Below are positions 1 to 62,337 of a stretch of 62,337 nt of DNA, one piece after another. The notes under the pieces were generated by a model. It was not told the origin of the DNA, ran no database searches, and saw only the letters and a program-made list of their open reading frames with translations. The DNA is taken from the IMG/VR virus record IMGVR_UViG_3300027985_000790, positions 1-62,337 of that record; one strand, written 5' to 3'. Made by a program: the position numbers and the translations under genes. Positions within the stretch are counted from its first letter, which is position 1; every line of letters begins with the position of its first letter. This DNA is from a virus. Lineage: Duplodnaviria; Caudoviricetes.

Positions 1-27
1 AAAGGCCCCTGATGGGGCCTTTGTTTT
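1..27. terminator. Probable bidirectional intrinsic terminator after phoH
   Basis: AAAGGCCCC-TGAT-GGGGCCTTT hairpin with A/T runs on both sides, at the phoH stop. Confidence 0.75.
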
Positions 28-778
28 AGCGTTGAACGAGACGCCGGCGTTCTTCTCGCTTTGCTTCCTGCTCTTCTTTGTAGCGAGCTTTGAGGGTGCG
101 GAAAGCACGTGCCCATTGCTTGCTGGTTTCTGAGCGGACGTTGTCGTCATCGTCAAAAATGTAAACCTGGCCCAGGTCAACCAAGCCTTCTTCAACGGCA
201 GACAGTACAGCCGCCAAGCCATTGACGGGCCCAAGGTCGCTTTGGTCCAGGTCACCGCAGAGGATTATTTTGGTATCGCTGCCTGCTCGAGTCACGAAGG
301 CTTCCATTTCCTCTACTGTGCTGTTCTGAGCCTCGTCCATAATCATGACTTTATTGTCATGAGTGATGCCGCGGATGTGCTCGAGAGACCCTATCTCTAT
401 TTCTTCTGCTTGGACCAAAGCATCCACCTTGGTCTTGCTAAGAAACTGGATGAAAGCATCCATGCACGGACGAGACCAGGGGGCGGTCTTCCGGCTCAAG
501 TCACCCGGAAGGAATCCTTGAGTCTTGCCTGGGCCTTTGGGAGGGCGAACCACAACAGCGCCGCGGTACTTCTTGTCGAAGATACCTTTTGCAGCGTAAG
601 CGCAGGCAAGAAAAGTCTTGCCGGTACCAGCTGGCCCAACTGCCACTACAGTGGAAATTCCGTCGTCCTCGAGCAACTCGAGGTAGTGACCTTGGGCCTG
701 GTTGAGAGGTGCAATGGAAGAAGGCTTCCAGTTGCGTTCTTCTTGACGCTTCTTCTGCTGCGAGGTTTTAGCAGGCAT
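26..778 (-). CDS. phoH: PhoH-family ATPase
   Basis: GPAGTGKT Walker A, GFLPG, RGxT, DEAQN and GDxxQ motifs; start moved to MPAK (AGGAG upstream). Confidence 0.92.
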   Translation of the reverse strand: MPAKTSQQKKRQEERNWKPSSIAPLNQAQGHYLELLEDDGISTVVAVGPAGTGKTFLACAYAAKGIFDKKYRGAVVVRPPKGPGKTQGFLPGDLSRKTAPWSRPCMDAFIQFLSKTKVDALVQAEEIEIGSLEHIRGITHDNKVMIMDEAQNSTVEEMEAFVTRAGSDTKIILCGDLDQSDLGPVNGLAAVLSAVEEGLVDLGQVYIFDDDDNVRSETSKQWARAFRTLKARYKEEQEAKREERRRLVQR

Positions 779-782
779 GGTG

Positions 783-1451
783 TTACTCCTCGTTGGTCGT
801 GGTCTTGAGCGAACCTCCACCGGCCACAGCTCTCCCACGGGTAGTGAACGGGTAGCCAATAGGCCAGCGCATACCATACTCACGCAGACGATTCTTGGCT
901 ATCCGAGCAATGCTCACGGAATCCGATTGGTTACCGCCGAGCACATGGTAATGAGTGGCATCCTCGCCCACGTAGTAGCCTACGTGGCCTTGCCACCCTT
1001 TGGGGTTGCCTCTCCAGAAGATGAGAATGCAGCCAAACATCGGTTCCCTCAGACTTTGCCCAAACGTCAACCAACTAATGCTAGCATGCGGATTGGCTGG
1101 CACGCTCGCATGGGGCAAAGCACGGAGCAGGGACGTTTCCACAGCATCACCGCACCAAGGCGTGTCTGCGGGATTAACCGCCTTGCCGGCCGACTTTAGC
1201 CAAGCGTAGAGTTCTTTGAACTGCCGGCGCTCATGCATACCATGAACTTTGAGCATTTCTTTAACCCAGGGCGGGGTCTGGTAGGATTTACGGTTGGCGG
1301 GCTTCTCAGCCAGGATCTTGTTGATAAGAGCGGTGGTTTTAGGTCCCACGTCACCATCTACTACTAGGCCGTGGTCAAGCTGGAACTCCAGGACTGCCAA
1401 CTCGTACTCGTCGGTGTATCCAAGTTCCTTAAGTTCTTGCTGCATCTTCAT
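783..1451 (-). CDS. Endolysin: peptidoglycan-binding domain plus NlpC/P60-like (TIGR02594-type) peptidase
   Basis: FQxxHGLxVDGxVGPxT PG-binding motif; PWC...GHVGYY...LGGNQSDSV catalytic pattern. Confidence 0.85.
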   Translation of the reverse strand: MKMQQELKELGYTDEYELAVLEFQLDHGLVVDGDVGPKTTALINKILAEKPANRKSYQTPPWVKEMLKVHGMHERRQFKELYAWLKSAGKAVNPADTPWCGDAVETSLLRALPHASVPANPHASISWLTFGQSLREPMFGCILIFWRGNPKGWQGHVGYYVGEDATHYHVLGGNQSDSVSIARIAKNRLREYGMRWPIGYPFTTRGRAVAGGGSLKTTTNEE

Positions 1452-2557
1452 ATACCGGCCTCCTCGAAAGCCTGCGGTAGGCGAGAGCGCAGTTGAGCAA
1501 TGGTGTACTCGTGTCCCTCTGCATTATAGAAACTATCATAAGGCGTGCCATTTTGCCAAAGTTTAAACCGGGTGGGCCCTAGAACGTCTACTTGCATAGA
1601 CTGCTTCTGTGTCGCCAGCCAGTCGTGGTACTTCATGGTAGAAGGTACACGTCCGTCCAAGCTAGAACGAGTGCCAGGTTCCAGCTCGTCCATATCGAAG
1701 CCAAGCTCCTTCCAGGACTTGAGAACAGCCACTGTGGTAGATCGGCAGTTGGGATGAGCGGGAGGGCGTGCCATCAAAGGTGACAGGGCCTTCATGCCTA
1801 CGGGCAGTTTCCAGTCGGGGTCGTTGGCACGAGCAGGGCCCACACGTCCATCGTTAAACCGGCAGATATCGCTGGTCTTACCATCTAGCGTAGAAACCCA
1901 CATGATGCACTTGATTAGGTGCGCGTTCTCTTCCCACAGAGCCTGGCGGCCCACGTTTGCCGCCCCTGTGAGTAAGGTCCTCACCATCATCTTGGCGCCG
2001 TTTCGGGTAACGTTGCGCACGCCGTCTTTGTACCGGAGCTTTTTCGTGCCGACTACCGACTTAACAATTTCGTCTGTAGTAGCACCTTGGGTGATTCCCC
2101 GCTGAACGGCGCGCCAAGTCCTGTCTACGTCGGCATCCCGGAGCTTCTGGAGCCATTCTGTAAGCACCATGCCATCGTAAGCAGTGGAAGTAGCGGCGGC
2201 TTTTACTGCACCCAAGTTGGGAGTAACCACGTCTATGCGCGTAGGTAATACCCGTTTAAACGCAGTAGCTTCCACTTCGCTTGCGTAGGTGGCGGTTTCC
2301 TGCAGTACGCGGGTTACCTGTGGGTTAACCTGCTTCGCGTAGATTTCTTCCACCATGCGCTTGATCTGCGCTTTGATGGCACGGGACCTTGTTTTGCTGA
2401 AAGGAGTTAGCTGTGCATTCTTGAGGTAGTCGGCCAGCTGCTTGTCCACTTCGCCCAGAACTGCCAGTAGCTTTTTCGCCTCCCCATTGGAGAGGCGAAG
2501 CCATCGAACCATCTGAGCTATTTGGAAGGAGTGGAGCCTACTGTTCGCGCTACTCAT
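1448..2557 (-). CDS. Head morphogenesis protein (SPP1 gp7/Mu F-like)
   Basis: STLDGKTSDIC...PPAHPNCRS motif. Confidence 0.88.
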   Translation of the reverse strand: MSSANSRLHSFQIAQMVRWLRLSNGEAKKLLAVLGEVDKQLADYLKNAQLTPFSKTRSRAIKAQIKRMVEEIYAKQVNPQVTRVLQETATYASEVEATAFKRVLPTRIDVVTPNLGAVKAAATSTAYDGMVLTEWLQKLRDADVDRTWRAVQRGITQGATTDEIVKSVVGTKKLRYKDGVRNVTRNGAKMMVRTLLTGAANVGRQALWEENAHLIKCIMWVSTLDGKTSDICRFNDGRVGPARANDPDWKLPVGMKALSPLMARPPAHPNCRSTTVAVLKSWKELGFDMDELEPGTRSSLDGRVPSTMKYHDWLATQKQSMQVDVLGPTRFKLWQNGTPYDSFYNAEGHEYTIAQLRSRLPQAFEEAGI

Positions 2558-2732
2558 TCTTGCCCACCGGAGTAGAAGTGATGAAACGGAGCCCTATATT
2601 GACCACGGTCACAATGAGAACGGCCCAGTGCGGATCCACGAAGTCAACCCAGTTTATCCCAGCAGCATAGGACAGGCCTACAGCGAGGCCTCCCAGTGCT
2701 GCATTGATTAGTAGCGTACGCCAACCTTTCAT
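2550..2732 (-). CDS. Putative holin (60 aa, two TM segments)
   Basis: Two hydrophobic helices, C-terminal LRFITSTPVGK, GAGG RBS. Confidence 0.6.
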   Translation of the reverse strand: MKGWRTLLINAALGGLAVGLSYAAGINWVDFVDPHWAVLIVTVVNIGLRFITSTPVGKNE

Positions 2733-2740
2733 AGAACCTC

Positions 2741-4540
2741 CTATTCACAGGTTTTCTTACCCGTGTCGGGGTCAATATAGCACGCCGCGCCTTCCTTTGT
2801 ATCGAGGGAAGTTAGGACCGCAAAGCGTTTACCGGACATCCGGAAAGTTGTGCAGCCCTTGGCTCCGCCTTCCCAGGCAGTCATGTAGACGTTCTTGAAC
2901 TCGTCAAAGGTGACGTTATCTCCTACGTTGCAGGTCTTGCTGATGGCTGAGTCGATGTACTTCTGAGCAGCAATGAGAACCTCCACGTGCTGCTGGACGG
3001 TAAGGTCATCTGCCCGGATGCCTTTGACACCGAACTCCCTGACGCCAAAGTCGCTTATCTCAACCTGCCGGCGAGATACCCCGTCGTCGTTGATGATGAA
3101 CCGTTGCTGGGAGTATGCAAACACAGGCTCTATACCAGAAGAGATATTGTCTGCAGTCAGTGAGATGGTGCCTGTGGGGGCAATGGACAGCAAGTGGGAA
3201 TTTCGGATACCATGCTCCACAATGCCGTCCCGGATATCTTGAGGCAAGGTCTTGATGAACTCAGAGGACAAGTACTCAGCCCACTGGAACAGCGGGAACG
3301 GACCTTTTTCCTCAGCAAGCGCAATGGAGGCGCGGTAGCATTCGTCTCGCAGTACCTCAAGGATCTCACTCTGCTTGTCAATGTAGGCTTGGGTCCCGTA
3401 AGGCAAACCCAGAGCTTCCAGTGCATTGGCAACGCCCGTCACGCCCAGACCCATGCGGCGCTTGTCCTTGGCTTCCTTCTCCTGGGCCGGCAGCGGGTAG
3501 ATGGCGTAGTCGACCACGTTATCCATGGCGCGCACCACGCCCGGGATATCTGACTTGAAGGCTTCCATATCGAAGAAGCGCTGGCCACCATGGGTGCGGA
3601 TGTAGCTGGTCAGGTTGAAGGATCCGAGCAGGCAGGCGCCATGCGGCGGGAGGGGTTGCTCAGCGCAGGGGTTGGTGGCAGCAATCGTCTCGCAGTACCA
3701 GAGGTTGTTGCTTTTGTTGATACGGTCGATGAACAACACTCCAGGTTCCGCCCAATCCCAGGTAGCGCGCATGATTTTGTTCCAAAGGGCTTCCGCATCC
3801 ACTGTCTTGTAGACCTGGCCATCGAATACCAAGTCAAAAGGCTCTTTGGCTTTAACGGCTTCCATGAATTTGTCCGTAACGGCTATTGAGACGTTGAAGG
3901 CCGCCAACCTGTTCTGAATACTTACCTTGGACACGATTTCCATCAACTGAGCTGTGGTAGCGGCATTGAAGCCGGCTTGACTGGCCAAGTACTCAGCTCG
4001 GCTCATGTCCTCGGACAAAGCAACCGTCTTTGCGTCGATGAACTCCTCAATGTCCGGATGGTCAACGCGTAGCACGCCCATCTGGGCACCACGCCGGCCG
4101 CCGGCAGAGCGTACCGTCTTGCAGGTGGCATCGAAGATATGCATGAAAGAAACCGCGCCCGAGGCTTCCGATTGGAACGACTTGATACGCGACCCACGAG
4201 GACGCAGCGTGGAGAAATCGTAGCCGATACCGCCGCCAGTGCGCATGGTCATGAAGGCTTCTTTTGCCATGTCCATGATTGAAGACGAGTCGTCTTCAAT
4301 CGTGCCCGACACGAAGCAGTTGTAGGGCGTAACCCGCAGCGGAGAGCCAACCGCTCGTTGGATGCGACCAGCCGGCATGAAGTTCTGCTGGAGCAAAGTC
4401 ATTCGGAAGTCGCGCCTGTGCTGCTCATTATCACACAAGGCACCGGAAATGCGGTTGCACAGGTCAAGAAATGACTCGCCGGCAAGGCGGTACTTTGAGA
4501 TGTGCTCCTGCTCAGACACTGGATTTGTCGGACCGTACAT
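2741..4540 (-). CDS. nrdJ: Class II (B12-dependent) ribonucleotide reductase
   Basis: PAGR, NCF, RRGAQM, TNPCAEQ, CLLGS and SIAPTGT motifs; C-terminal Cys pair (ACYIDP..KKTCE); no beta subunit gene seen. Confidence 0.88.
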   Translation of the reverse strand: MYGPTNPVSEQEHISKYRLAGESFLDLCNRISGALCDNEQHRRDFRMTLLQQNFMPAGRIQRAVGSPLRVTPYNCFVSGTIEDDSSSIMDMAKEAFMTMRTGGGIGYDFSTLRPRGSRIKSFQSEASGAVSFMHIFDATCKTVRSAGGRRGAQMGVLRVDHPDIEEFIDAKTVALSEDMSRAEYLASQAGFNAATTAQLMEIVSKVSIQNRLAAFNVSIAVTDKFMEAVKAKEPFDLVFDGQVYKTVDAEALWNKIMRATWDWAEPGVLFIDRINKSNNLWYCETIAATNPCAEQPLPPHGACLLGSFNLTSYIRTHGGQRFFDMEAFKSDIPGVVRAMDNVVDYAIYPLPAQEKEAKDKRRMGLGVTGVANALEALGLPYGTQAYIDKQSEILEVLRDECYRASIALAEEKGPFPLFQWAEYLSSEFIKTLPQDIRDGIVEHGIRNSHLLSIAPTGTISLTADNISSGIEPVFAYSQQRFIINDDGVSRRQVEISDFGVREFGVKGIRADDLTVQQHVEVLIAAQKYIDSAISKTCNVGDNVTFDEFKNVYMTAWEGGAKGCTTFRMSGKRFAVLTSLDTKEGAACYIDPDTGKKTCE

Positions 4541-4547
4541 AAAGAAA

Positions 4548-4610
4548 GCCTCCGTGGGTTAATCACAAGTAATTGTGATACAGCTCAGCGGAGGCCTCAA
4601 GATATGGGAT
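4548..4610 (-). promoter_or_regulatory. Tandem NrdR-like boxes and SD-sequestering hairpin upstream of nrdJ
   Basis: TCACAAGTAATTGTGA (4563-4578) and CCTCAAGATATGGGAT (4595-4610), 32 bp apart; GCCTCCG/CGGAGGC stem covers the SD. Confidence 0.5.
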
Positions 4611-4618
4611 TCGATTTG

Positions 4619-6055
4619 TTAGGTTTCTTCCTCACCCGGCGGTTGTTCCTCGGGTTCTTCCTCGGGAGGAACTGTTTCTTCCGGCGGGGTCTTGTCAAAG
4701 TCGCCAGCCTCTTCCAGGATTTCTTCCACTTCCTCCTCCATCGTGCGACCAGCGCGGACGATTTGGCCCCGCTGCAGGTTCTCGTGGAGGGTAGTGCGGG
4801 AGATGGCTTCGCCTTGCCATGCTTCAACCAGAGCCTTGAGCTCGTCTGAGGTCATTCGGGCTTCAATCCAGTCATGGTTCAGCAAGCAGTCAACTTCGTC
4901 CGGGCTCTCACCGGCCCATACGGCAGCAGCACGCAGCAGCTGGTTAAGCACGGCCTGCGCCATATTGACGACGGAAGTCAGCAGGGACACTTCGGAGCGA
5001 CCGCGCATCCGGGCGGTATCCGTCGTCTCGTTGCGGTTCTTGCCATCGTTTATCATCCGCGCACCGAGAGCAGCCATCCGGTCTTCCTTGTCGTCCATGG
5101 CTTTCTGCTGTGCCGTGATGCCCGCGCCTGTGAACTCGAGCATGCCGCATGTAGCATCCTCCGGCAAGTACCAGATGGTACCTGAACCAATGGACTTAGG
5201 CTTCTTCTGCTCGTCCAAGTTCCCTGCTATCCATGGCGTTGGCTGAGCAGTGAGGTAGAGAGCATGCTCGTAGTCAGCAGAATTCCGGTAGTGTGACAGG
5301 TTCATGTTGACGAGATCCAGCATGGGAGGCTTGCAGGTAGTCGGACGCAGGTCGTAAGCGTTGGCGAAGAAGAAGGGGATGCTAACCTCGTTCTTACCGT
5401 TGACCACCGGCTGGAAGCTACTGACCTCCAGCAACTCCTTGGTCTTGCCGCTGGCGTCGTTCTTCAACTCCCTGACGGTGTAGAGCCCAGCATCATCAAG
5501 GGTGAGCTCCAGATACTCGTGACCGATGTCCCCACCGTTGCTCTCCAAGTCGTCCTTGAGCAGCAAGTAGCACAGCTCCTTCTTGCCTGTCCGCTCGTTG
5601 TAGCGCAGTTTCCAATCCAGGATGTCTTCTGCGAAGTACGTGGTGGCTACAGGAGCCGTCCCCACAGGAGCATTCTTCGGCATATCCAGCAGAATCCCGT
5701 ACCGCCCGAGCGACAAAAGCTCTGAGACGATCTCGTCTACCAGAACTTCCAAAGATGACCCATCTGCCGTGAAGACGTCCCGCACAGCCTCAAGCCGTGG
5801 GGTAAGCTTGAACACAGGGTCAGTGCGCAACACCATGCCTACAAGACCCCGTAGCGTGCGTTCTGCGACGGCGTAGTAAACAGCCCGCATCTTGTATGCG
5901 GCGTACTGTGTGGTGTTCATACCAGAGGGCTTGGGCAAGTACAGCGTGCCTTGCTCTTTCACGCAGTCCTCACCGTCCAATGCGTCTCGGATCTTCCGCC
6001 ACTGTTCGAGACGCAGCGAGTAGCTGGCGTGGCAGAGGGTTGCTATTGCACTCAT
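4619..6055 (-). CDS. Portal protein (DUF4055-like)
   Basis: 478 aa downstream of terL; YLPKP, Y..RA, N..HYRNSADYE..L..TAQP pattern. Confidence 0.88.
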   Translation of the reverse strand: MSAIATLCHASYSLRLEQWRKIRDALDGEDCVKEQGTLYLPKPSGMNTTQYAAYKMRAVYYAVAERTLRGLVGMVLRTDPVFKLTPRLEAVRDVFTADGSSLEVLVDEIVSELLSLGRYGILLDMPKNAPVGTAPVATTYFAEDILDWKLRYNERTGKKELCYLLLKDDLESNGGDIGHEYLELTLDDAGLYTVRELKNDASGKTKELLEVSSFQPVVNGKNEVSIPFFFANAYDLRPTTCKPPMLDLVNMNLSHYRNSADYEHALYLTAQPTPWIAGNLDEQKKPKSIGSGTIWYLPEDATCGMLEFTGAGITAQQKAMDDKEDRMAALGARMINDGKNRNETTDTARMRGRSEVSLLTSVVNMAQAVLNQLLRAAAVWAGESPDEVDCLLNHDWIEARMTSDELKALVEAWQGEAISRTTLHENLQRGQIVRAGRTMEEEVEEILEEAGDFDKTPPEETVPPEEEPEEQPPGEEET

Positions 6056-6225
6056 TTCTTGCCCTCACGTGCTTGGGAAGCGTGGATGGCAGCCGCCTGA
6101 GCTGCTGCTTGAGCATGTGCCCGCTCGCGGGAACCTGCATCCCCAGGAGTGTAGGTGTAGCAGTGGCCTTCTTGACCATACTTGTAACCGGGTTTGCCCC
6201 CGATGTGGCATTGCTGAATGGGCAT
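6052..6225 (-). CDS. Small hypothetical protein
   Basis: MPIQQC..GKPGYKYG..GHCYTY; GAGGAG RBS; ATGA overlap with the portal start. Confidence 0.7.
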   Translation of the reverse strand: MPIQQCHIGGKPGYKYGQEGHCYTYTPGDAGSRERAHAQAAAQAAAIHASQAREGKK

Positions 6226-6309
6226 GATGCATCTCCTCTGTCGACTACATGATACTAGCGCAGATTGCAAAGGTTTGTCAGTAGCATCTTTAGGATAGGC
6301 GTTTAAACG

Positions 6310-7653
6310 TTAGTAGAATCCTTCCAAGGTCCCGCTATCAGTGATACCACGGCCCAGCACGCAAGCAGTAGCTGCCCAAACTAGAGCATCCAGGCGGTCG
6401 GGTGATGCGTCGCCTGACAATGGCTCCCATACGCACAGCTGGTCTTCCAACTCGTTGTGAGCACCTACCATGTGGGCCTCGCCCCGTTCCCAGTAAGCCA
6501 CGATAGGCTCCGCACGAGCGGCCTTACCGCGGCGGGCAAAGACAACGAGCACAGGCAGCTTCTGCTTGTGGCTGGACCCATTGAGCGTATTCTCGACCAT
6601 CTCACCGCCCTGGTTACCTTCTGCCACAATGAAATCAGCTTGCCACAAGTAGAAAGCTTCACGCGCCTTGCGTGACCATTGCTCAGGCGTGTAAACGCCG
6701 GAGTAGTCAGCAAGCACATAAAGCTGCTTGTTATTGCCGTAACCCATGACCACAATGCCCGTCTCGTTTGACTTCTTGTTACTGGAGGTGGCAGGGTCTA
6801 CACCTACCACTATCCGGGTGAACCAGAAGTCGGTGCTGTCTGGGATCTCGTTTAAACGCGACTTATCCAGCAACTCACGATTCCACAAAGCACCTTCTGC
6901 TTCTTCCAGCACTATACCTTCCAGCTCCTGCTGACCCAAGCGGGTGCCCTCGTACTTCTTAACCACCATCTCGAAGAACTGAGGAGCCAAGTTGGCACGG
7001 TTTGAAAAGGTGCTGCCGCGGGTGACCACGCAGTGCGGGTGCTTCATCAAGTCGAGAATCAACTTCTTGGGTTTCGGCGTGGTAGAGATAAACGCTTGCG
7101 GGTTCTTGCCCAGACGCAAACCGAACATGGCCAGATCCCATGTCTCTTCATACCGCCATGCGCACAGCTCATCCGCCCAGATAAACTCATGCTGAGGACC
7201 GCGGAGACGTTCCGGCTCGTCGGCAGAGTAAAGAGCGCACTGTGCGCCATTGGCCCAGGTCAGACGCCGCTTAGATGGCTCGTAAATCGGCTTGCCCAGC
7301 AGATTGCCGAACCGGTCGTAGTCGTGGTCCCAGCAGGACGCCAATATTCCGGACTCCCCTTCCACCATTACGTCCCGGACGTCACCGGACGTCGGCGCGA
7401 TAAGACCACCACGAGCTGCCCCATTGAGAATCAGACTCCGCACCCACTCGCCGCCAGTACGGGTCTTACCCGCTCCACGACCTGCGAGATACAGCCAGAA
7501 TGCCCAAGCACCTTCAGGAGGCAACTGCTCATCCCGACCTAGGAATGTCCAGTCGTGCAGCAACGCTTCTGCTTCCAACGGATCCAGAGACGACCAGAAC
7601 TTCTCGGCCATCTCGGGATCTTGTCGCAGCATGTCAATATGGAGTCTATTCAT
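6310..7653 (-). CDS. terL: Terminase large subunit
   Basis: AGRGAGKT, LRGPQ, WADE, VGVDPA and PDRLDA motifs. Confidence 0.95.
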   Translation of the reverse strand: MNRLHIDMLRQDPEMAEKFWSSLDPLEAEALLHDWTFLGRDEQLPPEGAWAFWLYLAGRGAGKTRTGGEWVRSLILNGAARGGLIAPTSGDVRDVMVEGESGILASCWDHDYDRFGNLLGKPIYEPSKRRLTWANGAQCALYSADEPERLRGPQHEFIWADELCAWRYEETWDLAMFGLRLGKNPQAFISTTPKPKKLILDLMKHPHCVVTRGSTFSNRANLAPQFFEMVVKKYEGTRLGQQELEGIVLEEAEGALWNRELLDKSRLNEIPDSTDFWFTRIVVGVDPATSSNKKSNETGIVVMGYGNNKQLYVLADYSGVYTPEQWSRKAREAFYLWQADFIVAEGNQGGEMVENTLNGSSHKQKLPVLVVFARRGKAARAEPIVAYWERGEAHMVGAHNELEDQLCVWEPLSGDASPDRLDALVWAATACVLGRGITDSGTLEGFY

Positions 7654-8218
7654 CAGCTAGACGCTCTTCATGGGTGTGCAGTTGAGCAAGGCGGACGTGG
7701 ACGTGCATGTCTTCGACAGCGTTGTCCGTGTTGGTCAGCATCAGAAGGTACTGCGTGTTCCGCTTGAGTTTTATGTGGACGTTAGGCGACGCCGCGCCGG
7801 GTGACTTGTTGCCACCTGCGTACTGGACCGGCGACCACAAAGCATTACCCGTGCTGTTAACAGTAGGATCCCGTACCAGTTGCACCAAACCCGGATAGAT
7901 GTTGACGGATGACTGGCGGTTCAGGTTGCCAATGGGTATTGCTGTACCACCTGATACGTCCGCACCTTCGTAGATTATGCCCCGGAAAGAAATGGGAACT
8001 GTTATCGTCAGCGCAGCCAGCAGGTCAACCTCACCTACGGCCAAGCAGATGTACTTGGACTCGCCTGCACCAACAGCTAAGAACTCATAGTTGCCTGTAA
8101 ACATGCGGTTAAGGAGGGTCATACCAATCTCACGGTCGCCCGAATGCATCATCTGGGTTTCAGCGAGAACGGCGGCAGGACCCGCACCGTCAAGACCATA
8201 AATTCGTACTTGGTCCAT
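7646..8218 (-). CDS. Hypothetical beta-rich protein between terS and terL
   Basis: Start MDQV after GAGGAG; overlaps the terL start. Confidence 0.7.
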   Translation of the reverse strand: MDQVRIYGLDGAGPAAVLAETQMMHSGDREIGMTLLNRMFTGNYEFLAVGAGESKYICLAVGEVDLLAALTITVPISFRGIIYEGADVSGGTAIPIGNLNRQSSVNIYPGLVQLVRDPTVNSTGNALWSPVQYAGGNKSPGAASPNVHIKLKRNTQYLLMLTNTDNAVEDMHVHVRLAQLHTHEERLADE

Positions 8219-8222
8219 AGAA

Positions 8223-8675
8223 TCACTCCTCTTCTTCGATAACTTCTGCTTCAGCCTCAACAGTGAGGCCTATCATGGCGGCGAGACGGGCCTTGGCATC
8301 CACGGTGCTTACTTGGATAGGACCGCCACCTTCACCGGTCAGCTCAAGGGTCTTGAGTTGCTGGCGAACGTAAGGAGCTACTTTAGCAAAGGCACTCAAT
8401 GCGAGATTTACATCTGCAAGCACGATCTGCTTTATCTCGCCGGTATCCGGGTCACGGACCTCCCGGTCTTGCATCGCTTGCATACCGATAAGTGCCATCA
8501 TTACGACGGGGTCGAAGTTGGCAACGCCGAACTTTTCTTCCACTACCTTTTGCATCTGTTCCATGAGTACAGCGGCTTTGTTCTTGGTACCACGGCGATG
8601 AAGGCCGCGCTGGCTGCCATCTTTCGCTACCTGCTTGTCTGAATTGATAATTCTTCCTTCACCTTCGCCAGCCAT
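8223..8675 (-). CDS. terS: Terminase small subunit (probable)
   Basis: Position upstream of terL; GTKNK, APY and LELTGEGGGPIQV motifs typical of TerS. Confidence 0.7.
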   Translation of the reverse strand: MAGEGEGRIINSDKQVAKDGSQRGLHRRGTKNKAAVLMEQMQKVVEEKFGVANFDPVVMMALIGMQAMQDREVRDPDTGEIKQIVLADVNLALSAFAKVAPYVRQQLKTLELTGEGGGPIQVSTVDAKARLAAMIGLTVEAEAEVIEEEE

Positions 8676-8913
8676 AGTACCTTTCTCCTGGTGTGTTTTT
8701 ATACAGTTTGATAACCGCTTATAAAGATCTCTTCATTTAGGTTATTCTGAAAGAATAGGTGACTTCGTGTCAACTATAAAGATAGGTGGAAAATGCCTAG
8801 ATTTAGGCGGTTCTAGCGGTGCAAGGTATAAGGATTGGGATAGAATTTTAGCAGCGCCAAAAACGGTATAACCGGGGGCAGGGATAGTGCTAATCCTGGA
8901 GCTCGCCTGGCGC

Positions 8914-9360
8914 TGATAATGATTATCATTTAGGGGTCCCCGAAACGCGACTCATTATCATCCGCACCCGCAACTGCGAATGATTATCAGTACCCGATGC
9001 AACCGCGAATGATTATCACCTCGCCCTTGACTGCGAATCATTATCAGTCGCCCATGCAAACGAGACGCATTCGCAGACGCATCACCTAATGCGAATCATT
9101 ATCAGTCAACCTCGGAACGCGAATCATTATCAGGTGCAATAGGTGACGCGACTCATTATCAGTCAACCTCGGAACGCGAACCGTTCTCATTCGCATTGTG
9201 GCAAAAGGACAACGCGACTAGGTCTCATATGCACGGAAGGTGATATGCGAACAGGTCTCATTTGCGGGTGATAATCGGTCGCATATGAGGTGCAGGTGAT
9301 ATGCGAATGAGTATCAATTGGGTTGTTATGATGGGACAGTGCAAATGCGACTCATAATCA
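8914..9360. repeat. Phased array of about 15 Fur-box-like 15-mers (consensus YGCGAATSATTATCA; first copy TGATAATGATTATCA)
   Basis: Copies start at 8914, 8946, 8975, 9004, 9032, 9061, 9090, 9118, 9147, 9175, 9213, 9246, 9269, 9302 and 9346. Confidence 0.85.
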
Positions 9361-9559
9361 TTTGCAGTTGGAAATCGGGCGCGGGCAGGACGGCAGCAGT
9401 TGTTTTGCGTCTCGTTCGCATTACACATGCATGTGAACGCAATCGCTTTAACCTATTGCATCACGAATAGCGTATCCTGTTTTCCTATCCGTGTATAAAT
9501 AAAAACCGCATCTGCAACCACAAACATTCTGTCGTAACCCATTGTTCTGTAACCTAAAA

Positions 9560-9572
9560 CAACTCCTTGATT
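9560..9572 (-). promoter_or_regulatory. IHF consensus site
   Basis: CAACTCCTTGATT is the reverse complement of WATCAAnnnnTTR; near-matches at about 9535 and 9630. Confidence 0.4.
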
Positions 9573-9655
9573 ATCACCGTTTATGACCATGTGTGGTTTA
9601 TTCTTATATGCCTAAACCAATGAAAACACTAACAAATTCATGATTATATAAATAA

Positions 9656-9719
9656 AAACCACAAAAACCACACCACGTCTTCGTATGCGCACGTGCGCGT
9701 ACACGCGTGCGCGGATGTG
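9656..9719 (+). repeat. 64-bp element, copy 1 (alternating purine/pyrimidine core)
   Basis: 58/64 identical to 43635-43698. Confidence 0.9.
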
Positions 9720-9745
9720 TTTTCTGTGCCTATGCGCCGCCCAAC

Positions 9746-9772
9746 AAAAAGCGCGACCGAAGCCGCGCCTTT
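9746..9772 (-). terminator. Intrinsic terminator
   Basis: GGCGCGG-CTTCGG-TCGCGCT hairpin followed by TTTT on the minus strand. Confidence 0.8.
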
Positions 9773-9788
9773 CTCGAACGTTTAAACA

Positions 9789-9947
9789 TCAGAAACGATA
9801 CACGACCATCTCGTAAATGAACCAACGCCCAACGTCGTCCCGATACACGATGCGCGTCTCACCGTCGATGAACGTCACCTCGCCTTCGTCTACGTCATAA
9901 ACCACGACCACTTCTGTACCGTGCTGACTGACCGCTGTAAATTCCAT
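9789..9947 (-). CDS. Small hypothetical protein (52 aa, MEFTAVSQHG...)
   Basis: Read by hand; follows 9951..10133 and precedes the terminator. Confidence 0.6.
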   Translation of the reverse strand: MEFTAVSQHGTEVVVVYDVDEGEVTFIDGETRIVYRDDVGRWFIYEMVVYRF

Positions 9948-9950
9948 GAT

Positions 9951-10133
9951 TCATTCCCCCATCCAAATGGCGACGCTGTCTTCCGCGTCGCACGTCATAC
10001 ATGCGATAATTTCGGCTGCCTGTTCAATGATAGCCGCGTCCGTTGCGTCATCGCCCAACAATTCACGTGCCTCTGCGATGCAGGCAACGACGAAGGCCCG
10101 GTAGGTTTCATGTCTTTCTGTAATTGCGTCCAT
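9951..10133 (-). CDS. Hypothetical protein
   Basis: GAGGA RBS; conserved promoter upstream. Confidence 0.7.
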   Translation of the reverse strand: MDAITERHETYRAFVVACIAEARELLGDDATDAAIIEQAAEIIACMTCDAEDSVAIWMGE

Positions 10134-10165
10134 GATGCAATCCTCAATTCGTTTATCACATTATT

Positions 10166-10196
10166 ATTATGACGCATAAATCCTTTATTTGCGTAC
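10166..10196 (-). promoter_or_regulatory. Promoter-like motif GTACGCAAA-N15-TCATAAT
   Basis: Three 31-bp copies, each oriented towards a small gene. Confidence 0.6.
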
Positions 10197-10411
10197 CGAT
10201 TGCAAAAATTCTTTTCATTCTTTCTGCGACTGATTCTCATTCGCGCACCTCACAGATCACGTCACATTCGCATCCTATGCACCCATCAATGCACTTGCAT
10301 CAACCAGACATGCGACGCAGCAGCGTGCGATTCACGAGGTTTTACGATACCCCCGGGGAGTATTTCACGAATCATGAAAACACGACTGATACTCATTCGC
10401 ATCAAACACGC

Positions 10412-10445
10412 AAAATAAACGCGATTCAGTTGAATCGCGTCGTTT
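10412..10445 (-). terminator. Intrinsic terminator
   Basis: ACGCGATTC/GAATCGCGT stem followed by TTATTTT on the minus strand. Confidence 0.6.
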
Positions 10446-10459
10446 GTTCAATGCGCCTC

Positions 10460-10561
10460 CTACAGCGCTGCTGAGATTGCACTGAGGGCCATGACCAGCG
10501 CGTCAACGAAAGCCCAACCGATGACCGTCACAACGACGACGACAACCAGAACCTTAGACAT
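10460..10561 (-). CDS. Small membrane protein (33 aa, MSKVLVVVVVV...)
   Basis: Read by hand; GGAGG RBS; single TM segment. Confidence 0.55.
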   Translation of the reverse strand: MSKVLVVVVVVTVIGWAFVDALVMALSAISAAL

Positions 10562-10769
10562 GATTCACCTCCCGAGCGTTGAGGTAAGCAGACAGCGTGC
10601 GTTCAAGGTAAGACAGCTTGATGTCTACGCTTTCGTCATCACCACAAACGCTGCTGAAGAAGTCGTGACCATCATCCAAGTTGCAATGATGCTCACCTTC
10701 TACATATGCATAAGTGAAGGCGAGGCCATTGGCTGCTGCGAGTCTAGTTACACGAGCAAGAACGTCCAT
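10554..10769 (-). CDS. Hypothetical protein
   Basis: GGAGGT RBS; promoter at 10807-10837. Confidence 0.7.
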   Translation of the reverse strand: MDVLARVTRLAAANGLAFTYAYVEGEHHCNLDDGHDFFSSVCGDDESVDIKLSYLERTLSAYLNAREVNHV

Positions 10770-10806
10770 GACACACCTCCCGATAACAAATTAAACCTTC
10801 ATTATC

Positions 10807-10899
10807 ATTATGACGCATAGCTCACCTTTTTGCGTACTCGAAAATAAAAAATTTATTTTGCATTGTGAGTACGCAAAACCTTTAAAGGTGAATCATAAT
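10807..10899. promoter_or_regulatory. Divergent pair of GTACGCAAA-N15-TCATAAT promoters
   Basis: 10807-10837 (minus) and 10869-10899 (plus) with an A/T tract between them. Confidence 0.6.
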
Positions 10900-10929
10900 A
10901 AACATGTAACAACAAACGAGGATAACATC

Positions 10930-11139
10930 ATGAACGCTGCTGAATTCCGTGAAACTGTTTTTGAACTCGGTCAGGTCATCACGACGACCAAAGGTGTACA
11001 GCTGACCATTATCGGCTTTGTGCGTGATATGTTGATCTGCGACTGCTCAGGCGAACTGTTCACCGTGCACCGCAATGGCTATATCAGATACTGCGAGTTG
11101 GCGCTTTCTGCTGAGCAGGCCGTCGGCCGAGCTTTCTAA
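10930..11139 (+). CDS. Hypothetical protein
   Basis: GAGGA RBS before MNAAEF; own promoter and terminator. Confidence 0.7.
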   Translation: MNAAEFRETVFELGQVITTTKGVQLTIIGFVRDMLICDCSGELFTVHRNGYIRYCELALSAEQAVGRAF

Positions 11140-11150
11140 CCTGCTGCACT

Positions 11151-11176
11151 AGCCGAGCCATTGCGCTCGGCTTTTT
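11151..11176 (+). terminator. Intrinsic terminator
   Basis: AGCCGAGC/GCTCGGCT stem followed by a T run. Confidence 0.75.
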
Positions 11177-11278
11177 GCGACTGATTCTCATTCGCGCACC
11201 TTATTGCGTCTAAATCTCATTTACGACCAAGTCGCATTCGTATATGCACCTCCCTGCATGTACGTCTGCGACCGTTTT

Positions 11279-11584
11279 TCAAAAACCCCGAGCGACATTT
11301 TGCTCAAGCCGCTCAATGGCCCACTCAACGAACTGCATCCTCAGCGGGTTGGCCCAGAAGCCACCTTCCTGGTGTGCATCACGGCAGTAGCCAGCACAGT
11401 GGCCATTGATGAACCAGGAGGGATTGAACACCACACCTCGCTCCTTGCACCACTGCTCGGCCAGTACAAGCATCTCCCACTCGGCCCAGAGGCCTGCCGT
11501 AAACTCCACATTGAAGCAGATTGCTTCATCCGGGAACAGCGGCCCCTCGTTCTTTATCAGCCGTAGCGCCTGTAGCAAACTCAT
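11279..11584 (-). CDS. Paralog family 1 member (subtype A)
   Basis: LLxALxxIKxxGP...IC.N...WxNPxR motif; ATGA overlap. Confidence 0.8.
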   Translation of the reverse strand: MSLLQALRLIKNEGPLFPDEAICFNVEFTAGLWAEWEMLVLAEQWCKERGVVFNPSWFINGHCAGYCRDAHQEGGFWANPLRMQFVEWAIERLEQNVARGF

Positions 11585-11892
11585 GCAAGCCATGCGAGCA
11601 CCCTCCGGAAGAAGGTTTGTTCACGCAGCAGGCACTTGGCTACATGACGAGCAAGGTCCCGCCGAAGGTCGCCATACTCACCTTCATACAAGGTGAAGTG
11701 TTCCCAGTAAGCGTCTGCCCCACCAGGCACTGGGAAGGTTTTGCTTCCTGAGAAGAACTCCCACGACTGAGAATGCTCCTTCACTTCTTTCTTAGCTCCC
11801 GCATTGCAGCAGATGCCCACAATATCGGAAAACCCGGGAATGTAGCGCTCCCGCCCGTAGGCAATGAGAAGCAGTTTCGTTACCTTGTTCAT
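11581..11892 (-). CDS. Paralog family 1 member (subtype B)
   Basis: GIC...WEFFSG...FPVP...LYEGEYG.LRRDLA. Confidence 0.8.
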   Translation of the reverse strand: MNKVTKLLLIAYGRERYIPGFSDIVGICCNAGAKKEVKEHSQSWEFFSGSKTFPVPGGADAYWEHFTLYEGEYGDLRRDLARHVAKCLLREQTFFRRVLAWLA

Positions 11893-12224
11893 TCGACCCC
11901 CAAGTCATCTTCGAGCCACGCGATAGCCCAGTGTAGGAAGGACAGCCTTACCGGGTTGCTCCAGAAGGTGCCGCTTGCTTTCTCGTCCTCCCACTCCTTC
12001 CACCCGCCAACCCAGAAGGCAGGGCAGTATTCACGTCCTGTCCTCGTGGCCCACTCCTTAGACAGGTAACGAAGAGCATCCGAAACGGCACGCGCCTCCC
12101 ACGGGTCGTTAACGTGGTTGATGGCACCTAATGCAACGTTGCCACACAGGGCTTGCTTCTTGTTCTCAGGGCCGTGCCGCTTGATACGCAGCAGCACGTC
12201 CAGGAGCTTCCGCTTGCTACTCAT
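11889..12224 (-). CDS. Paralog family 1 member (subtype A)
   Basis: IKRHGP..ALCGN...FWSNPVRLSFLHWAI. Confidence 0.8.
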   Translation of the reverse strand: MSSKRKLLDVLLRIKRHGPENKKQALCGNVALGAINHVNDPWEARAVSDALRYLSKEWATRTGREYCPAFWVGGWKEWEDEKASGTFWSNPVRLSFLHWAIAWLEDDLGVE

Positions 12225-12414
12225 CGTCGTCCTCCTCGTTGCTCGGCAGGCCGCCGTTTTCCGCGGCGTCGACCAGTTGGTATGCCATGTCCACGAGACG
12301 CATCATGGCTTCCTGTTCTTCGGGTGACAAGCTGCAGCCGTTGTCAATGGCCTGCAGGCAGTCCTGGAAGTCGCGTGCCGTATTCTGAAAGCGGCAGTAG
12401 CTCATGTTACTCAT
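12217..12414 (-). CDS. Hypothetical protein (MSNMSYCRFQNT...)
   Basis: GAGG RBS; tight packing with neighbours. Confidence 0.7.
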   Translation of the reverse strand: MSNMSYCRFQNTARDFQDCLQAIDNGCSLSPEEQEAMMRLVDMAYQLVDAAENGGLPSNEEDDDE

Positions 12415-12748
12415 AGCAGTATTCCTCAAGGTAGTCAATAGCAAAGTGCAGGAAGTCGAGGCGGACAGGATTGCTCCAGAAGGTTTCGTCTTCCAGCTCC
12501 TTGTCCCAGGCTTCTTCACCTTCGAGCCAGTAGTAGTGAGTGAACTTCTGCCCGCGGTCGTAGCACCAGACCTCACCAATGCTGCTGAGGAGGTTCTCAA
12601 GGATCTGGCTCTCAAACAGTTCCATCTCCTCCCCACGAAGCACGCGGTTGGCGTGCATCATGTTGGAGCACAAAGCATGGCATGAACGAGTAGGCCCGTG
12701 GCGCTTTATCTCGTTCAGCGCGTTAAGCAGCAGTTGATGTTTAAACAT
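12407..12748 (-). CDS. Paralog family 1 member (subtype A)
   Basis: Start MFKHQ; IKRHGP..ALCSN...FWSNPVRLDFLHFAI. Confidence 0.8.
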   Translation of the reverse strand: MFKHQLLLNALNEIKRHGPTRSCHALCSNMMHANRVLRGEEMELFESQILENLLSSIGEVWCYDRGQKFTHYYWLEGEEAWDKELEDETFWSNPVRLDFLHFAIDYLEEYCYE

Positions 12749-12758
12749 GATCTTTCTC

Positions 12759-12989
12759 CTATTCTGCCAGCTCAGGCCAGCCTTTGGTGGTCGGATCAAT
12801 GGGCAAGCCAAGCTGCTCCACGAGTTCATCGTAGTCGGGAGAAACTTCCTCCCAGGTATCGGCATCAGCGAACAGTTCACGGCCACTGGCATCCTTACCA
12901 CAGTAGCGGACTAGGTCCCCGTACTGCGGTTGTCCATCAAAGTCCAGTATCATGCAGCAGTACATGCCACCTTTTACGAGCTTATCCAT
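12759..12989 (-). CDS. Hypothetical protein
   Basis: ORF with RBS; operon packing. Confidence 0.65.
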   Translation of the reverse strand: MDKLVKGGMYCCMILDFDGQPQYGDLVRYCGKDASGRELFADADTWEEVSPDYDELVEQLGLPIDPTTKGWPELAE

Positions 12990-13179
12990 GGTTCACGTCC
13001 TCACCAAAACGTGCTTGGACGGAGAAGAACAGCTCCTCTGCCACTTGGGCTCTCAGACCATCTGTAACATCTTCAAGATCAGATTCGGGTGCTTCCTTCA
13101 TTATCTCGTGAGCACGAAGCATTATCTCATCTGTCAGCATGCTGACGTACTGGCTTACTATCTCGTTGTAGCGGCTCAT
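12982..13179 (-). CDS. Hypothetical acidic protein
   Basis: AGGAGGT RBS; sigma70-like promoter upstream. Confidence 0.7.
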   Translation of the reverse strand: MSRYNEIVSQYVSMLTDEIMLRAHEIMKEAPESDLEDVTDGLRAQVAEELFFSVQARFGEDVNHG

Positions 13180-13218
13180 AGCACACCTCCTACTGGTGCA
13201 ATTAATTGGTACAATTTA

Positions 13219-13246
13219 ATTATAATACCTGCCGCCAGCCCTGCAA
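13219..13246 (-). promoter_or_regulatory. Sigma70-like early promoter
   Basis: TTGCAG-N16-TATAAT; leader TAAATTGTACCAA shared with the promoter at 16173-16200. Confidence 0.6.
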
Positions 13247-13258
13247 CTTTATTTGCGT

Positions 13259-13621
13259 TTAAACGGGAAAATCCAGCTCCTCGGTCAAGGCGTCGATGGC
13301 GAAGTGAAGGAAGTCGAGACGCAGCGGGTTGCTCCAGAAGCGCCTAAAGCACAGCTCTACCTTCCAGGTTGTGTGCCCGTTGATGAAGTAGCCTCGATTG
13401 TACCAAAGCAGGTGCTGCCCTGTGCGCTGCTTGTACCATGCAGCACCCAGCTCCTGGAGCACAGCGCCAACCTCCCTTGACGTAGCCGAGGAACAGAACA
13501 AGCCGCCACCTGCTACCTGAGCAGTATTGGAGCACAGCGCCCACTCCTTGTCGAATGGCCCGTGCTGCTTAATGTGAACCAAACCCTTCAGCACGGCCAG
13601 CTTAACCATGTACTTGTCCAT
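13259..13621 (-). CDS. Paralog family 1 member (subtype A)
   Basis: Start MDKY; IKQHGP..ALCSN...FWSNPLRLDFLHFAI. Confidence 0.8.
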   Translation of the reverse strand: MDKYMVKLAVLKGLVHIKQHGPFDKEWALCSNTAQVAGGGLFCSSATSREVGAVLQELGAAWYKQRTGQHLLWYNRGYFINGHTTWKVELCFRRFWSNPLRLDFLHFAIDALTEELDFPV

Positions 13622-13634
13622 CTCGCTCTCCAGT

Positions 13635-13649
13635 TGATAATGATTCTCA
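13635..13649. promoter_or_regulatory. Fur-box-like site
   Basis: TGATAATGATTCTCA, one mismatch to TGATAATnATTATCA, just upstream of the RBS. Confidence 0.55.
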
Positions 13650-13789
13650 TTTGCGCACCGCACAGTTCGCAGCACGCTGACGTTCTAGAACGCCGTCCCC
13701 ACGCTTGTATGCCTTACCCCTGCCCGTCCTTAGCGGGCGTTCTACGCGGTTTGGCTATACCCCACCCCAGTATACAGATACCCCAGTAT

Positions 13790-14038
13790 CTACGACACTC
13801 GGAAGGGGTAGGGGTTCCTGACTTCGCTGACATCAGCCGGCTCAAAAGGCGAACCCCAATCGTCTATCGTCTGAGTGTTGTGCGGGATGGCCAGGGCGTG
13901 AACACAAACCGAACGGGTGAGCAGAATAGGCTTGCCACAGCAAGGTGTAGCCACCCGTGCGGCGTTGCCATAGGTCTCTACGTTCCTCCAAGTATAGGCA
14001 GGCAGCTCAACTTCCTTCTCGCAGTATGGGCACTTCAT
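13790..14038 (-). CDS. Hypothetical Zn-ribbon protein
   Basis: CPYC...PCC motif. Confidence 0.65.
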   Translation of the reverse strand: MKCPYCEKEVELPAYTWRNVETYGNAARVATPCCGKPILLTRSVCVHALAIPHNTQTIDDWGSPFEPADVSEVRNPYPFRVS

Positions 14039-14475
14039 TGCTTCTTCTCCTCTATCTGGATGCCGCGCTCGATGGACCAGATGGCCTCCTTGAGGTCTTG
14101 GATGAGGTCCTTGTTGTTGTCACCACGGTTGCCCGGCTGCAGCAGCTTCTTGAGCGCGTGCTGAACACCTGGATTCCGGATGTCCCAAGCATCAAGCAGG
14201 TCGTAGACGTCTATCCACACACCAGGTGCTACTTGCCGGTGATACTTGCTCCGCTTCGTGTCGGCTTCGCCTTCCATGAAGAGGTCTAGTTCGTGCTCCC
14301 CGGACGCGCTCCACTTACCATCGACATACCAGCCGAAGGTGCCCTCTTTGCCGGCTACAGTTCCACGTAGTATGGCACTTTTACCAACTTCAGTAGACAG
14401 GATTTTGATGCCTCTCCCGTCTCGCGTCACAACAGGGGCTCCTTTCAAGGCTGCCGCAAGGTCAAAAGGTTTCAT
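14035..14475 (-). CDS. Paralog family 2 (KPFDL..TRDGR domain) with a DUF3310-like C-terminus
   Basis: MKPFDLAAAL.G..VVTRDGR; HALKKLL.PG.RG..KD..QDLKEAIWSI. Confidence 0.75.
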   Translation of the reverse strand: MKPFDLAAALKGAPVVTRDGRGIKILSTEVGKSAILRGTVAGKEGTFGWYVDGKWSASGEHELDLFMEGEADTKRSKYHRQVAPGVWIDVYDLLDAWDIRNPGVQHALKKLLQPGNRGDNNKDLIQDLKEAIWSIERGIQIEEKKQ

Positions 14476-14852
14476 CGTCCTATCCCCGCGTGCTTGGCGT
14501 GCTCGAGCAGCGACTCCAGCTGCTCAACCTGTGCCTGGTGAATGATGCTCAGAATCCGGGCAAAGCCAATCTTGCCTTGCATCGGGTGAGCTTTGGCAGC
14601 ATCCGTTATCGCTTTACCCAAAGCCAGCGTCGCTTCGTACAGCGCATCTTCACTGCTACCTACCATGAAGAGCTGCAATTCTGAGCCGCCAGTGCTCCCA
14701 CCTGCCGGGCTCCACTGACGCCCCAAAATGCTCCCTTCCACGTATCCCACTATCATGCCATCTTCTTTAGCAGCTAGGTTGAAGACACGGCGGCCGTCTC
14801 GTGTGACAACGTGTTCCCCAGCCAAGGCTGCCGCAAGGTCGAAGGGCTTCAT
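14472..14852 (-). CDS. Paralog family 2 member
   Basis: MKPFDLAAALAGEHVVTRDGR. Confidence 0.75.
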   Translation of the reverse strand: MKPFDLAAALAGEHVVTRDGRRVFNLAAKEDGMIVGYVEGSILGRQWSPAGGSTGGSELQLFMVGSSEDALYEATLALGKAITDAAKAHPMQGKIGFARILSIIHQAQVEQLESLLEHAKHAGIGR

Positions 14853-15196
14853 ACCGCACCCCACGCATTCTGGCGCACCTTGTCACGCACCACGTCCACG
14901 ATCTCGGACGCCAGGCTGTCAGCACCTCGGCAGTCGGCAGCGGCCGTAGCCAGGATCTGCTTGACCAAGCTTTCCACAGCATCGTTCAGCGTGTCCGCCA
15001 TAAAAAGGTTGTACCCTATGGACACTGAGTCGACACCGCCGAAGCTTCCATCCAGGTGCCACCCACTGCGGTGATTATTCTCGCCGATATAGCCGACGAG
15101 CAGCGAGCCTTTTTGCTGCAGGCAGGTCACCTTCCGGCCATCCCGGGTAGTGACAGCGGCCCCAGCCAGGGCCGCCTCGAGGTCAAAAGGTTTCAT
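14849..15196 (-). CDS. Paralog family 2 member
   Basis: MKPFDLEAALAGAAVTTRDGR. Confidence 0.75.
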   Translation of the reverse strand: MKPFDLEAALAGAAVTTRDGRKVTCLQQKGSLLVGYIGENNHRSGWHLDGSFGGVDSVSIGYNLFMADTLNDAVESLVKQILATAAADCRGADSLASEIVDVVRDKVRQNAWGAV

Positions 15197-15384
15197 CACA
15201 TCTCCTCCCGCTTGATCTTGAGAACGTCGGCGTAGATGCACTCTGCCATCACGGCTTGGGATTGAGTTGCATCTGTCTGCATCCGCAGCACCATCTGGTC
15301 ACGGTGCTGCTCGCAGATCATCACCTGGAAGAAGCTGCCACCGAAGGTGAGGTTGTAGACAACCAGAATCACTTGCAGTTCCAT
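15196..15384 (-). CDS. Hypothetical protein
   Basis: GGGGAG RBS; operon packing. Confidence 0.6.
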   Translation of the reverse strand: MELQVILVVYNLTFGGSFFQVMICEQHRDQMVLRMQTDATQSQAVMAECIYADVLKIKREEM

Positions 15385-15386
15385 GG

Positions 15387-16133
15387 CTACTCCCCCTTGG
15401 TCTTGTGCGGCACAGGAGCGTCCAGGCCTTCCGGCAGGACCAGGTAATACACCGGATAGGTGTACTCGTCGCTGTAGCCATTAGCTATGGCGTAGTCTCG
15501 CAGGACCAGGTGCTGCTCGATGGTGAAGTCGTCCGGGTGCTGGCTACCTACTTCCTCAATCAGGGGGCAGCCTTGGATAGCATCCAGGAAGTCTTGGGCG
15601 GTATCGAACGAGCAGGCAACCCACAGTTCGTAGCCGCACTTCCACTCAGTGCGCACACCGTAGCCCTTCTGGCGCATATCCCAGTAGCAGGCGGAGCGGA
15701 TGGATGCATCGTCCCAGGGCTGGCCGTCCTTCTTGATGCAGACCCGGCGGAGGTCGTCAATGGTTGCACCTGCAAACAGGAAGTCGATGATCTGTGCTTG
15801 CTTGCTGTTGGCACGAGCGGGGTAAGCGCGTTCATCAGCGGGGCAAGAGATGGAGCCTTTGCGGCGACCAGCGGTCTTTTCAGCGGTAGCCGGCTTGGCG
15901 GCCTTCTTAGCCTTACGCATAAAGACGACGGCGTGGTTGGCAACGTGTACTTGGTCGGCTTCGCTCAGCTCACCTTCCACCATGTCCAGGTAGACGACTA
16001 CTTGGAAGCGGTCATCGCCGTCCACCTTTACAGCTTCAATTTCGAAGTGGTCGAAAGCAGTAGCGGCGGACAAGCGGTCGGTATCACGTTCAGCGGCACG
16101 CTTGGCGGACTTGGTGTTGTTGTAAGTGGTCAT
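15387..16133 (-). CDS. Hypothetical early protein, possibly DNA-binding
   Basis: 248 aa; Lys/Ala linker followed by an SKQAQIIDFL..GATIDDL winged-helix-like segment; own promoter. Confidence 0.7.
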   Translation of the reverse strand: MTTYNNTKSAKRAAERDTDRLSAATAFDHFEIEAVKVDGDDRFQVVVYLDMVEGELSEADQVHVANHAVVFMRKAKKAAKPATAEKTAGRRKGSISCPADERAYPARANSKQAQIIDFLFAGATIDDLRRVCIKKDGQPWDDASIRSACYWDMRQKGYGVRTEWKCGYELWVACSFDTAQDFLDAIQGCPLIEEVGSQHPDDFTIEQHLVLRDYAIANGYSDEYTYPVYYLVLPEGLDAPVPHKTKGE

Positions 16134-16172
16134 GATACGTCTCCTATTGACGTTGTTTGTTGGTACAATTTA

Positions 16173-16200
16173 ATTATGAATGATAACTGCCTTATTACAA
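16173..16200 (-). promoter_or_regulatory. Sigma70-like early promoter
   Basis: TTGTAA-N16-CATAAT with the shared leader. Confidence 0.55.
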
Positions 16201-16218
16201 CTTAGATTGCGAAAAATT

Positions 16219-16410
16219 TTAACCTCGCCTTTCGAGGACGTCCAGCAACTCCCATTGCTCCTCCTCCAGGCCGTTTATCTCCTGAGTAAGGTCGTAGAAT
16301 TCCTTGGGCAGGTCGTCAACGTCAAACTTGCGGTTGAACTCAACCTGGCGAGCATACAAGCCGGGCAGGGCTTTAACAATGTCACGAAGACGAGTAGCAT
16401 AGTTGTTCAC
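16219..16410 (-). CDS. Hypothetical protein
   Basis: GTG start after AGGAGGT; TTGCAA-N16-AATAAT upstream. Confidence 0.6.
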   Translation of the reverse strand: MNNYATRLRDIVKALPGLYARQVEFNRKFDVDDLPKEFYDLTQEINGLEEEQWELLDVLERRG

Positions 16411-16569
16411 GGTGCACCTCCTACTGGCGCGGTTCGTTCTACACATTTATTATTGACGCTGCTAGCCGCCTTGCAACCTTATTTTGTTGATCTAGGTCAA
16501 AATCCTAATCATTTATAAACCACCTGCTTTGATGCGTTATATTGATAGTGAAGACAAGCGCTGCTCATT

Positions 16570-16624
16570 TGATAACCGCTTGCATTTGCAGATGATTCTT
16601 ATTCTCATTTGAGAATGATTCTCA
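16570..16624. promoter_or_regulatory. Cluster of Fur-box-like sites
   Basis: TGATTCTTATTCTCA (16593) and the perfect 7-1-7 palindrome TGAGAATGATTCTCA (16610). Confidence 0.6.
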
Positions 16625-16640
16625 TTTGAGAATACGTCTA

Positions 16641-16697
16641 ATTTTCAAAATCCCCGAGCGACATTTCCGTGATTTTCAAAATCCCCGAGCGACATTT
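16641..16697 (+). repeat. 26-bp direct repeat ATTTTCAAAATCCCCGAGCGACATTT, two copies
   Basis: Exact copies at 16641 and 16672; a near copy at 11276-11300. Confidence 0.9.
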
Positions 16698-17090
16698 TTA
16701 CAGATCGTAAACCAGACGCTTTATTTCTCGCACCAGATGTGCTTGGCCATAGGTCAGTATTTCGCTGTCGTCGTACTTGCCGCCTAATTTAATTCGCTTA
16801 CCTGCCGCCGCCCAGCCGTCTATTACGGCATGTAAGGCTTCGTGGTAAACCATTTCCTCGTCGTACTCGTCCAGAAGAAACAACACTATTGGGTGGTCAA
16901 ATTCCTCTACCATATCGCAGCCAGTCATCGCACCGCCGTCTGCCAGATGCTTAGAAATGGTGGCACCTGCTGCTTCCAGCTTGGCTAAGTTGCTGCAGGT
17001 GCTTCTGCAGGCCTCCAGAAACATGGGCAGCTCGCTCTCAACCACTACAGGTATCTTAAGGTCCAGCGGTTGCATAGTGATGGTAATCAT
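16698..17090 (-). CDS. Hypothetical protein with an HEXXH motif
   Basis: VYHEALH...E. Confidence 0.65.
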   Translation of the reverse strand: MITITMQPLDLKIPVVVESELPMFLEACRSTCSNLAKLEAAGATISKHLADGGAMTGCDMVEEFDHPIVLFLLDEYDEEMVYHEALHAVIDGWAAAGKRIKLGGKYDDSEILTYGQAHLVREIKRLVYDL

Positions 17091-17359
17091 ACTCGTACCC
17101 CCGCGAATGAGTTTACCCACACCTTACCCATCCCCTCAAGCTGTTCTGGACACTGGCAGAACCGCTGAGAGTTGAACTTCTTACCGTTTAAACGGATGTT
17201 AAATTCATGCCCCAAAGGAACTCGTGAGAACGTGGTCAGGGTAACAAGGAACTCAGGCTTGTGCGAGTGGAATCTACCTTCGAGCCAAAGCAGCTCCACG
17301 TCGTCGGGAAGGTCTACCTTAAGGGTGACGCCCGCGAATTTTACCTTATGCGTCCGCAT
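17087..17359 (-). CDS. Hypothetical protein
   Basis: Operon packing. Confidence 0.6.
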   Translation of the reverse strand: MRTHKVKFAGVTLKVDLPDDVELLWLEGRFHSHKPEFLVTLTTFSRVPLGHEFNIRLNGKKFNSQRFCQCPEQLEGMGKVWVNSFAGVRV

Positions 17360-17687
17360 AGTCCAACTCCTCTGTCAGCTTGTCGATGGCGAAGTGCAGC
17401 AGATCCAGCCGCATGGGGTTCGACCACAACGTCCTGCTGTCCATGGCAGTTTCAAACTCATCTTCACCTTCCACAGGATACCACTCATCGCCCGAGTGGT
17501 GGGGCCAGTCGGAAAACAAAACTCCCAGGTATGAGTAGCAGAGCTTAGCAGTTTCAGAACCTTCAGGTAAGCTGGCTTTGGCGTGGTCGCAGATACCATA
17601 GTAGACAGTATTATCTTTACCGTCTTGGTTCCCGTGCTTCTTTATCCGGATGAGAGCTTCCAGGATTTCGTGCTTAATGCTCAGCAT
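17346..17687 (-). CDS. Paralog family 1 member (A/B bridge)
   Basis: GIC...WPHHSGDEWYPV...WSNPMRLDLLHFAI. Confidence 0.8.
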   Translation of the reverse strand: MLSIKHEILEALIRIKKHGNQDGKDNTVYYGICDHAKASLPEGSETAKLCYSYLGVLFSDWPHHSGDEWYPVEGEDEFETAMDSRTLWSNPMRLDLLHFAIDKLTEELDYADA

Positions 17688-17973
17688 AGTCCAGCTCCTC
17701 GGTCAAGGTGTCAATCATGTAGTGGAGCAGATGCAGCCGGTCGCAGCAGCTCCAAGGTTCCAGCTCGTCGCCCTCCACGGGGAAGTAGTCATCACCCGTG
17801 AAGTGCTCCCAGCTGCGGTACAAGTCAACCAGCACCCGCTGGAAGGCATTAAGGCCCTGTCTACGGATGTGTGGTGGCATCAAGTACAGTACATTGTGGC
17901 AGATGCCATCTGCTCTAAGCAGCGGGCCTTCCCGCTTGATGCGGAGCAGGGCTTCTAGCACCAGGCGCTTCAC
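17674..17973 (-). CDS. Paralog family 1 member (A/B bridge)
   Basis: IKREGP..GICHN...WEHFTGDDYFPV...RLHLLHYMIDTLTEEL. Confidence 0.8.
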   Translation of the reverse strand: MKRLVLEALLRIKREGPLLRADGICHNVLYLMPPHIRRQGLNAFQRVLVDLYRSWEHFTGDDYFPVEGDELEPWSCCDRLHLLHYMIDTLTEELDYAEH

Positions 17974-18455
17974 TTTACCACCCGCATAGGCGCAACGTAG
18001 CGGAAGACATCCACTTGCTCGCCAAAATCCACCACGTAAGGGTAGCGGGACTTCATCTCCGTGCCAACATATACGCCTACCTTACCTGTGTTGCCGTCCA
18101 TCCAGCACTGAGAGTCGTCCAGCGGCAACGCAATGACCTTCTCACCCCACCACATCTCCCGCATGGGCAGCACGATTAGTGCATCCTGCTTTTCAAGGTC
18201 TACATGGATCCGCTTGCTGTTGGCTGCCATCACGGCGGGCCCTTCTTTGACTACGCGGTACAGCTCGTGGTCAATAAGAAGTATGTCGCCCAGAGCCAGC
18301 TCCATGCTGTGCAGCGGTATGTAGTAGACGCACTCCCGCTTATAGTCAAGAGTGCCGCCGTACTTCTCAGCCTGCTCCTGCATCTGTGCTTGGACGCCTT
18401 GAGCACGTCCCAGCATGTAAAGAGCGGTGAGTATCTGGCTGGTAATCAGTTGCAT
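17970..18455 (-). CDS. Hypothetical protein
   Basis: GAGGAG RBS. Confidence 0.65.
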   Translation of the reverse strand: MQLITSQILTALYMLGRAQGVQAQMQEQAEKYGGTLDYKRECVYYIPLHSMELALGDILLIDHELYRVVKEGPAVMAANSKRIHVDLEKQDALIVLPMREMWWGEKVIALPLDDSQCWMDGNTGKVGVYVGTEMKSRYPYVVDFGEQVDVFRYVAPMRVVK

Positions 18456-18458
18456 GAT

Positions 18459-18713
18459 CTACTCCTCGTATTCCGCGGCAGCAGCAATCTGCGCCATGAA
18501 GTCAACCTTGGCGAACTCCAAGGCACCTACTGCCAGGATAGGCTGGTTGAAGTTGGCCGCACAAGACGAGCAGGTCCTATCCGTGCCCAGAACCACGACC
18601 ACCATGTTAGCAATCAAGCCATCCGCTTCTTGCTGAGCAAGCTGCTCAATCAGTTCCTTAACACCTTCGCCTGATTCCTGCTTGCCGAATTCTACTTGCC
18701 GAATACCCATCAT
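18459..18713 (-). CDS. Hypothetical protein
   Basis: AGGAG RBS; ATGA overlap. Confidence 0.65.
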   Translation of the reverse strand: MMGIRQVEFGKQESGEGVKELIEQLAQQEADGLIANMVVVVLGTDRTCSSCAANFNQPILAVGALEFAKVDFMAQIAAAAEYEE

Positions 18714-18928
18714 TCTGCTCCTGTCCACTCGTCCAATTCCTTCACCAGCATCTTAGCCAGTGCTCTCTTGGACAACACTTGAGAGTGCAGCGCGTATCCA
18801 GTCAGCTGCCGCAGCAGCGACGAGCCAAACGGGGCAGCGCTGTCAGCTGCTTCAATTATCCCTACGCCAGAACGGCCTTGTGCTATCTCTTGCACAGCGT
18901 CCCGCACAGCTCGGATTCGCTCATCCAT
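18710..18928 (-). CDS. Hypothetical protein
   Basis: GGAGG RBS. Confidence 0.6.
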   Translation of the reverse strand: MDERIRAVRDAVQEIAQGRSGVGIIEAADSAAPFGSSLLRQLTGYALHSQVLSKRALAKMLVKELDEWTGAE

Positions 18929-19235
18929 CGCTCATCCTCCATTCTTCCATTCGCCGTGCCATGTGTCCTGCCAGCTCTCGGCGCTTCTCACCATACTCTC
19001 CCACGTAGAGGTTAGGCGTGGCCATGTACCAAGCTCCTGGATGTCCGCCGTCCGGAGACGGAATGGGAAACTGGTTGTCACCTGAGAAGTGCTCCCAGGT
19101 CTCCCACAAGTACGGACCGGTCCTTACACCGAATCCACTGAGGTAGTAACACAATCCAAAACCTGGGTGAGCAGGCGTCACCCCAGCAGCCACGTCCTTA
19201 AGGAAGGTGATGGCCCCTATTATGTTGCGAGACAT
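18921..19235 (-). CDS. Paralog family 1 member (subtype B)
   Basis: GLC...WEHFSGD..FPIP...LYVGEYGEKRRELA. Confidence 0.8.
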   Translation of the reverse strand: MSRNIIGAITFLKDVAAGVTPAHPGFGLCYYLSGFGVRTGPYLWETWEHFSGDNQFPIPSPDGGHPGAWYMATPNLYVGEYGEKRRELAGHMARRMEEWRMSDG

Positions 19236-19858
19236 TACCATTCCTCCCGATGCTTGAGCAAGTGGAAAGCCAGGTCCCGGCGCAGCATGCCATACTTGCC
19301 TTCGTAGAAAGTCTTGCTCTGCCACGCGGCGTTCCAGCGTTCACCCGGACTTCCGCCTTCCGGATCGGGTATCGGGTAGGCCCAATTCCCCGTGAAGAAT
19401 TCCCAGCTTCTAGCGACATCAAACAGATCCACGTACTTACCGCACAGTTCCAGCGCGTAGCAGAGGGCGTTCCGAGGCGTCCTGATGCCCAGAGCAATGT
19501 CCAGCAGCAGCTCCAGCTGGTCCCGCTTTACGCCGGAGAAGCCTTCCAGTACGAAGGAATATTGCTCCTTGAGCTCTTCCTGGCGCAGCTTCTTGTAGAG
19601 GAAGTAGGCCAGGTCTCGGCGAAGCATACCGTACTTGCCTTCGTAGAGGTTGTTCAAGACCTGGTAGATAATGTTAGGTCCGCCGCCCTCCGGGTCCGGC
19701 ACGGGATAGTGAGTACTACCGGAATAGAACTCCCACTCACGAAACCAGCGTCTAAGCGACAGTTTCTTAATGCCACTTCTATTGACGTGGAAGCAGAGGC
19801 CTGCATTAGCCCGCTGCGGCACGAAACCCCTGGCGATACGATAGAGGATGTTAGTCAT
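19235..19858 (-). CDS. Paralog family 1 member with two tandem subtype-B domains
   Basis: WEF.[ST]G...YP[VI]PDPEGG and YEGKYGMLRRDLA each occur twice. Confidence 0.85.
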   Translation of the reverse strand: MTNILYRIARGFVPQRANAGLCFHVNRSGIKKLSLRRWFREWEFYSGSTHYPVPDPEGGGPNIIYQVLNNLYEGKYGMLRRDLAYFLYKKLRQEELKEQYSFVLEGFSGVKRDQLELLLDIALGIRTPRNALCYALELCGKYVDLFDVARSWEFFTGNWAYPIPDPEGGSPGERWNAAWQSKTFYEGKYGMLRRDLAFHLLKHREEW

Positions 19859-20072
19859 TCATCAGCTCCTGGATCTGGTTGAAGAGGGCGGAAACCTGCT
19901 CGTCGCTGAGGTCAGGATCTTGGAGCTTCTTACGCAGCTCGGCGACCTCGTGAGCGTTGGCTATCTTCTCCGCTACGTTGGTGCCTTGCCCCATGTAGTG
20001 CTCGCAAGTGGAAAGGTGCATTGCCATACCGAAAGAGGCGATAGCAGTGCAGGTCAGCAGAATCTTAAGCAC
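19851..20072 (-). CDS. Hypothetical membrane-anchored or exported protein
   Basis: N-terminal hydrophobic segment; GGAG RBS. Confidence 0.6.
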   Translation of the reverse strand: MLKILLTCTAIASFGMAMHLSTCEHYMGQGTNVAEKIANAHEVAELRKKLQDPDLSDEQVSALFNQIQELMND

Positions 20073-20132
20073 GATTTATCTCCGTTATTGGTGATAACTT
20101 AATTATACACGCCACAAGCGAGCACGACGAAC

Positions 20133-20741
20133 TTACTTGGGTGTCGGCAGCTTGAGCAGGCGGTTCAGGTCTGCCACGTTGAGGGCGGGCAGCTGCTTCT
20201 TGACTTCTTCCTTGGGCAGCAGCTCGGCAGCTTCCGGCCATTCTTTGAGCAGGCGCTCAACCGTGGTGAAGGAAGAGGTGCTGGCCATTACCGTATCGTA
20301 GACGTCCCGCTGCTGAGCCTTGAGCTCCTGAATCTTGTTGATACTTGCTTCCCAGATGCTGAACAAAGGAGAGCCCACATCCACCGGAAGATAGTGGTCG
20401 CAGAACAAGCGGACATCATCGTCCGACGAAGGAACACGGCGGACATCGTCCCACCCAATATCGCCGGTAGTGAGGTGGACGTAATGGTAGTTACCTTGGA
20501 TCTTCAGCTGGACGTAGCGGTTCGGCTGGGGGAACGAAACCATCATACTACCAGGGAGCTTCTTGTTAAGAGCACTCATGGTTTTGTGGATGCCCATGAG
20601 TTCGTCGTAGTTGGCTACTTTGTAAGTGCTTACAACGCACTCAGCCAGCTGCTTCTTGATGGCTACAATGGTGTCTCCCAGCTTGAGGTTCCGTACCGCC
20701 TGGGCGGCCATGTGCTCACGGGTTCTTTTCAGCAGTTTCAT
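20133..20741 (-). CDS. Nmad5-like (nucleotide-modification-associated domain 5) protein
   Basis: MKL.K..R start and C-terminal TTVERLLKEWPEAAELLP signature. Confidence 0.65.
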   Translation of the reverse strand: MKLLKRTREHMAAQAVRNLKLGDTIVAIKKQLAECVVSTYKVANYDELMGIHKTMSALNKKLPGSMMVSFPQPNRYVQLKIQGNYHYVHLTTGDIGWDDVRRVPSSDDDVRLFCDHYLPVDVGSPLFSIWEASINKIQELKAQQRDVYDTVMASTSSFTTVERLLKEWPEAAELLPKEEVKKQLPALNVADLNRLLKLPTPK

Positions 20742-21169
20742 TCTGCGTCTCCTAAGATTTTGGAGTTTCCAGGTATGCGGTACTCGAATACAAAGCACTC
20801 GAGATCGTCCGCAGTGTAGAAGCGTTTGCCTTCGTTGCCATTCTGCGGGTCATAGAGAATTGGGTTTCCCACCCGGCGGTAGTCAAACAGAACGTAGTGC
20901 AGGTACCGCTCCAGGTTCAGAGACGGAACAGCGCCCAGGTAGACATTGCCCCATTCTGCATACTGGTCCTTGACGCCCAAGCAGAAGAAGTCCTTGCCTT
21001 CTTCAAAGCCCGAGACTTCCAGGTAATCGTGCACTTCCACCTTGTGGGCGAAGTAAAGGTTGTGGAACTCGTCTATCACCTCCTGAACCGGACGGCCCAG
21101 GAGCATGGCCAGACTGGTGCTCACACAGGTATCCTGAGTGGGCTGCTGCTGCTGAATGAAGGTTCTCAT
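20738..21169 (-). CDS. Papain/C39-like peptidase (putative)
   Basis: Q.....C...SLAM, HYVLFD and YDP. Confidence 0.55.
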   Translation of the reverse strand: MRTFIQQQQPTQDTCVSTSLAMLLGRPVQEVIDEFHNLYFAHKVEVHDYLEVSGFEEGKDFFCLGVKDQYAEWGNVYLGAVPSLNLERYLHYVLFDYRRVGNPILYDPQNGNEGKRFYTADDLECFVFEYRIPGNSKILGDAE

Positions 21170-21393
21170 TCGATGTTCTCCAGGTTTTGCAGGGAGTCTT
21201 CCAGCGAGCAGATGGCTTCATCCAGGTAGGAGACGTTCTGCTCCATGGAGCAGCCACGCTCTGCCGCTTGCAAGCCTTCCGGCAAATTGTCGTAGGCTTC
21301 CTGCTCGTCGTCCATGGCAGTACTGAGAAGTTCCTGAGCCTGCCCAATAAGGTTCCGGGCTTCTTCTATCACCTTCCGGCGTTGCTGGTTCAT
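21166..21393 (-). CDS. Hypothetical coiled-coil protein
   Basis: MNQQRRK...EQEAYDNLPEGLQ; AGGAG RBS. Confidence 0.75.
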   Translation of the reverse strand: MNQQRRKVIEEARNLIGQAQELLSTAMDDEQEAYDNLPEGLQAAERGCSMEQNVSYLDEAICSLEDSLQNLENIE

Positions 21394-21431
21394 TTGCGTT
21401 CTCCTGTGTTTAAACGCTACCACAAAGAGAG

Positions 21432-21531
21432 CCGCCCTGCTCGGAGTCGAACCGAGGACCTTCCCTACCAGTCTGCCATTGCTCGAGATAGCAAGTCGGT
21501 CTGGCTGATCTCACCACTGATCTACAGGGCG
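21432..21531 (-). ncRNA. tRNA-like RNA with an enlarged anticodon arm
   Basis: Acceptor CGCCCTG/CAGGGCG; D arm GATC-AGTGGTGA-GATC; T arm CTCGG-TTCGACT-CCGAG; 29 nt in place of the 7-nt anticodon loop. Confidence 0.75.
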
Positions 21532-21599
21532 GTTGTCTTTGTGTCCTGGCCTTTTTCCTCGCCAGGGCGGAGGGTTGAGGTTGCTTTCTAGATCATCTA

Positions 21600-21755
21600 T
21601 TAGGAATTAAGGTTTACCCAGGGCCCATAACCCTGTGCCGTGACGGCGGGCGAACCAGTCCAGATTGTAACGAAGCTGGGTCTGAGGGCTTCGTTACGGT
21701 ACGTGCTGTCCACTCCCGTTATGAGGATGAGCAGCCAGAAAAGTAGTAGAATCAC
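21600..21755 (-). CDS. Possible 51-aa membrane peptide (MILLLFWLLILITG...)
   Basis: Read by hand; AGGAGG upstream of a GTG start. Confidence 0.35.
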   Translation of the reverse strand: MILLLFWLLILITGVDSTYRNEALRPSFVTIWTGSPAVTAQGYGPWVNLNS

Positions 21756-21822
21756 ATACTGCCTCCTATGTCCTGTTGACTGTTTAATAAATCACTTATC
21801 GTGCTATTTAAATATAACACAG

Positions 21823-22275
21823 TTATAAGCTGCTGCAACGACACTCAAGGAGAAGTCCTTTAACGTGCGCTACCAGATCTTTGGCAGATGCAAAGGACAG
21901 ACACTTCAGTAAGGACTCCTTGCTCATCCCATTGTAGAGGAAGTCAAAGTTGGGACCTACCCACAGGAACCAACGGCCATCACGGACGCGGCACCAGAGG
22001 AAGGTTTGCCCACCTGCCAGCTGGCGCTTCTCAAGCCAGCGAGCTTGGTATACCAGGCGCTCGTCGTCCTTGGGTCCAAAGCGCACTATTGAAGACGCTC
22101 GGACAGGAAGATCCTTGATGAACTTACCTTCCATCCAGAACTCGACGCCTGACCAGCAGGCATTGAGGTCCGGTATACCTGAGGTGAGCTTGTCTTCAAT
22201 CCGCTGCATATCAATGCCCGGCATCAGAAGCTTGAGGTTCTTCCGCATTGTTGCGGTTGCGCTGTTCTCAGCCAT
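21823..22275 (-). CDS. PD-(D/E)XK nuclease / Holliday junction resolvase-like
   Basis: E..., RIE...GIPDL...WMEGK...Q..W motif. Confidence 0.75.
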   Translation of the reverse strand: MAENSATATMRKNLKLLMPGIDMQRIEDKLTSGIPDLNACWSGVEFWMEGKFIKDLPVRASSIVRFGPKDDERLVYQARWLEKRQLAGGQTFLWCRVRDGRWFLWVGPNFDFLYNGMSKESLLKCLSFASAKDLVAHVKGLLLECRCSSL

Positions 22276-22544
22276 TAGAAGTGCCTCCAGTTACAGGCGC
22301 TGCTAGTCGCGCTCATGTGAGCCTGCAGCTCCGAATCTACTACCTTGACACCATCGTCTGAGAAGACTCGGGATCCCACCGGTGGAATGTAGTGAGGCAA
22401 CTTAGTGGTTACTCCTGTCCAGCAAAGGATATCTTTACCTTCCTTCGAGTAGATGGACATGGGTGGTTCATCAATCCCGCTCCAGATCCACTCTACGTTG
22501 GTGTCGTCTTTGTTCGCAAACTTCATGAGGCAACCGTACAGCAT
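22275..22544 (-). CDS. Hypothetical protein
   Basis: AGGAG RBS. Confidence 0.55.
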   Translation of the reverse strand: MLYGCLMKFANKDDTNVEWIWSGIDEPPMSIYSKEGKDILCWTGVTTKLPHYIPPVGSRVFSDDGVKVVDSELQAHMSATSSACNWRHF

Positions 22545-22643
22545 GGCCTTGCTCCTGGTAGAGTTTAAGCATTTGTGGCGACGGCGGAGCGCTCCACAGG
22601 TTTATGGGGCCAAACTTGAAATCTGGCCATTCTATCTTGGGCA

Positions 22644-22802
22644 TTATTTACCCCACTTCAAAGCAGCATTCCAGATAGACCACATGTCTTCTACCCAGGT
22701 GAGCATATATTCACCCGAAGAGTATCTCGAGAGAACGAAGTCCCTTGGTAGACCTTGGGCTGCTGCAGTGCGCATGACTTCTACTTCAAAAGCGGTTCTC
22801 AT
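22644..22802 (-). CDS. Small hypothetical protein (52 aa, MRTAFEVE...)
   Basis: Read by hand; ATGA overlap with the upstream gene. Confidence 0.55.
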   Translation of the reverse strand: MRTAFEVEVMRTAAAQGLPRDFVLSRYSSGEYMLTWVEDMWSIWNAALKWGK

Positions 22803-23203
22803 TTGGACACCTTCTCGAGTACTTCCTCAAGAACGGTAGCAACGTTCTGCAACCCCCTAGCCAGGTCCCCATTTATGGCATCAACCAGATCCTTGCGACC
22901 GAAGCCATGCGCGATGCTGATAACGCTCTCCGTCTCGTCACGAAGGCGAAGAGCAGCTTCCATCTGCTCACAGACCATGCGCCGGATGTCCCCCGCACCA
23001 ACGGAGGGCCCTGCAGTAGTGGCTATGAACAGCAGCGCGCTTATTGACGCAGCGGGCAGGAAAGCTTGGGGGTGCTTGCTGTCATAGTCGTACTCGGAGA
23101 TAAGAAGCGACCACATCTTGGGCGCCAGCTTCTTGACCCAGTACGCCATGGCGGGATCTGGGATTATCTCGTCCATCTCCCTCTCAAACTGTTCCTTATT
23201 CAT
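22799..23203 (-). CDS. Hypothetical protein
   Basis: Start MNKEQF. Confidence 0.65.
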   Translation of the reverse strand: MNKEQFEREMDEIIPDPAMAYWVKKLAPKMWSLLISEYDYDSKHPQAFLPAASISALLFIATTAGPSVGAGDIRRMVCEQMEAALRLRDETESVISIAHGFGRKDLVDAINGDLARGLQNVATVLEEVLEKVSK

Positions 23204-23774
23204 GGACAACCACCTTGCCTTCGCATTCAGGGTTAGGGCAGCGCAGCTCCTGGCCTTCGCAGACCCACTTACCAGCGGCACGGAAGATGAAACCACACTC
23301 GGGGCATTCGCACTTGAGCATGCGGGTCCCCTGCTTGGGCTTGGCGCTTGACTGTCCGCTCAACTTGGCGCCGGGCATGGGACCCAGCTCATCCAGGATG
23401 GGTTGGGCCCACTCACGCCACTTATCACCGGCAGTGGTAGCCGTCATCTTGCCTTCCAGGCCGAGGGCGATAGCCACTCGCCGGAAGTTACCGCCGTGCT
23501 TCTGGTCGAGTCCCACAGCAGCGTGGATCAGTTCATGGGTGAGGGTGGCAGCGATATCTTCAACCGTTTCCAAGCCGGGAACCACGAAGATCTCAAACGT
23601 GCCATCTTCTGAGCAAGTGCAGTTCCAGCACTCACCGATGGCTTTGGAGCGTTGCCCACGAGAGGTAAAACCAACAGACATCCGCACCTTGGCGGGGATC
23701 TCGACTTCCGCCAGGGCCTTGAAGTGGCGGCGGGATTTTTCAGTGAAGGCCATAAGCCAATCTTCGCGGTTCAT
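23196..23774 (-). CDS. SprT-like zinc metalloprotease with a Zn ribbon
   Basis: HELIH...H..F; CPEC...CPNPEC. Confidence 0.75.
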   Translation of the reverse strand: MNREDWLMAFTEKSRRHFKALAEVEIPAKVRMSVGFTSRGQRSKAIGECWNCTCSEDGTFEIFVVPGLETVEDIAATLTHELIHAAVGLDQKHGGNFRRVAIALGLEGKMTATTAGDKWREWAQPILDELGPMPGAKLSGQSSAKPKQGTRMLKCECPECGFIFRAAGKWVCEGQELRCPNPECEGKVVVHE

Positions 23775-23820
23775 ATTCCGTTCTCCTCGTTGCTTTATTT
23801 GAGTATGACATATCACTCAG

Positions 23821-24054
23821 TTATTGCAACTTACCGGTGTAGCCACCCGTTGGGTTTTCGAGGATCTCACGGTTGCCCGCGCTCATGGTGAAGGTGTCGT
23901 AGTCGACTATCTCAAAATCCAGCTTCTTGTTAGCATTGATTCGAGTCACGAACTGTGCTGCTTCTTCAACGGAAGGAACTTCCACGAAGTCCACCTCTAC
24001 TATCCCGTTCTTGGGACTCAGGTGGTTGTACTGTTTAACTATTCTGATTTGCAT
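23821..24054 (-). CDS. Hypothetical protein
   Basis: GAGGT RBS. Confidence 0.6.
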   Translation of the reverse strand: MQIRIVKQYNHLSPKNGIVEVDFVEVPSVEEAAQFVTRINANKKLDFEIVDYDTFTMSAGNREILENPTGGYTGKLQ

Positions 24055-24466
24055 AGATCACCTCTACTCCTGCTTCATCAAACATGGTGGCAGCAATGGC
24101 GAACTCGTCCACACCCATGCCTACGCACTGACCGTCACCCACAAACACTCGCTGAATGCCCGCCTGGATAATCAGCTTGGCACAGCCGGCGCAAGGGTGG
24201 TGAGTAACGTACAAGTCAGCATCTTTCGTGCTGTAGCCGAGAAAAGCTGCCTGAGCAATGGCGTTCACTTCTGCGTGGGCGGTGAAAAGATACTTGATAG
24301 GCCTTTCATGTCTTTCCGGCAGGTCAATTACCTGGTTGGGCAAGTTGTTGCAAGCGGCTATGTCGTAACCTGGTGCAGCCAGCACAGCTCCCACTTTTGT
24401 CGTGTCAAGGCTTTCTTTAGCGGCTTCTGCCGCCATGGCCATATAGAAAGCTACCTCTGGTTTCAT
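24035..24466 (-). CDS. dCMP deaminase
   Basis: HAEVNAI and PCAGC Zn motifs. Confidence 0.88.
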   Translation of the reverse strand: MKPEVAFYMAMAAEAAKESLDTTKVGAVLAAPGYDIAACNNLPNQVIDLPERHERPIKYLFTAHAEVNAIAQAAFLGYSTKDADLYVTHHPCAGCAKLIIQAGIQRVFVGDGQCVGMGVDEFAIAATMFDEAGVEVIYANQNS

Positions 24467-25377
24467 TTCCGGTTTCTCCTGTAGTCGAGACGAGCCACAC
24501 GGAGCAGTATATCGCCCAAGTAGTTCTGCTCCACAGCGGGTTTCTCGAACTCACCCAAAACTGTGAAAGCCCACACTTGTCTGCTGCTCAAAGCCACGGC
24601 TTGGAGGTACTGGAACACCACAATGCGAACGGACTCCGGATTCTCACCTTTGAGGCCTTGCAGCATTTTACAAGCCTCGTCAAAGCTGAAAGTGCTTTTG
24701 CTGAGCAGGCGAGCCAGGTCAATGGCTTCTGGAGCAGCGGGAGCCAGATTCAGAAGTTCCCGAGCAACCTCGAGCGATTCAGCCCCTTGGATGGTGGCCA
24801 GGTTAACCAGTGCTTGCCGGCAAGATCCTTTCGCCATGTTGGCACACAGGTCGTGGTACTCCTTAGGGCAGGAGAGGCCTTCTTCCCAAGCGACGTTGGC
24901 TACCAAGCCTTTGAGCAGCTGGACGCTCACTTCCTTGAGCTGAAGGATAGCACAGCGGGTGCGGATGGTGGCGGGTACCTTGTCAGGCTCTGTGGTACAG
25001 AAGAACCAGAAGGTATCGCCCATGGGTTCTTCTACACTCTTGAGCGATGCATCCCAAGCCTGCTTGGACAACCGGTGAGCCTCGTCAATGACGATGGCAC
25101 GGCCACCCCCAAGAACGGAGCGAGTGGCTGTGGCGGAGATGATCTCACGCATGGCGTCCACGCCGGTATGGCTGGCAGCATCAATCTCTATCAGCTCACA
25201 ATCCAGCTTAGACGCAGCGATTCGGGCCAGCGTCGTTTTCCCTGTGCCGGATGGGCCCGTCAGTATCACCGCTTGGCAGCGTTTCTCTCTGACGATTTCG
25301 CTAAGGGCTGCGACGGTGGCCTTCTGTCCGATTACTTGGTCCCAATCAGTCGGGCGGTATTTGGTGTGATAGGTCAT
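24463..25377 (-). CDS. Clamp loader (DnaX gamma/tau-like)
   Basis: KYRP..W..VIGQ, GPSGTGKTT, IDEAH and TIRTRC. Confidence 0.88.
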   Translation of the reverse strand: MTYHTKYRPTDWDQVIGQKATVAALSEIVREKRCQAVILTGPSGTGKTTLARIAASKLDCELIEIDAASHTGVDAMREIISATATRSVLGGGRAIVIDEAHRLSKQAWDASLKSVEEPMGDTFWFFCTTEPDKVPATIRTRCAILQLKEVSVQLLKGLVANVAWEEGLSCPKEYHDLCANMAKGSCRQALVNLATIQGAESLEVARELLNLAPAAPEAIDLARLLSKSTFSFDEACKMLQGLKGENPESVRIVVFQYLQAVALSSRQVWAFTVLGEFEKPAVEQNYLGDILLRVARLDYRRNRK

Positions 25378-27359
25378 TTTGCTTCGTCCCAGTTGGCTCC
25401 GGTGTTGCTAGATGCAAGCACAGGTACTTCAAGTTTCATGGTAGTTTCCATGGCGTGCACCATCTCTTTGAACGCTTCGCGTCCTTCGGGATTGCGCGGT
25501 ATAGATACGTTCATTTCGTCATGGACGGTGAGGTGCGGAACCAGGACGTTAAAGAGCCCGTCCTCCCACATGTTCACCATGGCCAGTTTCATCAGGTCAG
25601 CAGCAGACCCTTGGAGCAGCGAGTTCAGCGCCTTGTGAGTGAAAGCACGACGAGGACGCCGGCAACGAGGATTGCGGTGGTAGTACTCAATAGCTGCTTG
25701 CTCGTTGTGGAAGATCTTGCCATCACATTCCCATTGCTCAAAGCGCCGACGACGTCCGAGTATGGTGCGGATGATGCCTGTCATGCTCGCACGAGATGAG
25801 GCGGCGTCCAGCATACCTTTGAGGAAAGGCGCCTTGTCGTGGAAGCGGTGTAGGATGACTTCTGCTTCTTGCAGAGATACGCCCAAGTGTCCCGCGAGTG
25901 TAGCTACGCCCATTCCGTACACCACGCCAAAGTTGATGCTTTTGGCGTGCTTCCGCTCCAGGCCGGTCATCTTGGCGGCTGCGTCGTGAGCGTCGGTACT
26001 CGGGTCCCGCAAGTACATCTGCACTACGTCGTTGGCATCTATGCCTCGGGTTATGTGAGCGTAGTGGATGAGGAAGCGGTATTCTATCTGTGACCAGTCA
26101 GCACAGCCCCAATCCATGCCTTCTTCCGGGATGAATATCGACCGGCAAAGAGGGCCCAGCACGGGGTGGCGTGCAGGGATGTTCTGCAGGTTAGGGTTAG
26201 ACGAGGAGAACCGCCCCGACACTGCGCCGCTGTCGTCTGACTTGAGTTGGTTGAACTGGCAGAACAGCCGCCCGTCTACGTGGGAATCCAGAATGTAGGA
26301 CTTGAGGAAGGTTCCGCCTATCTTGTCATACTCCCGAGCACGCACTATCTCTTTAGCCAGTGGGTGTGGGTGAGCTGCCAGCCATTCCTTCTTGAAGGAA
26401 GGCGAGCCTTTGGCCGTTGTGGGATAAGGCAAGTCAAGACGTTTAAACGCTTGGGCGATTGAACCCGCTGTCCACACTTCAACAGCTATACCACACAGCT
26501 CCTTGATTTTCGCCTTGCTGTCTCTGAACTCGTCCAAGGTTCGCTGGTAAGCTATCTCAGCTGCTTCCAGGTTGACTCGGACACCGTAGTGGCGCATCTC
26601 AAGCAGCAGCGGCATGAGGCGGCTTTCCACGTCAAAAACCTGCATGAGGCCCTGCTGGTGGATGATGGGCATCTGCTTGTCCAGGATCTGCCAGGCCAGC
26701 GTGCAGTCCTTCTCGCAGTACTCAGCTGCCCAGCCGGGATCTACGAGATCCATGTGGGAGATGTAGTCCTTGCCGTAAAGTGAGGACAAGCCGTCTGTGT
26801 ATTTGCCTTCTCCCAAATAGTCGAGCGACAGAGCGCCCAGCTTGTAGGTCATGCGGTTCTCGTCAATGAGAGGCTCCGCTATCTGGACGTCTCGGATCTT
26901 GGCGTGGGGGAAGGTCACGTTATGCCGCGTCCGCAACCAGTCGAGGTCATAGATCAGGTTGGCACCTGTTATCTCACCGTGGAAGCGCTGTGCTTCTTCC
27001 CGCAACCAGTCGTAGAAGCGCCCAGGTGATGGTATACACCGGCTGGTATCCGCATGAGCAAGCGGGTAGTATATCGCTCTCGTTGAAGAATACGCGATGC
27101 CCACGCCAACTACTTTACCATCTTTGCGGTGTGCTCCTGGACCTTTTGTTTTGATGTCCGGATCCACGCCTTCGATGTCCAAAGCGATACGTGGAAGCGA
27201 TGCAAACGGCTCAAAGTGGTCAGGAATCTGGTATCCAGGTTTCTTGGGCGCGTTCGAGTTGAAGGCTTCCGTCTTACCACGGCTGCTGGTATCAATGATA
27301 GGAGCAGACGGAGCGGTGATACCCAGCAGGCCGTCTGAGTTGGCCGTAAGGAAAGGCAT
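25374..27359 (-). CDS. polA: Family A DNA polymerase with 3'-5' exonuclease
   Basis: DIE, GRFSSSNPNLQNIP, DWSQIEYR, KSINFGVVYG (Phe at the 762 equivalent) and VHDE. Confidence 0.95.
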   Translation of the reverse strand: MPFLTANSDGLLGITAPSAPIIDTSSRGKTEAFNSNAPKKPGYQIPDHFEPFASLPRIALDIEGVDPDIKTKGPGAHRKDGKVVGVGIAYSSTRAIYYPLAHADTSRCIPSPGRFYDWLREEAQRFHGEITGANLIYDLDWLRTRHNVTFPHAKIRDVQIAEPLIDENRMTYKLGALSLDYLGEGKYTDGLSSLYGKDYISHMDLVDPGWAAEYCEKDCTLAWQILDKQMPIIHQQGLMQVFDVESRLMPLLLEMRHYGVRVNLEAAEIAYQRTLDEFRDSKAKIKELCGIAVEVWTAGSIAQAFKRLDLPYPTTAKGSPSFKKEWLAAHPHPLAKEIVRAREYDKIGGTFLKSYILDSHVDGRLFCQFNQLKSDDSGAVSGRFSSSNPNLQNIPARHPVLGPLCRSIFIPEEGMDWGCADWSQIEYRFLIHYAHITRGIDANDVVQMYLRDPSTDAHDAAAKMTGLERKHAKSINFGVVYGMGVATLAGHLGVSLQEAEVILHRFHDKAPFLKGMLDAASSRASMTGIIRTILGRRRRFEQWECDGKIFHNEQAAIEYYHRNPRCRRPRRAFTHKALNSLLQGSAADLMKLAMVNMWEDGLFNVLVPHLTVHDEMNVSIPRNPEGREAFKEMVHAMETTMKLEVPVLASSNTGANWDEAK

Positions 27360-28081
27360 TACTCAACCCCCAGGTACTTGTGCAATTGGATGCAAGCGCG
27401 GTAGTTGTGCCTCATGGCAAGATCCTTGACTTGCTCCCGGTTGAGTTTGTTCTTCTCCTCGTCCTGCTCGTCGCAGGGCTGGAGGTACACAGGGCGACCT
27501 CTGGGAGGTCTGGCCGGTCGGCCGCCGCGGAGCTTTGCAGCATCTCGGCCTTCATAGTACTGCATGGGTTGGGTGGGTAAACCATCCCGGACGTCGTAGT
27601 CACCTGCCTTGATAACGTACTTCCAGTGGGTGTCCAAGCCGTCCTGGTAGAAGTTATTATGCACTACTTTACTCTTGGGCGAGATTACAGTGGTTACGCC
27701 TTCTTCTTTGCAGATGTCCTGCCAGTAAGTACCTGCCGTCTCTATCTGAATTTGTGAGAACCCAAAATGCTTGAGCCAGCGCACCAGTTCGGTGAGATCT
27801 TGCCGCAGCGGCTCGCCCCCTGTTATTACCGCCAGTTTGCAGCCGTCTACAGATTCCATCCGGGCCTTAAAAGCTATATCGTAAGGAGCAACGTAGGAGT
27901 CCCCTTTGTCGTCCCAGACGGTATCACAGAACCAGCAACCCAGATTGCAGCCGGTCAAGCGAATGAAAGCCGCGGGCATTCCTGAGAAAGGGCCCTCACC
28001 TTGGAGGGTGAAGAAAACTTCCCGTACTTGGAGCTTGCCTGTGTAAAGCTCCGTACCACGACGAACGTTCTTTCCAAACAT
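27359..28081 (-). CDS. queE: 7-carboxy-7-deazaguanine synthase (radical SAM)
   Basis: TLQGEG, CNLGCWFCDT, TGGEP, IETAG, SPK and QLHK. Confidence 0.92.
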   Translation of the reverse strand: MFGKNVRRGTELYTGKLQVREVFFTLQGEGPFSGMPAAFIRLTGCNLGCWFCDTVWDDKGDSYVAPYDIAFKARMESVDGCKLAVITGGEPLRQDLTELVRWLKHFGFSQIQIETAGTYWQDICKEEGVTTVISPKSKVVHNNFYQDGLDTHWKYVIKAGDYDVRDGLPTQPMQYYEGRDAAKLRGGRPARPPRGRPVYLQPCDEQDEEKNKLNREQVKDLAMRHNYRACIQLHKYLGVE

Positions 28082-28089
28082 GGGACCTC

Positions 28090-29034
28090 CTACTTGGCTC
28101 TGCTGGCCATGATGCCTACTATCTTGGTGCTCTTGAAAGGCACGGGTTTCGGGTAGGCATCAAAGTCGATATGGGTTGCTATACTGACGGCCGAGATAAA
28201 ATGCTTGGCCGTAAAGCAAGCATCTTCAACGTTCAGTTTAATGGACGCTGACACTTCTCGCGTACTCATAACCGCCCCTATTGAGGAGTTCGTGAGGTGG
28301 ATAGCATCTTCGACTCTCTGGGCCGTCTGTAGCAGCGTGTCCCGCACTTCTGCAGAAGTGATTGCCCAGGAAGGTTCTTTGTAAAGCTGCTGGAACGCTT
28401 GGACGACCTTAAGAGGCATCTGGTTTTCCAGGCCGGGAGCACGTACCCACCCGCCGTTCTTTGTCCAAGCAAAGAAGCCCCTTTCATCAATTCCCACAGA
28501 TCCGATTTCATCGGCGAACCGAGCGAGATATTGAGCGAAGCCGTGAGGGAGCGAAACGCTTCCCCAAGGGAGAGAACAGCTTTCTTTAGACCGCACAAGT
28601 ACAGCGTCATTCGTGGCATAGAAGTAACCTTCGTGGTAGAGGACGGACATAGTCCAAGGACGTGCTATCTCGCTTCCGGTGAACTCAAGCATCTCCTTGA
28701 GCGTCCAGCCCACTTCGGGCGTTACAGCAACGCCTTTTGATGCGGGAGGAGTAAACGGCTTGAACTCGGTTGCACGAGCCAGACGCTCGCTGATAGATCC
28801 ATTCTTTACAGATACCTGCTTGGGTGTAACCTTCACTTGAGATCCGGCGGCCAGTATCTTGGAGAAGTCGGGCCCGTTGACAGCGAAGTCCTCAACCTTG
28901 CATGGCTGAGAAGCTTCCAGCGTGGTGCTGCGGGTGCTGAGGAAACCCCCATCAGCCACCACCAGGCATTCATCCTTGAACACCGGACCTGTTTCAATGG
29001 CTGGTTTGATGCGCGTCAGTGCGTCGAAGATCAT
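28090..29034 (-). CDS. Sliding clamp (DnaN-like), putative
   Basis: Size, alternating alpha/beta pattern, YATND resembling DnaN ATDG, clamp loader nearby. Confidence 0.5.
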   Translation of the reverse strand: MIFDALTRIKPAIETGPVFKDECLVVADGGFLSTRSTTLEASQPCKVEDFAVNGPDFSKILAAGSQVKVTPKQVSVKNGSISERLARATEFKPFTPPASKGVAVTPEVGWTLKEMLEFTGSEIARPWTMSVLYHEGYFYATNDAVLVRSKESCSLPWGSVSLPHGFAQYLARFADEIGSVGIDERGFFAWTKNGGWVRAPGLENQMPLKVVQAFQQLYKEPSWAITSAEVRDTLLQTAQRVEDAIHLTNSSIGAVMSTREVSASIKLNVEDACFTAKHFISAVSIATHIDFDAYPKPVPFKSTKIVGIMASRAK

Positions 29035-29249
29035 GCTATGTCCTCCACCATCTTCCAGACAGCATTGTAGATGGGCCAGTCATTTTCCACGACCACGGAT
29101 TCCAGCGGTTTCTTACCTGCAGCTTGCCGGTACCATGATACTGCGTAGATTAAACTGCTCAGTTGCCCTTGCTGCTCAGGAGTCAGCGCGTTCTTGACGT
29201 CGCTTATCTTGAGCACAATGTATCGTGGTTCTCGTTTAAATTCGGGCAT
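29031..29249 (-). CDS. Hypothetical protein
   Basis: FKREPRYIVLK...VVVENDWP; AGGAG RBS. Confidence 0.7.
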   Translation of the reverse strand: MPEFKREPRYIVLKISDVKNALTPEQQGQLSSLIYAVSWYRQAAGKKPLESVVVENDWPIYNAVWKMVEDIA

Positions 29250-29250
29250 G

Positions 29251-29853
29251 TTACTGCTCCTTCATCTGCCACAGGTTGACACCACGGTCCTCGGCTGCCC
29301 AGAGGACTTCAGCACATGCCATAACGTCCACCATAGCATCATGCGCGCCGGTGAAACCTTCGGGATTGACCAAAGCTCTGTAGGACTCGTCCAGCGAAGG
29401 CCACTTGTACTGCTTGCCGAACCGACCAGGGATCTTGAGTTCATCTACCAAAGACATCATGGTGCAGAACTTGGGCACCTTGTCAAAGACATCAGTGGGC
29501 GAGCCGGACCGAATGTAAGCTTCCCGAGTAATGGGGTTGTCAAAACCGATGTTATGAGCCACCAGGCGGTCGGTGTGCCGCAGAAGGTTATTGAACATGC
29601 CCAGAGCCACGCGGTATGGGACACCAACAGAGTCCACAATTTCGTCCGTGATACCTGACTCAAGGAAGAACTTCTCCTTGGGAATCTCAGCTCGGATGCC
29701 ATTGTGCTCCGGTATGCAGAAGCAGGACAGGTGCCCAACAGGACGGCGACCTTCAAACAAGATGCCTGCCAGCTGGACCAGGTAAGGCTTAGGCATCCCC
29801 TTCTTAATCACACCGTCGGTTTCGGTATCAAACACCAAGGTTCTTACGGGCAT
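29251..29853 (-). CDS. DEDDh 3'-5' exonuclease (DnaQ-like)
   Basis: DTETDG, AHNIGFD and AHDAMVD. Confidence 0.88.
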   Translation of the reverse strand: MPVRTLVFDTETDGVIKKGMPKPYLVQLAGILFEGRRPVGHLSCFCIPEHNGIRAEIPKEKFFLESGITDEIVDSVGVPYRVALGMFNNLLRHTDRLVAHNIGFDNPITREAYIRSGSPTDVFDKVPKFCTMMSLVDELKIPGRFGKQYKWPSLDESYRALVNPEGFTGAHDAMVDVMACAEVLWAAEDRGVNLWQMKEQ

Positions 29854-29957
29854 ATGAGCCTCCCAATATAGTAGCAGAAGCTTCCCAAAGCCGCTCCACT
29901 AAGGAGTATGGCTACTGCTATGGAAGCATGGAGAAAAATGCATTTTACTCGTTTCAT
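29844..29957 (-). CDS. Possible 37-aa membrane peptide
   Basis: Read by hand (MKRVKCIFLH...); fills the intergenic gap. Confidence 0.4.
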   Translation of the reverse strand: MKRVKCIFLHASIAVAILLSGAALGSFCYYIGRLICP

Positions 29958-29965
29958 ACAACCGC

Positions 29966-31207
29966 CTACACGAACATGACCAGGTTCTTGGCAGCGCGGG
30001 TCACTACTGTGTAGAGCCATTTGCGCCGGAAGTCGTAGTCGTTGACCATCATCTTGTCGTCACATACTGCAACGGAGTCCCACTGGGAGCCTTGAGATTT
30101 GTGACCGGTTATGGCATAGCCGTAGTCAAAGCCTTCCACTGCGTCACGAGGCGGGAACGACTCACGCTTACCGTAGGTTTCCTCAAAAGGACCCGGGTCA
30201 ACGTAGACAGTTTTGTTCTCGTCTTCATAATTAACTAATAAGTCAAGCATAGCGCCTACCACTTTGGAATTGCCAGCAGCAGTGCAGGTTACACCATTGA
30301 GCAAACCTTCATCGTGGTTATTCTTGGTGCAGATCAACTTGTCCCCTTTGAGAGGGTACAAAGCATCCAGGTTCTTTATGGCTCGCATCCGCTTGTTTAT
30401 CTTCCGGCGAGTGTCATTCAAGCCGCAAAGAACCTGGTCAGCCAGCAGCAAGTCGTTCCAGTCAAAATCTTCTTTCTTTAGGATGCGCACTTGGCCATCT
30501 CCGAAGGTTCCGAACTGGCTTTTCTTGCCTTTCCGGATCTGCGTGGCCAGCCACAGAACAGGCGAGTCAGCCGCCTGCCGGTGTACCTCTTCCAGCATGG
30601 CATCCGGATGTCCTTTGAGATGCGGGACGCCTCCAACAGGCGGTAGTTGCCCTGGGTCACCCAGCCACAGAATTGGCTTATTGAAGGACTCGAGGTCCCG
30701 GCCCATGTAGGAGCTTATCATGGAGCACTCATCCACAATAATGAGGTCTGACCGCATTATCTCGGATTCCTGCTTGACTTCCCACGTGGGGCTGTCTTGC
30801 GTGTCAAGCTCCTTTAGTTCACGCTCCCACGTTGCCAGCTTCTTTTGGTCAGGTGTCGTATTCTTGCGCTCGTTTTCCACCAGATCCTGGAGCTCTTTTA
30901 TGCGCTTAGCCAGCGAGGACCCTTTGGGCTTGTAGATGAGTGAGTGGATGGTAGTGGCATTGGGGCAGCCTTTGGCACGAAGCACAGAAGCTGCTTTGCC
31001 TGTGAAAGCAGCAAACGTAACGTGGCCATCCACAAGCTCCGCAAATCTGCGGGCGAGTGTTGTTTTCCCCGTACCAGCGTACCCGGCCAAGTAGAAGCGT
31101 TTAGCTCCGTGCGGTTTTACCGCCTGCTTGTACCATTTGGCTACTGCATCAAGGGCTGCTGCTTGCTCATCCATCGGTTTACTCCCATTCCACGTAGGCA
31201 CAGCCAT
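29966..31207 (-). CDS. RecD/Dda-like SF1B helicase
   Basis: GYAGTGKTT, DECSM, GDPGQLPPV and YAITGHKSQGS. Confidence 0.9.
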   Translation of the reverse strand: MAVPTWNGSKPMDEQAAALDAVAKWYKQAVKPHGAKRFYLAGYAGTGKTTLARRFAELVDGHVTFAAFTGKAASVLRAKGCPNATTIHSLIYKPKGSSLAKRIKELQDLVENERKNTTPDQKKLATWERELKELDTQDSPTWEVKQESEIMRSDLIIVDECSMISSYMGRDLESFNKPILWLGDPGQLPPVGGVPHLKGHPDAMLEEVHRQAADSPVLWLATQIRKGKKSQFGTFGDGQVRILKKEDFDWNDLLLADQVLCGLNDTRRKINKRMRAIKNLDALYPLKGDKLICTKNNHDEGLLNGVTCTAAGNSKVVGAMLDLLVNYEDENKTVYVDPGPFEETYGKRESFPPRDAVEGFDYGYAITGHKSQGSQWDSVAVCDDKMMVNDYDFRRKWLYTVVTRAAKNLVMFV

Positions 31208-31361
31208 CGTCTGTCATGATTTTGCCCCACTTGCCACACACCGGGCAAGCTACGTCATCCCCATCGTAGAGCAGCGATTCATTGCCCAATGTCTTAACGG
31301 TGACTTCTTCGCTACCGCAATGAGGGCAGGTGCCCAGCCAGGTGATAGTCAACTTTTCCAT
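31179..31361 (-). CDS. Small Zn-ribbon protein
   Basis: CPHC...CPVC. Confidence 0.65.
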   Translation of the reverse strand: MEKLTITWLGTCPHCGSEEVTVKTLGNESLLYDGDDVACPVCGKWGKIMTDDGCAYVEWE

Positions 31362-31364
31362 AGG

Positions 31365-32564
31365 TCACTCCAGGTTGTCAAAGCCGCCGAAAAGGCTGGC
31401 CGGGGGTCTAACTTCTGCCACGCTGGCTTTCGCCCAGTCGGCGTACTTCTGCAGTTCGCCCATGCACACCAGGTTCCTGATACGAGAATCCCACTGCGCT
31501 GCGGCGAAGTTGAAGCCGTAGCCCTGAATGACTTTCACAATGTACCGCTGGACGTCCTCAGAGCACTTGTCTATGAACTTGTGCGCGGCTTCTGCCTTAC
31601 CACGGATCAGTTCGTTGAAGTTGTTGGTGTCGAGCTCCATCTGATCTATTGAGATGAAGTAGTTGGTGTAGTGACCTTCTTTCCGCTTGCCGGACATACC
31701 CGGCGGGATGAAAATGTCCACCATACCATAGCCACCATGCTGGACCCAAGCAGCGGAGTCACCTGAGTACCACGGAACGGTGCGGATCATCTTGTTACCT
31801 GTGGTGGCCAAACCATGCGTCCGCATGAGTGAGCTTCTTTCACCAATCTGCTTGTGGCACTTGGCTGACCAGTCTACACGCAGGCCTTCTGCAACGTCGT
31901 TCCGAGGTGAAACGCAGATGTAGTTTGAGCCATGCTTCACTTGGTCCATGACCTCGTAAAGACGAGAGGTTGCTTCACCTTGGTGGAATACAGGCAGCAC
32001 GTGGTTACCAAATTCCTTGACCAGGATCTCGAAGTTCCTGTCCGACACTTCAACGGCTTCCTTGAGTTCGGCCAGCGTGGGGTCGCGGCCCCGCTCACCA
32101 GGAATCTTGTCCAAGTTAATCATCCAGATTTCATCAAACAAGGAGCCAGCGCCTTCAATGAAGCGGGAGTACTTGCCCAACACTTCGTCCACGCTGACCT
32201 CGTCACCTTTGTTCCAGGCGGTAAATGCGCCAGAGTCCAGAAGGATGCAGCGAGGATAGGGGTTTCCTGTCAACGAGTCGCAAACCTTTTCCAGCATGTG
32301 TAGCGTGTTCCAGTCGCGCTCGTCTTTGATGCGGACCTGCTTTGCACGGCGCGCAACGTCACGACGGACCAACCCATCTAGTTGCTCAGGATACTTCTTG
32401 AGGAAATCAGCGGAAGTAAAGACGCCATCCTTGACGTCTTCTAACCACCGGAGAACAGCACGCTCGTAGTCGCCGTGCATTGAGAACAGCCGGTGAGTAC
32501 ACAAGCGGTTCTCTACTGTCTGGTACGCATCGTTCCGCGGCGTACCTGATTGGTAGAGGTGCAT
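31365..32564 (-). CDS. dpdA: TGT-like DNA base-exchange transglycosylase (DpdA-like)
   Basis: LDSGAF, NLD.IPG, PVFHQGE, HGL and PWYSGDS..W motifs; lies directly after queF. Confidence 0.75.
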   Translation of the reverse strand: MHLYQSGTPRNDAYQTVENRLCTHRLFSMHGDYERAVLRWLEDVKDGVFTSADFLKKYPEQLDGLVRRDVARRAKQVRIKDERDWNTLHMLEKVCDSLTGNPYPRCILLDSGAFTAWNKGDEVSVDEVLGKYSRFIEGAGSLFDEIWMINLDKIPGERGRDPTLAELKEAVEVSDRNFEILVKEFGNHVLPVFHQGEATSRLYEVMDQVKHGSNYICVSPRNDVAEGLRVDWSAKCHKQIGERSSLMRTHGLATTGNKMIRTVPWYSGDSAAWVQHGGYGMVDIFIPPGMSGKRKEGHYTNYFISIDQMELDTNNFNELIRGKAEAAHKFIDKCSEDVQRYIVKVIQGYGFNFAAAQWDSRIRNLVCMGELQKYADWAKASVAEVRPPASLFGGFDNLE

Positions 32565-32573
32565 AGTTTGCCC

Positions 32574-33233
32574 CTAGTGCAGAGTGTGGTCAACCAGCGT
32601 GCTGAAGGATGAGACGTCTCGGTAGTCCACTACCATCGTCTCGCCCGTCTCAACGTCCGTCCAAGCGTAGCCGACCACCTCGCCGTTGTACTGGACCAGC
32701 AGTTCGCCATCTTCGGCGGCTTCGTTCATCAGCGTGATCTGCATACCTTCTTTCTGCTCGGGCGAGAAGCCCAGCGGGGGTTCGCTTTCCAGCTCAAAGC
32801 GGAACTGAGGCCGCTCGTACTCGATTTCCGGCCAGAACGGGATGCCGCCACGAGGAGTGAACTGCCCTTCGACCTTCAGCTCCCACGGATCCAGCAGCAC
32901 CAGCAGCGCATTGGTGATGCGGCGGACACAGGACTCGTGGAACTCGCCTACCTGGCGGAAGCTGTTCAGAAACAGTTTGAGCGACTTGGACTCCACGCAC
33001 CAGTTCTTCGGCAAGTACTTGATGACAATGGTGGCGTAGTCAGGCTGGCCAGTCTTCGGGCACAGGCTGGTGAACTCAGGGCACACAATGTGGAGGCGGC
33101 CCACACCTGCTCCGGCGTTCATCGGGTTGGGGATACGCTCCAGCAAGCTGGGATCCGCACCTTCGTAGTGGTAGGTGGTGTTCTGGTTGCCCAGACTCTT
33201 GAGGTGGTCGGATTTGGAAAGTTTCTTGGTCAT
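32574..33233 (-). CDS. queF: preQ0 reductase with a C-terminal extension
   Basis: EFTSLCPKTGQPD, QueF motif ESKSLKLF, FHE and PRGG. Confidence 0.88.
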   Translation of the reverse strand: MTKKLSKSDHLKSLGNQNTTYHYEGADPSLLERIPNPMNAGAGVGRLHIVCPEFTSLCPKTGQPDYATIVIKYLPKNWCVESKSLKLFLNSFRQVGEFHESCVRRITNALLVLLDPWELKVEGQFTPRGGIPFWPEIEYERPQFRFELESEPPLGFSPEQKEGMQITLMNEAAEDGELLVQYNGEVVGYAWTDVETGETMVVDYRDVSSFSTLVDHTLH

Positions 33234-33241
33234 GGTCTGCC

Positions 33242-34132
33242 TCACAGTATTGAGTTGCCATTGGATTTTGCGAGCGACAGAAACTCAGCCCGCGTCTCCG
33301 GTTCATCTTTGAACACCCCGCGCAAGGCGCTGGTGGTCGTGCGGGTACCGGGTGACTTAACGCCACGGGATTCCATGCAGAGGTGGCGACACTGCAAGGT
33401 TACGCCTACGCCCTTACACTGCAGGTGCTCCATGAGCGCATCAGCAATGGACGTGGTGAGGCGCTCTTGGATCTGCAACCGCCGGGCGAAGATATCCACG
33501 AGGCGTACCAGCTTGCTGAGGCCCAGCACCTTGCCGTCGGGTATGTAGGAGATATGGGCCACGCCGAAGAAGGGCGCAACGTGATGCTCACAGTGGGAGT
33601 AGACGGGGATGTCGGTAACGAGCACCATCTCATCTGACTTCTCTGCACCGTCAGCAAAAACCTTCATCACTTCTTCGGGATCCTGCTTGTAGCCACCGAA
33701 CCAGGTTTCCCAGGCACGTACCACTCGGTCAGGTGTGTCCCGGAGACCTTCACGGTTGGGATCTTCGCCGATCTTGACGAGGAACTCTCGCACCAGGTCA
33801 TGCTTGGTCATGGGCTTGCGCTCCCACGGCAGAAGCTCAGGTGTCACCATGCCCACGTTCGAGCGGTGGTGGCTCTTGGTGCTTACCAGACCCAAGCAAC
33901 CACGACTGTACTCCATGGGCAAGTCCAGGCGGTCGTAGATCCGAACTACTCCAGGGTAGTCGCTGCTGTGGGTTATTACCAAGTTTGGGTCCATAGCTTT
34001 GAGTAGCCAGCACACTTGCATGGAGTTGGGCCCTACAGGCAACATCTCCACCATGCCACAAGTAGTGCGCTGCTTTACCAGTTCCAGCAGCTGCTTAGCA
34101 GCTGCTTGGATGTTGAGTTTAGAAAGGTACAT
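33242..34132 (-). CDS. folE: GTP cyclohydrolase I with an N-terminal extra domain
   Basis: REGLRDTP.R, CEHH, GLSKL.R, LQIQER and HLCM..RG. Confidence 0.93.
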   Translation of the reverse strand: MYLSKLNIQAAAKQLLELVKQRTTCGMVEMLPVGPNSMQVCWLLKAMDPNLVITHSSDYPGVVRIYDRLDLPMEYSRGCLGLVSTKSHHRSNVGMVTPELLPWERKPMTKHDLVREFLVKIGEDPNREGLRDTPDRVVRAWETWFGGYKQDPEEVMKVFADGAEKSDEMVLVTDIPVYSHCEHHVAPFFGVAHISYIPDGKVLGLSKLVRLVDIFARRLQIQERLTTSIADALMEHLQCKGVGVTLQCRHLCMESRGVKSPGTRTTTSALRGVFKDEPETRAEFLSLAKSNGNSIL

Positions 34133-34134
34133 AG

Positions 34135-34956
34135 CTACTCCTTATAAATGCAGGCAGCTTGCAGAACTTGCCCAAGGCTCTTGCGCTTGAGCGCGTCAGC
34201 ATTGCTGCAGCTGTCGAGAACCTGATAGTTGGGCGTGGCGGGCAGTTCCATGAGGCCTTCCAGCCACGCACGGACGACCAGCGGGTCGGGCACTCCGGCT
34301 TGTGCGAAGCCCTTGGCTCGCAGCAGAGTAGCATGGTCATGACCCGTGGGCGGATAGTTGCCATCGTAGGAGGTGTGAGTGTGGGCCAGCATCTCGTAGC
34401 AGCCGGGCAGTTCCATGGCCAGATTTACGGATTCGGCCTTGGTCAGGTTCATCAGCGGGGTGTGAATGGTGAGACCGTTCAGCGCGCCGTCTTGACCGGT
34501 GAACGTGCCCAGGCAGCAGGCTAGCTGCAAGGCGTCGATGAACACTTGGCGGCAGTCGGGATAGCCACCGAAGTCTTCTTGGCACACACCGGTGACCAGG
34601 TTCTGGCAACCCATGGTATAAGCATGGTTTGCGGCGATGGTGAGGAACAGTTGGTTACGCATCGGAACGAAGGTTTTTTCCAGGCCGCCGGGCAGTACGT
34701 TGAAGTTGTCATACTGCTCCAGTTCATTGCCGCTCACCAAAGGCGAAGCGCCTTTGAGGACGGGGCCCAGCTTGACCACTTCATGCGACTTGGCACCGGC
34801 CCGCTGAGCAATGCGCTTAGCGCATTCCAGCTCCCGGGAGTGCTTCTGGTTGTAATTGAAGGAAATAGCGTGGACCTCGTCAAACTTGTTGAGGGCCCAG
34901 TACAGGCAGGTGGTGGAATCTTGTCCACCGGAAAGGACAACTAGGGCTTTGTTCAT
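34135..34956 (-). CDS. queC: 7-cyano-7-deazaguanine synthase
   Basis: SGGQDS, TFVPMRN, YPDCR and TPL..L.K. Confidence 0.92.
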   Translation of the reverse strand: MNKALVVLSGGQDSTTCLYWALNKFDEVHAISFNYNQKHSRELECAKRIAQRAGAKSHEVVKLGPVLKGASPLVSGNELEQYDNFNVLPGGLEKTFVPMRNQLFLTIAANHAYTMGCQNLVTGVCQEDFGGYPDCRQVFIDALQLACCLGTFTGQDGALNGLTIHTPLMNLTKAESVNLAMELPGCYEMLAHTHTSYDGNYPPTGHDHATLLRAKGFAQAGVPDPLVVRAWLEGLMELPATPNYQVLDSCSNADALKRKSLGQVLQAACIYKE

Positions 34957-35034
34957 GGTTTTAGTCTCCTGGTTAAACCATCACAGGTTGCCATTTAACA
35001 ATAATACCAAGTCGGTGATATAACAACCACGCGA

Positions 35035-35520
35035 CTAGGCGGTGTACTCCGCAACTGAGGTTGGTGTCTCCCAGACGCGGATAGTCTTCAATAAAGCCAG
35101 TCCGTGGCTTCTTTTAACCACCTCAGGCGCCAGCTTGTCATGCCAGTGGCGAGCGAGATTCTCAGCAGTGGGCACAAAAGGTACCACGTAGAGTTTCATG
35201 CCGTACTTGTTGGTGCAAGCTTGGGCTTGAGCTTGCGGAATCTCCACGTCCACATGTGGCTCGAACATCTCTACCATCTGAGCATCATTGCACCAGATGC
35301 AGAACCCATGGTCGCAAGGGTCATGGATGAGCTCCATCATGGCTTCCTTGAGGAAACCGAAGTCAAGCACCATGCCTTCTTGCTCGCCGGCAAGATGCAG
35401 GTCTCCTTCACAGACGGCTTCCACTTCATAGCGGTGGCCATGAGGGTTGCGGCATTTGGATCCATGGTGGGTAACGCGGTGGCCCATATCCAACCCAATT
35501 CGCTTGCTGATAATATTCAT
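35035..35520 (-). CDS. queD: 6-carboxytetrahydropterin synthase
   Basis: GHR, C..PHGHRY, DFG, DH, PTAENLA and ETP. Confidence 0.92.
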   Translation of the reverse strand: MNIISKRIGLDMGHRVTHHGSKCRNPHGHRYEVEAVCEGDLHLAGEQEGMVLDFGFLKEAMMELIHDPCDHGFCIWCNDAQMVEMFEPHVDVEIPQAQAQACTNKYGMKLYVVPFVPTAENLARHWHDKLAPEVVKRSHGLALLKTIRVWETPTSVAEYTA

Positions 35521-37031
35521 GAGATAGCTCCATTAACATCGTAGTAAAATGAGGACTGTGGGTCCATCAAGTACAGGTTTCTTTTTGCTCGAGACGCTGC
35601 CACGAAAAAGACACGCGACTCAGTGGACGGGTTGTTATGGTAGGACAGAACGCTTGACTTGGCAACGTCCAGTTTGAGGACTACGTTCTCGGCTTCACCG
35701 CCCTTTACACCGTGGATAGTTGATACTGTGATTCTAGGCCGATTAACGAGGGATTCTCCGCGTTCTCTAGCCATCCGTATATGGTGACGCACTGACGGGG
35801 GCAACGTCAGCGCTTCCAGCCAGCTTGCGTCTGTGCGCAAGCCAAAGGCACGTTGCAGCTCTTCCATGCTGTAGTTCTCAGCATCCACGAACTCTGCCCC
35901 ACGAAAAGCCTTCTCAACCTTGGTGCCCAAGTAGCCATAGAGCTTAGTTACTGCGCCGCCTTGCAGCATGCCGCCCTTGCGTAAATGCTCCCAAGCCAGC
36001 ACGGCTTTTACCTCGTCACGGTCGGTAGATGCTTTGTACTCACCATCCACCCGGGAAAAGAAAGGTATGCCCAGATCCCATAAGTAGCCACGCCATGGCC
36101 AAAGCAGGTACTCATTACGAGCAAGGAGCATCCACTCGCCTTCATGCAAAGGAAGGTCTCTCAGGTCTTGGAAGTATTCCACTTTGCCGCCTTCCTCAAG
36201 GTACTGCTGCTCTTTGGGATAGCGAGGATTCACGGCAGACACTATGTGCTGGCACAGGTCAAAGACGCTTTTGCGCAAGCGGTACGACTTCTTGAGAACA
36301 ATCTTTTCCCCGTCGATGTTGAGGAAGTAGTTAAGGTCAGCTCCTGCCCACTCGTAGATTGCTTGGTCATCGTCACCAGCAAAGTACACGTTGGGAACAC
36401 CTTCTGCCAGCTTCTCAACCATCTCCCACTGCAGGCGGGACAGGTCTTGTGCTTCGTCCACAATCAGCAGCTCAAAACGTGGGCAGGTACCGAACTGGAC
36501 AAACTGCTCAATCATGTCGGTGTAGTCGACCACGCCTTGGTCACGTTTAAACAGCTTTATTTCTTGTGCCATGCGCTCGGCTCGGTCAGGGCAGGCATCC
36601 ATGTCTTGCGCAACGTCACGCAGTGGCTTCCGCATGAGACGGGCGTAGTGAACCGCTGATAGGGCTTTATCATCATCGGTGAGCATGGGCGGGCCGTCTT
36701 CGCTGTTGTGCCCAGCTGACAGGTCGAACCCTTCAATCTTGGCGAAGCGAGCGAAGCGCTTGTCATCTAGCACCTGGTCTGGGTTAACACCCATCTGCTT
36801 GAATGCTAAGGAGTGCAAGGTGCAGAAGAAGGGAATATCCTCCCGTAAGATGTTGAACTTCTCAGCCATCCGGTCGCGGGCTTCCATGGCTGCCTTGCGC
36901 GTGAAAGCCACGTAGCCAATGGCAATGGGATGCACTCCGCTTTCGAGAGCCTCTTCTACCACGCCAAGGAGGTACGTGGTTTTTCCACAACCAGGCCCTC
37001 CCAGAACCACTCTAGGCTTCTTCATTGTCAT
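35517..37031 (-). CDS. UvrD/Rep-like SF1A helicase
   Basis: GGPGCGKTT, DEAQD, GDDDQAIY and TIHGVKGGE. Confidence 0.9.
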   Translation of the reverse strand: MTMKKPRVVLGGPGCGKTTYLLGVVEEALESGVHPIAIGYVAFTRKAAMEARDRMAEKFNILREDIPFFCTLHSLAFKQMGVNPDQVLDDKRFARFAKIEGFDLSAGHNSEDGPPMLTDDDKALSAVHYARLMRKPLRDVAQDMDACPDRAERMAQEIKLFKRDQGVVDYTDMIEQFVQFGTCPRFELLIVDEAQDLSRLQWEMVEKLAEGVPNVYFAGDDDQAIYEWAGADLNYFLNIDGEKIVLKKSYRLRKSVFDLCQHIVSAVNPRYPKEQQYLEEGGKVEYFQDLRDLPLHEGEWMLLARNEYLLWPWRGYLWDLGIPFFSRVDGEYKASTDRDEVKAVLAWEHLRKGGMLQGGAVTKLYGYLGTKVEKAFRGAEFVDAENYSMEELQRAFGLRTDASWLEALTLPPSVRHHIRMARERGESLVNRPRITVSTIHGVKGGEAENVVLKLDVAKSSVLSYHNNPSTESRVFFVAASRAKRNLYLMDPQSSFYYDVNGAIS

Positions 37032-38670
37032 ACCGCTTCTCGTCCTTCTCCAGCTCTTTGGGGAACGCAATCCATGGACGGCAGGACTTGCCGGCTACGG
37101 TGGTGCCATTCTGCTTGTAGGAGCAGCCAAGGTCCTGAAGAACTCCAATAAGAATTCGACGCTCATAGTGCAAAGAGTCACGCTTGAGGAACTTATCAAA
37201 AGCCCGGATATCGAACCACGCTTCTGTGCCTTCCTCCTTCATGATAACGCGCCCATTATGGAAGGGCTCGTCACTTGCGGAAGTGTTCATCTTCTCATGA
37301 ATGAAAGTCAGAAGCGCTCGCTTAATCATTGACCGCCGGTCAGAATCTGGCGGGCCCTCTACTTCAGTCATATGAGTCATCCAAGCAGCCAGCATCTCCT
37401 TGAATTTGGCCTCTTGAAGCGTTGGCCAGACTTTGGATGATGCATCTAGCACAGCAGACGCAAACTTGCGCTGGTTGAGGATCTCGTCTGAGGTCATGCG
37501 CATCCGGACACCGTCGATGTTGAAGGCGTAGATGGGCGGGTCCGTCATGATCTTGGTGAAGCCTGAGACCTCCACGCCAATATCTGTGGCGCGGCTGCCA
37601 ATACCATATTCCCGGCGGCGGCACAAAGGTCGGTTGCACTGGCACTTCATAGGCTCCCGGTTGCACTGGTAAGCGTAGTCCCGCTTGCCTTGCTTGACCA
37701 CCAGGTCAATCTCATTGAGCGGCAAACCTAGGTTGCCTTTTACATTCGCCTCGTTTAGGGCCTCTCGTACCTTACCGTCTGCTGCGTCGCCGTACTTACG
37801 GAACAAGTACTGAGCTGCATTGAAGAAAGCAATGTTGCGGCCACCTTCTGCCAGTTGGGGACGGCATTCAGCATCCAGCATTTTTTCCAGCTGCTCTGCT
37901 GTTAGCTCGCCTTTGTCAAACTTGGCACGGAGCTTCTTCTCCCTCACTGTATCACCGACGAACAATTTCTGAATGCAAGGAGGACCGTCGTACCAGTCTT
38001 CTGTCTTGTCAGCATCGGCACGCTCAGTTTTGAGCTCCCGGTTGAAGTCGGCCAGCCAGACATCGGTCACTTGCTTGGCCACTTCTCCTGCCAGGAGCAG
38101 GAAGGTGTCTAAATCGTCAGGACCTGGATGGAATAAACCATGGTCATCTGCTACAACGGAAACAACGCGGCGGGATTCGCCGAAGTAAGGTAGGTTTATC
38201 CAGTTGCCTGTATCATCTTTGCTTGCGCGAGACGTCTGCTTAGGGAAGATCTCGGATCCTGAGTAACCTAACTGAGAACAAACGTTCTGCATGAACTCAA
38301 CTGCTAACTTGGCATTAACGCCTTCGTCTGAGAACATCCAAAGGTGCATACCGTTGGATTTTGAGCGTGTCATAACCAGAGGAAGATTACGGATCCGGAT
38401 GGCAATTTCCATGTGCCAGGTCTCAGCCATACCGTACTTGTCCACGTCTATCGCTGCGAAGTGAACCTTGTTGTCTTCTGTCAGAGGTATAACACCGATA
38501 CCATACTCACCTGCCAAGTGAGCAGCGTAGTCGTCCTGGGCGATGCTGCCATCTATGGTTTCTGCCTTACCTGTCATCTTTCCGGAGTCTTCCTGGGAGT
38601 GAATGCTGTACCTTCCGTACCGCAACTCGAACCCCCGGAAAAGCCTAGCGAACTGTACTATTTTGTCCAC
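37012..38670 (-). CDS. AEP-superfamily primase with a PriCT-like domain
   Basis: IDVD, SKSNGMH, EIFPKQ, GNWINLPY, EGGRN and a Cys cluster. Confidence 0.8.
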   Translation of the reverse strand: MDKIVQFARLFRGFELRYGRYSIHSQEDSGKMTGKAETIDGSIAQDDYAAHLAGEYGIGVIPLTEDNKVHFAAIDVDKYGMAETWHMEIAIRIRNLPLVMTRSKSNGMHLWMFSDEGVNAKLAVEFMQNVCSQLGYSGSEIFPKQTSRASKDDTGNWINLPYFGESRRVVSVVADDHGLFHPGPDDLDTFLLLAGEVAKQVTDVWLADFNRELKTERADADKTEDWYDGPPCIQKLFVGDTVREKKLRAKFDKGELTAEQLEKMLDAECRPQLAEGGRNIAFFNAAQYLFRKYGDAADGKVREALNEANVKGNLGLPLNEIDLVVKQGKRDYAYQCNREPMKCQCNRPLCRRREYGIGSRATDIGVEVSGFTKIMTDPPIYAFNIDGVRMRMTSDEILNQRKFASAVLDASSKVWPTLQEAKFKEMLAAWMTHMTEVEGPPDSDRRSMIKRALLTFIHEKMNTSASDEPFHNGRVIMKEEGTEAWFDIRAFDKFLKRDSLHYERRILIGVLQDLGCSYKQNGTTVAGKSCRPWIAFPKELEKDEKRYDNEEA

Positions 38671-38688
38671 TTGTCCACTCCTTAAGAT

Positions 38689-38711
38689 GCGCCGGCCGGG
38701 ATGGCCGGCGC
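38689..38711 (-). terminator. GC-rich hairpin after ssb (weak terminator or stabiliser)
   Basis: GCGCCGGCC/GGCCGGCGC 9-bp stem with a poor U tract. Confidence 0.45.
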
Positions 38712-38726
38712 TTACTGCTTACTACC

Positions 38727-39587
38727 TTAGAACGGAATATCGTCGTCCCCTTCCGGGTCACCACCCCCGGAAGGCGTGGCCGGATTTTCCTTGGTGTAGT
38801 CAGCAGTGTGCTCACCGGCCTGGATACCATCAACGAAGGCCTTGCAGTCGTTGAGGATCTGGCGGGCGTTGGGCAGCGCAGTGATGTCCGAGCCCTTGCT
38901 GATTTCCCACACGTACCAGGAGCCTTGGTCGTTGGAGCGGCGGCGAGTGGAAACATTCCAGACACCGAAGAACCGCGGAGCCTTGGCTCCGTTCGGCAGA
39001 CGCAGGTTCATGATAAGGGCATTCCAGTCCTTGCTGGGCTTGACCTGAGTGGACGTCATGGTCAGGACAGCAGGTTCCAGCGAGCCGTCGTCGCCGACGA
39101 TGAACACGAAGTGGGTGTGGGTGTAGGACAGCTGGTTGCCAGGGGTGCCCAGACCGGCGCCGTCGGAGATGATGTCTTGGTTGTTCTCGTTCCGGTGGGT
39201 CGGGATGCCCGCACCTTCGCCAACGTCGTATTCAGCTACGAAGCCACCGCCCTTGCTACGCGGAACCCACTCAATGTAGGACGCCTTGTAGGCCAGGGAG
39301 ATGATGCGCATACCGACCAGCTGGTTACCGTCGTCGTCCTGGGTGGCTCGGAGCTCCTTGGTGACGGTGTTGTAGAGCATGGACGGCTCGGAACCTTTGA
39401 TAAATTCCGGTTCGCCTTTCGTGCACTGCGGTGACAGGGATTGCAGGATCTGGATAAACGGGATGGACATATCGTCCTTGCCCATCGCTTCCACGTACTG
39501 CTCAGCCGCCTGGCCCAGGTCTGCCAACAGGTCAGCATCTACGGGGAGTTGCTTTTCCGGTTGCTTCGCGGGTACTTTAGGTGCCAT
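38727..39587 (-). CDS. Single-stranded DNA-binding protein (phage type)
   Basis: C-terminal DDDIPF; IP.I.ILQ.LSP motif; replication context. Confidence 0.7.
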   Translation of the reverse strand: MAPKVPAKQPEKQLPVDADLLADLGQAAEQYVEAMGKDDMSIPFIQILQSLSPQCTKGEPEFIKGSEPSMLYNTVTKELRATQDDDGNQLVGMRIISLAYKASYIEWVPRSKGGGFVAEYDVGEGAGIPTHRNENNQDIISDGAGLGTPGNQLSYTHTHFVFIVGDDGSLEPAVLTMTSTQVKPSKDWNALIMNLRLPNGAKAPRFFGVWNVSTRRRSNDQGSWYVWEISKGSDITALPNARQILNDCKAFVDGIQAGEHTADYTKENPATPSGGGDPEGDDDIPF

Positions 39588-39599
39588 AGGTCTTACTCC

Positions 39600-40142
39600 T
39601 TACTTGATGGTGGTCTTGGTGACCACGAAAGCACCGAAGAAAGACAAGTCGTCATTTACGCCTTCCTTCCGACGGTCATTAAGCAGCTTCTTGAGAGAAG
39701 CTGAGTTCACTGTCTCGCTGCGTATTGCCTCGAGACCTTGCTCTGTGGCGAACTTCATGGTTTTGTCCGCCTGGTCATCAGCGCCTTTGTCGAAGTTTAT
39801 GCTGATGCTGTTGGCTACGAGATAAGCCAGGTCCATGGAGCGCAGCTTGCCGATTATCTCCGCCTTGCGCTTGGCCGGAACAGAAATGGTCATCTCTTCT
39901 TTGAGATTGACAGTTTTGCCGCTGGTGAGCACGAGGGACTTGAGCCCTACAGATTGCATAGCAGCCGGAAGCCTGTCAAGCATGACCACATTGAGTTCCT
40001 TCTTCTTTGCGGCGAGTTGCTGCTCCAGGCGGTCAATGTCGCCTTCCAGCTGCAACTGCTTGTCCGCCAAAGCGGTTATCTCACCCAGGTCAACTTTCTG
40101 TTCTTCACCTGCCTGCTGCAGGTCAGCAAAAATGTCCGTCAT
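39600..40142 (-). CDS. Conserved replication-module protein
   Basis: Coiled coil then LP..M...G; adjacent to ssb. Confidence 0.7.
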   Translation of the reverse strand: MTDIFADLQQAGEEQKVDLGEITALADKQLQLEGDIDRLEQQLAAKKKELNVVMLDRLPAAMQSVGLKSLVLTSGKTVNLKEEMTISVPAKRKAEIIGKLRSMDLAYLVANSISINFDKGADDQADKTMKFATEQGLEAIRSETVNSASLKKLLNDRRKEGVNDDLSFFGAFVVTKTTIK

Positions 40143-40151
40143 CTTCTTCTC

Positions 40152-40511
40152 CTAAATCTTAACGGTGAGGGGTATGTAGTGCCCACCTACTACACGACCG
40201 CTAAGGTCGCGTTCTTTTTCCCACTTAAGGTACTTGACACTATTATGCCAAGCTCCCAAGTGGGCGCTTACCAGAAGCATACCCAGCGGGTCGCCGCCTG
40301 CCCAGACAATGAAGTCGTCGTCCGGGTCAAAGTTTTCAAGCGTAGAAAGAATGTGCTGTCGCGCTGCTGAAGGATTCTCGCTGGGTTCGGGCCGCTGCGT
40401 TGAGTCAAACAAAAAGACCACTTCACCAAACTCCTGAGCGGGAGAAACGTCATAAGTAAAAGAACTGCTGTTCTTAGTAACTGGACGGTTCACAATGAAT
40501 ACTTTAGCCAT
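40152..40511 (-). CDS. Hypothetical protein
   Basis: AGGAG RBS; TATAAT upstream. Confidence 0.7.
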   Translation of the reverse strand: MAKVFIVNRPVTKNSSSFTYDVSPAQEFGEVVFLFDSTQRPEPSENPSAARQHILSTLENFDPDDDFIVWAGGDPLGMLLVSAHLGAWHNSVKYLKWEKERDLSGRVVGGHYIPLTVKI

Positions 40512-40550
40512 GATTATGCTCCTGTTCTGTTATTATAATTTTATATCACT

Positions 40551-42293
40551 TTACTTGACTGATAGCCAAGAACGAAGGTCATCACCCGTAAGTTGTGAAG
40601 CAATGTCAAACTTGGTAAGCAAGGCCTTCAAGATCTCGCGGTCGATGGTTCCCAGGGCTTCCAGGTCTGTATAGGTAACAGGGAACTTCTGCCCTATACG
40701 GTGAGCACGGTCTTCTGATTGCAACCGCAAAGCCAGGTTGTAGGAGTTGCTGTAGTAGATTACATCTCGGGCAGCGGTCAACGTGATGCCTGTGCCTGCA
40801 GCTTGCTGTGATGCAATGGCCCAGCGGATTTTGTCATCTGTCTGGAAAGCCTGCACGTTATCCATGCGCTGGCTTTTGGGCGTCTCGCCTGTCAGCATGA
40901 CAAAGGAGTCCTCACCGTAGTCCTTGGCTATGCGGGCTGCAATCTCACGCTGGGAGTAACGGAAGTTTGCCCAGATGATAGCTTTGTACTGAACTTCCTC
41001 AAGCACCGTCATGAGGGCTTCCAGACGAGGATTGGTTTTGGCAAGAGGTGAGCCCAGGATGTCTTCTGACAAGGTCATATCATCGGGAACCACGTACCCA
41101 CAGACGATTTGCTGGAGGCGTATCAGCTTGGCAAGGGCTATCTGGGCGGTCATGCGTTCACCTGTTTCCAGTAGCACCAGGAGGTTGTCCTTCATGCTCA
41201 TGTAAGCTTTGCGCATCTCGTCGGACATGGTGAACGACCGCAGGCGGTAAATTTTCTCAGGCAGATCCAGAACGTCGTCTTTGAGAAGGCGGGTCCGGAA
41301 AGGATCTAGCTTCTGCTTCAACTCTTCCAGGTTCTGGTAACCCACAACCACCTCAACAGGTTTGTCCACTTGGACAGCTTTACCTGTGGCAGGGTCTTTT
41401 ACCCATGCTTTATAGGTTATTGAGCTGAGTTCCTGCATCACAGCGTAACGCTGCTTGAATTGTCCAAAGGTCATGTTGCCAAGTATGGCTGGATTTAAAA
41501 AGGTGTACTGCGACCACAAGTCAAGAGGCCCTTGGGTGACAGGGGTGCCTGTCAGTATGTACCGGCGTTCTGCCATCTTGCCCAGCTTTATGAGGGCCTT
41601 GGTGCGTTCAGCGGATGGCGTCTTGATGTTGTGGGATTCGTCAACCACGATGATGGCATTCCGCTGGGACAGGAATCGCTTACAGAAACCCATGCCACGC
41701 TTTCGGTGGACGGAGTCAAAGTTGATGGTGGCGATGGCGAACTTGTCTGTTTCCACAATCCCGCGCATGCCGCCTTCTACGCGGTTGCCATTCCAAGCAG
41801 CGGCCATGTAGTTGGAGAGCGGGAAGTGCGTGGGGATCTCGTTCCGGACCCAGTTTATGTGGACGTCATTGAGCGTCACCACGAGTAGGCCGTCTATCTT
41901 GTACTTCTTGGCCGCCCAAGCTACCACGTCCAATATCACCTTACTCTTGCCTAAGCCCATCTCCCACTCCACACCAAACTCCCGGCGGTCCTTTATCTTC
42001 GACCACCAGAACTGTTGATGTTTAAACGGATTGGTCTTCCACTCCCATTCGATGGTCGGGTCGGCTTCCTCTTCCTTCTGGCGATAGAGGTATTTCCAGG
42101 CGGGACGGCATTCGGGGGCAAACTCAAACTGCTTGCTGAAAGCCAGATAGTCGAGGACCTCACGAGTAGGCGTGAACTTAAGGCGGTCGCCTACCGTCCG
42201 GGTTATCGTGTTTAAACGTTCCTGGAGCTGTTGCCGGAGCTCGTAGGAGGCTCCTTCAATTACGCCCCAGTTGTCCTCTACTACTATTCTCAT
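40551..42293 (-). CDS. SNF2-family helicase
   Basis: EMGLGKS, DESH, LTGTP and QSEDRAHRIGQ. Confidence 0.92.
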   Translation of the reverse strand: MRIVVEDNWGVIEGASYELRQQLQERLNTITRTVGDRLKFTPTREVLDYLAFSKQFEFAPECRPAWKYLYRQKEEEADPTIEWEWKTNPFKHQQFWWSKIKDRREFGVEWEMGLGKSKVILDVVAWAAKKYKIDGLLVVTLNDVHINWVRNEIPTHFPLSNYMAAAWNGNRVEGGMRGIVETDKFAIATINFDSVHRKRGMGFCKRFLSQRNAIIVVDESHNIKTPSAERTKALIKLGKMAERRYILTGTPVTQGPLDLWSQYTFLNPAILGNMTFGQFKQRYAVMQELSSITYKAWVKDPATGKAVQVDKPVEVVVGYQNLEELKQKLDPFRTRLLKDDVLDLPEKIYRLRSFTMSDEMRKAYMSMKDNLLVLLETGERMTAQIALAKLIRLQQIVCGYVVPDDMTLSEDILGSPLAKTNPRLEALMTVLEEVQYKAIIWANFRYSQREIAARIAKDYGEDSFVMLTGETPKSQRMDNVQAFQTDDKIRWAIASQQAAGTGITLTAARDVIYYSNSYNLALRLQSEDRAHRIGQKFPVTYTDLEALGTIDREILKALLTKFDIASQLTGDDLRSWLSVK

Positions 42294-42550
42294 TCGATAC
42301 CCCTTGCCAGCTTCCAACCTTCCCAACAATGCTGTACTTCACTGTTAGCATAAGTGCCATCGCTCAGACGAGAAAGGACCCACTTCCGCTCTCTACGGTA
42401 CCCTTTTCCTCTAAGCTCAAGAAACTTTTCTTCAAACTCGGAGCGAGGATCTTCCACACATGCAGGAGCATCCGGGTCGTTAACGTCCCAAGTCAAGCCA
42501 CACTTGGCACAGTGCATTTGGTCGCTATACTGGCGCGCTTGGCAGCTCAT
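42290..42550 (-). CDS. Hypothetical Zn-binding protein
   Basis: C...DQMHCAKCGLTWD...C. Confidence 0.65.
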   Translation of the reverse strand: MSCQARQYSDQMHCAKCGLTWDVNDPDAPACVEDPRSEFEEKFLELRGKGYRRERKWVLSRLSDGTYANSEVQHCWEGWKLARGIE

Positions 42551-42849
42551 CTGTAGGACCCCTTCAAGAAGGACTTCACGAGAGAATCGTGGTCAACGGT
42601 GCTTACTGCTCTGGCTTCTCCCACACCACAAAGCTGGTTGACCAGCTGACTCACTATGGACAGGCTGCAGGTGGGGTGCCCTCGTGTATAAGCAAATGCT
42701 GTTACCAGCAGCTTGTCCGCCTTTTCACACTGAGAAGGGTTAAAGCCATACATAAGTGAGAAGAAGCGCTTCTTCATTTCCTTCCGCTCTTCTCTGTTTG
42801 CTGCAAGCATTGCGGCGCGGAAATGCTTGATTAGAGCTTGGTCAGTCAT
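42547..42849 (-). CDS. Hypothetical protein
   Basis: Start MTDQ after GAGGAG. Confidence 0.6.
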   Translation of the reverse strand: MTDQALIKHFRAAMLAANREERKEMKKRFFSLMYGFNPSQCEKADKLLVTAFAYTRGHPTCSLSIVSQLVNQLCGVGEARAVSTVDHDSLVKSFLKGSYR

Positions 42850-43060
42850 GGTCGTTCTCCTCATTAGGTAAACCGTGACACTTCCAGTAGTCTGTCTCAT
42901 GCCCAAATTCTTCATGGAACCCTTCAAAGTCAACTACTACTGAACGGACGCAGGGGAAACCTACAGGTATGATTCTGCCGCAATTCCAGCAAACTCGTTC
43001 TTTTCGGGAGGCTTTGATGAAGCGAATACTCAAAGTCCTCAGCATGCTAAAATTGTGCAT
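42842..43060 (-). CDS. Hypothetical Zn-finger protein
   Basis: CWNC...C; start MHNF. Confidence 0.55.
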   Translation of the reverse strand: MHNFSMLRTLSIRFIKASRKERVCWNCGRIIPVGFPCVRSVVVDFEGFHEEFGHETDYWKCHGLPNEENDHD

Positions 43061-43061
43061 C

Positions 43062-43514
43062 TCAGAACCCCCAATTGAAGAGGTCAACAGCGGGAACGTA
43101 CCCGCACTCTATGTGGCCAGTTTCTTCGCTAACGGTGAGGTCGCCGCCTGCTTCGAGAACCTCCAAGACTTTCTTGGCTACTTCCAGCTCAGCTTGTGCA
43201 AAGACTACGTGGCGGCGCTTGCGGAACTTGAGGCTCTCAATGGCGGCTTCCACTGTAGGATGGTAGCGCCCACCGCCTTTGTTAACACGGTGCTTTCTTT
43301 TCTGGATAAGGTCCCGTGCCCATTTGTCCTTGGTGTAGTTGAGCAAGTACATCTGGCTCTTGTGCAGGATCCAGTAGCAGCACGGGGTCTCTTTAAAAGC
43401 GTAGTACTCCTGGATGTCGATTTCAGCTCCTCTCTCGCTGAATACCGCATTACAGCGGAAGTAGACAGGCATGCCATTGGGCTGGATAGTTGCGGGAGCG
43501 TTAAGCACTTTCAT
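43062..43514 (-). CDS. Hypothetical protein
   Basis: AGGAG RBS; first gene of the replication operon. Confidence 0.7.
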   Translation of the reverse strand: MKVLNAPATIQPNGMPVYFRCNAVFSERGAEIDIQEYYAFKETPCCYWILHKSQMYLLNYTKDKWARDLIQKRKHRVNKGGGRYHPTVEAAIESLKFRKRRHVVFAQAELEVAKKVLEVLEAGGDLTVSEETGHIECGYVPAVDLFNWGF

Positions 43515-43634
43515 GGTCGTTCTCCTGTATTGGATAGTTGAAGCCTACAAACCAGACGGCTGAGTTGCAAGATGGCTCCAGGTATTGTGCGCATGGAGAA
43601 TGAGGATAAGTGCTTTATGTCACGAATAGCGCAG

Positions 43635-43698
43635 AAACCACAAAAACCACACCACGTCTTCGTATGCGCACGCGTGTACACACGTGTGCGCGGATGTG
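43635..43698 (+). repeat. 64-bp element, copy 2
   Basis: 58/64 identical to 9656-9719; lies in a divergent intergenic region. Confidence 0.9.
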
Positions 43699-43796
43699 GT
43701 ATCCGCGGTTCATGAAATCACCGCTTTATTTCAATACGGCGCACGCGTATAATTCGGTTATCTGGTAGTGTCAACTAATTAAGTAAGGAGAAAATC

Positions 43797-44033
43797 TTGA
43801 AAGTAGAAGACCTGTTAAAGATGGAGTGGGGTAGCGCGGTTGAATGGATGATAGAGCACCAAGACCACGCAATTGTGGACAGCAGGAAGCAAGCCGAACT
43901 ACAGGAAGCTGTTGAGGTAATGGTGAGCGACCTTGTTGCTGTAAAAGCAGGAAGCGATGAAACTTCTCACAGCTGTGCTCAACGCATACTGAGCAACTGG
44001 GACCGGAATCGCGGTTCTGCATGGTTTGAATAA
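43797..44033 (+). CDS. Hypothetical protein
   Basis: TAAGGAG RBS, TTG start. Confidence 0.65.
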   Translation: MKVEDLLKMEWGSAVEWMIEHQDHAIVDSRKQAELQEAVEVMVSDLVAVKAGSDETSHSCAQRILSNWDRNRGSAWFE

Positions 44034-44043
44034 GGAGAATGGT

Positions 44044-44226
44044 ATGACCAAAGAACAATTTATTGACGCCCAAGACGAGTTGGGATTGAACAACGCTCAA
44101 CTGGGTGCCAAGCTGTTTAAATGTGCCCAAAGTGTGTCGAACTACCGTACTGGCCGGCAGAAAGTTCCACGCTCGGTGGAAGCAGCCATCAAGCTGCTGG
44201 TAGCGCAGAAGCGTGACAAGAAGTAA
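44044..44226 (+). CDS. XRE-type helix-turn-helix protein
   Basis: LGL.NAQLG..L....QSVSNYRTG...VP; TAAGGAG RBS. Confidence 0.75.
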   Translation: MTKEQFIDAQDELGLNNAQLGAKLFKCAQSVSNYRTGRQKVPRSVEAAIKLLVAQKRDKK

Positions 44227-44228
44227 GC

Positions 44229-44260
44229 AAATAGCCCCTACGCTCGTAGGGGCTAGTTTT
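44229..44260. terminator. Bidirectional terminator
   Basis: TAGCCCCTACG/CGTAGGGGCTA stem between convergent genes. Confidence 0.8.
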
Positions 44261-44261
44261 A

Positions 44262-44630
44262 CTATTCAGCAGCGGGCGATTCGCTAAGGGATTCACGGTA
44301 GTAATCCAGCTGCGCCATGGCTTCACTAATCCACCTCTGCAGCTCAGCCATGTTGCGACTTAGGTTCTCATACTGCTGGGCGTCCAAAGTAAGCACCTGC
44401 TTTTCTCCTGACTTAGTTGTGCCGAATTCCACCGGCAGCAAGTTCAACGGGTCAGGTTTAGGGACTACCTGAACTTGGGGAAGGCTGGGCAGGTCCTCCA
44501 CCGCAGTCACCACCTGAGGCGCACTCGAGCATCCGAAGAGTGGAACGAGTGCCGCTATTGACAGAATCAGTAACCATCCCCGGATGTGCTTCAAGGAGTG
44601 CTTCAAGGTTGTGCTTTGCAAAGACATCAT
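44262..44630 (-). CDS. Outer-membrane spanin (Rz1-like lipoprotein); start uncertain
   Basis: Lipobox LFGC, Pro-rich segment, overlaps the i-spanin gene. Confidence 0.7.
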   Translation of the reverse strand: MMSLQSTTLKHSLKHIRGWLLILSIAALVPLFGCSSAPQVVTAVEDLPSLPQVQVVPKPDPLNLLPVEFGTTKSGEKQVLTLDAQQYENLSRNMAELQRWISEAMAQLDYYRESLSESPAAE

Positions 44631-44907
44631 CTATTCTCCTCAGTTGCTGCGAGGCTTTGCGCTGCTGCTCAAGCAAACTTGTTAGTTTCTCGCTGTTCTC
44701 TTGCACTCGCTGCGTTACCGCATCAATGTGCTCCATTGCTTTGCGCGTGGCTTCCTGAGATTCGTCCAACATTGCCACATAGCGTCCTTTTTCAGTAAGC
44801 AGATCATCCCGCTCACTCTTTAGGCCGTAGACGTAGAAACCTGCTACAGCTACCAGCACCGCCAAGATAGTGCCGCCAATCAGCTTGGCGTAGGGAATTA
44901 CATTCAT
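44458..44907 (-). CDS. Inner-membrane spanin (Rz-like)
   Basis: N-terminal TM segment plus coiled coil. Confidence 0.72.
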   Translation of the reverse strand: MNVIPYAKLIGGTILAVLVAVAGFYVYGLKSERDDLLTEKGRYVAMLDESQEATRKAMEHIDAVTQRVQENSEKLTSLLEQQRKASQQLRRIDDVFAKHNLEALLEAHPGMVTDSVNSGTRSTLRMLECASGGDCGGGPAQPSPSSGSP

Positions 44908-45422
44908 GAAGTACCCTCCACATTTATTGAAGCAGCATCCATACTTGTGGACGCCGCGCTAGAATTGACAATCAGTTTTACCCAGATTGCCTGTGCTTCA
45001 CCTGCGTCTAAGTTACCTATGGATAGCCCCGTTCCAGGTGTTGAAGGGGCTGAAAACGTCACGCCCGAGGGAGCTGTAGTGTCGTTGGCTACCGTGGTAG
45101 CTACACCTGTAGTCATGCCATCCCCTATACCTGCAGGATCCAAACCTATCTCTAAGCTGGTGTCAGCAGACGTCGTCTGGTTCCCTATGTAGACAACAGC
45201 AGACGACAGCGTGTCTGTGTCGTTGGTGTTGGCAATGTAGATGCACCGGTACTTGGTAACACCTGCAGACGCCTCAGCTGCTGTGATGCTAGCGAACAAA
45301 TTCTCTAGCGTGGCACCCACAGGCTCTGCGTAACTAATGACACCCCCAAGCGCCAAGTTAGGGGCAGTGTTTATCGCTCCGCCAGTCAAGCGGAACTCCA
45401 TGTCAGCTTCTACTACTGCCAT
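44904..45422 (-). CDS. Virion structural protein (tail)
   Basis: Beta-rich; NLF..I...E...G...YRC.YI.N; last gene of the tail module. Confidence 0.65.
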   Translation of the reverse strand: MAVVEADMEFRLTGGAINTAPNLALGGVISYAEPVGATLENLFASITAAEASAGVTKYRCIYIANTNDTDTLSSAVVYIGNQTTSADTSLEIGLDPAGIGDGMTTGVATTVANDTTAPSGVTFSAPSTPGTGLSIGNLDAGEAQAIWVKLIVNSSAASTSMDAASINVEGTS

Positions 45423-45430
45423 AAACCCTC

Positions 45431-47850
45431 CTACGGGATGTTAATTGCAAACTCGCGGAATGCCTTAGTGAAGCTGGTGAAGCTACCGCGAACGCTTTCT
45501 ATTTCCACCTTACCTGTGCCAGACATTCCGGAAGGAAGCGTTAGCGTGGCAGAAGGTGAGCTAAGATTCAACTGAGTATAGCTGCCTTGCAGTACGCCGT
45601 CTAAGTAGAACCGCATGTTGTAAAGAACGCCTGCTTCTTCTGTGTGAGCAGAATCATTCTCCCAGGCAATAGTAGTGACCAAGCGGCTTCTAGGAAGCCA
45701 GGCAATGGCATGAGCACCTGCCGTCGTTACAGTAGCGGGGCTGGCGGACCCGTCTACTGTAATATAATCAGGAGGCAGAGGTGCATCATACCGCCACGCG
45801 GGGTTAACTGAGAACTCAGCTGCATCAGCTGCCAGGATTTCATCGTTGTAGGTGTACGACTGCAGATAAGCAGTCACTTGACCTATATAAGAGAAAGAAC
45901 CTTCGCACAAAGCATCAGCTGTCAGGAAGTAGATAGTAGCACCTGATACGTGAGCAGCCACTACCGAATCAAGTAGAGCTCTCTTTACAGTATGCAAGGT
46001 GTAGCTTCCGCCGCCATTATCGGTGAAGGTAAGGAACGTGAACAGCTCCCCGTCTATTACGAAGAGGTTCTTGCCTGCATGAGCTTCGGTAGAGGTGGCT
46101 GCTTCAAGCGTGAAAGTGGAAGGAAGAAGACCTGCTACATCCAGGTCAGTAATAGACCCTGTGGGCATACCGTCCGTTATGAGTATATCCTCAGCCAGCT
46201 GAGCAGTGTTGGTGTATGCTGTGTCTGTAATGTCGGCTTGTAGTGCGGTGGAAGGCTGAGACAGCCAGCCTTTGTAGCCCTGCTGGTAGGCATTAGGCTG
46301 CTTGGCCATGGACATGATGGCCGTCTCACCCGTGGACGTGGAAAACGCCAAGTCAATCTGTGCTTGCTGAACCAGCCAGTAAGGCGCTTCCATCACCTTG
46401 GCGGCTGTGATATCCACGGCGGTTACGTCTATAGGCGTGTGCCCTGATGGCTCAGGAGCTGCAAACACAGTGAGATCTGTGGCGAACTTGTCTTGGACGC
46501 ACTCGATGACTACACGGCCATCCAGAAGGTCGCCTAGGTTGAAGCGCTGAACGCGCATCACTATTTGTTCCAGGTTGTACTCTGACCAGGTCATGAGGAA
46601 CGGGTCACCTGGGCGCAAAGAAGCAGCATTCCGCTTGAGTTCCAAAGTAGCTTTGAACAAAGGCACGGAGTACTGAGCCAACTCCCGTGTGGCTAATGCT
46701 ACAGCCAAGTCCCCTGTGCTGCATCCTGGGAAGCTAACATTGCTAGAGCGTAGGCGCTGCTGCGAATTTATGTTAGCCATGTCTTGAACCATAGCAGAAC
46801 CGTTCTCATACTTGTTGCTGGCATTGGTATACGTTACCCGGAATTGGTTTATGGTATCGTCCCAGGAGTTGCTGGTGAAATCGCGTAAGGAAGCTATGTT
46901 GCTCTCGTCAAAGACATCAAGGTCTTCTACTGCATAGTCAGCTCGGATGAGCTTAAGCTCTATGGTACCTGTACTAGGGTCCTGGTACAAAATACCGTCT
47001 ATCTGCCTGAGTATCTCCTCAGCAATGTCCTTACCGCTGTTGGCTTTGGTTATGAGCAAGCTGATTCCGTTACCTTCGTCAGCTAAAGTAGAAGCTGCTG
47101 AAACGAAACTGGCAGTACCAATGTCGCTAGGATCCACGTCTAAGCCACCCCACTCAGATATCAAGACCTGGTAGAGCGCTTCAGCAGGGTTTAAGTCGTC
47201 GCCTACTCTGTTAACCAACGAAGTCAAACCCAAGCTGTTCGGGTACCGATACAATTCAAAACTGCAGGTATGTAAAGTGGGGCTGTTGCCTATGTAAGCT
47301 TTCTGGAAAACAACGTGGCTTAGTCCGTTGTAAGCGGGTACTGTGTCCAGGGCATCGACGTAAGAATTTACCGACTGGGTAAAGCTTCCGCCGTAGAAGT
47401 CAATACTGTCGCACACGAAGCCGCCGGAACCCGTACTGCCCCCGAACAAAGAAGGTTCTTGTATTGCTATGGTAGCTTCTCCAGATATGTCGCCTGACCA
47501 GACCTCGTCATTTTCTATCCAGATTTTAGTAAGATGAACAGCTTCTCCCAAGCACAACCCTAAGTCGAAGCCAAGGTAGTACTTGTAGCCAATTATCACT
47601 CTCTTAGATGAGAAGAACCCCGTCTTTACCTTCTGCGTTATGGGTACAGCTTCAAAGTCGGAATACCAAAGGGTGTTAGGGGCACGGAGTCTGCGTTTAC
47701 CCAGCAGCACAGCTATAGGTGTGCCTTCGTCTGCTTGAGGTACTGTTAGATCATCCAAGCCCCCTGGACGTGCATCTTCTAAGCGAGGTTTAGGCGTAAG
47801 CAGGGCAGTGACTATAAAAGACACTACCCACATGGCTATTGAGACCCATA

Positions 47851-47854
<4 letters not shown>
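45431..47854 (-). CDS. Tail tip / central hub protein
   Basis: 807 aa; GYKYYLG, DLNPA..LY and LKLIR.DY, typical of YuA/Chi-like tips. Confidence 0.8.
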
Positions 47855-51480
<3,626 letters not shown>

Positions 51481-51481
51481 G

Positions 51482-52417
51482 TTAATTCTCCTCTACTGCA
51501 AAAAAGTCGCGCCCCGTTGTGCGGGAGACGTTCTGGAAAAGTCTAAAGGTTCTAGTGCTATAAGTAACTGTTTGCTCTGAGGTTCTGTTAAAAGCAGGTA
51601 TGGCAAAGACGCCATCTAAAGCTCCTGCCATGTCTCGTAATGCGGAATCGAGTATATGCACCTGGAACAAAGGTACTTCCCCATTTACGTTAGGCCGCCA
51701 GTTGTAGAAGTTGCCTAACCAGCTCCATTGCGTAGTAGTCGTGTACCAGGAAGCAGGTACCTTAAAAGGCCAGGTCATGGCATAGCCGGTTGACCTTGAC
51801 TTGGATGGAGAATACGCTACAGAAGTGTCATTTTCCTGGTTACCTACGGGCACCCAAGTTCCTGCCCTCCGCAGAATGAAAGCGGCGTTATCGCCCGGAT
51901 CCGCGAAGGACCGGAAACCTGAGCTTGTGTAGTTATACGCTTTTGGTATGTAGTAGGTTGCTCCCACGTACAAAGGGAAGGGGTGCTCACTGGGCAAAGC
52001 GAAAGGCAAGAAGAATCCAGCATACATGCTCAGATAACTTGTACCTATTTTTGCTATAACAATAAACCGCCGGTCGTTAGCGTAGAACCAGTAGTCAATA
52101 GAATTCTGCCACAAGCAGAAGTAGATGGACGGATTCTTGCTTTGTAGAGCGAAAGATAAGCCTGAGTCAAAGTTAGTGGATCCTGCTACGTCCCAGCAAT
52201 AGTAGCCATTGGCGGCATCGGCGTAGCTCTGAAGACCCACAAACACCTGGCGGTCTGTGCCCGCTCCTGGGCCACGAACCCACAACTCAGCGGTATCCGT
52301 GATAGACGCAGGAGCCGTCCATCTTAGTTGCGTCCAGCCAACAGTACCAGTTAGCCACAAGCGCAGTTTGTCCATCAAGTCATGGTAATCAGTGGCAGTG
52401 CCAGTCGTGTAGGCCAT
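51482..52417 (-). CDS. Virion structural protein
   Basis: MAYTTGTA; YWF.AN.RR; P...P...P.PLYVG; follows the TMP gene. Confidence 0.75.
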   Translation of the reverse strand: MAYTTGTATDYHDLMDKLRLWLTGTVGWTQLRWTAPASITDTAELWVRGPGAGTDRQVFVGLQSYADAANGYYCWDVAGSTNFDSGLSFALQSKNPSIYFCLWQNSIDYWFYANDRRFIVIAKIGTSYLSMYAGFFLPFALPSEHPFPLYVGATYYIPKAYNYTSSGFRSFADPGDNAAFILRRAGTWVPVGNQENDTSVAYSPSKSRSTGYAMTWPFKVPASWYTTTTQWSWLGNFYNWRPNVNGEVPLFQVHILDSALRDMAGALDGVFAIPAFNRTSEQTVTYSTRTFRLFQNVSRTTGRDFFAVEEN

Positions 52418-55400
52418 TACGATACTCCTAACAGTTTGCGAACCACGTAGGGGTTGCGTTCGATTGTATTCATAATCAGCTGCTCACCCTCAGCAGTATT
52501 TAAGGCGGACAATGCTTCACGCGGGTCCAGTACGTTGACAACTTTAACCTGGGCGGGTTTTACTTCTTGCTGCGTGTTGAAAGCTGCTTTGCCACCCTTA
52601 AGCGTGCTGTCTGAGCTAAGAGGAACCACGGGCTGTGCTACAGGTGTAACGTAGCCACCTTCTGCGTACATGTTAAGGTTCCCCGCATTGATAGCATCCA
52701 GTATATCCCGGTACCTGGCAGTCTGCTCTGCATTGACGACGTACTCGCCATTAGACAAGCGAGCCGCGATTGAATCAGACGTACCCGTGCCCGGACCTTG
52801 GATGTAGCCACCCGTTGCTGCTGCCACAGAACCGCTGTTACCAAAGAAAGAACCTGCCGCGCTTATCAGTGACCCCCACATACCGCCACCTGAGGACTGC
52901 ATGCTAGATTGTACTGCCTTAAGGAGAAGGAACTTGGTGGTGAGCATCAAAATATCAGAAGCTACGGAACGGGCAAAGTCCTTAAAGTTCAGCTTGCCCG
53001 TCTCTGCGAAGTCAACGATAGCAGATGCCATGTTGTCAAAGACGGAGTTGAAAGCCCCCTCCGTTACGTCAGCTTCTGACTTGTACGTCTCAGCGAGGCC
53101 TGCTACTGCTCGTTCAATACCGGAACGCCAGTCAGTCGCATTCTCAAGGTCAGCATCTCTCGCATCTTTTAGGCGCTTCTTAAAGAGCTCGTCCAGTTGC
53201 GTTGCAAAATCTTCATAAACTAGGCCTGCTGCTATGAGGATTTTCTTCTGCTCTTCATACCAGCGGTAAGTTTCTTGGACGTTAGCGTCCTGAGACTCAG
53301 TTACTCGTAGCCATTCCTCTCTGATAGAACCTACCACGTCCTTCTGAACTTGAGTAAGGCCCTTTGCCCATTCCTGCGTGTTCTTTATGTCGTCAACCCG
53401 AGCCTGCTGGATCCGGTTGGTGTAGACGTCTTCCAGTTGGTCAGCAAACTGGGTGGTGGCCAAACCCACAGCAGAAAGGATCTCAACTTCGGTGGTGTGC
53501 CACTTCTCAACTTGTGCTTCTGCACCACCACGAGCAGCTTGCAGCTCCTCAAAAGACTCAGCCATATCTTCAATGGCAGTCTTCTGAGCACGAGTCAAAC
53601 CTGCTGACCAAGCATTTGCCGACTGGATGTCCTGAGTACGTGCGGTCATCAGCTTGTCTTTATAGATTGCTTGAACCATGTCTGCATACTTGCTGTGCTC
53701 AAGACCTAACTTGGTGAGCTGCAGAGTTTGCTGAGCGTACCAAGCTTCCACGCCAACTGTGGCGTTGCCTTGCTCTTCCTGGAGTTTGGCGTAGGCTTTT
53801 ACAACTTGATCTATGAAGCGTGAAGCACCTTTGATAGCATTACCTGCGCCGCCAGCAGAACCAGCCAGTGAGGAATACTTGTTGTTAAGGAGCTCTGCAT
53901 TGGCAGCAGCTTCCTTGTCCGTAGCTATCACGTCTTTCAGGTTGGCCAGGTACTGAGTCTTGAGTACCCCTACAGTACCTTCTACAGTCTTACCGAAACC
54001 GTCCAGGAAGTCAGTATTGAGGTTCTTTTCCCAAGCATCAGAAATAGCTGCACCCAGTCCACCAAAGGCTTTCTTGGCTTTCTCGTCAACGTTTAAACGC
54101 TCAAAGCTAACGCTTAAGGCTTTCTCGATGGCGTCCCCAGTACCTTCAACATGAGGAACTATATCTTCCAGCTTGCGGAAGGTATCAGCAACCAAGTTAA
54201 CTACACCGTTGGTAGCTGTCTCAGCCCCATCTATTACAGCATTTGCAGCGGCAGCTTGTATGCCGCGGAAGACATCGGGAAGCTGCTCCCATACCTTGAC
54301 TATTACGTCGTAAGCGGTTACCCACACAGCGATAATGGTGTTGGCGCTGGTCTTGAAAAGGTTCTGAACGAACTCGAGGGCAGTTGAGAGACTAACGCCC
54401 CACTTCGCCAGCATGGCTTCATTTTCAGTCACCCAGGTTACCGCTGCATCGCGTACTTCACCGTACCAGGTTTTGACTTGGTCGAGAGAGGCGCCAATGT
54501 TCTGGCTAGCTGTCGCAACAGCAGCACGAATACCTTGCCACACGGTAACCGTCTCGCCGCCCACGGATACCATCTCGTCACCGAATGCGCCGAGCGCTAA
54601 GCCCAGGGTGCCCAAAGCCACTGTAAATGCACCAATGGGCGTAGCAGCGAAGCCTACAGCCATGGTAGCGAAGGCCACAGCCAAGCGTCCAGCTATTACA
54701 GTGGATATGGCTACGACTGCGCCAGCAAGAACTTCAAAGTTGTCCGCCAGCAGCAAGATACCTTGTGCAAGAATGGTATTCAGACCCGTAGTACGGTTAG
54801 TTTCTCGAGCGAAGTTGAGCATATGGTTCTGCAGCACCGTGAAGGCGTTCTCGATGGTGGGTGCCACCTTTGCAAACTCCTCAGCCAGCTGAGGTGCTGC
54901 CTCAGCCATCGCGTCTACAATAACTTTGGTGGTCAGCTTACCTTCGGATGCTAGCTTCTTCAACTCGCCACGAGTCACGCCTAAGCTGTCGGCTATGGCT
55001 TTCATCACACGAGGCAAGTTCTCATTGACTGAGACGAACTCATCCTGCTTCAACGTATTGGTGCCCAGGGCTTGGCCCAACTGGCGCAGACCGGCGATTG
55101 CTTCACTAGTAGCCGTACCAGAGATAATCATTGCTTGGTTCAGCTGCTCTGTGAGGTTCAACTGGTCTTGGTAGCTGAGGCCCATCCGGTCAGTGGCTAT
55201 AGACAGGCGGCGGAACAGTTCCGCATTGTCAGCAAGAGGGGTTCTCGTCTTGTTAGAGATGTCATACAGTTCTTGGTAGACTGCGTTCAGCTCACCCGTA
55301 GTGTTGGTTACCAGCTTGAGGCTGTTATCCACACGGGTAGCGCTGTCGATTATGTCTGAAAAAGTAGTGGTGAGAAGACCTAAGGAGGCAAAGCGTAGTA

Positions 55401-55560
55401 TGTCTCCAAAATGGTCAATGCCCAAGGTTAGGTTGTAAAACTGACGCTCAGTTTTAAGGGCTTGGTTACCCATGGTATCCAAGCCACTCGTGGTTCTTTT
55501 GATAGATCTATCGGCGTCCTGGGAGTCTACTCCCACCCTTAGGCTTGACTGTTGGTCCAT
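52417..55560 (-). CDS. Tape measure protein
   Basis: 1047 aa, Ala-rich helical; QLGQAL...L..DEF.SV.E; GG...GPGTGTSDSI.ARLSNGEYV. Confidence 0.93.
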   Translation of the reverse strand: MDQQSSLRVGVDSQDADRSIKRTTSGLDTMGNQALKTERQFYNLTLGIDHFGDILRFASLGLLTTTFSDIIDSATRVDNSLKLVTNTTGELNAVYQELYDISNKTRTPLADNAELFRRLSIATDRMGLSYQDQLNLTEQLNQAMIISGTATSEAIAGLRQLGQALGTNTLKQDEFVSVNENLPRVMKAIADSLGVTRGELKKLASEGKLTTKVIVDAMAEAAPQLAEEFAKVAPTIENAFTVLQNHMLNFARETNRTTGLNTILAQGILLLADNFEVLAGAVVAISTVIAGRLAVAFATMAVGFAATPIGAFTVALGTLGLALGAFGDEMVSVGGETVTVWQGIRAAVATASQNIGASLDQVKTWYGEVRDAAVTWVTENEAMLAKWGVSLSTALEFVQNLFKTSANTIIAVWVTAYDVIVKVWEQLPDVFRGIQAAAANAVIDGAETATNGVVNLVADTFRKLEDIVPHVEGTGDAIEKALSVSFERLNVDEKAKKAFGGLGAAISDAWEKNLNTDFLDGFGKTVEGTVGVLKTQYLANLKDVIATDKEAAANAELLNNKYSSLAGSAGGAGNAIKGASRFIDQVVKAYAKLQEEQGNATVGVEAWYAQQTLQLTKLGLEHSKYADMVQAIYKDKLMTARTQDIQSANAWSAGLTRAQKTAIEDMAESFEELQAARGGAEAQVEKWHTTEVEILSAVGLATTQFADQLEDVYTNRIQQARVDDIKNTQEWAKGLTQVQKDVVGSIREEWLRVTESQDANVQETYRWYEEQKKILIAAGLVYEDFATQLDELFKKRLKDARDADLENATDWRSGIERAVAGLAETYKSEADVTEGAFNSVFDNMASAIVDFAETGKLNFKDFARSVASDILMLTTKFLLLKAVQSSMQSSGGGMWGSLISAAGSFFGNSGSVAAATGGYIQGPGTGTSDSIAARLSNGEYVVNAEQTARYRDILDAINAGNLNMYAEGGYVTPVAQPVVPLSSDSTLKGGKAAFNTQQEVKPAQVKVVNVLDPREALSALNTAEGEQLIMNTIERNPYVVRKLLGVS

Positions 55561-55876
55561 CTTTCTTCACCTTATGCTTTAACCAGGTTCTATCGCAAGC
55601 AGTGACGAATCGGAGTAGGTCTGCTCGCTCATCTAGCGAGTCGATACCCATCAGAAGCGCATAGCTGAGAATTTCTGAAATGGGAATAGGGCCACTTCCC
55701 ATTATACGGGAACCGTGTAGCAGCATAAAGGCAGAGTAGTACATTTCCGCGCCCGGAATAAGGTGTGGCTTAGAGAGTAAGGCCGGAGGGGCCTTACCCA
55801 TTTCTGCCATCTTTTTTAGGATTTCTTCCCGTTCACCATATTCCGCCATCCACCGGACGAGGTCTACGAGTTTCCC
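55508..55876 (-). CDS. Tail assembly chaperone, frameshift extension (gpT-like)
   Basis: -1 frame is open from the slippery GGGAAAC (55870-55876) into the ORF at 55849. Confidence 0.7.
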   Translation of the reverse strand, partial: GKLVDLVRWMAEYGEREEILKKMAEMGKAPPALLSKPHLIPGAEMYYSAFMLLHGSRIMGSGPIPISEILSYALLMGIDSLDERADLLRFVTACDRTWLKHKVKKDGPTVKPKGGSRLPGRR

Positions 55877-56268
55877 TCAATGGCCTTGGATTGCTCCACG
55901 CGGAAGTTGGCTTGGTTCTTGGCTTCATTAATGACCGTAGTCAGCAGCCAGTCAATTTCGGTGAGGAAGCGCACAGCATTGGTATAGCTGTATGGCAGTT
56001 CTTCTTCGCCGTCGTAGAAGCCTTTCCAGTCGACCAGAATGTGCTTGGCCAGGCAGTTGACCATAATGGTCTTCTGCTCTTCTACCGGCACTTCACGCCC
56101 AATCTTGGTGTAAGCCTTGGTGGCGTTGACGAGATCCAAGGCGAACTCCTTGGTATCGAAGGAAGCTACGCAGATAGATGCGCCGCTACCCAAGTCAATC
56201 CAGACGCCTTTCTTCTTCTGGTCATCGGTGCGCATTGAGTTGATGTCAAACTTAGCCATAATGGTCAT
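55864..56268 (-). CDS. Tail assembly chaperone (gpG-like)
   Basis: Between tube and TMP genes; LVDWKG...PYS..NA; ends ...EGNS. Confidence 0.8.
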   Translation of the reverse strand: MTIMAKFDINSMRTDDQKKKGVWIDLGSGASICVASFDTKEFALDLVNATKAYTKIGREVPVEEQKTIMVNCLAKHILVDWKGFYDGEEELPYSYTNAVRFLTEIDWLLTTVINEAKNQANFRVEQSKAIEGNS

Positions 56269-56271
56269 CCT

Positions 56272-56295
56272 AAAGAAAGGGGCCTTCCGGCCCCT
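56272..56295 (-). terminator. Intrinsic terminator after the tail tube gene
   Basis: AGGGGCC-GGAA-GGCCCCT-TTCTTT. Confidence 0.75.
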
Positions 56296-56303
56296 AGTTC
56301 GTA

Positions 56304-57509
56304 TTAAGCAGCAGCAAGGCGGCTCACTTGGAACTGGTAAGTACCAGCAGTGTTAATTATTGCAGTGAACTCAGAAGACGCAAAGATGTCTTGGTCGAGA
56401 CCACCTGCAACAATTTCCATATTTGAGAACTTGACACGAGGCAAGGTCACAATATAGAGGTTGCCAGCGGCATCTGCTACCATGAAGGACAAGGAGAACG
56501 CAGTGGTCGCCCGGAAACGGTCGAACAGGTCAGAGTTCTCGAAGTACAGCTCCATGGACCCAGTGAGGTCAATCCTGCTACCTTCTACGCCGATAAAGCC
56601 CAAGGTACCAATTGCTTCTTGGCCGCGCAAGCGGTTGTCCAGATTAAAGCTCATGGAAGTGAAGTAGTACTGGGAACCCGCCGGGTCACCATCGAAGGAA
56701 ATTGCTGCTACGTTGTTCACCGCATTGAGAACGGTGGTCGTAGTGGCCGGTACGAAAGTAGCACCCGCGAACTGCGTTTCCGTCATAGCAGAATCTTTCG
56801 CCAGAATCGGGAAGGTTACGCCCAGGATGGACCCGGTAGACATATCGGCTTGGAAACCACCGATACGAGCACCCGGGAAGTTCTGGTACTCAGGAGTGTC
56901 CAGGTCCGTAAAAGCCTTCTGGATGGTGAAGGACCGCTTGGTCACACCGTTGCGGACGAACTCAAGAGCCACGATGTCTACACTATCGCCAGCGGCTATG
57001 GTAGCCACATCTGCCAGAGGAGCAATGGCAACTGAGTTGGCTGTAGGAGTGCCCACGATCTCGGCGTAGATGGTGTTAACACCCGTGAACCCGGAAACGG
57101 CAATGAACTGCCCCACCGTCCAGCTCTGAGCGGACAAGTCCGTAGTAGAGGAGGTCAGCGCCCAAGTGTTGGGAGTGCCAGCTGTCTTGGTGATACCAAT
57201 ATCAGAGGCGGCGGAAATGTCGCTTCCGGTAGTCACCCAATCGCTAAAGCACGCAGCGGCGATAAAGTCATCGTAGGTGCCGTAGGACCACTCACCGTTA
57301 ATGTCACCGCCAGAAGACGCGGAAACTTGAACGGTGTCCGGAGTCATGCGGTCAGACCGGATTTCTTCGGAGGTGGTGAAGTCAGCATTGTAGTTCAGGG
57401 ATTCGCTGGTAAACCGAATGGCTTCCAGCGCCGGAGTTGCAGGCGTAGTCCCCCAGGTTGATTCCTCAACCATGCGAAGGGCTACTCGATTTGAAGTACC
57501 AAAGCTCAT
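56304..57509 (-). CDS. Major tail tube protein
   Basis: E.TWGTTP..P, SEEIR.DR and GGDI..E.S; position. Confidence 0.85.
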   Translation of the reverse strand: MSFGTSNRVALRMVEESTWGTTPATPALEAIRFTSESLNYNADFTTSEEIRSDRMTPDTVQVSASSGGDINGEWSYGTYDDFIAAACFSDWVTTGSDISAASDIGITKTAGTPNTWALTSSTTDLSAQSWTVGQFIAVSGFTGVNTIYAEIVGTPTANSVAIAPLADVATIAAGDSVDIVALEFVRNGVTKRSFTIQKAFTDLDTPEYQNFPGARIGGFQADMSTGSILGVTFPILAKDSAMTETQFAGATFVPATTTTVLNAVNNVAAISFDGDPAGSQYYFTSMSFNLDNRLRGQEAIGTLGFIGVEGSRIDLTGSMELYFENSDLFDRFRATTAFSLSFMVADAAGNLYIVTLPRVKFSNMEIVAGGLDQDIFASSEFTAIINTAGTYQFQVSRLAAA

Positions 57510-57519
57510 TTAGGGCCTC

Positions 57520-57927
57520 CTAAAAGAAATCGTCCCTTCTGAAAGGACATATTACATTGAGTCGATACCACGCGGTATCATCACTCTCTACCAGTCGAAC
57601 GTAAGGAGCAAGGTGGCAGGTTATGCCGCCTGACTGCCAGTTGCGAAAGACGGCACAGGCTTGGTCAGCAAGCTCTAAGGCCAGTTTATCACCTTCATCC
57701 GTAGGACAATAAATGCTAATGATTATCATTCCAGGATGTCTGAAGACATTGTTACCTGGGTCTCCAAAACTTGCTGGATACGCCTCAGCTCCTGCAATCG
57801 TCAGCTTGACCCAGGAGGTGCCAACCACAGGTTTGTATTCGTCATTAGGATACGACACAGGCGTAGTGGAGCCCCAAAGCGTATTGAAGCGAGACCTTAT
57901 AGCAGAATTCTGAGAAGCATAGCTCAT
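57520..57927 (-). CDS. Tail terminator protein
   Basis: YPN..Y.P, G...ISIY.P...G, AD.....F; position. Confidence 0.7.
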   Translation of the reverse strand: MSYASQNSAIRSRFNTLWGSTTPVSYPNDEYKPVVGTSWVKLTIAGAEAYPASFGDPGNNVFRHPGMIIISIYCPTDEGDKLALELADQACAVFRNWQSGGITCHLAPYVRLVESDDTAWYRLNVICPFRRDDFF

Positions 57928-58337
57928 CTTGTAATCCTCCCGCCGTATTTCATCTGGATGGCCACTACGTTGATGTCCACCATACCTTGAGGTGCTTTAC
58001 TAGAGTAGCCGTTCTCTAGCGGTACTATATAAGGCAGATTGTTGGTCAGCCAGATTGTTTGCCCCAGCTTGGCGGACAAAGCATTGGCTTTGACAGCTAC
58101 CATGGTTTGTGTGCCACCAGGGTCTCGTGCCAGAAAGTCTACCTCATTTGAAGGAAGCCCTATGGTAGGAAACCAGTTGCCTCGGGCTCTGCCTGTCAGT
58201 ACGGGGGTGTCCATAACTACTCGCTCGTCTAGCTCCAATGCTATCTTGATGAAGATAGCCCGGGCCCTGTCCCGGGTTACTTCACCGAATTTCTTTAGAT
58301 CTACGGCAAATAGCCGAGCAGGCTTACCTTTAGCCAT
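57924..58337 (-). CDS. Neck / tail completion protein (HK97 gp10-like)
   Basis: TPV.TGRARGNW and NNLPY...LE.G.S..AP.GMV. Confidence 0.85.
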   Translation of the reverse strand: MAKGKPARLFAVDLKKFGEVTRDRARAIFIKIALELDERVVMDTPVLTGRARGNWFPTIGLPSNEVDFLARDPGGTQTMVAVKANALSAKLGQTIWLTNNLPYIVPLENGYSSKAPQGMVDINVVAIQMKYGGRITR

Positions 58338-58710
58338 TGGTCAAGCCCACCTTATAAATGATGGCTATGCCCGATGGTGCAACGGCTGCTAAGCCAGCTA
58401 TGAAGAAGGTTTCAGAACCTACTGTTATTTTATCTCCGGCTTTAGGCTTGACGCTCGCGGCGTTTAAATCGTTCGCGGCAAGTAGCATCATTTGAGAGAA
58501 ACCGGCTACTTGCTCCTTGGTGAACTCAACCCAGCGTTTCTCACTCTTGGGGAGAAGAACGCCGTAAGTAGGAACACTCGTAGACGTCTTGGTTTTAGCG
58601 CCTGCTGCTGCGTTGTATGAAGATCCCGTGGAAATCACTACTGTTACGGGGCATCCAGCTTCCTTGATGTCTTCGCCGGCATCCACTGCGTCTGCTGCGT
58701 AGTCAGCCAT
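58330..58710 (-). CDS. Head closure / head-tail joining protein
   Basis: Position and size; P..GD.I.V. Confidence 0.6.
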   Translation of the reverse strand: MADYAADAVDAGEDIKEAGCPVTVVISTGSSYNAAAGAKTKTSTSVPTYGVLLPKSEKRWVEFTKEQVAGFSQMMLLAANDLNAASVKPKAGDKITVGSETFFIAGLAAVAPSGIAIIYKVGLTNG

Positions 58711-58711
58711 A

Positions 58712-59185
58712 CTAGCTCCTCAGCAGCTGAGAGCTGCCAGTCAAAGAGGACAGTAGTTGGTAGACATGCGTAGGCACTGAACCTGTGACAGCTTTTTCTG
58801 AGAAATACTCTGTTTCGAGGACGTCCACCTTCTTACGCTTGATACCGGATTTGCTGGTCACAATGCCTTCCATATCGTAGACACCAGAGCGGAACATGTC
58901 CGCTACCAACGCGCAAGCTTCTTTTACCTGCCACGGGGCGTCCGTTTCTCCTACTACAAAACCGTCTTCGTCCTCAGCAAACAACCGCGGCCATTTGAGG
59001 CGCTGCGTTTCTGAGGCCTTAACTCCTCCGAAAGAGAAGTTCCTGTCAATCCAGTCAGTGGCTTTTACGATGTTGACTTCTTTCTGAGTATCAGAAAGGG
59101 CCGTCCAGGTTGTGTTGCCCCGGGCGGCCCAATAAGCATCAACATTTGCCACGGAATCATAAGCGTCCGTAAGAAGCGTTAACAT
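58712..59185 (-). CDS. Head-tail adaptor
   Basis: Y.SVA..DAY...RG, A.DWID, Q.L.WPR and KVDVLE.EY. Confidence 0.75.
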   Translation of the reverse strand: MLTLLTDAYDSVANVDAYWAARGNTTWTALSDTQKEVNIVKATDWIDRNFSFGGVKASETQRLKWPRLFAEDEDGFVVGETDAPWQVKEACALVADMFRSGVYDMEGIVTSKSGIKRKKVDVLETEYFSEKAVTGSVPTHVYQLLSSLTGSSQLLRS

Positions 59186-59456
59186 GGCGCGTTTCCTCCA
59201 GCTTCTCGATACGCTGCTGTAGGTAGCGCATCTGCTCTCTTAAAGCAGCGACCTCTGCAGTTGCCACATAGCGGTCGCGGGAGTTCGCTTCAATCCGTTC
59301 CACTTGAACCTGCATCCCTGCCACACGTTCGGTAAGTGTTGCTACGTCAAGGGAGGTGGTGTGGACAGTGCCACCTACCCAAATGCAGATGGCTACTACT
59401 ACAACCTGGAGACCTGTCTGGATGTGCTGACCCAGAGATTTAGTTGCTTCCGCCAT
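59157..59456 (-). CDS. Hypothetical membrane protein (TM plus coiled coil)
   Basis: One TM segment; AGGAGGT RBS. Confidence 0.65.
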   Translation of the reverse strand: MAEATKSLGQHIQTGLQVVVVAICIWVGGTVHTTSLDVATLTERVAGMQVQVERIEANSRDRYVATAEVAALREQMRYLQQRIEKLEETRHVNASYGRL

Positions 59457-59467
59457 CTTGCACCTCC

Positions 59468-59698
59468 TTACTTGCTGCCGGCTTGCGGACCTTTGCGCAC
59501 TGCGGAAGGTGACGCGCCGTTACCCGGTTCCTCGGGCTTCTTCTCGGGCTTCTTCTCGGGCTTCTTCTCAGCGGCGGCCTTAGCCTCGCTGGCAGCTTGA
59601 GCAGCAATCAGCTTCTGGAGCTGGGGGCACTTGGCCACTTGCTCAGCGGTGGTATAGCCAAGGAGCTTACCGTTCTTCATAACCTTGATTTGAGACAT
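59468..59698 (-). CDS. Small head-associated hypothetical protein with (KKPE)3
   Basis: GAGGA RBS; follows the capsid gene. Confidence 0.65.
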   Translation of the reverse strand: MSQIKVMKNGKLLGYTTAEQVAKCPQLQKLIAAQAASEAKAAAEKKPEKKPEKKPEEPGNGASPSAVRKGPQAGSK

Positions 59699-59718
59699 GG
59701 TGGTATCCTCAGAAAGGA

Positions 59719-59738
59719 GAGGGGCCCGAAGGCCCCTC
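59719..59738 (-). terminator. UUCG hairpin after the capsid gene
   Basis: GAGGGGC-CTTCGG-GCCCCTC. Confidence 0.65.
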
Positions 59739-59743
59739 AACTA

Positions 59744-60964
59744 TTACACGGGAGCGATGGTGGTAGCACGCAGGCAGCGAACCGCCAGCATGGGATCCAG
59801 AACTTGCATGCCATACAGCGCATCCAGGGCCACGAAGTTCTTGGCGGTGTCGCCATCGTACCACATGCGAGCACGCAGGGACAGACCAGTCACCGGGTCG
59901 GTGATAGTGTCAATCATTGCGCCTCGGCCGTCACCGGTCATCGGCAGCGGAGCAAATGCCAGAGCAAATGCATTGCGGTGGAACATCAGGTTCCGGATGT
60001 GAGCTGCTTCCTGGGTTGCGGTCAGCAGGTCAAAGGTCACCACGGCATTCTCGGCTACGTTGGTACGCAGCTTGGGATAGATGCTGGCGGTAATCGCGTT
60101 GCTGGCCACGGTAGCATCCGCGGTGAGGATATAGGTGGTCGGGTCACCCGCGATGGTGAAGGTATCGCCGGCCTTGAAGGTTTGGGCATCGGTCAAGCCG
60201 TCGATGGCCAAGGTGGTGGAGTTGGCTGCAGTAGCAGCAACAGCAGCACCCACAACATCACCGGTACCGGCGGAGGCCGTAGCGGTAGAGGTCATGGCAG
60301 CGACGTCCACGTCCGCGTTCTGAGTAGCGAACACTTCCACGCCGAAGCGTTGGCCCAGCGAACCGCGCATCAGCGCTTCTTCGTTGTTGCCTTGGCCGGT
60401 GATTTGGGCTTGGTGGAAGATGCCCAGATCCAGGAAGGACGCTTCCATACCGCCATCAATCAGGTAGTGGATGTCACGTTCCAGCGGAACATGGTTGCCA
60501 CGCAGAACCTTACGGGGCTGGGTGATGAAGTTGGACCCGACGGTGCCGGTCAAGGTGTACTTGGGACCAACGGTGGAACCCAGAGCGTGCAGATCCCGGT
60601 CAATCTTGTCCGCCAAAGCGTAGGCAGCAGGAGCAATATGCTCGCTGATGATACGCTCGGAGGTGTAGGCCAGTTCCCGGTCGGTCAAGCCAAACTTGAC
60701 TTCCTGGTGGTTGGTCAGGGTGATCTGGACGTTCTGCCCAACTACGTCCTGGGCGGTGGTACCCGTACCAGCAACGTGTTCTTGAGCAGTGAAGTGGGAC
60801 GGACGGCGCAGGTTGATGGTATCACCCAGTTCCCGGCCAGTGGAGTTCCGTTCTTCCTCCGCGCCGCGGTGGACGCGACCAGCGAAGCCCAGCGCCTTGT
60901 AAAGAACAATAAGCGCCTCGTTTGCGAAGAACGTAGGATTGTAGTTACCCAGAACGTTAGACAT
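59744..60964 (-). CDS. Major capsid protein (P22 coat-like)
   Basis: GDTI..RRP, I.PA...LA..ID, KAGDTFTIAG, FHRNAFALA..PL and D.LYG. Confidence 0.9.
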   Translation of the reverse strand: MSNVLGNYNPTFFANEALIVLYKALGFAGRVHRGAEEERNSTGRELGDTINLRRPSHFTAQEHVAGTGTTAQDVVGQNVQITLTNHQEVKFGLTDRELAYTSERIISEHIAPAAYALADKIDRDLHALGSTVGPKYTLTGTVGSNFITQPRKVLRGNHVPLERDIHYLIDGGMEASFLDLGIFHQAQITGQGNNEEALMRGSLGQRFGVEVFATQNADVDVAAMTSTATASAGTGDVVGAAVAATAANSTTLAIDGLTDAQTFKAGDTFTIAGDPTTYILTADATVASNAITASIYPKLRTNVAENAVVTFDLLTATQEAAHIRNLMFHRNAFALAFAPLPMTGDGRGAMIDTITDPVTGLSLRARMWYDGDTAKNFVALDALYGMQVLDPMLAVRCLRATTIAPV

Positions 60965-61024
60965 GGCTTTGTCTCCTAAATGCGCTTAGCGCGTTTCATT
61001 AAATCCGCGCTAAGCGCGGCTCTG

Positions 61025-61813
61025 TCAGTCAACGATGACCAGGTTCTTGCCCAGCTTAGCCGCTTGCTCCTTGGCAGCGCGGTAAGTAGCCGGGTCACGG
61101 GCTTGGTCACGAGTGATAGTCACGGTAGTACCCCGCTGGCCACCCTTTTCGCTACCGCCAGCGCCGATGCCAGAAGAACCTGGGAACCAGTGAGGTGCCT
61201 TGTCCTTCATGCTCTCGAGCCATTCAGCAGGGGTGAGCGGGTTCTTACCATCTTTGCCCAGTCGGACAGACCCATCAGGATCTTTAGCTACCAGAGTGTC
61301 GCCCTCACCCAGTGAGAACAAGCCCTTGCCCCGATACATGGCATCTTCAATAGCGCTGGGCAGCAAACCGTGCTCGGCGGCTGCGGTGCGCAAGGAACCT
61401 TCAATCAAAAGGTTCTTGACGCGCTCGAGCAGCTTACCATTCTCGCCCTTGAGGCTGTTCTCACGTTCTTCCGCGGCAGTGAGCCGCTTAGTGAAATCGC
61501 CTTTGAGCGCGTCAGTACGCCGCTGGAAGACCTCGTCCATCTTGCCTTCGGCAATCAGCTTGGCCTCTTCGCTCTCGTTCAGGTTCTTCATCAGACTGCG
61601 AACCTGTTCCGGATCCAGGCCATCCCACTGCTTCTTGAACTCAGCAAACTGCTGGTCCAACTGGCGCTTTTCCTGCAGGATGGTATCACGGTTGGCTTCC
61701 AACTGCTGGTTGGCGGCCTTGACGATAGCAACCACTCGCGGGTCATTGGGGTCGAGGGCATCGCCTTCGCCGTCACCCGGACGAGTAGCATAAATACGGT
61801 TGAGTTTGTTCAT
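61025..61813 (-). CDS. Capsid scaffolding protein
   Basis: Coiled coil; AP.HWFP.S.G.GA.G; directly upstream of the capsid gene; AGGAG RBS. Confidence 0.8.
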   Translation of the reverse strand: MNKLNRIYATRPGDGEGDALDPNDPRVVAIVKAANQQLEANRDTILQEKRQLDQQFAEFKKQWDGLDPEQVRSLMKNLNESEEAKLIAEGKMDEVFQRRTDALKGDFTKRLTAAEERENSLKGENGKLLERVKNLLIEGSLRTAAAEHGLLPSAIEDAMYRGKGLFSLGEGDTLVAKDPDGSVRLGKDGKNPLTPAEWLESMKDKAPHWFPGSSGIGAGGSEKGGQRGTTVTITRDQARDPATYRAAKEQAAKLGKNLVIVD

Positions 61814-62003
61814 GGTAAAATCTCCTGATTTTTCGGCGCTGCCTAGACGATAAACTGGGGCACCCAATTTGTGCGTCTTGAGTATTCTATGCGTATAAGT
61901 CAGTGAGTTCAATTGTGGGTAATAAAGCGGTTATTTGTAGATTAAGGTCTTGAGAATACTACCAGTTGTTTTATACTTAGATTGTCAATAGAGGAGACAT
62001 GCT

Positions 62004-62249
62004 ATGTCCATTTTCTTGCTCAAGCACCGCGCCAGCCAGCGGTTCGCTACTGTAAATGAAACTACGCAGTGCTTTGAACTGGTCCCTGCTCCCACCCATG
62101 TAAAAACTGTGTGGATAGCGCCCAGCAGACAGCACGCTGAGCACATAGACGCTTTTGGGCATCTGCTTGCAGGGGAGAACTACGACTTCCCGCATAACCC
62201 GCGTCCAGGCGAGTATGACGTAGTGGAGTTTGAGCAAATTCCGTTCTAG
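62004..62249 (+). CDS. Hypothetical protein
   Basis: GAGGAG RBS. Confidence 0.6.
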   Translation: MSIFLLKHRASQRFATVNETTQCFELVPAPTHVKTVWIAPSRQHAEHIDAFGHLLAGENYDFPHNPRPGEYDVVEFEQIPF

Positions 62250-62257
62250 GGGGATTC

Positions 62258-62337
62258 ATGAATATTTTTATTCTACGCAACTCACTGAATGGCGCCTTGG
62301 GTGCCTTGGAAGCCACTTGGAACAAGGTAGAAGGAAC
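62258..62337 (+). CDS. Partial ORF (MNIFILRNS...) running off the window end
   Basis: GGGGG RBS; frame open to the end. Confidence 0.45.
   Translation, partial: MNIFILRNSLNGALGALEATWNKVEG

What the first reader, a model, noticed from the sequence alone, without database searches (positions are those of the whole stretch)
8914..9360. Phased array of Fur-box-like sites: a candidate DNA decoy for the host iron regulator
Seen: about 15 copies of a 7-1-7 pseudo-palindrome in a non-coding region. The first, TGATAATGATTATCA, matches the 7-1-7 Fur consensus TGATAATnATTATCA exactly. Nine consecutive copies (8946-9175) are spaced 28-29 bp with variable 13-14 bp spacers, so motif and phase are conserved but spacers mostly are not. 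Known: multicopy Fur boxes titrate Fur (the FURTA principle). Inference: the array lies upstream of terS near the likely genome end, and replication would multiply it, so it could soak up Fur and derepress iron uptake. That could supply the Fe-S proteins QueE and the gpL-like tail protein. It might instead recruit Fur to coat the incoming DNA. Alternatives are TerS binding sites or replication iterons. This is my best candidate for an undescribed system.
Basis: partly seen in the sequence, partly recalled or inferred. Interest (0 to 1): 0.85.

Follow-up and report, generated by a model that had tools for sequence, protein, structure and literature searches.

The report
Phage-borne array of Fur boxes
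A virus of bacteria carries, in a gene-free stretch just before its DNA-packaging genes, a tight row of about fifteen docking sites for the host's iron-sensing regulator Fur, and similar rows occur in several unrelated viruses, so these viruses probably tap into or drain the host's iron control.

Summary
The array is real. There are 15 non-overlapping 15-bp boxes in 8914-9420. Nine of them are consecutive at 28-29 bp spacing. The gap they lie in is 1.1 kb, non-coding, and sits upstream of the terS-position gene and TerL.

The repeated unit is TGCGAATnATTATCA. Its constant GCGA departs from the enterobacterial consensus, but it matches the Fur sites of alphaproteobacteria that have been tested by binding (Caulobacter table, Magnetospirillum footprint). 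In three bacterial MAGs the same double box lies directly upstream of TonB-dependent receptors and an iron-type binding protein.

Phased rows of the same box family occur in about ten other viral contig groups. These groups share almost no proteins with the window or with each other. Clusters also occur in cultured phi92-like coliphages, where the boxes follow the E. coli type. A compositional control pattern found none. None of the 11 viral records encodes a Fur.

Reading the array as host Fur operators is therefore well supported (about 0.8). What the array does is not settled. My estimates are: Fur sink or decoy about 0.4; cis-acting gate on the neighbouring AT-rich region or late operon about 0.35; sites for a phage protein about 0.15. 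I found no paper describing such arrays.

The parts
8914..8928 (.). Box 1. Perfect palindrome TGATAATGATTATCA. It is the box nearest the terS-position gene.
   Evidence: 0 mismatches
8946..9189 (+). Nine phased direct units (TGCGAAT/CGCGAMT)-n-ATTATCA. They start at 8946, 8975, 9004, 9032, 9061, 9090, 9118, 9147 and 9175, with a period of 28-29 bp. The units at 9061 and 9175 are degenerate. There is a 57-bp higher-order repeat.
9246..9260 (+). Looser box TGCGAACAGGTCTCA (3 mismatches).
9269..9283 (-). Box in the opposite orientation, TGATAATCGGTCGCA (2 mismatches).
9302..9316 (+). Box TGCGAATGAGTATCA (1 mismatch).
9346..9366 (+). Box TGCGACTCATAATCA, with an overlapping second box at 9352-9366.
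9406..9420 (.). Last, weak box TGCGTCTCGTTCGCA (3 mismatches).
9554..9653 (.). Most AT-rich 100 nt of the whole window (GC 0.29). It lies on the side of the array away from terS and holds two copies of a TATAAATAAAAACC-like word.
9656..9724 (.). 69-nt GC-rich hairpin element. A second copy (88% alike) lies at 43635-43703. The scan calls it terminator-like on the + strand.
9746..9768 (-). Hairpin plus T-run on the - strand, just after the last upstream gene (9789-9947). It looks like a terminator. I read it by eye; the scan did not list it.
   Evidence: sequence
8744..8773 (-). Promoter-like site TTGACA-18-CAGAAT between the array and the terS-position gene. The number of such sites found is not above chance.
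   Evidence: 1 found, 2.9 expected
8223..8675 (-). 150-aa protein in the small-terminase position. It has no PHROG hit and only a weak, sub-threshold Pfam hit.
   Evidence: no relatives found in viral contigs
6310..7653 (-). Large terminase subunit. A 204-aa gene (7646-8260) lies between it and the 150-aa gene. Portal, RNR, head morphogenesis and PhoH genes follow on the same strand.
10225..10243 (+). Single box outside the array, TGCGACTGATTCTCA+TTCGC. It lies about 30 bp upstream of a repeated promoter-like element in the early region. The same 31-nt context recurs at 11171-11201.
10387..10401 (-). Single box TGATACTCATTCGCA in the same intergenic gap.
11176..11194 (+). Single box, a twin of the one at 10225. 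It lies next to a + strand terminator hairpin.
13635..13649 (.). Single box TGATAATGATTCTCA, 14 bp upstream of an ATG (13621, - strand) that has a GGAG-type ribosome site.
16593..16624 (.). Two adjacent boxes (TGATTCTTATTCTCA and TGAGAATGATTCTCA) in the gap upstream of the - strand gene 16219-16446.
57714..57728 (.). Isolated box TGCTAATGATTATCA in the structural region. It lies inside or at the edge of a called ORF, and its meaning is unclear.

Best explanation
The array is a row of operators for the host's ferric uptake regulator, Fur (or the host's Fur-family iron/manganese sensor).

Proposed mechanism:
- Each 15-bp unit is one 7-1-7 site for one metal-loaded Fur dimer.
- The 28-29 bp period is just wider than the 25-bp footprint of one dimer. 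The units can therefore all be filled side by side, up to about 15 dimers per phage genome.
- In a host with enough iron, the incoming DNA is coated at this spot.
- As the genome is copied, the number of high-affinity sites (15 per copy) grows to rival or exceed the cell's Fur. Fur is then pulled off chromosomal operators and off the phage's own single boxes in its early region.
- The host's iron-starvation programme (receptors, transporters) switches on whatever the real iron level. In short, a non-coding Fur sink.

What is shown: the sequence identity of the units to tested or contextually assigned Fur operators; their excess over chance; their recurrence in unrelated phages; and the lack of a phage Fur gene.

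What is inferred: Fur binding itself.

What is inferred one step further: that draining Fur, rather than a local effect, is the selected function.

My odds: Fur-family binding about 0.8. Sink as the main function about 0.4, which is the figure given as confidence.
For: 1. Motif identity.
- The consensus unit aaTGCGAATCATTATCAgt is 16 of 19 identical to two listed C. crescentus Fur sites, CC_0710 and CC_0028 (compared by eye with Table 3).
- That paper calls TGCGA the conserved motif and mutagenised it.
- The M. gryphiswaldense Fur footprint contains CGCAACTCATTCGCA, which is 12 of 15 identical to the unit at 8946. One dimer binds it, and 25 bp are protected.

2. Bacterial context.
- The exact double box (two units 12-17 nt apart) occurs in 3 GTDB genome contigs.
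- In these three MAGs the box with up to 1 mismatch occurs 14 times, against 0 for the reversed control.
- Of the 6 loci with perfect boxes, 3 lie just upstream of Plug/TonB-dependent receptor genes, 1 lies upstream of an SBP_bac_8/6 binding protein, 1 is cut by a contig end, and 1 is unclear.

3. Recurrence in phages.
- Phased rows of the same box family occur in L130, L131, L132, L153/L154/L156, L172, L173, L174, L175 and L176/L177. Periods are 26-32 bp, there are 2-10 boxes per row, and GC ranges from 30% to 62%.
- The compositional control pattern gave 0 loci against 7.
- These contigs share almost no proteins with the window. No protein family is found in more than 3 of the 10 groups.

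4. No phage Fur. PF01475 was found in 0 of 11 viral records.

5. Cultured coliphages of the phi92 group carry 4-5 boxes within about 110 bp of a gene-free gap. These boxes are of the E. coli type, and 0 of 5 have a TGCGAAT half. The box type fits the one host that is known.

6. Features that favour a sink.
- Box numbers are far above what single promoters use.
- The boxes are tiled tightly.
- Near-identical phages differ by gain or loss of whole units.
- L131 has perfect 28-bp copies.
- The contexts vary, including a gap between convergent genes in phi92 with no gene to regulate.
Against: - No binding data exist for any of these arrays.
- The host is unknown, so its Fur box type is inferred from the phage itself.
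- Only 2 of 11 Plug-domain genes in the two alphaproteobacterial MAGs carry the box. An unbiased word search of their upstream regions did not recover the motif.
- Rodionov et al. note that the alphaproteobacterial Fur box resembles the Mur (manganese) site, so the partner could be Mur.
- 0 of 5 named TerL relatives carry a single box. These include Caulobacter and Brevundimonas phages. The trait is therefore sporadic.
- Evidence against a pure sink. The array keeps its place 0.2-0.45 kb upstream of the first gene of the terminase operon in the window, L153 and L130. It lies 0.43 kb upstream of TerL itself in L174 and about 0.9 kb upstream in L172. In 4 of 4 directional cases it keeps the same orientation relative to that operon. 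In 10 of 10 loci it lies within 500 nt of one of the most AT-rich spots of the locus. A trans-acting decoy needs none of this.
- Titration peaks late in infection, when new host proteins help the phage least (my reasoning).
Confidence: 0.4

Rival explanations
1. The binder is the same (host Fur), but the array works in cis. A row of Fur dimers next to the genome's most AT-rich segment and the start of the packaging/late operon gates a local process according to host iron status. The process could be firing of a replication origin, the start of late transcription (as roadblock, activator or anti-silencer), or assembly of the packaging complex, with Fur as an architectural helper the way IHF helps at lambda cos. 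Any drain on Fur would then be a by-product.
For: - The array sits at the head of the terminase operon in the window, L153 group/L174, L172 and L130.
- It has the same orientation relative to that operon in 4 of 4 directional arrays.
- An extreme AT-rich window lies within 500 nt in 10 of 10 loci. In the window it is the lowest-GC 100 nt of all 62 kb.
- Phage-specific repeats abut the box rows in L132, L173, L175, L176/L177 and phi92.
- In phi92 a consensus promoter (TTGACA-17-TATACT) points at the boxes, and an AT-rich repeat block follows.
- Single boxes at early intergenic spots show that this phage is wired to the same factor elsewhere.
Against: - Large non-coding gaps are where any array must lie, and they are AT-rich anyway. 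The association may therefore come for free.
- The AT-rich spot lies on either side of the array in different phages, and the contexts differ.
- The only promoter-like site near terS lies about 140 bp from the nearest box and is not above chance.
- Fifteen sites is more than known Fur-controlled promoters use (recalled).
- No termini or origin data exist: the runs held only contigs.
Confidence: 0.35
2. The boxes are sites for a phage-encoded DNA-binding protein, and they only resemble Fur boxes. The protein could be the small terminase (pac/cosB-like), a replication initiator (iterons) or a repressor.
For: - The position directly upstream of the terS-position gene is where TerS sites lie in known phages (recalled).
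- The arrangement of direct repeats, even phase and an AT-rich neighbour resembles iteron origins.
- All the viral records are incomplete (24-80%), so a shared small protein could have been missed.
Against: - The same box family occurs in phages whose terS-position proteins are unrelated. The window's 150-aa protein has no PHROG hit, L153's 179-aa protein is phrog_8035, and tblastn finds no similarity between them.
- No protein family is shared by more than 3 of 10 groups.
- The identical double box marks iron-uptake promoters in bacterial chromosomes.
- Phage-specific recognition sites are not expected to be the same across unrelated phages (established knowledge).
Confidence: 0.15
3. The array is a neutral tandem repeat that happens to contain a Fur-like word and has no selected function.
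For: - Tandem duplication by 28/29- and 57-bp blocks is evident.
- L131 and L172 have perfect copies, which could be recent slippage.
Against: - The boxes are kept while the spacers have diverged.
- The same box appears in independent arrays with unrelated spacers.
- The compositional control gave 0 loci.
- Single boxes occur elsewhere in the window.
Confidence: 0.03

Closest known systems
Chromosomal Fur boxes of alphaproteobacteria: the 'Fur-alpha box' (C. crescentus sites, M. gryphiswaldense feoAB1 operator)
   Same: - The same 7-1-7 word with a TGCGAAT-type half-site.
- 16 of 19 identity to two listed Caulobacter sites.
- One dimer per site and a 25-bp footprint.
   Different: - Chromosomal sites come singly or in twos to fours at promoters of iron genes.
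- Here 15 are tiled in a phage, with no iron gene beside them.
Fur titration assay (FURTA): Fur boxes on a multicopy plasmid derepress a chromosomal reporter
   Same: Many copies of a Fur operator on a replicating DNA compete with chromosomal operators. This principle is named in the finding; the details are recalled and were not read here.
   Different: FURTA is a laboratory artefact with one box per plasmid. Here a natural replicon carries 15 boxes, and the effect on the host has not been measured.
Host transcription-factor sites on phage genomes used for regulation. Examples are the fur box before sitABCD on lambdoid coliphages, and LexA, NtcA, PhoB and Spo0A sites in other phages.
   Same: Phage DNA carries operators for a host regulator. 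The sit example was read as a passage in PMC6969025. The other examples are recalled.
   Different: Those are one or a few sites at a particular promoter, and they control a particular gene. Here there is a long phased row, apart from any recognisable regulated gene.
Titration loci and iteron arrays: E. coli datA for DnaA; P1 incA and plasmid iterons
   Same: Clusters of phased binding sites whose job is to hold a protein rather than to regulate a neighbouring gene (recalled).
   Different: Those hold the replicon's own initiator. Here the protein would be a host metal sensor, and the replicon is a lytic-looking phage (no integrase found).
Lambda cosB / pac regions (TerS sites plus host IHF site)
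   Same: A non-coding stretch just upstream of the small terminase gene, with repeated protein sites and a host factor (recalled).
   Different: - The repeated word is shared with unrelated phages and with bacterial promoters, so it is not phage-specific.
- No end or cut site has been shown.
Synthetic or eukaryotic transcription-factor decoy arrays
   Same: Tandem binding sites sequester a factor and reshape the response of its targets (abstracts of PMC7826281 and PMC3322331 in the listing).
   Different: Those are engineered, or are yeast repeats. None is a phage element.

Membership tests
Fur-family operator (Fur box) | 15-bp 7-1-7 inverted repeat close to TGATAATnATTATCA or its lineage variant | tested here: met
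   - Box 1 has 0 mismatches.
- The seven well-kept phased units have 2-4 mismatches to the classical word, and 0-2 to TGMKAATNATTMKCA, which allows the TGCGAAT and TGAGAAT half-sites.
Fur-family operator (Fur box) | Match to sites shown by experiment to bind Fur | tested here: met
   - 16 of 19 identity to two C. crescentus sites in Table 3. Both are predicted sites; which rows of the table were among the 11 validated by gel shift is not visible in the text held.
- The conserved TGCGA is present in the units.
- 12 of 15 identity to the MgFur footprint core.
- The comparison was made by eye, not with a weight matrix.
Fur-family operator (Fur box) | The same word marks promoters of iron-uptake genes in bacterial genomes | tested here: met
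   - 3 Plug/TonB-dependent receptor genes and 1 SBP gene lie directly downstream of perfect boxes in 3 MAGs.
- There are 14 matches against 0 for the control.
- But only 2 of 11 Plug genes in two of these MAGs carry the box.
Fur-family operator (Fur box) | Metal-dependent binding by the host's Fur | not testable with these tools
Small-terminase recognition site (pac / cosB) | Lies next to terS and the genome end or cut site | tested here: inconclusive
   It lies 240 bp upstream of the terS-position gene. The ends are unknown: the record is 'linear, no end repeats', and the sequencing runs are kept as contigs only.
Small-terminase recognition site (pac / cosB) | The word is specific to the phage and goes with its TerS | tested here: not met
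   The same word occurs in about 10 groups with unrelated neighbouring proteins, and in bacterial promoters.
Replication-origin iterons | Phased direct repeats beside an AT-rich unwinding stretch | tested here: met
   Period 28-29 bp. The lowest-GC 100 nt of the window lies 134 nt beyond the last box.
Replication-origin iterons | Bound by the replicon's own initiator, whose gene is usually adjacent | tested here: not met
   The neighbours are terminase genes and small unknown genes. The primase, helicase and polymerase lie at 25-42 kb. No shared candidate protein was found.
CRISPR array | Repeats of 23-55 bp with unique spacers of similar size, usually with cas genes | tested here: not met
   The repeat is 15 bp and the spacers are 13-14 bp. 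The repeat is a protein-type palindrome. There was no RNA family match.
Natural transcription-factor decoy (titration locus) | Many high-affinity sites on a multicopy replicon, with no regulated promoter overlapped | tested here: inconclusive
   There are 15 boxes. The nearest promoter-like site is about 140 bp away, but it is weak. The constancy of position and orientation hints at a cis role.
Natural transcription-factor decoy (titration locus) | Measured derepression of the factor's regulon | not testable with these tools
   This needs infection experiments.

The most novel reading that the evidence does not exclude
Phages of many lineages have independently evolved non-coding 'Fur sponges'. 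These range from vent and marine viruses of alphaproteobacteria to the cultured phi92-like coliphages. The sponges are tiled rows of the host's own Fur operators that multiply with the genome and soak up the iron sensor. This forces the infected cell into its iron-starvation programme. It would be an auxiliary metabolic element made of DNA sites rather than a gene.
Probability: 0.35. Interest if true: 0.9.

Novelty: new variant of a known kind. Interest (0 to 1): 0.8.

Why it matters
Phages are known to borrow host regulators one operator at a time, and to carry metabolic genes that reshape the infected cell. A long tiled row of operators for a global metal sensor, found repeatedly in unrelated phages, would be a different route to host takeover. 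It needs no protein, so gene-based annotation cannot see it.

If the row drains Fur, it links phage infection directly to iron uptake in iron-poor waters and in the gut. If it works in cis, it is a new way for a phage to read host iron status before committing to replication or packaging.

Either way the question is now directly testable. The same kind of cluster sits in phi92-like coliphages, which grow on E. coli K-12, where Fur genetics, FURTA strains and ChIP are routine.

Tried and rejected
Things tried that led nowhere or were rejected:

- DNA similarity of the whole gap to GenBank phages gave no match. The array alone gave 1 weak hit.
- The terS-position protein had no relatives in viral contigs.
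- The TerL search found only relatives at 49% identity in viral and metagenome collections. Their loci and two Dinoroseobacter phage loci hold no comparable tandem array.
- The first collection pattern (three ATTATCA words in phase) was too loose. It returned 120+ loci, mostly AT-rich giant-virus contigs with coding repeats, and I did not use it.
- Of the 9 loci, 5 are not box arrays. L150 and L151 are coding repeats, L155 is a giant-virus repeat, and L152/L157 carry a different GC-rich repeat.
- A CRISPR reading was rejected on size. An RNA-gene reading was rejected because 8400-10200 has no Rfam match at E up to 1. A promoter-array reading was rejected by eye.
- No phage Fur gene was found: 0 of 11 records. 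No integrase was found. All the records are incomplete, so neither absence is proof.
- An unbiased 15-mer search of regions upstream of 11 Plug genes in two MAGs did not recover the box. Part of the reason is that my start-codon choice misplaced two of the upstream regions. The direct count was 2 of 11.
- Five named TerL relatives have 0 boxes: R5C, R26L, Strzyga, Sansa and Pan1.
- Sequencing runs. X1 and X2 hold the stretch but may be its source. X4-X6 hold a relative 90-95% alike whose contigs match the flanks. Those contigs cross the array only in pieces of 33-39 letters at the 80% setting, which may reflect the repeats themselves. All runs are contigs, so ends, depth and strand say nothing. 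I draw no habitat claim.
- Literature. Four searches for Fur boxes, decoys or titration together with phage terms, and one search pairing Fur terms with phi92-group names, found no paper on phage Fur-box arrays (listings only). The one exception is a single passage on a fur box before sitABCD.
- Supplements are closed. Table S2 of PMC2724300 and Tables S1-S7 and Figure S1 of PMC1698941 may hold further sites and the exact consensus. I did not see them.
- I built no weight matrix from the published sites and compared by eye instead.
Full report
WHAT IS THERE.

The window is a 62,337-bp IMG/VR virus record, classed linear and about 80% complete. Nearly all genes lie on the - strand.

Read on that strand, the order runs as follows. 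A block of small genes ends at 9789. A 1.1-kb stretch without credible ORFs follows (8676-9788). Then come a 150-aa protein in the small-terminase position, a 204-aa protein, the large terminase, portal, a ribonucleotide reductase, a head morphogenesis protein and PhoH.

Inside the gap, 8914-8928 is an exact TGATAATGATTATCA. It is followed by nine units that start at 8946, 8975, 9004, 9032, 9061, 9090, 9118, 9147 and 9175, at 28-29 bp spacing. Looser boxes continue out to 9420. In total there are 15 non-overlapping boxes with at most 3 mismatches to a generalised word.

Box columns carry 0.8-1.5 bits and spacer columns 0.3-0.7 bits.

The excess over chance is large:
- 29 matches against 3.6 expected;
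- 16 against 0.93;
- 20 against 1.34, with 12 of the 20 inside 8900-9430.

One correction: apart from the first copy, the units are not near-palindromes of the classical word. They are directional hybrids, TGCGAAT-n-ATTATCA, in direct repeat, with an invariant GCGA.

WHAT THE WORD IS.

The GCGA is what decides the reading.

- Caulobacter. Table 3 of the C. crescentus Fur paper lists sites such as ATTGCGAACGATTATCAGT and ATTGCGAATAATTATCATT. The paper calls TGCGA the conserved motif. The authors validated 11 sites by gel shift and mutagenised the motif (PMC2724300; passages and section 16 read). Window units are 16 of 19 identical to each of those two sites (my comparison by eye).
- Magnetospirillum. 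The footprint of M. gryphiswaldense Fur on feoAB1 is 25 bp long. It holds one dimer and contains CGCAACTCATTCGCA. Two dimers sit on the classical box (PMC4506495, passages).
- Wider alphaproteobacteria. Rodionov et al. defined this 'Fur-alpha box' for Rhodospirillales, Sphingomonadales, Caulobacter, Parvularcula and Oceanicaulis. They note that it resembles the Mur site (PMC1698941, passages).

A scan of one genome per prokaryote species for the exact double unit gave an independent check. It found three MAG contigs: Ectothiorhodospiraceae, Parvibaculales and Rhodobiaceae.

- In all three the two boxes lie 29-30 bp apart, just upstream of a gene with a signal peptide.
- Two of these genes are full TonB-dependent receptors. 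A third locus has a Plug domain. Another perfect box precedes a periplasmic binding protein of the SBP_bac_8/6 type.
- Across the three MAGs the box occurs 14 times, against 0 for the reversed control.

On the other side of the ledger:
- only 2 of 11 Plug-domain genes in the two alphaproteobacterial MAGs carry it;
- one-mismatch sites lie next to unrelated genes;
- an unbiased word search did not recover the motif.

IT IS NOT PRIVATE TO THIS PHAGE.

Pattern scans of IMG/VR found rows of the same box family in these contigs:

| Locus | Boxes | Period | Note |
|---|---|---|---|
| L130 | 2 units | 29 bp | |
| L131 | at least 4 perfect copies | 28 bp | running into the contig end |
| L132 | 4 boxes | | |
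| L153/L154/L156 | 8-10 boxes | 27-29 bp | one phage; includes one TGATAATnATTATCA |
| L174 | 7 boxes plus 1 single | about 32 bp | |
| L172 | 3 | 32 bp | |
| L173 | 4 | 26 bp | |
| L175 | 4 boxes | | |
| L176/L177 | 6-7 boxes | 29 bp | |

A control pattern of the same composition found 0 loci, against 7 for the real one.

These contigs range from 30% to 62% GC. They share almost no proteins with the window. In the stretches I held, no protein family occurs in more than 3 of the 10 groups. L153 and L174 are distant kin, and so are L131 and L132.

None of the 11 viral records has a Fur-family gene, though all are incomplete.

Near-identical phages differ by whole units.

Finally, blastn with two of these arrays hit 59 and 125 GenBank phage records, mostly cultured E. 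coli myoviruses of the phi92 group.
- In phi92, five boxes lie within about 110 bp of an 816-bp gap between convergent genes. They lie downstream of a consensus-like promoter and upstream of an AT-rich repeat block. In phage muut there are four.
- These boxes are of the E. coli type, and none has a TGCGAAT half.
- In two records the stretch is annotated only as 'repeat_region'.

A word shared by unrelated phages and by bacterial iron promoters, and following the host's type where the host is known, is best read as a host-factor site.

WHAT SPEAKS FOR A LOCAL ROLE.

- In the window, L153, L174, L172 and L130 the row lies upstream of the terminase operon. It is 0.2-0.45 kb from the first gene in three of these, 0.43 kb from TerL in L174, and about 0.9 kb from TerL in L172.
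- In the four arrays with directional units, the TGCGAAT half always faces the operon.
- In 10 of 10 loci, one of the most AT-rich 100-nt windows of the locus lies within 500 nt. In the window it is the lowest-GC 100 nt of the whole record, at 9554-9653.
- Several rows abut other, phage-specific repeats.
- The window also has single boxes at six other places, five of them in intergenic spots of the early region. One lies 14 bp before a start codon and two are in tandem at 16.6 kb.

These facts fit a cis element such as an origin, a packaging region or a late-promoter complex. They may also merely reflect that the largest gene-free gap is where any array has to live.

The only promoter-like site before terS (8773-8744) lies about 140 bp from the nearest box and is not above chance.

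HOW IT MOST LIKELY WORKS.

Shown:
- the sequence identity to Fur operators;
- the excess over chance;
- the recurrence in unrelated phages;
- the absence of a phage Fur.

Inferred:
- Metal-loaded host Fur binds each unit as one dimer. The 28-29 bp period is just above the 25-bp footprint, so all the units can be filled at once.
- By mass action, 15 sites per genome, multiplied by replication, will compete with chromosomal operators. This is the principle behind the Fur titration assay (named in the finding; details recalled).

I commit to the sink as the single most likely function, at about 0.4. It follows from what is shown without further assumptions. It also accounts for the number of sites, their tiling, their turnover and the variety of contexts.

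I put the cis gate at 0.35, sites for a phage protein at 0.15, and neutral repeats at 0.03.

A weakness of the sink is timing: titration is greatest late in infection.

Five named TerL relatives, including Caulobacter and Brevundimonas phages, have no box at all. The trait is therefore sporadic, not ancestral.

HOST.

The host is unknown. Several features fit an alphaproteobacterium:
- the TerL relatives infect Pseudanabaena, Dinoroseobacter, Roseobacter-group, Brevundimonas and Caulobacter hosts;
- a tail protein has Phage_BR0599 and phiJL001-type domains;
- the box type itself.

The same box also occurs in a gammaproteobacterial MAG, so the box type is not diagnostic.

COMPARISON AND NOVELTY.

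The unit is a known thing, a Fur-family operator. The arrangement and the carrier are new, as far as my searches go. No paper on phage Fur-box arrays turned up (listings). The nearest item is a single fur box before sitABCD on lambdoid coliphages.

I file it as a new variant of a known kind: host-regulator sites on phage DNA, and titration loci.

Noticed in passing
L189 2484-2591 (phi92, FR775895.2 about 137,000); L190 2505-2595 (muut): Cultured phi92-group coliphages carry 4-5 E. coli-type Fur boxes in an 816-bp gap between convergent genes. The boxes lie after a TTGACA-17-TATACT promoter and before AT-rich repeats (3x TTGAACTTTTCATTTTCAAAAT-like, 4x AAAAACTTTAAATAA-like). GenBank annotates the stretch only as repeat_region, or not at all.
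   Followed up: partly
window 9656-9724 and 43635-43703: A 69-nt GC-rich hairpin element is present twice (88% alike). Assembly contigs of run X1 break at the first copy.
   Followed up: no
window 10159-10196 and 10800-10837 (also + strand near 10860-10900): A repeated promoter-like element, TACGCAAA...N...CATAAT, lies upstream of small early genes. It forms a divergent pair around 10.8 kb.
   Followed up: no
window 11275-11300, 16641-16666, 16672-16697: There are three copies of a 26-nt word, TTTTCAAAAnCCCCGAGCGACATTT. Two are in tandem right next to the double Fur-type box at 16.6 kb.
   Followed up: no
window 11889-12224, 12407-12901, about 13259-13621, about 17300-17760 (- strand): A family of at least five paralogous small genes shares a conserved C-terminal stretch (repeat family D1). 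One member starts 14 bp after a Fur-type box.
   Followed up: no
window 27359-28081, 32574-35520: A 7-deazaguanine gene set is present: QueF-like, GTP cyclohydrolase I, QueC and QueD (PTPS). A radical-SAM protein, below Pfam's cut-off, lies 4.5 kb away. The phage probably modifies its DNA.
   Followed up: partly
window 7654-8175: In contigs of runs X4-X6, which hold a relative 90-95% alike, the 204-aa gene between the terS-position gene and TerL is replaced by 523 unrelated letters. The flanks are kept.
   Followed up: no
L176 10560-10730, L177 3370-3480; L132 (reverse strand) before the boxes; L173 6760-6920; L175: Phage-specific short tandem repeats lie directly beside the Fur-type rows in several other phages. 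Examples are CCGGCTAGG...TATCT units, nine GGCAGGCAAGG-type units, and a 40-nt unit repeated three times.
   Followed up: no
L152 222-292 and L157 9042-9112: Two related GC-rich viral contigs carry a different phased repeat (GGCGAGACGTTCTCA-like, period about 35 bp). It met the loose pattern but is not a Fur-type box.
   Followed up: no
L160 and L166 (Ectothiorhodospiraceae MAG, two contigs): The same double-box promoter and the same first 30 or so codons occur on two contigs. This is either a duplicated receptor gene or an assembly split.
   Followed up: no

Follow-up and report, generated by a model that had tools for sequence, protein, structure and literature searches.

What does a phage do with nine diverged copies of one small gene? 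This is the question raised by the locus considered here. The window, i.e. the whole 62,337-bp stretch of DNA that was analyzed, is the genome of a siphovirus that encodes a set of 7-deazaguanine genes. In a preliminary description it was proposed that it contains nine genes, with ten domains, of a single uncharacterized family of ca 100 residues, that these belong to subtypes A and B with two genes of mixed pattern, and that they constitute a repertoire of binders or inhibitors, for example anti-defence proteins or small-molecule sponges.

All nine open reading frames are present, co-oriented on the minus strand, and they occupy 3,249 nt (5.2% of the genome), which bears out the earlier estimate of ca 3 kb. 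They are mostly single domains of about 100 residues, arranged as three groups, and the motifs of both subtypes are legible directly in the translations. To the A-type belong gene 11279 (11279..11593, 104 aa), which ends in FWANPLRMQFVEWAI, and genes 11889 (11889..12224, 111 aa), 12407 (12407..12748, 113 aa) and 13259 (13259..13621, 120 aa). The B-type comprises gene 11581 (11581..11892, 103 aa), with WEFFSGSKTFPVP followed by YEGEYGDLRRDLA, gene 18921 (18921..19235, 104 aa) and gene 19235 (19235..19858, 207 aa), the last having two domains at approximately residues 3-96 and 111-206. Gene 17346 (17346..17687, 113 aa), which contains WPHHSGDEWYPVEG as well as LWSNPMRLDLLHFAI, and gene 17674 (17674..17973, 99 aa), which has a GTG start, are of mixed type.

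For three of the genes the ORF tool extends the frame upstream to a GTG codon (12407 to GTG 12901, 13259 to GTG 13675, and also 18921). Translation probably begins at the ATGs at 12748, 13621 and 19235 (codon 19233-19235), respectively, which are aligned with the N-terminus of the family. Purine-rich GGAG/GAGG-like stretches, read by eye, precede all nine starts, with AGGAGA upstream of the ATG at 12748 of gene 12407. Four junctions overlap, at 11581-11593 (13 nt), 11889-11892 (4 nt), 17674-17687 (14 nt) and 19235 (1 base, common to the start ATG of gene 18921 and the stop of gene 19235), an arrangement that fits translational coupling.

The family genes lie directly after the replication and nucleotide-modification module, adjoining an Nmad5 gene. 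Operator-like palindromes are found within the family gene block, and a palindromic operator-like site is located at 13635-13649, just upstream of gene 13259. Both the location and the palindromes speak for an interpretation in which the proteins work for the phage itself, for example as regulators that bind DNA/RNA or as accessory factors in transcription or replication, and are not directed at defence; we will come back to it below. Promoter-like sites are not enriched, with 11 found compared to 9.6 expected in shuffled sequence, and none of the RNA runs listed contains this phage.

We now consider how the genes are related. Three approaches agree on one family of nine genes and ten domains, namely an alignment of the window domains (A1), pairwise phmmer searches that covered every one of the genome's 812 stop-to-stop frames with a length of 40 aa or more, and a broad family profile built from 88 sequences (A2). 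In A1 all ten domains can be aligned and the columns L, C, W, G and R do not vary; the Cys, Trp and Arg are thus found in 10/10 domains. These three residues are retained even in the four core A-type genes, from which the SG...YPV loop motif has been lost. The paralogs can accordingly be described, as before, as divergent copies with an invariant cysteine, a conserved scaffold and variable middle segments.

In the phmmer searches, the A-type genes 11279, 11889, 12407, 13259 and the mixed gene 17346 match each other mostly with E-values of 1e-9 to 1e-19, the match between 11279 and 17346 being weak (0.01-0.02). Gene 11279 finds 12407, 11889 and 13259 at 2.6e-10 to 5.8e-9, 17674 at 0.0016 and 17346 at 0.011; gene 11889 finds 12407 at 1.4e-19 and 13259 at 1.9e-15; gene 12407 finds 11889 at 1.1e-19; and gene 13259 finds 12407 at 1.5e-16 and 17346 at 1.2e-13. 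The B-type genes 11581, 18921 and 19235 are connected at 1e-9 to 1e-32, with 11581 matching 19235 at 3.8e-22 and 18921 at 1.5e-9, and 18921 matching 19235 at 2.1e-32. The two types are bridged by gene 17674, which matches 17346 (7e-15), 11889 (1.4e-6), 19235 (1.3e-5), 18921 (8.4e-4) and 11581 (0.018), with reciprocal matches across the bridge of 7e-4 to 0.035. Gene 17346 in turn finds 17674 at 2.6e-14 and the A-type genes at 1e-11 to 1e-13.

The A2 profile matches genes 11279 (E = 1.8e-17), 11581 (4.5e-18), 11889 (2.9e-19), 12407 (1.2e-16; residues 55-164 of the stop-to-stop frame), 13259 (9.5e-15), 17346 (3.7e-23), 17674 (3.1e-20) and 18921 (3.4e-20), and the two domains of 19235 (3.4e-22 and 5.3e-18). 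While these ten domains are all at 1e-14 or below, every other frame of the genome stays above E = 1, and there are therefore exactly nine family genes, with ten domains, and no tenth gene.

In the tree, the four core A-type genes are united in a clade that contains no other sequence (support 0.98), and part of the expansion thus arose within the window phage's own lineage. The nearest neighbour of gene 17674 is an outside protein (P0029), and gene 18921 has a near-identical, truncated metagenome copy (P0005).

Turning to the wider family, the profile search returns 2,739 cluster representatives with a threshold of E ≤ 1e-3, and 156 when this is tightened to E ≤ 1e-10. The members occur in phages of Pseudomonas, Acinetobacter, Aeromonas, Xanthomonas, Shewanella and others, spread over many phage types with genome sizes of 40-230 kb. 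The family is thus large, nameless, widespread in phages of Gram-negative bacteria and so far almost solely phage-borne. Gene 17346 lies near the consensus of this wider family.

Among 88 aligned members, five PHROGs clusters are matched, phrog_8153 by 71, phrog_13228 by 68, phrog_28830 by 59, phrog_12785 by 30 and phrog_6323 by 18, and all five are annotated as "unknown function". Matches at E ≤ 0.01 to one or more of the clusters are found for seven of the nine window genes, for example phrog_8153 with genes 19235 (1.1e-20, two stretches), 18921 (2e-11), 11581 (2.6e-9) and 17346 (1.9e-6), and phrog_6323 with genes 17346 (1.5e-7) and 11889 (2.7e-4). Genes 11279 and 12407 have no PHROG match at this threshold, and it is phmmer that ties both to the family. 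Membership in the clusters is direct at the sequence level, but they split the family into several parts without a name or function, and no papers citing the five cluster identifiers were found in the literature searched.

Nothing near a gathering score was obtained from Pfam for the nine window proteins (best E 0.078, 13.6 bits compared to a cut-off of 27), and no Pfam family was matched by more than two of the 88 members at E ≤ 1. NCBIfam gave no match for 14 proteins. The paralogs align with each other, and the view of them as one uncharacterized family stands. A PADLOC search for defence components with the 88 members gave a single weak match, for one of them (Csx21, E = 0.005).

The isoelectric points of the ten window domains range from 4.7 to 9.7, four of them being net positive at pH 7, and for 155 family proteins the median is 5.9, with 27% above 8. 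The family does not resemble DNA-mimic anti-restriction proteins of the Ocr/ArdA/Arn type, which have a strongly acidic surface throughout, as it is not uniformly acidic (pI 4.7-9.7). The wide range fits proteins with putatively differing partners. For nucleic-acid-binding regulators of the phage's own programme, on the other hand, this spread from acidic to basic is unfavourable, as is the result that no helix-turn-helix or other nucleic-acid-binding Pfam family was matched.

The structures were predicted with AF2. For gene 11279 the model has a pLDDT of 86.8, a pTM of 0.81 and five helices, with Cys26 at the start of the helix spanning residues 25-33. For the two-domain protein of gene 19235, a 60-sequence alignment gave a pLDDT of 86.5 and a pTM of 0.63, and the conserved W..SG...YPVP loop region has a pLDDT of ca 98. 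With a pTM of only 0.63, a fixed pseudo-dimer of the two domains would be conjectural. The domain of about 100 residues is, according to these models, helical with one long ordered loop. The scaffold consists of an N-terminal helix, a second helix that opens with G-[IL]-C, a Trp, an S-G-x3-[YF]-P-[VI] loop and an Arg in the last helix, and the segments between these elements vary in both length and sequence.

A profile search of the PDB sequences, Foldseek and VIA-align detected no solved anti-defence protein, sponge or enzyme with a similar sequence or fold. The best hit of the profile search was an unrelated protein at E = 0.032, Foldseek gave no solved-structure match at E ≤ 1e-3 for either model, and the best VIA-align Z-scores were 4.9 and 4.2; a shared fold may nevertheless underlie such a lack of matches.

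The scaffold residues are conserved to a striking degree. In 223 domain instances the Cys is kept in 98%, the Trp in 97%, the Arg in 99% and the Pro in 96%, while the mean column identity of the family is only 21%. That Cys, Trp and Arg are conserved almost without exception suggests a shared site or activity, and this a pure "variable binder" reading leaves unexplained. This brings us to the possibility that the proteins are small thiol-dependent enzymes or ligand-binding "sponges", in which the Cys, Arg, Trp and SG...YPV loop would form one conserved pocket. The pocket would bind or modify a small molecule (e.g. a nucleotide-derived immune signal) or a host protein side chain, and the paralogs would be distinguished by their partner or by the range of their substrates. 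The position of Cys26 is favourable in this respect, a thiol at the start of a helix often having a lowered pKa, as in thiol enzymes, and so is the very high confidence with which the conserved loop is modelled. Two-domain fusions, found in 68 of 155 proteins (ca 44% of the relatives examined), would suit sponges that form their pockets as oligomers. However, apart from the lack of similarity to any solved enzyme or sponge noted above, the 223-domain alignment contains a single invariant Cys, for which no His, Asp or Glu is conserved as a partner, ca 100 residues is small for an enzyme, and 20-30 diverged copies would be unusual for an enzyme with one substrate. Conservation of this degree at 21% identity suggests a common catalytic or ligand-binding site, which favours this possibility over a purely protein-binding scaffold; as an explanation of the family, however, we judge it unlikely.

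We now turn to members in cultured phages. The survey of copy number with the profile, which the preliminary description had called for, gives nine genes and ten domains in the window, and 1 to 31 copies per genome among other phages that carry the family. The closest cultured relatives of the window phage, R5C, R26L and Pan1 (Nanhaivirus, capsid protein ca 69-70% identical), have no profile matches, and neither do T4, phiKMV and phiKZ. The family is thus accessory and absent from the closest cultured relatives, and it has expanded repeatedly and independently in different phages.

In Xylella phage Paz the member is Paz_03, third in the gene order counted from the left end and upstream of the primase. 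Edwardsiella phage KF-1 has three matches, within or mostly within the annotated genes gp07, gp08 and gp12, in a region bounded by the terminase on one side and the polymerase/primase genes on the other. In Xanthomonas phage Xp10 the member is 48L, in the leftward gene block and three genes from p7 (45L), and Aeromonas phage phiA008 has five matches. These phages have the domain in common with the window (E 1e-14 to 2e-25), in small genes upstream of the replication genes, but at low copy number and all annotated as "hypothetical", unlike the nine-gene set; no published study of these members was found in the literature searched.

The largest numbers are seen in the array regions of T4-like phages, with 31 matches in PspYZU05, 31 in Thanatos-1 and 21 in Thanatos-2. 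The arrays, which include TH1_134 and TH1_137-165 of the Shewanella phage Thanatos-1 (28 consecutive frames over 17 kb) and PspYZU05_188-206 of the Pseudomonas phage, are co-oriented with motA and asiA and lie directly upstream of them. They resemble the window set in the domain itself (E down to 5e-23), in the head-to-tail orientation and in the strong divergence of the copies. They are, on the other hand, three times larger, encode proteins of 135-220 aa in which the C-terminal half contains the domain, whereas the window genes are mostly ca 100 aa, and are located in the plastic region of T4-type genomes by motA/asiA, while the window phage is a siphovirus with three gene groups.

By position, we read the members in other phages as located in early-gene regions. 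For Paz, KF-1 and Xp10, "early" follows from gene position and general knowledge of those phage types. For T4-like genomes, a passage in Nolan et al. 2006 (PMC1524935) states that almost 90% of the ORFs that are novel cluster among early/middle genes.

The proximity of the T4-like arrays to the transcription factors motA and asiA, and of the Xp10 member to the RNA polymerase inhibitor p7, adds to the case for a role in the phage's own programme. A core function would, however, be expected in close relatives, yet R5C, R26L and Pan1 lack the family, as do T4, phiKMV and phiKZ, and the spread in copy number also argues against it. We therefore regard this role as quite improbable.

Another option is that the proteins are associated with the virion or injected, being delivered with the DNA. 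According to our own frame-to-gene mapping of Supplemental Table 3 of PMC7530303, the columns of which were read from a PDF and may have been misread, mass spectrometry detected 25 of the 28 Thanatos-1 array proteins in the PEG-precipitated lysate and 7 of the 28 in the purified-phage preparation. The latter figure would be in line with virion association, but the purified-phage column also contains DNA polymerase, ribonucleotide reductase and ligase, which shows that the preparation carries cytoplasmic proteins. Furthermore, no member lies within a structural gene block in any annotated region examined, and no signal or processing motif was seen. Delivery with the virion is thus highly implausible.

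The explanation that we consider best, and put forward tentatively with somewhat less than even confidence, is that the family is a putative diversified repertoire of host-interaction or anti-defence proteins built on a conserved scaffold. The proteins would be cytoplasmic, accessory and outside the virion, and would be expressed alongside early/host-takeover genes. By means of the variable segments, the copies would each engage a host factor of their own, the most plausible targets being parts of the diverse anti-phage defences or other host proteins that vary between strains, while the invariant Cys, Trp and Arg together with the loop would be a shared site or core required by all copies. 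The expansion would then provide the phage with a repertoire of specificities. The binder or inhibitor function envisaged in the preliminary description is, as a putative assignment, consistent with the context, by which we mean the location of members in other phages, the detection of the proteins in infected cultures, the repeated expansions and the lack of the family in the nearest cultured relatives. Tad1, Tad2, Acb2, Ocr and Arn are examples of small phage anti-defence proteins and signal sponges. With such proteins the family has only a general profile in common (small, non-structural, variable between related phages), so that the likeness would be an analogy of role and not membership.

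A more far-reaching version is that the family is a structurally new, phage-specific superfamily (at least 2,700 clusters, no solved relative) that serves as a modular arsenal for counter-defence. A shared cysteine-based site, made up of the Cys at the helix start, the Arg, the Trp and the ordered loop, would capture or modify a common chemical handle, e.g. a nucleotide used in immune signalling or a reactive group of the host's defence proteins, and the variable inserts would direct the copies to different host systems. We see this as a long shot; if it were true, arrays of 9 to 31 copies would record the range of defences met by a phage lineage.

The family makes up 5% of the window phage genome, and in some T4-like phages its share is about a tenth; its proteins are produced during infection, yet it is without a name, a Pfam entry or a solved structure. 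It is directly testable, given that three residues are near-invariant, that the model is confident and that tractable pairs such as Thanatos and Shewanella oneidensis MR-1 exist. A known function would annotate thousands of "hypothetical" phage genes, and it could disclose a new mechanism of host takeover or counter-defence bearing on phage host range.

The preliminary description, made from the sequence alone, had proposed that nine genes of this phage, named here by their left coordinates, carry ten copies of one uncharacterised domain of about 100 residues. All nine open reading frames are present on the minus strand at the coordinates given there, namely the A-type genes 11279, 11889, 12407 and 13259, the B-type genes 11581, 18921 and 19235, the last with two domains, and the genes 17346 and 17674, which had been said to mix both patterns. 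The translations themselves show the motifs defining these types and the mixed character of the latter two genes, and the ten domains align with invariant columns of Leu, Cys, Trp, Gly and Arg. The paralogs have diverged to identities of 44% or less and sum to 3,249 nt, or 5.2% of the genome, in agreement with the earlier estimate of about 3 kb. For 12407, 13259 and 18921, translation probably begins at internal ATGs, located at 12748, 13621 and 19235, respectively. Purine-rich GGAG/GAGG-like stretches, read by eye, precede all nine starts, and at four junctions the genes overlap by 1–14 nt, which fits translational coupling.

Each domain was compared by phmmer with the full set of 812 stop-to-stop frames (40 aa or longer) from the six reading frames of the genome. 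Genes 11279, 11889, 12407, 13259 and 17346 match one another mostly at E-values of 1e-9 to 1e-19, the pair of 11279 and 17346 reaching only 0.01–0.02, while 11581, 18921 and both halves of 19235 do so at 1e-9 to 1e-32. Gene 17674 bridges the two groups, matching 17346 at 7e-15, the A-type genes at 1e-6 to 4e-3, and the B-type genes at 1.3e-5, 8.4e-4 and 0.018 (reciprocals 7e-4 to 0.035). A broad family profile (A2) of 88 sequences, mostly from outside the window, recovers all ten domains at E ≤ 1e-14, and nothing at E ≤ 1 among the other frames of the genome.

The nine proteins have no Pfam match near any threshold and none in NCBIfam, and the PHROGs clusters that cover the 88 profile members (phrog_8153 with 71 of them, 13228 with 68, 28830 with 59, 12785 with 30 and 6323 with 18) are all labelled "unknown function"; PADLOC gave a single weak match among the 88. 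When 1.84 billion representatives were searched exhaustively with a profile, 2,739 proteins matched at E ≤ 1e-3, of which 156 reach E ≤ 1e-10. From the best matches and ten proteins of another search, eight of these being the window's own, a set of 155 proteins was assembled. One candidate, P0045 (676 aa, 11 "stretches", with a DUF5570 match), was dropped as the translation of a low-complexity repeat. By profile, the set holds 223 domains, with one domain in 87 proteins and two in 68. Over these domains, conservation is 99% for Arg, 98% for Cys, 97% for Trp, 96% for the Pro of the loop and 90–91% for two Gly, and the mean column identity of the family alignment is just 21%.

We have also looked for the family in other settings. 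Longer fused forms were sought and none was found at E ≤ 1e-3, which is weak evidence, and a locus search of viral contigs from alignment A4 confirmed nothing. The ESM Atlas offered no informative neighbour, its top scores of 0.77 being to viral hypothetical proteins. A back-translated YPVPDPEG pattern hit 68 loci in bacterial and archaeal genomes; none of the 68 carries the family by HMM, and they are therefore chance matches, the scan being a weak test of the family's absence from cellular genomes. In IMG/VR, one of the seven loci with this pattern has a member, in single copy on a 60-kb contig. No mention of the PHROG cluster ids or of the Xp10 member 48L was found in the literature searched, and term searches of the two papers on the Shewanella phages Thanatos-1 and -2 found no discussion of their arrays of family genes. 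The family is catalogued only as PHROGs of unknown function and is otherwise undescribed as a protein family; as a phenomenon, it belongs with the known lineage-specific multigene families of phages.

The "W-x-N-P-x-R" and "W-x-G-x-Y-G-x-x-R" endings both occur in outside sequences; the A and B types therefore represent older family lineages and were not invented by this phage. In a FastTree analysis of 212 domain instances over 110 columns, where very long branches give low resolution, the four core A-type genes form an exclusive clade with a support of 0.98, 17674 neighbours an outside protein, and 18921 and 19235 fall with an outside two-domain protein in a five-leaf clade of weak support (0.40); 17346 was not in the protein set, and 11581 is absent among the window domains kept. 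We interpret the tree as showing no fewer than three older lineages, with additional duplication within the present one.

Metagenome runs contain DNA near-identical to the window; no RNA run is listed as containing this phage. In three runs of another study, related contigs (at least 80% likeness) cover 29–30 of the 30 bins of 9000–22000, in pieces about 85–95% identical and with many joints. One such joint, from 11915 to 12436, connects matching C-terminal positions of the paralogs 11889 and 12407. It would suggest loss of paralog 11889, but was not accepted as a gene loss or unequal crossover, since its sides are only 30–48 nt long and lie on the most conserved motif.

We now turn to the structure of the domain. 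The AlphaFold2 model of gene 11279, based on an alignment of the ten paralogs only, has a pLDDT of 86.8 and a pTM of 0.81. It consists of five helices (residues 2–16, 25–33, 35–52, 70–75 and 83–101), with the invariant Cys in the first turn of helix 2 and residues 61–80 poorly modelled. For the two-domain protein, modelled with 60 aligned two-domain relatives (pLDDT 86.5, pTM 0.63), the conserved W..SG...YPVP loop region reaches a pLDDT of about 98 and the halves are linked by a long helix. Among solved structures, Foldseek matched neither model at E ≤ 1e-3, the best VIA-align Z-scores were 4.9 and 4.2, values that the tool's own scale rates as low even among helical proteins, and a profile search of PDB sequences gave nothing. 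Predicted viral structures provided many matches with TM of 0.6–0.7 (Foldseek E 0.01–0.8), all to uncharacterised proteins, including those of the Acinetobacter T4-like phages ZZ1, Acj9, Acj61 and 133, phiKDA1, Edwardsiella IW-1, PspYZU05 (five proteins), Vibrio phage Kuja (three), RaK2, Xp10 (48L) and Paz. The main alternative to a binding repertoire is that Cys, Arg, Trp and the loop form a putative conserved catalytic or ligand-binding pocket, which would make the domain a thiol enzyme or a sponge. The extreme conservation of these residues argues for such a pocket, but other catalytic residues are missing, the domain is small and the copy numbers are huge, and we consider this alternative rather unlikely.

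These copy numbers were obtained from profile searches of whole phage records. PspYZU05, a T4-like Pseudomonas phage, and Thanatos-1 have 31 matches each, followed by Thanatos-2 with 21, Aeromonas phage phiA008 with 5, Edwardsiella phage KF-1 with 3, and Xylella phage Paz and Xanthomonas phage Xp10 with one each. Given these counts, the nine-gene expansion is real, yet not exceptional for the family. A tblastn search with one typical member (P0051) matched 124 phage records, of which 60 are from Pseudomonas, 21 from Acinetobacter and 19 from Aeromonas; further hosts are Edwardsiella, Shewanella, Rhizobium/Agrobacterium, Xylella, Xanthomonas and Stenotrophomonas. The features underlying the 60 matches listed are nearly all "hypothetical protein", with one DNA helicase II and some records unannotated. 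The same whole-record profile search gave no match in T4, phiKMV, phiKZ or the nearest cultured relatives R5C, R26L and Pan1. Within the lineage of this phage the family is accessory, and at the level of a phage genus it is dispensable. With so patchy a distribution, a part in transcription or replication of the phage itself would fit poorly and appears improbable.

The locations in other phages were compared as well. Counted from the left end, the Paz member is the third gene and lies upstream of the primase, and the three KF-1 matches lie within or mostly within the annotated genes gp07, gp08 and gp12, among the small genes that separate the terminase from the polymerase/primase. In Xp10, 48L is part of a block of leftward genes and lies three genes away from 45L, whose annotation is inhibitor of transcription initiation and antiterminator. 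The T4-like arrays begin a few genes after rIIA or lysis-inhibitor genes, or just after dam in PspYZU05, and run up to motA-asiA in the same orientation. They comprise 28 consecutive domain-bearing frames over about 17 kb in Thanatos-1 (108–126 kb of the record) and 18 in the PspYZU05 locus, and in almost every gene the domain occupies the C-terminal half. The N-terminal extensions of these proteins, 50–130 residues without assignment, may represent a decayed second copy. We take all these positions to be early regions for the respective phage types. For the T4-like phages this is supported by Nolan et al. [quoted passage not shown]

Mass spectrometry data on Thanatos-1 show that family proteins are produced when a relative infects its host. 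In a PEG-precipitated lysate, 25 of the 28 array proteins were detected, all except TH1_149, 156 and 157 (PMC7530303 Supplemental Table 3), as counted by mapping frames to genes in this analysis from a PDF table whose columns may have been misread. With the same reservation, the purified-phage column of that table contains 7 of the 28, alongside many replication enzymes. This impure preparation is the sole basis for assigning the proteins to the virion, a role that we regard as very improbable.

The window is a full record in a single contig of 62,337 bp, about 96% of it occupied by minus-strand ORFs. PHROGs annotation identifies the phage as a siphovirus, with the large terminase, portal, MuF-like head protein, scaffold, major head protein, tail genes, tape measure and Rz-like spanin, together with helicases, primase, family-A DNA polymerase, clamp, clamp loader, dCMP deaminase and ribonucleotide reductase, and a full 7-deazaguanine set at 27–35 kb (QueC-, QueD- and QueE-like proteins, GTP cyclohydrolase and a queuine tRNA-ribosyltransferase-like protein). 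No tRNA genes were found in the window, and promoter and terminator scans of it gave counts at chance level. The major head protein shares 69–70% identity with its counterparts in Dinoroseobacter phages R5C and R26L and Pseudanabaena phage Pan1 (genus Nanhaivirus). Megablast of the 9-kb family region against 50,697 phage records gave no match, and neither did tblastn with the A-type gene 12407. The ribonucleotide reductase large subunit (2741–4540, minus strand) lies between the portal and MuF-like head morphogenesis genes, within the packaging/head module, and is followed by a PhoH-like gene at 26–883.

The family genes sit in a block of small genes at 11–23 kb, between the replication/modification module and the packaging genes. 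Directly upstream of the two-domain gene 19235 is an Nmad5 gene (nucleotide modification associated domain 5, PF18757, E 5.6e-18; 20133–20798, minus strand), far from the main 7-deazaguanine block. A second, smaller set of paralogs is formed by three tandem minus-strand genes at 14035–14475, 14472–14852 and 14849–15196. Common to all three is an N-terminal domain (about 65 aa, 22 invariant columns) that starts MKPFDLAAAL.G..V.TRDGR, and their C-terminal halves are unlike one another. The first matches PHROGs of unknown function (phrog_2452 and others), and none of the three has a Pfam match.

Repeats are also found around these genes. With up to 2 mismatches allowed, there are 21 occurrences of the 15-nt motif TGCGAATSATTMTCA, compared to 0.34 expected by chance, at 8914–9366, 10225, 10387, 11176, 13635–13649, 16610–16624 and 57714. 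Copies that are perfect or nearly perfect palindromes occur in the intergenic gap at 16.6 kb and 14 nt upstream of gene 13259. The motif array resembles one of operators, iterons or packaging sites, and contigs of a related phage differ in copy number inside it. The region 8700–11280, about 2.5 kb of lower G+C (0.49–0.51), has only very short minus-strand ORFs (35–81 aa) and contains a 31-nt repeat in two copies, 10220–10250 and 11171–11201, that are 97% identical. In related metagenome contigs 10351 is joined to 11300, and other rearrangements are seen in the same region.

Taken as a whole, the family combines a small conserved scaffold with variable inserts, has expanded repeatedly and independently, and has frequently undergone tandem fusion. 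On the basis of these features, together with production of the proteins in a relative, the genus-level dispensability and the range of charge among the ten domains (pI 4.7 to 9.7), we tentatively favour a reading close to the binder or inhibitor repertoire of the preliminary description. The family would then be a repertoire of cytoplasmic accessory proteins engaging different host factors, the most plausible targets being components of anti-phage defence or other host proteins that vary between strains. The interest of the family lies mainly in its wide spread, its sharply defined invariant residues, and the tractable phage-host pairs in which its role can be tested.
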